Shown in pieces: positions 1 through 50,201 of a DNA stretch of 50,201 bases. This stretch comes from Octopus sinensis (lineage: Eukaryota). Numbering within the stretch: the first letter of the stretch is position 1; the number at the start of each line of letters is the position of its first letter. The DNA is taken from contig NW_021834316.1 in NCBI RefSeq assembly GCF_006345805.1, positions 1 through 50,201 of the forward strand, written 5' to 3'. The position numbers and the translations under genes are program-made. The notes below the pieces were generated by a model. The model searched no databases and had not been told where the DNA came from. It saw only the letters and a program-made list of their open reading frames with translations.

Positions 1-13203: not shown

Positions 13204-13539
13204 TCTTGTTTTCATGAATAATATTGATATCGTTTGGCCAAATATTTCTCATAGAGATGAATGAAGTAAGGAATACTGGAAGTATGTTTGAAGTTTATTT
13301 TATTTTACTTCTGATATTCGCGACTGCAGATGTGAATTAAGCAAAATAAACATCAGCTCAGTGTAATGTGACCTCGGGAACGACAGATTGAAAGCGTTTA
13401 GTTTCCCATAGAAGCTATTTTCAAATAGAAAACTCTTTAGTAAATTGATGAAATGTTGTCATTCTAATGGAGTCGTTTTCATGAAACCATATACATCATT
13501 TAATCACTGCGTTACGATACAATATTTGTCAAAATAAAA

Positions 13540-13754
13540 GGTGGCAAGCTGGCAGGATGGTTAGCACGTCGGGTGAAATGGTTAGAGGTCTTTTCATCCG
13601 TCTTCACTGTTTGAGTTCAAATTACGCCGTGGTCAGCTTCGCCTTTCATCCTTTCCTGATTGATAAAATAAGTACCAGTGTTGAACTAGGGGCTAATGAA
13701 ATCAATTTACTCGCTCCCGTGAAATGGCGGCTTGTTCCAAAATTTGAAACCAAT
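13540..13754 (+). mobile_element. SINE family B, old subfamily
   Basis: tRNA-like head, core gcctttcatcctttc...gataaaataagtaccag, tail ...ccaaaatttgaaacc. Confidence 0.8.
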
Positions 13755-14511
13755 ATATGACAAGGGTCGAAATGATGCCTATGTTAATGAGAGCGGTCGT
13801 TGAAATTGCATCGCAAGAACTTCTAATCATGCACCTAAATTATACATTGGAGTTATCTCTACATTTTCCACCACCCACCAAAATACCTCACTATTGAGAC
13901 ATGTTTTATATGAGTATTTTATATACGCAGGTTTACCTATTTCGAATCGCGAGGAGTAGAGCAAAGTAAAATGAAGAAAATAACGAACTGCCCGGTATGG
14001 GAATTGAAACCATGATGTTGTCGTTTCAATTCCAAATTCAATTTTAACACCTAACCACAAAGGCACGTGACTTAATTCCTTCTGCAGACAGCGAACATAG
14101 ATTAATTTTGAACATTTGAAAACATCTGGCAATGTTGAATACGTTGTGGCTTATAAAGAACAACATAATTGAATCTGCGAGCAATCTTGTAGCAACTGGC
14201 ATATATATATATATGCATACATATGTGTGTGTGTGTATGTGTGTGTGTGTGTGCGTGTGTGTGTGTGTTGAAGGTTCAAAAGGAGCACACAAGTTGATAT
14301 ATATGGGAAAAAAATGTCAAGGTAGAAAGTGCTAAAGAAATTTTATAAAAAATATTTCAGTACCGGTTTCAGTCATTGAGACTTTTTTAACTGTGAGTAT
14401 AGAAAAAAATAAAATTTTGGAAAAATTAAAAGAAAAAAGTTTTTTAAAACAATATTTGCATAGTGTTCAAATACAAGAGGCATTTTATTTGTTTCTGTTT
14501 CTGTCGTGTAT

Positions 14512-14584
<73 letters not shown>

Positions 14585-15292
14585 TATATATAATATATAT
14601 ATATATATAATATATATATATATGTTTATATAACGGTAGTATTGTGTGGAATGTTCAACTTTAAATGTGTGTATATAAATATATATACACATTTATAGAA
14701 TATATATATACATTTATATGTGTATATATGTGTGTATGTATATATACATATATATTTATATACACATATATATACTTGTATGTATGTATATATGTATATA
14801 GTATATATATGTGTGTGTGTGACTAATATAACGGTAGTTTTGATTGAAACGCTCAACTAATATTCGGTATGTTAAAAGGTGTGGAAGTGTTGTGTATCAT
14901 TGTTATTTTTGACACTTCTACGAGGGGTCCAACCCCTTTTATGCAGATGACATTCCATATTGTTTTTGTAGCAACACCATGCCTCACAGGAAGGTAATGC
15001 CTCAAATGACATATCGGGTCAGCAACTCATTATATGTTATATGTTGCTCGCACAATCATCGAACTGGTGGAACTTTTTCCCCTCTGCGTTCTTCGTTTCG
15101 TTTGTTCCCAATGTATGTATGTGGCAATTCATTACATCGTTTTAGTGATGACTAATCCATCAAAAACATCACTTTTACAGTCCAGCGCGACGGATAAGAC
15201 AAATCATTATGGAACAATGGCTCTGTTCTCCTCCGAAATGACCAGCTTTAGATTTGTATGGGACTTCAACGCTCAAGACACAATCTTGTTAA

Positions 15293-15436
15293 ACAATAAT
15301 AATAATAACAACAATAATAATAATAATGATGATAATAATAATAATAAGAAGAAGAAGAAGGAATGTAATAACAATAATAATAATAATAGTAATGACAAAA
15401 ATAATAATAATAATAATATTAGTAATAATGAAGAAT

Positions 15437-15475
<39 letters not shown>

Positions 15476-15520
15476 GTAATAATAAAGAATGTAATAATAA
15501 TAATAAATATAATAACGAAT

Positions 15521-15572
<52 letters not shown>

Positions 15573-15760
15573 TAATAATAATAAATGACAACAGCAATGC
15601 CAACAACAACAACGACAGCAGCCACAACAAAAACAGAAATCACGCGGGCGAATAGCATCAACAGCAGCAACAGCAGTAACTAGCATCAGTAATTGCAACA
15701 CCACCACCAACAACAACAACAACTGTAGCAACAGCAGCAACAACAACTACAACAACAACA
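15293..15760. repeat. (AAT)n/(AAC)n/(AGC)n compound tract
   Basis: Direct reading. Confidence 0.96.
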
Positions 15761-18182
15761 TCGGGTAGGCAAGTATACCAAACGACGCGGCCATAGCTTG
15801 ATAATGAAGTCATTTTATATTTAATCCATATGCCTCCCCAGGCGGCTTTTCGACGGAGCGGCTGAAACATATTTTTGCCCCCATTGTCTTCTGGGTGCCA
15901 GGCTAACAACAACTTAACAGCAACTCTACGCGTTCGTGAATTGCTATTCATTCAAGTATCTGCTTATTTCTCTCTCTCTCTCTCACTCTCTCTGTCTCTC
16001 TTTCTCTTCCTCCTTCTCTCACTCCCACCTCCTACCATTCTGCTCCACTAAATAACAACAATGGCGAAAGGCTGTCCAGCAGTAAGCATCCAATTGGTTC
16101 ATCCATCTAAAACATTTTATTTATTTGGGTTTAAGAGAAATTCTATTGCTTTCCATGTGTATACCATGTGTTTGGCTTTGGACAGAAAACACAACCCTCT
16201 GTCCACACATTCTTTATATTTGACAATGAAGGCTAAAGATTTGACACGTCTAAGATATGAATATTCGCACCTCTTATTCACCCACACTCTCTCTTTCACC
16301 CTCTCCGTCTTTGCGTATGCGTGTGTATTTGTTTGTGTGTGTTTGTGAGTGTGTTGGTCTGTTTATATGTCTGTAATTCTGAGTGCACCTCTACGGGAGC
16401 GTTGATATATTTGTGGCTATGTGGAGTATGCGTCAAGTTATTTTAGAATGAGGCAGTGTTTGTGAAAGATTGTATATGTGTATGTTTGTATATGTGTATG
16501 TATGTACATGAGTGTATGAGTGGAGGCGAGAAAGAGATAAAATGAAAGAAAGTGTTTGTGCCAACATTGTGTGTATAAGTTTATATATCTATGCTCCCGT
16601 GTGTGTTTTTCTGGGCTCATTTCTGTTTTATATGTGCGCAATATGTACCACGGTGTGGTTTAAGGCAGTGAGGAGAGGCTGGATGATGTTTTGAATAATT
16701 GGGATAGGTGAATAAACGAAAACATTGGGAAATATCTGTGGAAAGAACAAATGAGAAAGAAAAGGAGTAAGAGAGAATAAATGGAATGAAAATAGAAAAA
16801 GGAGAGAACGAAGGATGAATAGAAGCAAAGAAGAGAAATACGAGAAACTGTAAAGATAATGAAGGAATAAGAATAGGCTACGGGGAACGAAGTTTAGCGG
16901 AAACAATATTGAAGGAGAAGAGAGAGGTGCGAGAGGGAAGAAGATGTGGTAAAAGAGAGTGTAGGACAGTAAAGGAGAATAGTAAAGGCTAGTAGTGGCA
17001 AGAGAGAATGAGAAGTGAAGACTGTTAATAAGAGACAATAGGAATAATAAGATTTTGGTAAAGATGAGGGAGGGAGTGGATTTATAGAGAGTGAGAAAAG
17101 ATATAATAAAGGATGGGAAATTGATAGAGAGGAAGAAAGCGGATAGGAATGGAGATAGGGTGATACGAAGAGGTTATACAGAAATTGGGAGAGGAAAATA
17201 GATAGAGTGGGACAGAGAGATAGAAAGACAAAGGGAGTCAGGGAATGTCTATTCGTGAAGGAGAAGAGAAAATGTAGGACTGACACGAGAAGCGTACTTG
17301 GTTACGGCGAAGAAATTTGGTAAAAAGACACGAAATGATGTTTAGTAATGATGAGGGTTTGAAAACGTCGATGGAAAATATGGAATGGGAATGTTTGTTT
17401 CTTCGATCAAAAGAAGAATAATTGAAAAGACAAAACAAAACAAAAAATAAAGAATATATATATATATAAATAATAAAAAAAAGAATGGTAACGAAATCTC
17501 TACAACAATACAACGTCGGAATTAAACAGATGGGGTCAAACGAACGGACAAACATAGCGTCATGAGAATAAAAGAATATTCGGACCAAAGTCTTGTAAAA
17601 CAGCTGGTTACGTCCTTTGACCCCCCCCACTCCTACTCTTACTTATAAAATACTACGCAATACTTTGGTTTCTTCGTTTGTATCAAAAATGCATGAGTTC
17701 GTCTTGATTAACCATTCAAAAGAACTATTGATTTCCCAAAATCGGAGTTCTGTCTACTTCTTCTCTGTTTTGTCCACATGCAAACTGATTCCAACCAAAG
17801 CTTCCAATGTTAGAAATATTTTTCTTAAAAATTCGCAAATCGTTGTAAAAATAAATGAACAACAGACAATAATTGTTATTATTTTTATTATCCAGTATTG
17901 GATTTTTTTTGGTTCTGTCGTTTTCGTTTTTGTTGTAGTTTTTTTAATATTCCTTTCCAACGTTGTTTACTGTATTCGTGTTTAAGAATACGGGTATATT
18001 TGATTTCGTAAAGTCGACGTGACAAACCAAATTATTTCGCTTCTAAATAAAATACATACTTGGAAATATAGATTTGTAGTTCTGACAAATTCTCTCTATG
18101 TATTTATTCCTTTTTCTTATTTTTCTTCATTAATTATTATTATTAATTTTTATTATCATTATTATTATCATTATTATTATTA

Positions 18183-18231
<49 letters not shown>

Positions 18232-18465
18232 GTTATTATTATATTTTACACGATTCTCTTGCATTCATTGTCATTATTCCTATGTCTATAATAGTCCTAT
18301 AATGCCTCGTTTTATTATCTGAAGAGAAAGTATGATTGACAAAATTTTCTTCTCAAGTGTATTTGCTCTCCATATCTGCAAAGATAGCGTATATACTTCG
18401 CTACATACATACATATATACATACATACATGTAACCATTTGTGTGAGGGTTTGTGTGTGTATATA

Positions 18466-18500
<35 letters not shown>

Positions 18501-18646
18501 CATAAATACATAAATGAATGGATGTGAACTTCAGTCATTTGGCTGGCATACGTAATTTAATAATATACTTTTGGCCTCCAAACCTTTGTTAAAAACATAT
18601 GTTGCATATAAAGGCATGTATATACACGATAATACAATACCAACAG

Positions 18647-18684
<38 letters not shown>

Positions 18685-19113
18685 TTTCAGAATGAGCATA
18701 TGTATATATGAACATTTCTATATATACACATGCTGATATATGACCTACGTTGGACTCCTCATTCGCATTACCACCGACGCTGGAGCCTAACTATAGTCTT
18801 ATTGACACCATTACTTCTCATAACCTATATATATATGTATAAATATATATATAGACATGCAAAAGGTTTGTGATTCATCTATATTTTGTATCTTTTCATT
18901 TGTCTGGAGTTTGCTAAATTTTCTTGAGAACATTACTTTCTTAGTGATAAGACGATAGCGGATCTTCTTCTAGCATAATGGATGTCCACTTTTATATGTA
19001 TCCTTTTTATATGTATGTAATATAATTTTTTCTCAAACTTCAGATTTTCAAATATCCTAGGACCACTGGTTTTAAATTGATATTAATCTAATTAATATTC
19101 AAGTTTTCACCCT

Positions 19114-19153
<40 letters not shown>

Positions 19154-19156
<3 letters not shown>

Positions 19157-19495
19157 GGCGCATGGCTCAGTGGTTAGAGCGTCGAGCTTACGATCGTGAG
19201 GTTGTGAGCTCGAATCCCGGACCGGGCTGCGTGTTGTGCTCTCGAGCAAGGCACTTTATTTCACGTTGCTTCAGTTCACTCAGCTGTAGAAATGAGTTGC
19301 GACGTCACAGGTGCCAAGCTGTATCGACCTTTGTCTTTCCCTTGGATAACACTGGTGGCGTGGAGAGGGGAGGCTGGTATGCATGGGCGACTGCTGGCCT
19401 TCCATAAACAACCTTGCCCGGACTTGTGTCTAGGAGGGTAACTTTCAAGGTGCAATCCCATGGTCATTCATGACCGAAGGGGGTCTTTACCCCTT
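19154..19495 (+). mobile_element. SINE family D (tRNA head followed by a gagcaaggcactt central motif)
   Basis: A box TGGCTCAGTGG and B box-like AGCTCGAATCCC; single copy in the window. Confidence 0.8.
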
Positions 19496-19517
19496 TATAT
19501 ATATATATATATATATA

Positions 19518-19921
19518 CCCTTTTAGCCTTTTATTTGTTTCAGTCATTTGACTGCGGCCATGCTGGAGCACCACCTTTAGTCGAGCAAATCGACCCCAGG
19601 ACTTATTCTTTGTAAGCCCAGTACTTATTCTATCAGTCGCTTTTGCCGAACCGCTAAGTGACGGGGACGTAAACACACCAGCATCGGTTGTCAAGCAATG
19701 CTAGGGGGACAAACACAGACACACAAACACACACATACATATACATATATAAATATATACGACAGGCTTCGTTCAGTTTCCGACGACCAAATCCACTCAC
19801 AAGGCATTGGCCGGCCCGGGGCTATAGCAGAAGACACTTGCCCAAGATGCCACGCAGTGGGACTGAACCCGAAACCATGTGGCTGGTTAGCAAGCTATTT
19901 ACCACACAGCCACTCCTACGC
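19518..19921 (-). mobile_element. SINE family A
   Basis: Reverse-complement copy, tail-to-tail with the family D SINE across a (TA)n tract. Confidence 0.92.
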
Positions 19922-20376
19922 ATATATATATATATATTATTACATTTTTCGTCTGTTCCGGAATAGATTGATACGTTCACTAGCCACCAGACTACTACTT
20001 CTCTTTATTTACGTTTTTTTGTGTCCATACTGTCTAAGCGTACATCATTTAATACAAGATGAGCAATCATTCGGCAGGGTACTGGTGTTTATTTGTGGTA
20101 AACTGTATGGAAGTAATGTGGTGATAATAAAGTATTAGAAACTCAAAATGATTATTGCAGATTCCAGACTGTGAGATGAAAATTGAGGAAAGAATCTGAA
20201 GTGGTTTTGTCAAAGTTCTAAAGTAGAAAACGAAGAAAAAACACTGACGTATTTTACAGTTGTCGGTTTGGAGATATGTTCCTGAGTTGCTCGAGTAACT
20301 GAATTATATGAATTATTCTTTGGATTAATGTGTAACTGGTTGAATATTTCAGATACGTGTATCTTTAATGTATTTC

Positions 20377-20507
20377 TCAGACTGATTTAGCGTGAGCGAG
20401 AATATGTTGTACCTGGACCTTCGTTTCACAAGCGCAGTTCACACCGTTAGAGGTAGGCTTTGAAGCAAAGTTGTCTACTGAATTTGAAGCTCTCAGTTGA
20501 ACCGTAT
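20377..20507 (-). other. Candidate terminal coding exon of an unknown gene
   Basis: Acceptor tttcattttgtgtag, then (D)TVQLRASNSVDNFASKPTSNGVNCACETKVQVQHILAHAKSV and a stop. No homology recognised. Confidence 0.17.
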
Positions 20508-20970
20508 CTACACAAAATGAAATTTGGCCGAGATACCTCACAGTATTGTCTGTCTGAGCACAAGGTGAATTTTTCAATCATTCCACTTCGATGCAATCAA
20601 TATTGCAAATCTATATATGCATATATATGCATTTCCTTTTTATACAAATCTGTAACAGTTAAACGCTTATTGAGCAAAAATATATATGGTTCTTTTACGT
20701 TTATAATGTATTGGCACCTTCATAGTCTGGGAAGAAATTTTGAATACATCTATTACAGCATTTATGAATTGAGAATATTTTGTGTACTAGAGTAGCGTTA
20801 CTTGAACTAAATTATAAAAAGAACGAGGAAGAAACAAATGTTAAACCAATGATGTTAAATGTCAAAAGAGTATCTTAACTTTGTCGCGATAAGTAGCAGT
20901 AGGATCGCCATCGAATCCCATTCTAATGCAGTGATTCCGGAGCTTTTCACTACTTCGCAAACGTAATATC

Positions 20971-21654
20971 GGCGAAAGGCCGGAAACATTAACACACCGG
21001 GCAAAATGCTTAGAGGTATTTCGTTTATCATTCGGTTTTGGGTTCAAGTTTCGCCGAGGTCGAGTTTGATTTTCATCCTCAGGGGGGTCAACGAAATAAG
21101 TACCAAATGAGTACTGGAGTCGATGTAACCGACGTATTCCCAACCTCAAGCCTGCTGGCTTTGTGCCAAAATTTCAAATCAATATTTAGGATAGTTTTTA
21201 CTTCAATAAATATTCTCACGGGCCTAAGTTTTTCGAAAAGTTTTTTATTCAATAAGCTCTTTGTCAGAAACTAACAACAAACTCGTTTCAATTGAAATAT
21301 GTATGTAACCCAATATAGGTTACAAATTTTGGCACAAGGCCAGCAATTTAGTGAGGTGGTTAGTCGATTACATCGACTCAATTGGTACTTATTACATCAA
21401 CCTCGAAACCATGAGAGGCAAAAACGCCGTCGGCGGAGTTTGAACTAAAAACCTAATGACGAACGAAATAACGCTAAGCATCTGGCTCGGCGTGCAAACG
21501 ATTTTTCCAGCTCGCCATATTATGTCTGTATAATATTGTGTTTCATATATGGTCGATAAAATAAGCATCAGTTGTGCACTGGAGTCAAAGCAATCGACCT
21601 ACCCCATCCACGCCCAAACTGCTGTGGCCTTGTGCCACAATTTGAAACCAATAT
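20971..21654. mobile_element. Three old SINE family B copies (20971-21184 +, 21318-21516 -, 21547-21654 + partial)
   Basis: Same core and the ccttgtgccaaaatttgaaacc-type tail. Confidence 0.75.
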
Positions 21655-22017
21655 TAGACAGCCATACATAACATTAATAAGAATTACTAGTGTACATATG
21701 ACTTAGTAGATACTAGGGGAGTTATAATTATCTTTGCATATCATGGTTTCACTTCAATATTGGCCAGGGCATTCTTGATGTAAGTAATGCGTTAGAACTG
21801 AAATATGCAAATAGTAAAGTAGAAATGACTTATAGGAATGGAGCGGAATAGTCCCACTCGTCTTATTTCGCAAAGAGGAGGACCCCATTTGCCTTAAAAA
21901 CCACGCAGAACGAAACTAAGTTGCGATCCTACCGAAAAGAAGGCACAGTATTTAATATACATCTACAGTAAAAAGTAATGCAAAAGTATGTAGAATAGAC
22001 ATACATATATGTATATA

Positions 22018-22062
<45 letters not shown>

Positions 22063-22085
22063 TGTATGTATGTATGTATGTTGAT

Positions 22086-22295
22086 TCGCCATGTTAATTC
22101 GTTAGTTACTGCACGCATTTTTTTCTCTCCTTCTTTCTGTGTTTTTTTTCTCTCTGTTTATCTTTCTGTTGAAGAGCGTAGGCTCGAAACGTTAAAGACT
22201 TGTTTTATTTATATTTCCTGAGCGCCATACTAATACAATTGTTTGTTTGTTTTCCACCTGCCTTCGTCTTTTGTCTATTTTCATAAAGCTTCCCG

Positions 22296-22297
<2 letters not shown>
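22086..22297 (+). mobile_element. Short family F element with a hammerhead-like fold (22161-22198)
   Basis: TCTTT-CTGTTGA-A-GAGC-GTAG-GCTC-GAAAC-GTT-AAAGA. Confidence 0.8.
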
Positions 22298-22347
<50 letters not shown>

Positions 22348-22511
22348 GTATATATATTCTACCAATTATGTACGTTTTTATTACTTTTTTGCAATTTACT
22401 TAATCATTGGTATTTTGTTGTTATTTAAATTTTTATATTTCTATTATATGTAATTTTCTAGGTGGTGTAATTTAATTGTTCATTTTGAATTGATAAAATG
22501 TGTTTATTTTC

Positions 22512-22572
<61 letters not shown>

Positions 22573-22718
22573 GGAGAGAGGGAGAGAGAGAGAGAGATGA
22601 AAAACTATTGATGACGATGTTTATAATTATTTTCATTAATACATTCTGACACACACATACATTCATACATATACACGAATGTATATGTACGTACATACGC
22701 ACGTGCAGACACACACTA

Positions 22719-22802
<84 letters not shown>

Positions 22803-23973
22803 ATATGCATGTATACATGTATATATAATATATGCAATATATAAAGTAATATACTTATATATATTATATCTCAAATGTATCTATCTTTTTCTTAGTTCTC
22901 TTCCTTTATATACATGTGTGTGCGTGTGTGTATGCATATGTTTATATGTGTATATATATGCGTGTGTGTGTGTGTGCAGAGAAATAGAGAACAGGGCGAG
23001 AGAGTGTGTGTGAGAAAGAATGAGAAAGACGATGATAGAGACAGAGTGTGAAGTAGAGAAAGAAAGAAAGAAAGAAAGAAGGAAAGAAAGAAAGAGTGTT
23101 TTAGTGTGGAAGAATATCATATCGTGAACGAACACAGCTTTAAATTACATAATTATTGCTTGATTCTGCAGATCTCTAATGTTTCCAACTTCCGAAGTTG
23201 TAACAGAGAATAGTAGATTTGATTGGAACCGCGATAACTATACTCTAGTTGAATGGTATATAGTAGTTAGAAAATATCTGTGAATAGGGACGGTACAGGA
23301 AAACTATAACTTGATCACCTATGAAGTGATTAAAACTATAATCTATTTTATGGATTTCTCCAAGAGATTAACGGAAGCAATCGTTAAATTTCTTGTCTAC
23401 AAAACATCTTAATATATTAAGACACGAATCATTGAATTAAATGGCCATTACATCATTAGATTTCTACCAAAATTTTTGACCAAAACAATGAATTTCCGGC
23501 TGGTAAAATCTTCACCGAAAATCTAAATTGCATCAATTACTATAAGTCCAACCAATAAATGTATCTGAAAACGTCAACAATTACTTATGAAAGAGTTTGT
23601 ACGTGTGCGGGGTGGAATTGGTTTACTAGTAAGATAAAATTTGAGTTCGATTTCAAACAGAAGATCATTTGTTTGGAAACATGGCTATTGTTGTTCTTGT
23701 TTCGTGGTTGCCGTTATTTTTGTTATTGCTAGTGTTGGTATTATTGTAGTTATTGTATTATTAAGGTGGTGTGCTAATAGAACTGCTGCTATGCCGGACA
23801 AAATGCTTAATGGAATATTTTCTGGCTTTTTATATCCATTCGGGATCGCTAAAATATAATAAATCGAATACTGTGGTCGAGGTAATCGATTAACCTCTCA
23901 CCCTAAAGTTGAGACCCTGGTGCCGAAATTTGAAATCATTATTAATATTGTTATTATTATTATTGTTATTATT

Positions 23974-24508
23974 GTGCATGTCATCAAAGTGACATTGGGG
24001 TAAAATATACGAAGCCCAATATACCCATCATGACTACCCGTCTGATAAGGGTACACCAGGTACATGCATCACAACCATATGTGCGCGACATGGCGATCTC
24101 ATATTAAGATAAACAGCACATGACCTTGCAGGTGGGGCCCAGTTAGAATTTTCTTCTGGTCGAATAGCCCATCCCGCTCAAAAGGTCCTTGAATAAGTAT
24201 TGTTTAAGGATGCTGAACAAACCATCCAGGTTTCCAAAGGAGAATTATCCGAACCCCAAAGAATTCCTTTCAACACACTGATATGATGCTCCCCCACTAC
24301 TTCTGCTTGTGCTCAAAGATGCACATATCGTCAGCCACTAAGGGACATAGTTAACTGGTTAAGGTCAAACAACTGACAAGCAAATCTGTGGTATTGAGCA
24401 GAATATTTGCTGTAGCCCATCTTTAATACCAAGACAAGACAATGTACATGATAACACTTGCAATCAGTTAAGATGCGAAGCCATGAGAGCCACTGTCTGG
24501 TACTGCAT
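23974..24508. repeat. ~560-bp non-coding unit, copy 1 (most diverged; about 17 nt missing at left end)
   Basis: Collinear with 28589-29139, running from gtgcatgtcatcaaagtgac to gagccactgtctggtactgcat; bounded by (ATT)n. Confidence 0.93.
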
Positions 24509-24632
24509 ATTATTATTATTATTATTATTCAGTAGTTTTATTTTTATTTTTATAGCGTGCTTTCACTTCACTACCGAGCGTAGCTCTGTGTGCCTTGGGT
24601 ATGTGCTGTGATTTGTTGTGATGCTCTGATAG

Positions 24633-26690
24633 TTATTGTATGGAAAGTGTTCTGCGTAGGATGTGTGCAGTGCCTAGTAGTGCAATTTTCTGTATGTTAT
24701 ATGTGTTTGTAAATCCTGGTGTTTTTGTTATGTATTTGTCTGAATATTTTTTTATCATGCCTAATGCACCTACTATGATAGGAATTGTTTCTGTTTTCAG
24801 ATTCCACATTCTAGTTACCTCTATTTCCAGGTCTTTGTATTTTGAGAGTTTCTCCATTTCTTTTAGAGACACGTTGTCATCTGCCGGTATTGATACATCA
24901 ATTAGAAAGCATTTTTTTTCTTCATGGTCTCTGACAACTATATCTGGTCTGTTGGCCTTAATTTCTCTATCTGTGTGTATCGGCATATCCCAGAATATGG
25001 TTGCTTTCTCGTTTTCTGTGACCTTTTCTGGTGTGTGCCTATACCATCTTTTTTCTGTTGTTATTCCATAATGTTGGCATAGCTTCCAATGTATGTAGGT
25101 TCCAACTCTGTCATGTCTGTGAATATATTCCTTCTTAGCCAGGACTGGGCAGCTAGAGATAATATGATTTATTGTTTCTTGTCCATCTCCACATATTCTG
25201 CAGTTACTTGTAATATTTCTTTTCATTACATGTTTTTGGTAATTTCTGGTGGGGAGGCTTTGGTCTTGTGCTGCAATTAAAAATCCCTCTGTTTCTTCTT
25301 TGAGTCCTGAGCTTCTCAACCATTGCTGGGATTTTTCTTTGTCTATTTCTTTTGCGTTTAGTTTAGTGCAGTATTTACCATGAAGGGGTTTTTCTTGCCA
25401 TCGTTTTATCATGGCTCGTTGCTGTTCTATTTTTAGTTTGGATTTCATTTGTTTTATAGCTTTTGTTGTTTCTTCATAATCTTTTTCTTCTTCTTTGTGT
25501 TTATTAGGTGGTATGATTTCTTGTTTGTATTTGTCAGCTTCCTTAAATACTGAGAACAGTTTTTTGTTTTGCTCGTGTTTTGCTGCTATCTGGATCAGTT
25601 TTCCTTCCTTCTGAAGTAGGTATTTTTGCAGTCCTATGGTGGTTATTTTATAGTAGTTTTCCAGCTGTATGAGGCCTCTACCACCTTCTATACGTTGTAT
25701 ATATAGTCTTTCTATGTCAGATTTTGGGTGATGCATCCTAGATCCTGTCATTATTTTTCTTGTTTTCCTATCTATTTTGGTCAGTTCATTTCGTGTCCAG
25801 TTAAGGATATTGTAGCTGTAACTTATAACTGGGACAGCTAAAGTGTTGATACCTATTATCTTGTTTTTAGCATTGAGCTCTGTGTTTAGTATTGATCTAA
25901 CTCGTCTATAATATTCTTTTTTTATTTTCTCTTTCATTTGTGTGTGTTGTGTCTTATCTAGTTCCTGGATTCCTAAGTATTTGTAAGTTTGGCTTTGGTC
26001 TAATTCTTTTATTTCATTGGTTTTATCTAGTGTGATGTTGTTACTCTTAACTAGTTTTCCTCTTTTCATGGTTACTTTGGCGCATTTTTCTAATCCAAAT
26101 TTCATATCTATTTCTTTGGTAAATCCATGAACTGTCTTTAATAGTGTTTCCAGCTGTTTGTCATTTGCAGCGTATAGTTTTAGGTCATCCATATATAAAA
26201 GGTGGCTGATCGTTTTGCCGTAACATTTATATCCGCATCCAGTTCTATTTAGCATATCAGATAGAGGTGACAGTGCCAAGCAGAAAAGGAGTGGAGAGAG
26301 CGTGTCTCCCTGGAATATTCCTCTTCTAATGGGGATGTCTTTGGTTTTCATGAGTCCCTCTTTTGTTTGGAGGTGTAGGACTGTTTGCCATTTATTCATA
26401 GAGTGCTCTATGAATTTTATGATTGTTGGTGCTACTTTGTTAATGGCTAGTGTTTCGAGGATCCATGTGTGGGGGATGCTATCAAACGCCTTTTTGTAGT
26501 CAATCCAGGCCATACTGAGGCCTTTCTTCTTTCTGTGGCTGTCTTCAGTTATGGCTTTATTAATCATTAGTTGATCTTTACAGCCATATGAGCCTTTGCG
26601 GCATCCTTTCTGCTCTTCTGGGAACAGTTTGTTTTCGTCCAGGTGCTTGTTCAGCCTTTGTGATATCACTGCAGTAAATGCCTTGAACAT
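24633..26690 (-). CDS. Uninterrupted 685-aa C-terminal part of the R4/Dong ORF: reverse transcriptase, CCHC zinc knuckle and PD-(D/E)xK restriction-like endonuclease
   Basis: RT motifs WIDYKKAFDSIPH, RGIFQGDTLSPLLF, HLLYMDDLKLY and YKYLG. Knuckle CRICGDGQETINHIISSC, then RHDRV. RLE motifs RPDIVVRD, DVSIP and EKLSKYKDL. Confidence 0.95.
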   Translation of the reverse strand: MFKAFTAVISQRLNKHLDENKLFPEEQKGCRKGSYGCKDQLMINKAITEDSHRKKKGLSMAWIDYKKAFDSIPHTWILETLAINKVAPTIIKFIEHSMNKWQTVLHLQTKEGLMKTKDIPIRRGIFQGDTLSPLLFCLALSPLSDMLNRTGCGYKCYGKTISHLLYMDDLKLYAANDKQLETLLKTVHGFTKEIDMKFGLEKCAKVTMKRGKLVKSNNITLDKTNEIKELDQSQTYKYLGIQELDKTQHTQMKEKIKKEYYRRVRSILNTELNAKNKIIGINTLAVPVISYSYNILNWTRNELTKIDRKTRKIMTGSRMHHPKSDIERLYIQRIEGGRGLIQLENYYKITTIGLQKYLLQKEGKLIQIAAKHEQNKKLFSVFKEADKYKQEIIPPNKHKEEEKDYEETTKAIKQMKSKLKIEQQRAMIKRWQEKPLHGKYCTKLNAKEIDKEKSQQWLRSSGLKEETEGFLIAAQDQSLPTRNYQKHVMKRNITSNCRICGDGQETINHIISSCPVLAKKEYIHRHDRVGTYIHWKLCQHYGITTEKRWYRHTPEKVTENEKATIFWDMPIHTDREIKANRPDIVVRDHEEKKCFLIDVSIPADDNVSLKEMEKLSKYKDLEIEVTRMWNLKTETIPIIVGALGMIKKYSDKYITKTPGFTNTYNIQKIALLGTAHILRRTLSIQ

Positions 26691-28280
26691 AGTAGGGAGG
26701 CAGTTATTGGTCTGTAGTTTTCTGGTTTTTCTGTTTCATTTGATTTGGGAATTAAGATGGTTTTCCCCTTCGTGAGCCATTCAGGCATTGTCTCTGGCTC
26801 TGCTAGTACGTTGTTAAAGTTTTCAGCCAGCTTTTTGTGCATTCCTGTTAGATATTTCAACCAGAAGTTGGGGATCTTGTCATGCCCAGGTGCCTTCCAG
26901 TTGCTTAGTCTTTGCAGTGCCTGGGTGACCTCTTCAGTTGTTATGGGGGTCCAAAGTTGTTCAGATGCCGAGTTTGTTATCTTGATACTCCTTTTTTTGG
27001 TGGTTCGTTCGCCGACCATATCTCTCTCCAGAATTCTTCCAATTCTTCTGCCGTTGGTGCTGCAGTGACTTCTATTTTATTTTTGCCCAGTTCTTGGTAG
27101 AACTTTTTGGGGTTGGAGCTGAACTTTTTGTTTTCTTCAAAGAAGCGTTGGCGTTTCTTGTACCGGCGGATCCTTTGTGCTTTGGCAAGGATATCTTACT
27201 TCAGCTTTTCTTTTATTTCAGGCAAATCTTTCTCTGTGATGTTATATTTGCGGAGTATTTTTGTTCTCTTTTTGTTGCTCAGTAGCGTTGATTGTTTGCT
27301 GATTTCATTAAGAATCGACAGGTCTTTTCTAATTTATTTTATTTTGCTTTGGATGTTATTTATCCACAGGGTTTGTTTGGGTGGTGGTACTCCTGTTTGG
27401 GCGGGTTTGGATGAGTATCCAGCTTCTTTTGTGGCTGCAGTGGCTGCTGCGTATATTAGGTTATTTAGCTCAGTGATATCACTTTTTTTTGATTCAGTGG
27501 CTATCAGTTCAGTGACGGCTAGGTTTATGCTGTTTATAATAGGTGTTGTTATTTCGTTTATTTTGATTCTTGGGAGGTATGGTCGGTGGTCCATTTTGAG
27601 CTCTGTGGGTTTCAGTTCTTTGATTATTTTATTTTTTATATTATCATAATCATTAGGCTCCCCTTCGTTGTTTACATCGTGTTTGTTGGGAATGTTGCGT
27701 TTGTCTTCGTGTTTTACAGTTTCAGTGTTTATATTATTGGGCATTGTTGTGTGGCTTCTATCTACATTTTCCTGGTGTATGTTTTCTTTTAGGTGTTCTA
27801 TTTCTATTTCTGATATTTTTTTTTTGTGTTGAGAATGTATCTTCGTACGTTAGCTAATTTATTAGGATTCATTGCTGTATCCAAGTCTATATCTCTATTA
27901 TTTTCCTTCCATATTTTATATGTATGTGTTGTTGTATTTACCTTTTTTGGGTAGAGTACTGCTGTGAAGTATGCGTGTAAGATAGAAATGTATTCCTCAC
28001 GTGTCCATTTACGTCTTTTGGGTTTTATTTGCGGGACATGAGGTACAACGTCCGGCCCATTATTTTGACGGTCGTCATTTTCGTAGGGTACCGGTCCGTT
28101 TATTTCTGTTGTCACATTATTTCGCACGTGTAGTTTTTCGTACATTTTTTGTTGTAAATTTAATGTACGTACCGCTCGATTGTTATTCTTGGGTTGAATA
28201 GTATCGGTGGCATTTAATTTCTTCGTAGTTCCTTTGTACATGGTGTTTGGGGTCAGGGATGATCGTGATGTTTCACGCAT
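26666..28280 (-). pseudogene. Disrupted N-terminal half of the R4/Dong ORF
   Basis: Reads RRKWTREE...ILNTKK. After a frameshift in the T10 run at 27816-27825 it continues ISEIEIEHLKEN...MPNN. In-frame TAA stops at 27334-27336 and 27196-27198, then AQRIRRYKKRQRFF...KKFYQEL...EFWREIW. A frameshift near 26960-27000 precedes WKAPGHDKIPNFWLK...NYRPIT, and a 1-bp deletion near 26704 breaks ITCLPTM. Confidence 0.85.
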
Positions 28281-28484
28281 GTTTACATGTGTTGCGTTAG
28301 AGATGGAGATGATATCGAGTCAAAATGCATCATTTCGTTTCGAAAATAGTAATAAATTTCAATTAGTATTACTTACTCGGGTACAGTCCAATTCTTTGTT
28401 AGTAAAACTTTGGCTCCATAGGATGTCCTTGTTTTCGATGTTTGTGGATAAATTTCGGAGCTCTGAATTTTCCTTCTTACATCT

Positions 28485-28544
28485 TAAAAGTCCCCCGGTG
28501 TTCCTAAAAGTCCCCCGGTGTTCCTAAAAGTCCCCCGGTGTTCC
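28485..28544 (-). repeat. Three perfect tandem copies of a 20-mer at the 5' tip of the R4 element
   Basis: taaaagtcccccggtgttcc at 28485, 28505 and 28525, directly followed by (ATT)n. Confidence 0.97.
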
Positions 28545-28577
<33 letters not shown>

Positions 28578-28588
28578 CATTATTATCA

Positions 28589-30270
28589 TTGAGTGAGAGA
28601 GCAGTTCATGCCATCAAAGTGACACTGGGGTAAAATATACGAAGCCCAATATACCCATCATGACTACCCGTCTGATAAGGGTACACCAGGCACATGCATC
28701 ACAACCATATGTGCGCGACATGGGGATCTCATATCAAGATAAACAGCACATGACCTTGCAGGTGGGGCCCAGTTAGAATTTTCTTCAGGTTGAGTAGCCC
28801 ATCCAGCTCAAAAGGTCCTTGAATAAGGGTTGTTTAAGGATGTTGAAAGAACCACCCATGTTTCCAGAGGTGAACTATTCAAACCCCAAAGAATCCCTCT
28901 CAACACACGGCTATGATGCTCCCCCACTACTTCTGCTCGTGATCAGAGATGCACATATCGTCAGCCACTAAGGGACATAGTTAACTGGTTAAGGTCAAAC
29001 AACTGACAAGCAAATCTGTGGTATTGAGCAGAATATTTGCTGTAGCCATCTTTTATACCAAGACAAAACAATGTACATGATAACACTTCCAATCAGTTAA
29101 GATCAGAAGCCATGAGAGCCACTGCCTGGTACTGCATCATTATTATTATTATTGAGTGAGAGAGCAGTTCATGCCATCAAAGTAACACTGGAGTAAAATA
29201 TACGAAGCCCAGTATACCCATCATGACTACCCGTCTGATAAGGGTACACCAGGCACATGCATCACAACCATATGTGCGCGACATGGTGATCTCATATCAA
29301 GATAAACAGCACATGACCTTGCAGGTGGAACCCAGTTAGAATTTTCTTCAGATCGAGTAACCCATCCCGCTCAAAAGGTCCCTGAATAAGGGTTGTTTAA
29401 GGACGTTGAACGAAACACCCATGTTTCCAGAGGTGAATTATTCAAACCCCAAACAATCCTTCTCAACACACGGCTATGATGCTCCCCCACTACTTCTGCT
29501 CATGATCAGAGATGCACATATCGTCAGCCATTAAGGGACATGCTCAACTGGTTAAGGTCAAACAACTGACAAGCAAATCTGTGGTATTGAGCAGAATATT
29601 TGCTGTAGCCCGTTTTTTATACCAAGACAAAACAATGTACATGATAACACTTCCAATCAGTTAAGATCAGAAGCCATGAGAGCCACTGCCTGGTACTGCA
29701 TCATTATTATTATTATTGAGTGAGAGAGCAGTGCATGCCATCAAAGTGACACTGGAGTAAAATATACGAAGCCCAGTATACCCATCATGACTACCCGTCT
29801 GATAAGGGTACACCAGGCACATGCATCACAACCATATGTGCGCGACATGGTGATCTCATATCAAGATAAACAGCACATGACCTTGCAGGTGGAACCCAGT
29901 TAGAATTTTCTTCAGATCGAGTAACCCATCCCGCTCAAAAGGTCCCTGAATAAGGGTTGTTTAAGGACGTTGAACGAAACACCCATGTTTCCAGAGGTGA
30001 ATTATTCAAACCCCAAAGAATCCTTCTCAACACATGGCTATGATGCTCCCCCACTACTTCTGCTCGTGATCAGAGATGCACATATCGTCAGCCACTAAGG
30101 GACATGCTCAACTGGTTAAGGTCAAACAACTGACAAGCAAATCTGTGGTATTGAGCAGAATATTTGCTGTAGCCCATCTTTTATACCAAGACAGAACAAT
30201 GTACATGATAACACTTCCAATCAGTTAAGATCAGAAGCCATGAGAGCCACTGCCTGGTACTGCATCAGGG

Positions 30271-30271
<1 letters not shown>
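28589..30271. repeat. Head-to-tail array of three ~560-bp units (about 28589-29139, 29152-29703, 29716-30271) with short (ATT)n spacers
   Basis: The marker gagtgagagagcag occurs at 28591, 29154 and 29718 (periods 563 and 564). Bodies are near-identical and contain no long ORF. Confidence 0.96.
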
Positions 30272-30333
<62 letters not shown>

Positions 30334-30334
<1 letters not shown>

Positions 30335-30570
30335 TTCATTTCATTTCTAAGTGATTTTGATTTCGTTTGCTCTGGCTAATTCTAAAGAGCGGGCAGCGAC
30401 CTGTAGTCAAATATCTCAAAGGATCATTTTGCGCGGTACTGAACATGTTCTACCCATATGTCAATCCCAATGTTTCCTACAAATTTCTCAAATCTAGTTG
30501 TGATGCTCACAGCGCCTCAGCAACTATTGGGATGGCAGTTATATTCTTAATCTTCAATGTTTTTCTTGTT
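30334..30570 (-). mobile_element. 5'-truncated 3' end of a second R4/Dong-like LINE family
   Basis: Minus strand reads AIPIVAEAL.ITTRFEKFVGNIGIDIWVEHVQ, resembling the R4 C-terminus (cf. IPIIVGALG in the intact copy). A short 3' UTR ends in (AAT)n at 30272-30333. Confidence 0.65.
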
Positions 30571-30758
30571 GCTTGGCAAGAGTTTGGCAGCACTGATAGA
30601 GCGGCGTAAAAATTGCCTGGTCGAAACATTTTGGGCACTTTTATATTCTAGGTTCAACCACCGCCAAATTCTACTTTGATATTTATTCCTCTGGGACCAG
30701 ATAAACTAAAATACTTGTCATACACTCATATATATACTTGTATATATATATTCACAGT

Positions 30759-31060
30759 GGAGGCACATGTCCTAGTGGTTAGAGCAGCGGACTATCGGTC
30801 GTAGAGATTGCGGGTTCGAATCTCAGACCGGGCGATGTGTGTGTTTATGAGCGAAACACCTAAGCTCCATGCGGCTCTGGCAGAAGGTAATGGCGAACTT
30901 CTGCTGACTCTTTCACCACAACTTTCTCTCACTCTTTCCTCCTGCATCTTGCAGCTCATCTGCGACGGACCGGCGTCCCATCCAGGTGGGGAACCTATAC
31001 GGCAAGGAAACCGGGAAATCGGCCCTTATGAGCCAGGCGTGGCTGGAGAAGGAACAAACA
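30759..31060 (+). mobile_element. SINE family C (tRNA-like head)
   Basis: ggaggcacatgtcctagtggttagagcagcggact...gggttcgaatctcagaccggg, body gagcgaaacacctaagctcc. Confidence 0.85.
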
Positions 31061-31415
31061 TATATACTCACATATACAAGGTCGATTGAATCATTTAAGT
31101 CCTTCCTCCACAAATTCATTGTTTTCTGCCTAAATTATTATTTTACACCTTTAGGACAGTTATTTTTCTCGCTCCATATTTGCTTCATCATTGTATTGAG
31201 GACTTTTCCGACCATTCATGCTGAACATGTTTTCTTCACTACACCTACTTCCAGATTAAGATCTTGTTTTTCAAGGTTTGCTCTCAAAAATATTTACCAT
31301 TGATTCCAAAGCTTCCATAATAATCGGCAATGTCATGAACTTGTTAAATTCTCTGCTGCAGCACTTGAGGTTTCCATAATGAAAGTTCTTAGCACGTACT
31401 ACTTTTCCTTATTCC

Positions 31416-31417
<2 letters not shown>

Positions 31418-31472
<55 letters not shown>

Positions 31473-31473
31473 G

Positions 31474-31512
<39 letters not shown>

Positions 31513-31528
31513 ATTATTAATATTATTA

Positions 31529-31560
<32 letters not shown>
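31418..31560. repeat. (ATT)n microsatellite
   Basis: Direct reading. Confidence 0.97.
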
Positions 31561-31563
<3 letters not shown>

Positions 31564-32019
31564 ACTATTCTAAAGTGTACAAGTCACAGCGATTACGTTA
31601 ACGTTGCATATATTCTTGTTGTTGACGACTGCAATATACAGCCTGCTGTGTTATACTATTCATTATTTTAGTATTAGAAAGCCCGACAACAACGTCACTT
31701 CAACTTTTTCGAGGGATTCCATTTCTCTTCACAGAAAACGGTTATAGCTTCATTTTTATTTTATTCCGTATTTTTTTTCTGTGCATGCAAAACTAAATTT
31801 CCTGCAAAAATTCTAGTGCATTGTTAAATGAATCTTATCATATCTACGTTTTTTTTTTGTATTCATTCTAAGTTAACTGTAAGCATGCAATACAATGTGC
31901 GATGTAGTTTCCTCTGAATTATCGTACATTCTGAATTGCTGTTATTTTATGTAAACACCGACCGAAATTGTACACGGTCCTTGTAATGTTCACTATGCAT
32001 GATACCAATGAAAAAATAA

Positions 32020-32073
32020 AAGAAATTATCATCATCATCATCATTTTCACCATCGTCATTATTATTATTATTA

Positions 32074-32129
<56 letters not shown>

Positions 32130-32136
32130 ATCATCA

Positions 32137-32175
<39 letters not shown>

Positions 32176-32201
32176 CATTATTATTATTATTAACATCATC
32201 A

Positions 32202-32232
<31 letters not shown>

Positions 32233-32267
32233 CATTATTATTATTATTAACATCATCATCATCATCA

Positions 32268-32305
<38 letters not shown>

Positions 32306-32372
32306 ATCATCATCATTATTATTATTATTATTATCATTATTATTATTATTAACATCATCATCATCATCATCA

Positions 32373-32425
<53 letters not shown>

Positions 32426-32540
32426 ATCATCATCATTATTATTTATTATTATCATTATTATTATTATTAACATCATCATCATCATCATCATTATTATTAT
32501 TATTATTATTATTTTGAATATCATCATTATTGTTATTATT
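32020..32540. repeat. (ATT)n/(ATC)n tract with a recurring AAC hinge
   Basis: attattaacatcatcatc recurs about seven times. Confidence 0.95.
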
Positions 32541-32542
32541 AA

Positions 32543-32744
32543 GGCGGCGACCTGGCAGAAAGGTCATTTCGCCAAAAAATATGCTTAGCTGCATTTCTTC
32601 CGACTTCCCGTTCTGAGTTCAAATGCTGTCAAGGTTGACGTTGCGTTTCATATTTTCGTGGTCAACATCAAGAATACCAGTCACGTACTGAGACCGATGT
32701 TATCGACATGCCCCATCCCCTAACATTTAAGCGATTATTATTAC

Positions 32745-32798
<54 letters not shown>

Positions 32799-33012
32799 GG
32801 TAGCGAGTTGGTAGATTTCTTAGCACCGAGAGAAATGCAGAGCGATATTTCGTCCGTCTTTACGTTTTGGGTTCGAATTCTACCGCGGTCGACTTTGCTT
32901 TTATTCTTTTCGGGGTAGATGAAATAAATACCAGTGAAACACTGGGGTAGGTGTAGTCGACTAGTCTCTTCCAACCAAAAATTTAAGGTCGTGTGCCTTT
33001 AGTAGAAAGGAT
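32543..33012 (+). mobile_element. Two old SINE family B copies (about 32543-32730 and 32799-33012) separated by (ATT)n
   Basis: Heads ggcggcgacctggcagaa and ggtagcgagttggtag, followed by the family B core. Confidence 0.8.
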
Positions 33013-33017
33013 TATTT

Positions 33018-33125
33018 TTGTTGTTGTTGCTGTTTTCTTCTTCTTCTTCTTCTTCTTCTTCTTCTTCTTCTTCTTCTTCTTCTTCTTCTTCTTTTTCTTC
33101 TTCTTCTTCTACTACTACTACTACA

Positions 33126-33173
<48 letters not shown>

Positions 33174-33203
33174 CCTTCTTCTTCTTCTTCTTCTTCTTCT
33201 TTC
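33018..33203. repeat. (TTC)n(TAC)n(TTC)n microsatellite
   Basis: Direct reading. Confidence 0.97.
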
Positions 33204-33329
33204 CAACAGGACTGACGCCATTCGTCACAAACAATAATCTCTAATTCGAGCCTACTCTAAGCTACTAAGAATGCGTGTGGCAACATGAAGATCCACCCAC
33301 CACGCGCGATAGACTGGCGGTTGCACGGG

Positions 33330-33667
33330 AACGAAAGCCACGTTGTTATACTCATTCTGTAAAAGGTGGATTTTAACGGGTGGAGAAGTGAACCATCCTG
33401 GGGTACAGAGGATTCGCAATCTAGACTAGGGTCTGAAAGTTTATCACACTATAGTGGGTTACACCATGGTTCCTCTGCTTTGTGACAGAAGTAGAAAGAA
33501 AGAGTGAGAGAAAGTTGTGCTGAAAGAGTACAGCGGGGATCACCACCCGCCCCCGCCGGAGCTTAGGTGTTTTTGCTCAATAAACACTCAGAATGCCCGG
33601 TCTGGGAACCGCAACCGCGTTCTTACGACCGCGAGTCCGCTACCCTAACCACTGGGCCACTGCGCCT
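33330..33667 (-). mobile_element. SINE family C
   Basis: Reverse-complement head ...ccctaaccactgggccactgcgcct. Confidence 0.8.
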
Positions 33668-33956
33668 ACACACCTGTTGTTCTTCTTCTTCTTGGTGTTT
33701 TCTGTTGCTGCAGGAAGATGGCAAAATTCTTAAAGCGCTCATAAAATATTTAACTCAGCTCTTTATTTTCGGAGTTCAAATACTGCGAGATAAATTCTTC
33801 CTTTTATATCAGTCGATAAAATACTGTAGTAGTAAAGCCTTGTGCTCGGTGAAGTTATCTGATCTCTTCCATTCAAAACTGCTTGCACTGTACCTAAATA
33901 GGAAATACTTCTGTTAACGTTAATATTATTGTTGTTGTAGTTCTTGCTGCTACTAA

Positions 33957-34568
33957 GGCAGCGAGGTAGCAGAATGGTAAGCACACCGGGAAAATTGCTC
34001 ATCGGCATTCCGTCCCACATTACGCTGTGGGCTCAAATTCCGCCAAGATCAACTTTACCTTTTATAATTTTGGGGTTCGATAAAATAGGAAATAAGAAAA
34101 TGGGGAACACTGTGGTCGATGTAATCGACTTACCTCCTAGACCGAAATTGCTGGCCTTGTGCTAACATTTGAAACCATTATTGTTGTTATTGTTGCTGCT
34201 GCTAAGGCGGCGAGCGGGCACAATAGTAAGCATGCCGGGAAAATTTGCTATCGGTCATCCGTCCCTCTGTACGTTGTGAGTTCAAATACCTCCGTGATCG
34301 AGGTTGCTTTTCCTTTTTGGTGGGTAATGACATATCTATTTCTTTACTACCCACAAGGGCCTAAACTCAGAGAGGACAAACAAGGACAGACAAATGGTTC
34401 AAGTTGATTACATCGACCCTAGTTCGTAACTGGTACTTAATTTATCGATCCCGAAAGGATGAAAGGCAAAGTCGACCTCGGCGGAATTTGAACTCAGAAC
34501 GTGACGGCAGACGAAATACCGCTAAGCATTTCGCCCGGCGTGCTAACGATTCTGCCAGCTCACCGCCT
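33957..34568. mobile_element. SINE family B cluster (33957-34177 +, 34206-34322 + head, 34336-34568 - young full copy)
   Basis: Family B heads, cores and tails. Confidence 0.85.
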
Positions 34569-35084
34569 TTGTAATGAAATATGCACCATCCAAGCACTGG
34601 GGGTCGATGTAATCACCTGGCTCCCTCCTCCCAAATCTCAGACCTTATGCCCATAGAACAATCAATTATTATTCTTGTTATTGTTATTAAATCGGCAAGC
34701 CGGCAAACGTTCCTTATATTATCTTAAAGTAAGATCTGTAAAGAGATATGTTTAGTATTTCTAACAGGTCAAACTAATATAAAGAAGCTTCTTCTACCGC
34801 TCAAAGCCATGGTATTCGCTTACGATGGTGCTTCTTATACCATTAATAGTGACATAATGATAACTTAAACAATGCAAAAGAAATATATACAAAATCAATT
34901 AAAACTGAGCATTTAATTGCAAAATTATATTCCACGCTGACAATTGTTAATTAGCAATTATGACTGGAGAGAAATTTGAAGAAATTAATTTATATGTATT
35001 TTACGTAACAATATTAACAAGAAAAATTGTATATTAATTTCTCATCTCTATCCACCAGGGCAAATAATATAAAGGAAAAAATAT

Positions 35085-35240
35085 ATACATACATGTTTTT
35101 CTCTCCTCATTCCTTTCTTTTGAGGAGCATAAGCTCGAAACGTCAAAGACTTGTTCCATTCTTCTCGAGCGTCAAACTAATACACCTTGATTGTGGTTCC
35201 TGCGCCTGTCTCTATCTTCTGTTTTTTCTTTTCGTGTGTG
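35085..35240 (+). mobile_element. Diverged family F element (fold at 35113-35148)
   Basis: CTTT-CTTTTGA-G-GAGC-ATAA-GCTC-GAAAC-GTC-AAAG. Confidence 0.65.
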
Positions 35241-35651
35241 AGTGCGCGTACGTGTGCGGTATATGGGTGTATGTGTGTGTGTGTGTGCCTGTATGTATTT
35301 AAACGAAGTGAATGGACACTAATGTATCATTGCCATCGGGGTATATTTCAGTACCTTCGATAATCATATATATGACGGCAATAAACATTACCGAAATACA
35401 CATGTTCAAGCACGCTTAAACTCCAGAACCAACCACTGTGAGATGGCTGTGGGAATGAAATGTAACGAAGATCAATGACGGTTCCCCAGGAAGTCCATAC
35501 ACAGCAGAGTTTTGTTAAGATATTAAGACATTTCAAGCCAGTCGCTGAAAAAGCGAGAAGACTTTGACTTCCCGATGTTTGACTGGCTTGGTGTGTTAGC
35601 TCAGCTGTCGATCTACACATCCAGTTATAAGCACGTATTCATATAAGCGTC

Positions 35652-35951
35652 GCCCTTTTCTAGCCTAGCCAGGCTCATGGGCCCGGTTTCCCGGTTTCTG
35701 TGGCGCATGTGTTCCCCCCAGCTGGACGGGCCGCCAGTCCATCGCATCGTTACTCAAGAAACAGGAAGAGAGAGTGAGAGAAAGTTGTGGCGAAAGAGTA
35801 CAACAGTGGTCGCCACCCACCCCCTGCCGGAGCCTCGTGGATCTTTTAGGTGTTTCGCTCAATAAACACACACAATGCCCGGTCTGGGAATAGAAACCGC
35901 GATCCTCCGACCGCGAGTCCGCTGCCCTAACCACTGGGCCATTGCGCCTCC
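35652..35951 (-). mobile_element. SINE family C
   Basis: Reverse-complement head ...ccctaaccactgggccattgcgcctcc. Confidence 0.88.
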
Positions 35952-35974
35952 ATATGTATCCATGTAAGGAATCT

Positions 35975-36600
35975 CAAATAGAGAATCATTTGCATATCTT
36001 ACAAAACTTCACTGTGCCGGTAAAAGATCAGATCTGGAGAATGGGCGTTAGATTCTTTTGCTCTTTCTTCCAGAAGCCTAATACTTTTAGATATTTGTGT
36101 AAATTGGTCTGTGCATAGACAAATGCATTTACATAGGATAGGAACAAATGAAAATTTATTGTCAGGACACAAGAGTTGTAAGTTTCGCGTTAATTCACCA
36201 CAAAGTTTTACATTTTTCCTTGTGATGACACATTTACATCCGCTGGACAGGTGATCACTACAATACTGCATGAATTCCTATTATGTGTTCACCAAATTCC
36301 TGTTTTTATCTGAGTGTTCCGCTAGTATTCCTTCTTTTAAAAGGTGAGAATACATGGTGGTTCTGATAAGTAAGGACAATGATTCCATAGGATAGCATTG
36401 TAAATCGTCTTTGCAATTATGTCATGCTTCAGAGGCAGGTAGTATCTCATACACTTTTTGGAGCAGCTGCCGATGATGTGGATATCTTCCACGAGAATTT
36501 GGCATAACCGGTATTTCTGTCATCTCCAATCAAGTTTCTCCTTCATATAAACCATCTCTACGTATTAAGTTCAGGTTTTCTCGTGTTACTCATCATATAT
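35975..36600 (-). mobile_element. Decayed 3' fragment of a third RLE-type (R4/Dong- or NeSL-like) LINE
   Basis: Frameshifted translation gives EDIHIIGSCSKKCMRYYLPLKHDIIAKTIYNAI (CCHC/RHD region), ELTRNLQLLCPDNKFSFVPI and GTVKFCK. Confidence 0.7.
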
Positions 36601-36636
36601 TATATATATATATATTATATATATATAGTATATATA

Positions 36637-36980
36637 TAGGGAGAGTTCACGAGAAAAATATAAGACGAAACAGGTGGTGTAGAAAACAAACAGATATATA
36701 TATATATTATATATATATAGATAATATATATATATAGTTATATATATATATAGTTATATATAAGATATATATATATATTATATACTAGTTGAAATTTACA
36801 GAAAACACAAAAGACGAAGACAGGTATATAAACAACAAACAGGTGTATTACTTTAACGCTCGAGAAAGTGAGAAGGTCTTAAACTTTTCGAGCCTACGCT
36901 CTTCAACAGAAAGGAACGTGAGGAAATAAACAGATCGAAAGTAAAATATAATGTCAGTACAGGAAAAAAGAAGGAAATAT

Positions 36981-37018
<38 letters not shown>

Positions 37019-37144
37019 TATATATAATCAAAATATGCTTATTTTGATTATAATCACCCCATGGATTAATATGGATAACACCATACAAAATTCTGGTGCA
37101 TCTAGCTTAAGTACCATATTCATTTGAATCTGAATTTTGCTGAT

Positions 37145-37216
<72 letters not shown>

Positions 37217-37410
37217 TATATAACGCCATGATAGATCGTTTGCCACTACACACATTTTCTTCTCTCCTTGTCTTTTCTGTGTCCCTTTCTGTAGAAGAGC
37301 GTAGGCTCGAAACGTAAAATACTTTTTCTGTTCCTGAGCGTTATACTAATACATGTTTGTTTTGTACAACACCTGTCTTCGTCTTTTGTTTTTTTCGTAA
37401 ACTCTCCCTA
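36637..37410. mobile_element. Family F cluster: minus partial 36637-36695, minus copy 36786-36935, plus copy 37223-37410
   Basis: Shared terminus ...cgtcttttgtttttttcgtaaactctccctata; folds at 36877-36914 (-) and 37285-37320 (+). Confidence 0.75.
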
Positions 37411-38549
37411 TATATATATATATATATAATATATATATATATATATAATACTCCCTTCTTTTTTCCTGTACAGACATTACCTGAAAAAGGTTTGTGTATT
37501 TCTTTCAAGCATTGTCATCAATATTGAGCAGATTTCGATTTTTATTTGATATAGTAATGAGTTATTGGCGCATCGATAGGGCATTAGACTCAATACATCG
37601 AGAATTACGTTTACGTCCAGCATAATTCAATCGCACAAGTGTTTTCTCAAAACATTACCCATCCACTTGCTTTAGAGGTCCCTCTAGAGATATTCCCCAA
37701 ACTCCGCTACAAAACTCTACCTCATCTACATTCCACCCATAATCCGAGCAATGTAGTATACTGAGTGTCTTAATGCTGCAAAATTTATCGAAGGGAAAAC
37801 AAGGAATGAAATTTCTTGAAGCTAATGTCATTAAGAATTTAAAAGGCAAACAGCGGCTTTAATTACGTTTAATGTTGAAAATCAATGAGTTCAATGCTGT
37901 AACTATTCCAGCTATCCACTACACTGAATACGCAGTTTATTTCATCGACTTCTAATTTATGGGAAATAAATTTGACTTCGGCAGGATTTGAACCAATTAT
38001 GTAAAGCACGAGAAAAATGCTGTAATACTTTACTGGATAGAGTAAAGGTTCTCCTTATCCATCACATTTGGTGGAACATTACGAGAGGGAAATTTACAAC
38101 TGCTTCTATTTTTCTATTGGATATATTTTCGACGAGAAAACTGAAAAGATGTGAGCTAATCATAAATGAGTATCTGCCTATTAGCGACAGGAAATCTCAG
38201 ACGAGTGAAGTTTGTTGTTTAGAACAGGAAGCTAGATTGTCTCAAGTAAAACCGGAATCTGTGAACAAAAGTATTGTTCAGTGTCGGCAATAACTCTTCA
38301 ATATTTATTTTCCTTCTACTCCTTTTTTGTCAAAAAATATGGATTCATAGTCAGCCTGAGTGGCTTTTGGTTTATTTTTGTTTTCTATACTCTCACAGAA
38401 GCGTCAGACACCTCCGCACGACAACTATTGGATGGACCTAAATATCAAAAACGCAATGTTTTGAATATTTTTAAAAATTGCTGTGATGGAACGAAATAAA
38501 TATCTATCTGGTCATCTGTGTAGTTTTTCTACAATATATTCCAGGTAGG

Positions 38550-38784
38550 AAGGCGGCGAGCTGGGAGAAACGTTAGCGCGCCGGGCGAAATGTTTAGCGG
38601 TATTTCGTCTGTCGTTACGTTCTGAGTTCTAATTACGCCGAGGTCGACTTTGCCTTTCATCCTTTCGGGGTCAATAAATTAAGTAAAAGTTACGCACTGG
38701 GGTAGATGTAATCGACTTTAATCCCTTTGTCTGTCCTTGTTTGTCCCCTCTATGTTTAGCCCCTTGTGGGTAGTAAAGAAATAT
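38550..38784 (+). mobile_element. Young SINE family B copy with a 16-bp target-site duplication
   Basis: atatattccaggtagg at 38534-38549 and 38785-38800. Confidence 0.93.
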
Positions 38785-39925
38785 ATATATTCCAGGTAGG
38801 TTTAGTGAATTCGTTAAATGAATAAACTTGACAAGGACGAATTTTGACAGCCTTCATCTGAAAAGTTGAAACAATATAAGATAGGGATAACTTCATTTAA
38901 AATACCGGATTTAATGTTAATCTGGTTGATAGTTACATTTCTGTGAGTAGAAGGATTATCCTATATTTCTTTTCGAAATTGCTGAACATGTTCAAACCTA
39001 CTTTACTTGTGATGTATATTAACTGACAACAGATTGGAACTATTTTTTCACTTTGAGAAGCGGAAATTTATTGCACTCGTAAACAAGGAAGTGAAGCAGA
39101 GAGTAAACAGTCGGCAGTACTTGATTATTAAACCAGCAAAGTTAACTCTTTGGAGACATTGGTTGGTGTAACAATTACGAGTTATATTCTTGAAACGACA
39201 GTTATAGAATTGTACCTATGGAAACACTTATTATTACCGGTTGATTGTTTGAATTGCATATATGGTCGTGCTAGACATATGTCATATAATTTTGACTCTC
39301 TATGATTTCAGTTTATAAGGGTTAATATTTTCCTGTCAATATTTCGGTGTCAATAAAATAATTACTTCGAAAAACAACCAACAAGAAGAGAATACGATTG
39401 AAACGATTGCACTTTGTCCTCAGAAATGTCTTCTTATCTCAGTGAAAGAAATCATCAATATATCTGACACTTAAAAGTACATAAAGATCTTATGTTTATC
39501 TTAAGAAGTTTATTTGCTATATTCCGAGAGATAATGAGTGCTGATTCTTCACCTAATATACTAATTGGCCTTGGGTTTTATTTCAACTCGCAGAAAAAGA
39601 AAGCATTATTTTTTCTAGTTACTAGCATCTAGTAGAATATAACAACTCCCACGTCTACATACAACAAAGCAACTCAGCAAAAAAGTGAGAAATGGCTACA
39701 ATTTCAATCGGTAATAAACGTATTTGTTTATTAAGCGTCAGCTGTGAAACAATTTATTTAAATATCGTGCAAATTATCCTTTACACATAACAGCATTTCT
39801 TTAATATGTTTTAAACTGAGACGTAAAGTGTATCTTGTTAATACTAAAAAAACACCTGGTCATTCCCAGTTGTACACTATTATATGTTATGCTAATTATC
39901 CATATATTTTTTATTAATACTACAT

Positions 39926-40012
39926 TCAGTTTCGTTTACCAAATTCTCTCACAAGGCTTTGATCGGCCCGTGGCTATAGCAGAAGACACTTACCCAAGGT
40001 GACATGCAGTCT
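39926..40012 (-). mobile_element. SINE family A fragment
   Basis: cagtttcgtttaccaaattctctcacaaggctttgatcggcccg matches the family A first half. Confidence 0.7.
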
Positions 40013-40139
40013 GCGAGACTTTGCCCTTCAGCTTTTCGAGGTCAATAAAACAATTAACAGTTGAAAATTGGGATCCATGTAATCCACATTCCCCGTCCCT
40101 GAATATTGTCCTGTGCCAAAATTTGAAACCCTTATTATT

Positions 40140-40508
40140 GTTGTTGCTGTTGCTATTGAGCAAACGGTCTTCATCCCAGAGCACGCAAGACGGTGGAAGT
40201 CCGAAACGTGGTCCTTTGCTATTCGTAAGACCCGCAGAAGAGAAAGCAAGTCAACCTCCGACACCGAGAGCATCGACGGATGGATGAATGCGCATCCATG
40301 CTCAGCGGTTGCGTAGGAAGTCGGGGACAAAAAGCAGGAAGAAAGAGTGAGAGAAAGTGGGAGAGAAAGAGTACAACAGGGGTCGCCACCCCACCCCCCT
40401 GCCGGAGCCTCGTGGAGCTTTAGGTGTTTTCGCTCAATAAACACAACGCCTGGTCTGGGAATCGAAACCGCGAGTCCGCTGCCCTAACCACTGGGCCATT
40501 GCGCCTCC
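40140..40508 (-). mobile_element. SINE family C (different 3' region)
   Basis: Same head and body as the 35652 copy; divergent distal half. Confidence 0.85.
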
Positions 40509-41294
40509 TTGCTGTTGCTGTTGTTGTTATTGTTCTAGATGATGTTAGTTATCGTTTGTGCTGTTATTGTTGATATGTGTGTTGTTGTTGTTATAACAGT
40601 TAATATATTGCCTGGCAATTCTTCAGGTGTCTCTGAATTCTGTATCAAATTATTTCCATACATACGCACGTAATATGCATATACGCATACATACGACCAT
40701 ACGTAGATACACCCACACGCACACATACACACACAAACATATCTGTGTGCGTGTGCGTATGAGGGTTTCTGCATACGTAGATAGACACGCATGGTATATA
40801 TTTACTCGACATAATATAATGAGATACATTTAAACGTCTACCTGTATAAAAACACTTTAAACTGTAGTAAAATAACAAACGGTCTGTTTACATAAGGTTG
40901 CATTAAATTATGCTACTCCGAATCCTCTTATTCTTACAGGAAAAATGTATTTTCCGGACTAGCTGTGTCAATGATGGCGTAAAAACATAAACAGCAACAA
41001 CAACATGAAAAACAAAACAGCCAGAACAATAACCACAACACGAATATACTCATCTCCTTGTCTGTCCCTCACAACTACTATACTTCATTTTATGGCTATA
41101 CCAAACGAATTACTTAGCAATGTAAACACATTTTCAATGGATCAGAAAATAACAGAGCCGATTTTTCAATGTTTTTCTCCATTTTTTGGGGGTTTTTTTT
41201 GTTTTATTTTATTTTTATTTTTTTATTTTTTGGTTTGGTCTATGTTTTTACTATCAAAAATATTAATGTACATTGCACAGCAGATCAGTGTAAC

Positions 41295-41625
41295 CATCGT
41301 CGCCGTCGTCGCCGTCGAGTTTGTAGCCGTTGTCATCGTTGTCTCCATCTCTGTCATCGTCGTCAACACCTTGAATATTATCGCAGTTATTATTATCGCC
41401 GACGTCGTCATCGTTATCGTCGTTGTTGCAGTCGTCGTCATAATTATCATCATCATCATCATCATCATTATTATCATTATCATCTCCATCGATGTCTTAC
41501 CCGTTCTCCTTCTCCTCTTGTTCGTTCTTATCATCATCTTCGACATTGTCGTCTTCGTCATCATCCCATTCAGCATTGTCATCGTCATCGTCGTTGTCTT
41601 GGTTATCATCATCATCAACATCATT
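41295..41625. repeat. Degenerate (ATC)n/(GTC)n tract
   Basis: Direct reading. Confidence 0.93.
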
Positions 41626-41631
41626 AGCAAC

Positions 41632-42690
41632 AGGGGTCACGTTCCGCGGGTAAGGCGCTCCACCTGTTGTCAACAACCCCTGAATGGGGGGCTGAGTATA
41701 CCGTGGTTCCTGATGCGCAGACATGCGCTTAGGGAGCCACATCTCTAGCGTTTCTTCGACGGTGAACGGGCGTGGCCGCCGTTTGTTAGACTCGTTCTCC
41801 CACAGCTCGACATTTGGACTGAGCTGCAATCCTGGATTACGCGTAGACCGAGGAGGGGCGCTTGTCACCTTGAGTGCCATCAAGCGCTCACAGTCTTCCA
41901 CCTGTCGGTGGTAGTTCCTCTCTAACATTTTGTAGAGGGTTAGTGGAGGAAAAGTGCTACGACGTTTTCGGGGAAACTGTGGGTATCGACGAGGATCAAC
42001 TCCCCGGATGACTATCAAACCGGGGCCATTGGATAACCTCCTGAAATACCTTCCCTGACACTGCTACCTGTGTGGGGGCGCTGCCGTTCGGGGTCAACTC
42101 TACAGGCACGGAAGTGCCGTCAACCGAGCCTGCCCGAGGTGGGCGCAGAGCGACGAAACTGTTCTGCATGCACTCGTCCAATGCCCGATCATTGCTGACC
42201 TGTGGGTTTATGACGAACACCTGCTGTCACCTGTGTGAAGAAGCCCGCTAGATGTAGCATGGTGGACACGCTTCACAGGGCTAAATACAGACACTTTCCT
42301 CTTTGGCCAAGCCCTCAAAAACTTCAAGTTTCATTTGAAAAAGAACGTGAGGGTGGAGAAGGAAGCGTTGCCTTGTAGCAAAGTTGCTGAAAGGTGAATG
42401 TCGGAAAAGTGACCTGTGTGAAAGGACACATTTTGAGCATGCACCCGTGAAAAATAAAAGAAGGGCTCTCGCCCTGTTGATCAAGCATCCGTGGCTTTTG
42501 TAGGGTTTTTTCCACGAGTAACCTTAAATCGCCTTTTCCTATTAGGAGCCTTATTTGTTTAACGACCAAGTTTTTTTTTGTTTACACGCTTTAAAAACAC
42601 ATTTACATCGTCCTGTCTTTGTCTCTTCATACAACGTTATGTAAACTCATTTTACCAATAAAAGAATTAATTATTATTATTATTATCATT
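41632..42690 (+). mobile_element. 5'-truncated L1/Tx1-clade LINE 3' end
   Basis: GC-rich block. Frameshifted translation gives VRRSTCCQQPLNGGLSIPWFLMRRHAL and LYRHGSAVNRACPRWAQSDETVLHALVQCPIIADLW (zf-RVT-like knuckle, second C mutated to W). AATAAA near 42657, then (ATT)n. Confidence 0.8.
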
Positions 42691-42721
42691 AGTAGTAGTA
42701 GCAGCAGAAGTAATGCAGTAA

Positions 42722-42940
42722 ACAGGGAGAACCATTAGGACGTCGGACAAAAGAAGACTGGCGGCATTTCGTCCATCTTTACGTTCTGGGCTAAACATTC
42801 CGCCTTAGTCGAACTCGCTTTTCATCCTTTCGGGGTCGATACGATGGTAAATACCAGTTACGACTTGGGTCGAGGTAATCGACATAACCGCCACCCCTAT
42901 CATTTCAGGCCTTGTTCCTTTAGATGAAAGAATTATTGTT
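42722..42940 (+). mobile_element. Old SINE family B copy
   Basis: Core cgcttttcatcctttcggggtcgata...aataccagtt. Confidence 0.75.
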
Positions 42941-42990
42941 GTTGTTGTATAGTCAACGCCACCAGCATCAGGATTAAGATTAACTCGATT

Positions 42991-43214
42991 TTACTCTTTT
43001 ACTTGTTTCAGTCATTTTACCGTGACCATGCTGGAGCACCGTCTTTAGTCGAGCAAAATCGATCCGAGGACTTATTCTTTGTAAGCCTAGTACTTATTCT
43101 ATCTCTCTCTTTTGCCGAACCGCTAAGTTACGGCGACGTAAACAGACAGCATCGGTTGTCAAGCGATGTTGTGTGGGACAAACACAGACACACAAACATA
43201 CACATACACATACA

Positions 43215-43276
<62 letters not shown>

Positions 43277-43437
43277 ACGGGGTTCTTTCAGTTTCCGTCT
43301 ACCAAATCCACTCACAAGGCTTTGGTCGTCCCAAAGCTATAGTAGAAGACGCTTGCCCAAGGTGCTACGCAGTGGGACTGAACCCGGAACCAGGTGGTTG
43401 GTAAGCAAGCTACTTACCGCACAGCCACTCCTACGCC
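42991..43437 (-). mobile_element. SINE family A
   Basis: Reverse-complement copy with an expanded internal (TA)n. Confidence 0.9.
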
Positions 43438-43819
43438 TAATCTCAACATTATTATTGTTGCATTTGTTACTATTGTACTTGCTGCAGTTGTAATTATTTA
43501 AAGATTCTAAGTAATTTTATTGCAATTACCGATAGCGCCAGTGTCATTAGATAAAATTATAGACTTACAATTTACGTTATGTTTTTTATTTACTTTCTGT
43601 CATTCCCTCGTTAATTATCTTTGCCATCTACGCTTTTCTTTATTTTATACATATGATTATATATGCATATGCATATCCATATCGTCTAACTCACTTACAT
43701 ATGCACACACATACACACAGAGACAAACACACACAAAGGTACATGCATTATACGATTTTTATCCCAAAGGCTGTAATATGGAAAATTAACGTGTCACTCT
43801 ACATAAATGTGTATACTAA

Positions 43820-43927
43820 TAAATATGTATGTGTATATGTGTGTGTGCGCGTGTATGCGTGTGCGTGTATGTATGTATGTATGTATGCATGTATGTATGT
43901 AAGAATATATGTTTGTATGTATGTGTG

Positions 43928-43959
<32 letters not shown>

Positions 43960-44170
43960 TATATGTATGTGTGTGCGATTGTATGTATGTATGTATGTAT
44001 GTATGTATGTATGTATGTATGTATGTATGTTGTATGTATGTGTGTATATGTATGTATGTATGTATGTATGTATGATATATGTATGTGTGTGCGATTGATG
44101 TATGTATGTATGTATGTATGTATGTATGTATGTATGTATGTATGTGTGTATGTATGTATGTGTGTATGTG

Positions 44171-44202
<32 letters not shown>

Positions 44203-44300
44203 TATATGTATGTGTGTGCGATTGTGTGTATGTATGTATGTATGTATGTATGTATGTATGTATGTATGTGTGTATGTATGTAAGTATATATGTATACAAA
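43820..44300. repeat. (TATG)n tract with a ~120-bp higher-order period
   Basis: The marker gtgtgcgatt recurs with gcgatt at 43975, 44091 and 44218. Confidence 0.95.
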
Positions 44301-44355
44301 CATATATATACGTAAGAGAAACGTAGAGGGTAACCGTTCAGCAAGACTAGACAAA

Positions 44356-44767
44356 TACTCTTTTACTCTTTTACTTGTTTCAGGCATTTGACTGCGGCCA
44401 TGCTGGAGCACCGCCTTCAGTCGAACAAATCGACTCCAAGACTAATTCTTTGTAAGCCTACTACTTATTCTATCATTCTCTTTTGCCGAACCGCTAGGTT
44501 ACGGGGACGTAAACACACCAGCATCGGTTGTCAAGCGATGTTGGGAGGGGGTGCAAACACAGACATTCAAACATATACACACATACATATTTATACATAA
44601 TGTATACGACTGGCTTCTTTCAGTTTCCGTCTACCAAATCCACTCACAAGTCTTTTGTCGACCCGAGGCTAAAGTAGAAGACACTTGCCTAAGGGGACAC
44701 GCAGTGCGAGTAAACCCAGAACCATGTGGTTGGTAAGCAAAATACTAACCACACAGCCAGTCCTACG
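44356..44767 (-). mobile_element. SINE family A (more diverged)
   Basis: Reverse-complement copy. Confidence 0.9.
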
Positions 44768-44771
44768 TATG

Positions 44772-44848
<77 letters not shown>

Positions 44849-45466
44849 AACCAAATCTAACTGTGACCACATTTAGAACTTCATTGACTTTTCAAGTACT
44901 CACGTTGGAAATAGTCAACAGGTTTATCAAAATAATTATTCATGACAGAAGGAATGACCAAACTGTAATTTTATATCTATTTTAATTTGGATCCATTTCC
45001 AAGAATGGACACACACACACGTACACACACTCATATACACTCACACATCACCTCCCCCTACATATGTATATGTATGACAATTATAATTCTCCTTTCTGTT
45101 GAAACATTGCAAACAGCTGTTTGTATTAATTTTATATATACATATTAGCCAATTGGTAAATCATCCAATAATTTGAAGGACGAAAACAAATACTAATGGC
45201 AAAGTGTGACCGAGAAGAGCTGAATAATCGATTCGTCACAAGTTGTAAGGCAAGGGAAATTGCCGAAAAAGACGTCAGTATTAGGAATTCTCGGACAACT
45301 ATGGTCCCTGTTAGTGTATATCACTTTATTCATGTTCGTCATATACAGCATTAGAGCGATTTAGCTCCCATTTCTAGCAATGTAGGTGTTTCCGAATACC
45401 CCACTCATATTTAGTGACATTTGTATATATATAATATATATATATATTATATATATACATATATAC

Positions 45467-45546
<80 letters not shown>

Positions 45547-45551
<5 letters not shown>

Positions 45552-45630
45552 CGGGAAGCTTATGAAAATAAACAAAAGACGAAGGCAGGTGGAATATAAA
45601 CAAACAATTGTATTAGTATGGCGCTCAGGA
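45547..45630 (-). mobile_element. Family F terminal fragment
   Basis: Near-exact reverse complement of 22215-22297. Confidence 0.8.
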
Positions 45631-45642
45631 TATAATAAATAA

Positions 45643-45710
<68 letters not shown>

Positions 45711-46016
45711 TATATATTACGTATATATTTGTTTTGCAAGATTCTTGATGTGAAATCGTGTTTTGAAACAGATATTGTATTTAGTAATGGTCATGTAGTC
45801 AATTTAGCCGAAGTGTGATATAAGCGTGACGAAAGAACTCTGGCCGAAATAAGATAAAGTTTAATGTAAAAAAAAAAAAAATAAAGCTGAAGCAAATTAA
45901 CACCAAATATGTAGTGCGTGTGTTTTTATTGGCTAAACTGGCAACATGACCATTCCTAAATACAACAATATATATATATGTGTGTGATTGTGTGTGAAAG
46001 TACGTGTATGAATGTA

Positions 46017-46235
46017 TACTCTTACTCTTTTACTCTTTTACTTGTTTCAGTCATTTGACTGCGGTCATGCTGGAGCACCGCCTTTAGTCGAGCAAATCGA
46101 CCCCGGGACTTATTCTTTTTGTAAGCCCAGTACTTATTCTATCGATTCTTTTGCCGAACCGCTAAGTGACGGGGACGTAAACACACCAGCATCGGTTGTC
46201 AAGTAATGCTAGGGGGCCAAACACAGACACACAAG

Positions 46236-46269
<34 letters not shown>

Positions 46270-46440
46270 CATATATACGACAGGCTTCTTTCAGTTTCCG
46301 TCTACCAAATCCACTCAGAAGGCATTGGTCGGCCCGGGGCTATAGCAGAAGACACTTGCCCAAGATGCCACGCAGTGGGACTGAACCCGGAACCATGTGG
46401 TTGGTAGCAAGCTACTTACCACACAGCCACTCCTGCGCCT
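46017..46440 (-). mobile_element. SINE family A
   Basis: Reverse-complement copy ending cagccactcctgcgcct. Confidence 0.92.
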
Positions 46441-47125
46441 TGTGTTTTGTATGTTCGTTTCCGTCACTTATCGCTGTCGTTGGATTTAGTGCGTTTCCAT
46501 AAAGATCAATTCCGAAAATGTTTGATGGTAGAATACTGAAGACGGTGACGGTGGTGGACGAAGATGGGGGTGGTTGGAATGACGTTGAAGTCGATGATGA
46601 TAAACCAAATATTAATTCCACTACAACTACCACCCAAACAACAACAACAACACTCCTGTCACTGCGGCTATTGTTCCTACGGTTGCTGTTTTTATAACAA
46701 CGTTGATGAGTATTGCAACGACAACATCAAGAAGAAGATAACACTAGAATTATTGGTAAAGTTAGAGAATATATTTTAGTGTTTTTAATGAGTTTTTAAA
46801 CTTATTAAAAATAAATATGGTTTCTGATTTAGTTGCTGCGCTCAAAAGATATGATTATTCTCTTCAGAAATAAGAAAATTGCTTTCAGCAGTGCAAATAT
46901 TAAATACATACATAATTATACGTTCGTACGTATACACACGCACGCGCATACACACACGGACACATATACACATACACGCAGTTACATACACAAACATACG
47001 CGTACACACACACTCTAACACCGAGTAGTATCAGTCACGAGTAATGATTTTAATTGTGCACATCTGTATGTGTATGCATGTGTGTGTATATGTATACATA
47101 CATACATATATATATATATATGAGA

Positions 47126-47160
<35 letters not shown>

Positions 47161-47239
47161 CACGGACAGACAGAGACAGAGAGAAACAGATAAAAACGTG
47201 TGTGTGTGTATTGAGACAGCAAATTGATTTCGAGCCTTA

Positions 47240-47472
47240 CCTATTTCTTTATTACCCACAAGGGGCTAAACATAGATGGGACAAACAAGGACAGACATAG
47301 GTATTAAGTCGATTACATCGACCCCAGTGCGTAACTGGTACTTAATTTATTGACCCCGAAAGGATGAAAGGCAAAGTCGACCTCGGCAGAATTTGAACTC
47401 ACAACGCAACGGCAGCCGAAATACCGCTAAGTATTTCACCCGACGTGCTAACGGTTCTGCCAGCTCGGCGCC
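47240..47472 (-). mobile_element. Young SINE family B copy
   Basis: Reverse complement of the 38550-38784 type. Confidence 0.92.
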
Positions 47473-47879
47473 TTACCGTTGCATGGTTGTTGTTTTTAAA
47501 GTAGCAGGGATGTGGCTATTGAGTCCTCTTTGTGATCTACAATCCTTTGTATTGATTTGGTAATGATAAGCAACCTTTGGAGCAGGTGCAACTCACAGTC
47601 TGACATCATTTCATCATGAAAATTTTCTTTGAGTGATTTACCGCTCTAACGCTACGATCCCCCACAGAATACATCGCATAATATATATGTTACATATAAA
47701 GCAATACCTGTGTCTGAACCGATTTCAAGTTAGGAAGTGTATAGTACAGGGTTTATCCCGCTCTCTTAACAACCTGCGTATTGGCCGAGAAAGAACTGGC
47801 CTACATTATTAAATGCATATTCAAGTCGCAGATATTACATGAGAGTTTACTGGTTCCTAGAGAAATATGTAAACAAAGT

Positions 47880-48265
47880 GGAGACGCAATGGCCCAGTGG
47901 TTAGGGCAGCGGACTCGCGGTCATAGGATCGCGGTTTCGATTCCCAGACCGGGCGTTATGAGTGTTTATTGAGCGAAAACACCTAAAAAAAAAAGCTCCA
48001 CGAGGCTCCGGCAGGGGATGGTGGTGATCCCTGCTGTACTCTTTCACTACAACTTTCTCTCACTCTTACTTCCTGTTTCTGTTGTACCTGTATTTCAAGG
48101 GGCCGACCTTGTCACTCTCTGTGTCACGCTGAATATCCCCGAGAACTACGTTAAGGGTACACGTGTCTGTGGAGTGCTCAGCCACTTACACGTTAATTTC
48201 GCGAGTAGGCTGTTCCGTTGATTCGGAACCCTCATCGTCGTAACCGACGGAGTGCTTCCATCCAT
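47880..48265 (+). mobile_element. SINE family C (third 3' variant)
   Basis: A box TGGCCCAGTGG, B box GGTTTCGATTCCC, family C body. Confidence 0.88.
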
Positions 48266-48600
48266 GTAAACAAAGATTACGGTTTCTCACTGCCATCTGT
48301 CGGATGACCGTTGGTATTACTGAATTTCTCGTCTCTTTCACGGGTTTTGTTTATGTTCCCGAAAAGTGTCCAACAACAACCGGCCCACTTACAAAGAATG
48401 CATGGCAGGGTTGCCGGTTTAGTCGGCGAAAAACCCAACCATGCGGTGTGCTGTACTGAGATACATCAAAAGACATTTCTATGCACATATTCTTACACTT
48501 AATAGGATTAATAGGACATACACAACATATATTCAAGTGGCCCCAGCATGGCCACAGTCTAGTGACTGAAACAAGTAAAACATAAAAGTAATAAAAGATA

Positions 48601-48960
48601 TACAGTTCTATATTGAAGAGATGAGGAATTATGTACATTATTTACATTAGTTACTTTGACGGATATTTTTCCTCATCATATGGCGTAGTGGTTAAGAGTG
48701 CGGGCTACTTACCCCAAGATTCCGAGTTCGATTCCAGGCAGTGAAATGAATAACAACAACAACAACAATAATAATAAGAAGAAGAAGAAAAGAAGGAAGT
48801 AAAAGAAGAATAGTAATAATAACATACAATAGGAATGAGAGCCCAGGTTCGAAATTTTCCCAAAACACCTGATGAAGGCTGTGGGTTATATCAGCAGAAA
48901 CGTTGTGTTAACAAGATAAGGACAAATATCCATGAAATGTAAATAATGTAAATGATGTAA
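48601..48960 (+). mobile_element. Chimeric short element: inverted terminal segment, tRNA-like head, (AAC/AAT/AAG)n, hammerhead-bearing tail
   Basis: A box TGGCGTAGTGG 48681-48691; B box GAGTTCGATTCC 48724-48735; hammerhead fold 48864-48909; 48634-48677 is an inverted copy of 48915-48950. Confidence 0.7.
48864..48909 (+). ncRNA. Minimal type-I hammerhead ribozyme motif (one stem-II closing mismatch)
   Basis: AACAC / CUGAUGA / A / GGCUG-loop-CAGCA / GAAAC / GU-U / GUGUU. Stem I is 5 bp; stem III is the palindrome AACGUU. Confidence 0.6.
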
Positions 48961-49024
48961 ATAAAAGATATATGTATGAATAAGGCGCCTTGTCTATGAT
49001 TATATATATATCTGAATATACACT

Positions 49025-49069
<45 letters not shown>

Positions 49070-49074
49070 ATATA

Positions 49075-49380
49075 CATAGCTATTGAATTAAAGGGAAGAC
49101 CGCGAACCTGCAGAATCATTAGCACCCCGGACAAAGTGATCTGAGTTCATATTCCGCCGTGGTCGATTTTGCCTTTTATCATTTCATGATCGTTAGAATA
49201 GGTATCAGTTGAACGCTGGGAGTGGATATAATCTACTTTCTCTTCCGCTAAAACTGTTGGGTTATGTCAAAATGTAAAACCAAGTCAACCTCGACGGAAT
49301 TTGAACTCAGAACGTAAAGATAGACGAAATACCGCTAAGCATGTCGCCCGGCGTGCTAACTATTCCGCCAGCTCACCACC
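49075..49380. mobile_element. Old SINE B (+, about 49075-49280) abutting a minus-strand B head fragment (49281-49380)
   Basis: Family B core, then the reverse-complement head gtcaacctcgacggaatttgaactcagaacg...gccagctcacc. Confidence 0.75.
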
Positions 49381-50201
49381 TGAAATTTAAAACCAATATT
49401 AAATTAAAGGGCTTTAAGTAGGGGGCATACGGTGGACCAAATTCAGATCACGAGTAGTTAACCAACATCCGAAGTCTCTAAGTTTTATCTTAATAATTCT
49501 GATGCGCACTCTACCACCTTTTACTCATTTGTTTTTCTCTCTTCTCCCATTATTCTACCCTATTGCTCATTCGTTTTTCTCTCTTCATTTTACCCCTTCT
49601 CCCCCTCCTGTTTTTTCTAACTTCTCCTATCTCCAATTTTTCCCACCCCTTCAGAGTTCTATGCCTGTCATGCTCTCTCTCCATCACTATTCCTCCCTTT
49701 CTCACGTGGCTCCCACGTGACCATCGACCATCTTTATTCTCCCAAATTGTGTTTTTCTCTTTCTCTCCGTTATAGCTGGATCAAGGAAGAATTGTTCTTG
49801 TCTGTCTCTTGTCCAAGCTTGATTTAAGCTTTCGCCGCCACTACAAACTCGTTTAGGCTTAGCCGCCCTTCCTGTTTGTTTTCACTGTCCTGTTTGTGTT
49901 ACCAATTTTGACCCTTCGCAAAATACCAAATTTTATTTGATTTGCTTTGCGGGTGCAACTGCTTTATCGAAAGAGTATCTTCTTGTTAAATGCTCGAAAT
50001 GCGAGAGTAGAAGAACAGCCAGCAACTGATGAAGGCTCGTTTTTGGTGTTGCTTTCTTGTTTTCTATTTGTTTTCGACAGCATAGTTCATATTCCAGGTA
50101 TTTTTCGTAGTACACCATTCGTTGACGCCCTGTGCCCCAATATGCATATATATAATATATATATATAATATATATATATATGTATGTATGTATATATGTA
50201 C

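What the first reader, a model, noticed from the sequence alone, without database searches (positions are those of the whole stretch)
23940..30570. A 6.6-kb train of elements all parked in one (TAA)n microsatellite
Seen: six modules (560-bp unit, full-length R4 LINE, three 560-bp units, 3' end of a different R4-type LINE) are each separated only by (ATT)n. Both LINEs are on the minus strand with 3' ends running into (AAT)n, and no other TSD is visible. Established: Dong of Bombyx mori (R4 clade) inserts into TAA repeats, and RLE elements are target-specific. Inference: each insertion regenerates the target, so the locus works as a self-renewing landing pad for autonomous R4 families and a non-coding passenger.
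Basis: partly seen in the sequence, partly recalled or inferred. Interest (0 to 1): 0.75.

Follow-up and report, generated by a model that had tools for sequence, protein, structure and literature searches.

The report
Dong-like LINE train in (TAA)n microsatellite
A dead but full-length Dong-type jumping gene and four copies of an unknown 550-bp repeat sit in one (TAA)n/(ATT)n microsatellite; this follows from the known TAA-repeat targeting of Dong elements, and one of the repeat copies most likely arose by local duplication.

Summary
Four copies of a 535-554-bp non-coding unit and one 4,016-bp minus-strand LINE lie between 23,974 and 30,271, separated only by (ATT)5-21.

The LINE has RT, CCHC and restriction-like endonuclease domains. 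It spans the whole homologue profile but carries 3 frameshifts and 2 stops, so it is dead.

Relatives fetched from other animal genomes end in TAA-sense repeats at 14 of 14 3' ends. They form head-to-tail trains in 3 of 5 long-contig loci. The family is therefore Dong-like and TAA-specific, and trains are a family habit, as published Dong biology predicts.

- The sixth module (30,335-30,570) does not score above background as a LINE 3' end.
- Copy 3 of the unit looks like an unequal-crossover hybrid of copies 4 and 2, with identical (ATT)5 spacers, so there were fewer landings than modules.
- The unit's strand, origin and dependence on the LINE remain open. It shares nothing with the LINE except the microsatellite.

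The train is also longer than reported (about 23,700-33,015). It includes three plus-strand tRNA-like SINEs with (ATT)n on both sides, the opposite polarity to the LINE.

Verdict: a new member of a known kind, of moderate interest.

The parts
23713..23762 (.). Degenerate (GTT/ATT)n tract, the left edge of the train
   Evidence: TRF period 9, consensus GTTATTGTA, 5.7 copies; sequence read
23763..23937 (+). Diverged tRNA-like SINE copy, preceded and followed by ATT repeats
   Evidence: Aligns head to tail with the window's abundant SINE family; junction ...GTATTATT|AAGGTGGTG and ...GAAATC|(ATT)
23938..23973 (.). Imperfect (ATT)12
   Evidence: TRF
23974..24508 (.). Unit copy c1, the oldest (89-92% to the others). 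It lacks the 13-15 nt GAGTGAGAGAGCAGT end that the other copies have. Sense strand undetermined.
24508..24529 (.). (ATT)7 between c1 and the LINE 3' end
24530..28545 (-). Dong-like RLE LINE, 4,016 bp, complete in extent but with 3 frameshifts and 2 in-frame stops. It has RT, CCHC and RPD..D RLE motifs. The 3' UTR of about 103 nt ends ...AAAACTACTG(AAT)7.
   Evidence: Pfam RVT_1 4.5e-27 and zf-RVT; profile columns 15-1156 of 1157 in six pieces; R2 proteins in PDB E 2e-30; 2,520 homologues, best 56-57% identity
28485..28546 (-). Tandem repeat of 20 bp x 3.1 (TAAAAGTCCCCCGGTGTTCC on the + strand) at the extreme 5' end of the LINE
   Evidence: TRF, 100% matches
28545..28590 (.). Imperfect (TAT)15 between the LINE 5' end and c2
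28591..29138 (.). Unit copy c2
29139..29153 (.). Spacer, exactly (ATT)5
29154..29702 (.). Unit copy c3. It matches c4 at alignment columns 72-489 and matches c2 at column 510 and at its right end. Probable unequal-crossover hybrid.
   Evidence: site table
29703..29717 (.). Spacer, exactly (ATT)5, identical to the previous one
29718..30271 (.). Unit copy c4. Its right end carries 5 extra nt (…GCATCAGGGC) that c2 and c3 lack.
30272..30334 (.). Perfect (ATT)21
   Evidence: TRF score 126
30335..30756 (.). There is only an eye-level motif on the minus strand (…IPIVAEAL / VSITTRFEKFVGNIGIDIWVEHVQ). It may be flanking DNA or a very old element.
31418..31562 (.). (ATT)48
   Evidence: TRF
31768..31932 (-). 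Remnant of an RLE-LINE CCHC zinc-finger region between two (ATT)n tracts
   Evidence: tblastn E 0.002; 27 bits in the frameshift-tolerant alignment, about the 95th-99th percentile of background
32058..32541 (.). Compound (ATT)161 with interspersed ATC blocks
   Evidence: TRF; sequence
32542..32733 (+). Diverged tRNA-like SINE copy with (ATT)n on both sides
32734..32797 (.). (ATT)21
   Evidence: TRF
32798..33015 (+). Diverged tRNA-like SINE copy, preceded by (ATT)21 and followed by a decaying ATT/GTT tract

Best explanation
Shown:
- A (TAA)n/(ATT)n microsatellite was hit by a Dong-like non-LTR retrotransposon with a restriction-like endonuclease, whose family targets TAA repeats.
- The LINE now sits between copies of a ~550-bp non-coding repeat that occupies the same microsatellite.

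Inferred mechanism, from published Dong/R2 biology:
- The endonuclease nicks the TTA strand.
- The 3'-OH primes reverse transcription on the (UAA)n-ended RNA.
- The new copy ends up with TAA repeats on both sides, so a hit does not destroy the target. It splits it and adds a fresh tail.
- Microsatellite polarity forces all such inserts into one orientation, which gives head-to-tail trains.

Inferred history of the array: it grew by a mixture of landings and local recombination. There were at least three separate arrivals of the 550-bp unit (c1, c2, c4) and one of the LINE. One unequal crossover between c2 and c4 then created c3 and duplicated the (ATT)5 spacer.

Left open:
- Whether the 550-bp unit is a retroposon carried by the Dong machinery or a local satellite-like repeat.
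- The same tract system also holds tRNA-like SINEs with (ATT)n on both sides in the opposite orientation, so it serves at least two kinds of element.
For: - LINE domains and completeness.
- TAA repeats at both LINE junctions in the window.
- Family-level specificity: all 14 3' ends carry a TAA-sense tract 75-207 nt after the stop. Nine of 14 have at least 5 units, against 3.5% of random windows, and TTA-sense tracts never exceed 2 units (sequences).
- A 5' junction with (TAA)6 in L005, and (TAA)n upstream in L014 and L015.
- Trains in other genomes: L001 with at least 4 copies, L003 with 3, and L015 with a LINE, an unknown 320-bp module and a LINE fragment.
- The hybrid pattern of c3 and the identical (ATT)5 spacers.
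- Three of three diverged SINE copies are ATT-flanked, whereas copies of the main SINE family have ordinary target-site duplications.
- Literature: Dong elements target (TAA)n in silkworm, mosquito, snail, ostracod and cnidarians (PMC3812793, PMC7998251). Dong RNA is cut from a (TAA)n co-transcript by a 5' ribozyme (PMC3774820). TE tandems arise by double insertion at preferred sites and then expand (PMC5932611).
Against: - The resident LINE is dead, and no polymorphism or dating data exist.
- Placement in the R4 clade was not tested by phylogeny against Dong or R4 reference sequences.
- The crossover model for c3 rests on few informative sites: column 510 and the terminal indel. Column 49 conflicts with it.
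- Nothing links the 550-bp unit to the LINE except location. There is no shared 3' end, no dispersed copies were found, and its sense strand is undetermined. The minus-strand folding z of -4.5 is matched by control windows.
- Several other (ATT)n tracts in the window carry no recognisable Dong-like LINE or unit at their edges.
Confidence: 0.6

Rival explanations
1. The 550-bp unit is a local satellite-like tandem repeat of 564 bp including an (ATT)n linker, and was never mobile. The only true insertion in 23.9-30.3 kb is the LINE, which landed in the (ATT)n linker between c1 and c2.
For: - Constant 563/564-bp period with identical (ATT)5 spacers.
- Neighbouring copies are the most similar.
- No pol III head, tRNA or Rfam match.
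- No shared tail with the LINE.
- No other copy in the 50-kb window or in the searchable collections.
- The ends of c1 are not conserved.
Against: - The unit ends differ between copies (…GCAT, …GCATC, …GCATCAGGGC) in the way retroposon junctions do.
- c1 is 8-11% diverged from the others.
- A non-LINE module flanked by TAA tracts also sits in a Dong train in another genome, L015.
Confidence: 0.3
2. One reading: every module, including c2, c3, c4 and the 30,335-30,570 piece, is an independent target-specific insertion into one self-renewing microsatellite.
For: All boundaries are (ATT)n. The LINE family is target-specific and forms trains elsewhere.
Against: - The two (ATT)5 spacers and the right ends of c2 and c3 are identical, while the body of c3 is c4-like.
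- The sixth module is not detectably a LINE.
Confidence: 0.12
3. c2-c3-c4 were laid down in one retrotransposition event. The reverse transcriptase jumped end to end from one unit RNA to the next, so each spacer is an RNA-templated (UAA)5 tail.
For: - Equal 5-unit spacers occur here and between LINE copies in L001 and L003.
- c2 and c3 share one end, and the terminal copy c4 is 5 nt longer.
Against: - c2 differs from c3 and c4 by about 4%, while c3 and c4 differ by 1.6%. The copies are therefore not the same age unless they came from different source RNAs.
- The model requires the minus strand to be the unit's sense strand, which is unproven.
Confidence: 0.08
4. Assembly artefact: the tandem units, or the LINE placement, result from mis-joining of repeats at microsatellites.
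For: Microsatellite-bounded repeats are hard to assemble. No read data were available.
Against: The copies are not identical: c3 and c4 differ at 9 sites and c2 at about 25. The junctions are individually distinct.
Confidence: 0.05

Closest known systems
Dong (Bombyx mori) and DongAg/DongBg, R4-clade non-LTR retrotransposons specific for (TAA)n
   Same: - A single large ORF with RT, CCHC and a C-terminal restriction-like endonuclease, and no AP endonuclease.
- TAA-sense repeats at the 3' and 5' junctions.
- Present in molluscs, insects and cnidarians (PMC3812793, PMC7998251); the hits here include coral, shrimp and insect proteins.
   Different: - Best database relatives are only 56-57% identical.
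- No phylogeny against the Dong or R4 reference sequences was possible.
- No 5' HDV-like ribozyme was detected with Rfam.
- This copy is degenerate.
TE tandem dimers formed by double insertion at preferred sites and later expanded by unequal exchange (McGurk & Barbash 2018, PMC5932611)
   Same: Insertion-site preference puts copies head to tail. A recombination step then multiplies them (the c3 hybrid).
   Different: Here the preferred site is a microsatellite that each insertion leaves intact on both sides, and several unrelated elements share it.
R2 SIDEs, non-autonomous derivatives of an RLE LINE (PMC3414825)
   Same: A short non-coding element occupying the same specific target as an RLE LINE would be the analogue.
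   Different: SIDEs keep the R2 5' ribozyme and 3' UTR. The 550-bp unit shares no detectable sequence with the resident LINE, and no ribozyme was found.
SINEU and Tx1-Mar: trans-mobilisation inferred from shared target preference (PMC4494074)
   Same: The logic is the same: a non-coding repeat and a target-specific LINE found at the same kind of site.
   Different: SINEU has snRNA-derived heads and many dispersed copies. Here only four clustered copies are known and no head was recognised.
RTE-type LINEs and SINEs with microsatellite tails (PMC2887409; octopus RTE in PMC9115989)
   Same: The three plus-strand SINE copies carry a trinucleotide (ATT)n tail and lie in ATT tracts.
   Different: No partner LINE with an ATT tail was identified in the window. 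Their polarity is opposite to the Dong-like LINE.

Membership tests
R4/Dong clade, TAA-specific LINE | Reverse transcriptase domain | tested here: met
   Pfam RVT_1 E 4.5e-27; 2,520 homologues at E<=1e-10
R4/Dong clade, TAA-specific LINE | CCHC motif and restriction-like endonuclease C-terminal to RT; no AP endonuclease | tested here: met
   zf-RVT. CRICGDGQETINHIISSC and RPDIVV…CFLIDVS are present in the translation. The alignment to solved R2 proteins reaches residue 655 of 685. No Exo_endo_phos hit.
R4/Dong clade, TAA-specific LINE | Insertion in (TAA)n, with TAA-sense repeats at the 3' and 5' junctions | tested here: met
   Window junctions; 14/14 3' ends across loci and 5' junctions in L005, L014 and L015
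R4/Dong clade, TAA-specific LINE | N-terminus without zinc fingers, with a diverged Myb/SANT-like domain (PMC7998251) | tested here: inconclusive
   Pfam finds neither zinc fingers nor Myb in the window N-terminus or in four full-length homologues. The published detection needed HHpred.
R4/Dong clade, TAA-specific LINE | Groups with Dong (L08889) and R4 (U29445) in an RT phylogeny, apart from R2, NeSL, CRE and HERO | not tested
   No reference sequences were on hand. The only indirect link is that a Pediculus humanus corporis protein is among the hits, and that species is listed among the R4/Dong-like elements aligned in PMC7998251.
R4/Dong clade, TAA-specific LINE | 5' HDV-like self-cleaving ribozyme (PMC3774820) | tested here: inconclusive
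   No Rfam match at E<=10 in the window region or E<=1 in five homologue loci. Such ribozymes are poorly captured by sequence models.
Non-autonomous partner (SINE/SIDE-like) of the LINE, for the 550-bp unit | Short and non-coding | tested here: met
   No ORF of 80 aa or more lies in the unit
Non-autonomous partner (SINE/SIDE-like) of the LINE, for the 550-bp unit | 3' end shared with the partner LINE | tested here: not met
   Local alignments of the unit ends against the LINE UTRs are no better than shuffles. Only the microsatellite is shared.
Non-autonomous partner (SINE/SIDE-like) of the LINE, for the 550-bp unit | Same target and same polarity as the LINE | tested here: inconclusive
   The target is shared. 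Polarity is unknown: minus-strand folding z is -3.1 to -4.5 for c2-c4, but 4 of 16 control strand-windows reach -3.4 or lower. The end variation is ambiguous.
Non-autonomous partner (SINE/SIDE-like) of the LINE, for the 550-bp unit | Dispersed copies with independent flanks | not testable with these tools
   No copies outside 23.9-30.3 kb in the window. No matches in the metagenome, prokaryote-genome or viral collections.
Non-autonomous partner (SINE/SIDE-like) of the LINE, for the 550-bp unit | RNA-gene-derived head or internal pol III promoter | tested here: not met
   No tRNA and no Rfam family
Satellite / tandem duplication | At least 3 head-to-tail copies with constant period, neighbours most alike | tested here: met
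   Spacing of 563/564 bp; c3-c4 98.4% against c2-c3 95.6%
Satellite / tandem duplication | Recombinant (hybrid) monomer with duplicated junction | tested here: met
   c3 equals c4 at 14 shared-derived sites (columns 72-425). c3 equals c2 at column 510 and at the terminal indel. The two spacers are identical. One conflicting site at column 49.

The most novel reading that the evidence does not exclude
The 550-bp unit is a previously undescribed non-autonomous retroposon that uses (TAA)n as its landing site and shares with Dong-like LINEs nothing but the microsatellite tail. The repeat itself would then be the only handle needed for trans-mobilisation. The same tracts are used in the opposite polarity by (ATT)n-tailed tRNA-SINEs, whose tails in turn seed new Dong targets. 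Together these would make a two-way, self-propagating landing pad.
Probability: 0.2. Interest if true: 0.6.

Novelty: new member of a known kind. Interest (0 to 1): 0.35.

Why it matters
Microsatellite-specific LINEs are a known way for mobile elements to avoid genes. This locus, together with the trains found in other genomes, shows concretely that a TAA-specific element leaves its target usable. Hits therefore pile up head to tail and can be further multiplied by unequal crossover, which is one route from transposon to tandem repeat. If the 550-bp unit proves to be mobile, it would be the first described non-autonomous partner of an R4/Dong-type LINE. Practically, such trains are hot spots for assembly errors and for microsatellite-marker artefacts.

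Tried and rejected
- Sixth module as a LINE: six-frame hmmsearch, tblastn with 120 homologue C-termini, and my own frameshift-tolerant profile alignment all stay within background. Excising the (ATT)48 tract did not join the CCHC remnant at 31,768-31,932 to a C-terminal piece at 31,060-31,417.
- Unit against the LINE 5'/3' UTRs, the 'tail', the LINE remnants and the ATT-tailed SINEs: no alignment better than shuffles.
- RNA structure as a guide to the unit's sense strand: minus-strand z is about -4.5 and plus-strand about 0, but control windows reach the same values. The four copies show no compensatory changes. I dropped this as evidence.
- HDV-like ribozyme: nothing from Rfam in the window or in homologue loci. 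Inspection by eye was unconvincing.
- Terminal inverted repeats, Helitron or Harbinger-like ends for the unit: none convincing (sequence inspection).
- More copies of the unit: two metagenome scans, one prokaryote-genome scan and one viral scan found none. The source species is evidently absent from the protein collection, since the best LINE hit is 57% identical.
- The Myb/SANT domain reported for R4/Dong was not detectable with Pfam.
- Species identification was not achieved. The window has no tRNA or Rfam hits and no obvious host exon among the long ORFs.


Full report
**What is in the sequence**

Between 23,974 and 30,271 there are four copies of one non-coding unit:
- c1 at 23,974-24,508
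- c2 at 28,591-29,138
- c3 at 29,154-29,702
- c4 at 29,718-30,271

One 4,016-bp element lies on the minus strand at 24,530-28,545. Everything between these modules is ATT repeat:
- (ATT)7 at 24,508-24,529
- imperfect (TAT)15 at 28,545-28,590
- exactly (ATT)5 at 29,139-29,153 and again at 29,703-29,717
- perfect (ATT)21 at 30,272-30,334

Perfect (ATT)n tracts of four or more units cover 2.3% of the window. Ten element ends all abutting such tracts is therefore not chance.

**The LINE**

- Its longest ORF (685 aa) hits Pfam RVT_1 (E 4.5e-27) and zf-RVT.
- The translation shows a CCHC motif followed by RPDIVV…CFLIDVS, the PD-(D/E) signature of a restriction-like endonuclease.
- It aligns to solved R2 retrotransposon proteins at E 2e-30 through the RT, linker and endonuclease regions. 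No AP endonuclease or N-terminal zinc finger is found.
- A profile built from 39 full-length homologues is covered from column 15 to 1156 of 1157, in six pieces. These imply three frameshifts and two in-frame stops. The copy is complete in extent but dead.
- On its sense strand the 3' UTR ends …AAAACTACTG(AAT)7. The 5' end starts with a 20-bp x 3.1 tandem repeat right after (ATA)n.

**Is the family really TAA-specific?**

The best database relatives are only 56-57% identical. They come from many animals, with named hits from a coral, a shrimp, a louse and beetles. I fetched DNA around seven of them.
- At 14 of 14 LINE 3' ends (13 foreign plus the window) a TAA-sense tract follows the stop codon by 75-207 nt.
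- Nine of the 14 tracts have at least five units. Only 3.5% of random 320-nt windows from the same loci reach that. TTA-sense tracts never exceed two units.
- One family, seen in several sequencing runs, has the same 3' end followed by (AAT)5-8 and then at least three different downstream flanks. It also has (TAA)6 directly at the 5' end.
- This matches published Dong biology. Dong elements target (TAA)n in silkworm, mosquito and a snail (PMC3812793), and in ostracods, 'most insects, mollusks and cnidarians' (PMC7998251).
- I could not run a phylogeny against the Dong and R4 reference sequences, so clade membership rests on architecture and target.

**Trains are a family habit**

Three of the five long-contig loci from other genomes hold head-to-tail LINE copies separated by short TAA-sense tracts:
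- L001 has at least four copies, with spacers of 5, 5 and 3 units.
- L003 has three copies.
- L015 has a full LINE, (AAT)12, a 320-bp non-LINE module, more (TAA)n and then a LINE 3' fragment.

All copies within a train share one orientation. This is expected if microsatellite polarity dictates which strand is nicked and primed.

**The 550-bp unit**

It has no ORF of 80 aa or more and no tRNA or Rfam match. It has no convincing terminal inverted repeats and no other copy in the window. It has no copy in the metagenome, prokaryote-genome or viral collections.

It shares nothing detectable with the LINE's UTRs, with the neighbouring LINE remnants or with the SINEs.

Its ends vary between copies. 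The right ends read …GCAT, …GCATC, …GCATC and …GCATCAGGGC, and c1 lacks 13-15 nt at the left end. That pattern fits retroposon junctions, but it does not say which end is 5'.

The minus strand of c2-c4 folds with z of -3.1 to -4.5, against about 0 for the plus strand. However, 4 of 16 control strand-windows from the same 50 kb reach z of -3.4 or lower. There is also no covariation among the four copies. I do not count this as evidence. 'Passenger of the LINE' therefore remains a hypothesis.

**Fewer landings than modules**

At the sites that distinguish the copies:
- c3 carries all 14 shared-derived states of c4 between alignment columns 72 and 425.
- c3 agrees with c2 at column 510 and at the right-hand terminus, where it lacks AGGGC.
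- The c2|c3 and c3|c4 spacers are both exactly (ATT)5.

An unequal crossover between c4 on one chromatid and c2 on the other predicts exactly this. The crossover would lie in the last ~95 columns of the unit (alignment columns 490-582): c2 - spacer - [c4 left + c2 right] - spacer - c4. One site (column 49) disagrees.

This fits the published route from insertion-site preference to tandem dimers to expanded arrays (PMC5932611). Template jumping in a single event, or three separate precise insertions, remain possible but are less economical.

The LINE shows few disabling mutations (three frameshifts and two stops in 3.4 kb), whereas c1 and c2 differ by 8%. This suggests, very roughly, that the LINE arrived in a spacer between units that were already there.

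**The sixth module**

The region 30,335-30,570 (really up to about 30,756) is not detectably a LINE tail:
- tblastn with 120 homologue C-termini gives E of 0.7-9, with mutually inconsistent hits on both strands.
- A frameshift-tolerant profile alignment gives 16-20 bits. The window's background has a median of 16.3 and a 90th percentile of 22.2.
- On the minus strand there is an eye-level motif (…IPIVAEAL / VSITTRFEKFVGNIGIDIWVEHVQ) that resembles RLE-LINE C-termini, and it does run into (AAT)21.

**The train is longer and two-way**

To the left, a diverged tRNA-like SINE (23,763-23,937, plus strand) is preceded by degenerate ATT/GTT repeats and followed by (ATT)12.

To the right come, in order:
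- (ATT)48
- a CCHC remnant of another minus-strand RLE LINE at 31,768-31,932 (E 0.002; 27 bits)
- a compound (ATT)161
- two more plus-strand copies of the same SINE subfamily (32,542-32,733 and 32,798-33,015), each beginning right after ATT repeats and followed by ATT repeats

Copies of the window's main SINE subfamily instead carry ordinary target-site duplications at unrelated sites. The tract system therefore also serves an ATT-tailed SINE group, in the opposite polarity to the Dong-like LINEs. Its partner LINE was not identified.

**Mechanism, with status**

Shown:
- the element types, their order and orientation
- the microsatellite junctions
- family-wide TAA association and trains
- the hybrid pattern of c3

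Inferred from published Dong/R2 work (PMC3774820, PMC3414825):
- the endonuclease nicks within the repeat
- reverse transcription is primed on a (UAA)n-ended RNA
- the 5' end is defined by self-cleavage of a read-through transcript, with variable 5' junctions from microhomology
- each insertion leaves repeats on both sides

Not shown:
- any activity at this locus
- a ribozyme
- the unit's dependence on the LINE

**Novelty and limits**

Dong-type (TAA)n targeting is well known, including in molluscs, and a full-length Dong consensus exists for Octopus bimaculoides (PMC9115989). I could not identify the species of this window. The train is a clear, slightly under-described consequence of that biology. 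The only potentially new item is the 550-bp unit.

All statements about genome-wide behaviour of the unit are untestable here, because the source genome is not in the searchable collections. No step had to be referred.

Noticed in passing
window 23763-23937, 32542-32733, 32798-33015 (+): Three diverged copies of the window's tRNA-like SINE superfamily each start right after ATT repeats and are followed by ATT repeats. Their polarity is opposite to the Dong-like LINE. Copies of the main subfamily (for example 38550-38784, with a 14-bp target-site duplication ATATTCCAGGTAGG) are not microsatellite-associated.
   Followed up: partly
window 32058-32541: The (ATT)161 tract is compound: runs of ATT alternate with AACATCATC… blocks at roughly 60-100-bp intervals. 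This suggests higher-order duplication within the microsatellite.
   Followed up: no
window 28485-28546: A perfect 20-bp x 3.1 tandem repeat forms the extreme 5' end of the LINE. Its function (promoter or processing signal?) is unknown.
   Followed up: no
window 36023-36564 (-), 42092-42220 (+), 19168-19308 (+): Further weak LINE-like CCHC/RLE remnants (tblastn E 0.003-0.08). The one at 36 kb abuts a SINE copy instead of a TAA tract.
   Followed up: partly
window 3060-3508, 7618-8068, 11500-11900, 19496-19937, 42983-43441, 44355-44837, 46005-46440: An abundant repeat family of about 440 bp (76-92% identity) occurs seven times in 50 kb. A family of about 300 bp (30757-31052, 33487-33671, 35654-35952, 40328-40508, 47865-48082) and a SINE of about 240 bp make the window very repeat-dense.
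   Followed up: no
L015 7601-7922: In another genome, a non-LINE module of about 320 bp sits between (AAT)12 and (TAA)5 inside a Dong-like train. This is a possible analogue of the 550-bp unit.
   Followed up: no
L001 1-8189; L003 1-6120: Head-to-tail trains of three to four or more Dong-like LINE copies, several of them 5'-truncated, are separated by only 2-5 TAA units in an unidentified ENA assembly (ERZ25067903).
   Followed up: yes
protein P0054: A close homologue of this animal LINE is labelled as a protein of a cyanobacterial MAG. This is probably host-DNA contamination of that bin.
   Followed up: no
window 1298-1479, 10704-10739, 15295-15584, 18133-18231: Other (ATT)n/(AAT)n tracts in the window have no recognisable Dong-like LINE or unit at their edges. 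Many are compound with TTC, CAT or AGT repeats, so the genome is generally rich in trinucleotide microsatellites.
   Followed up: partly
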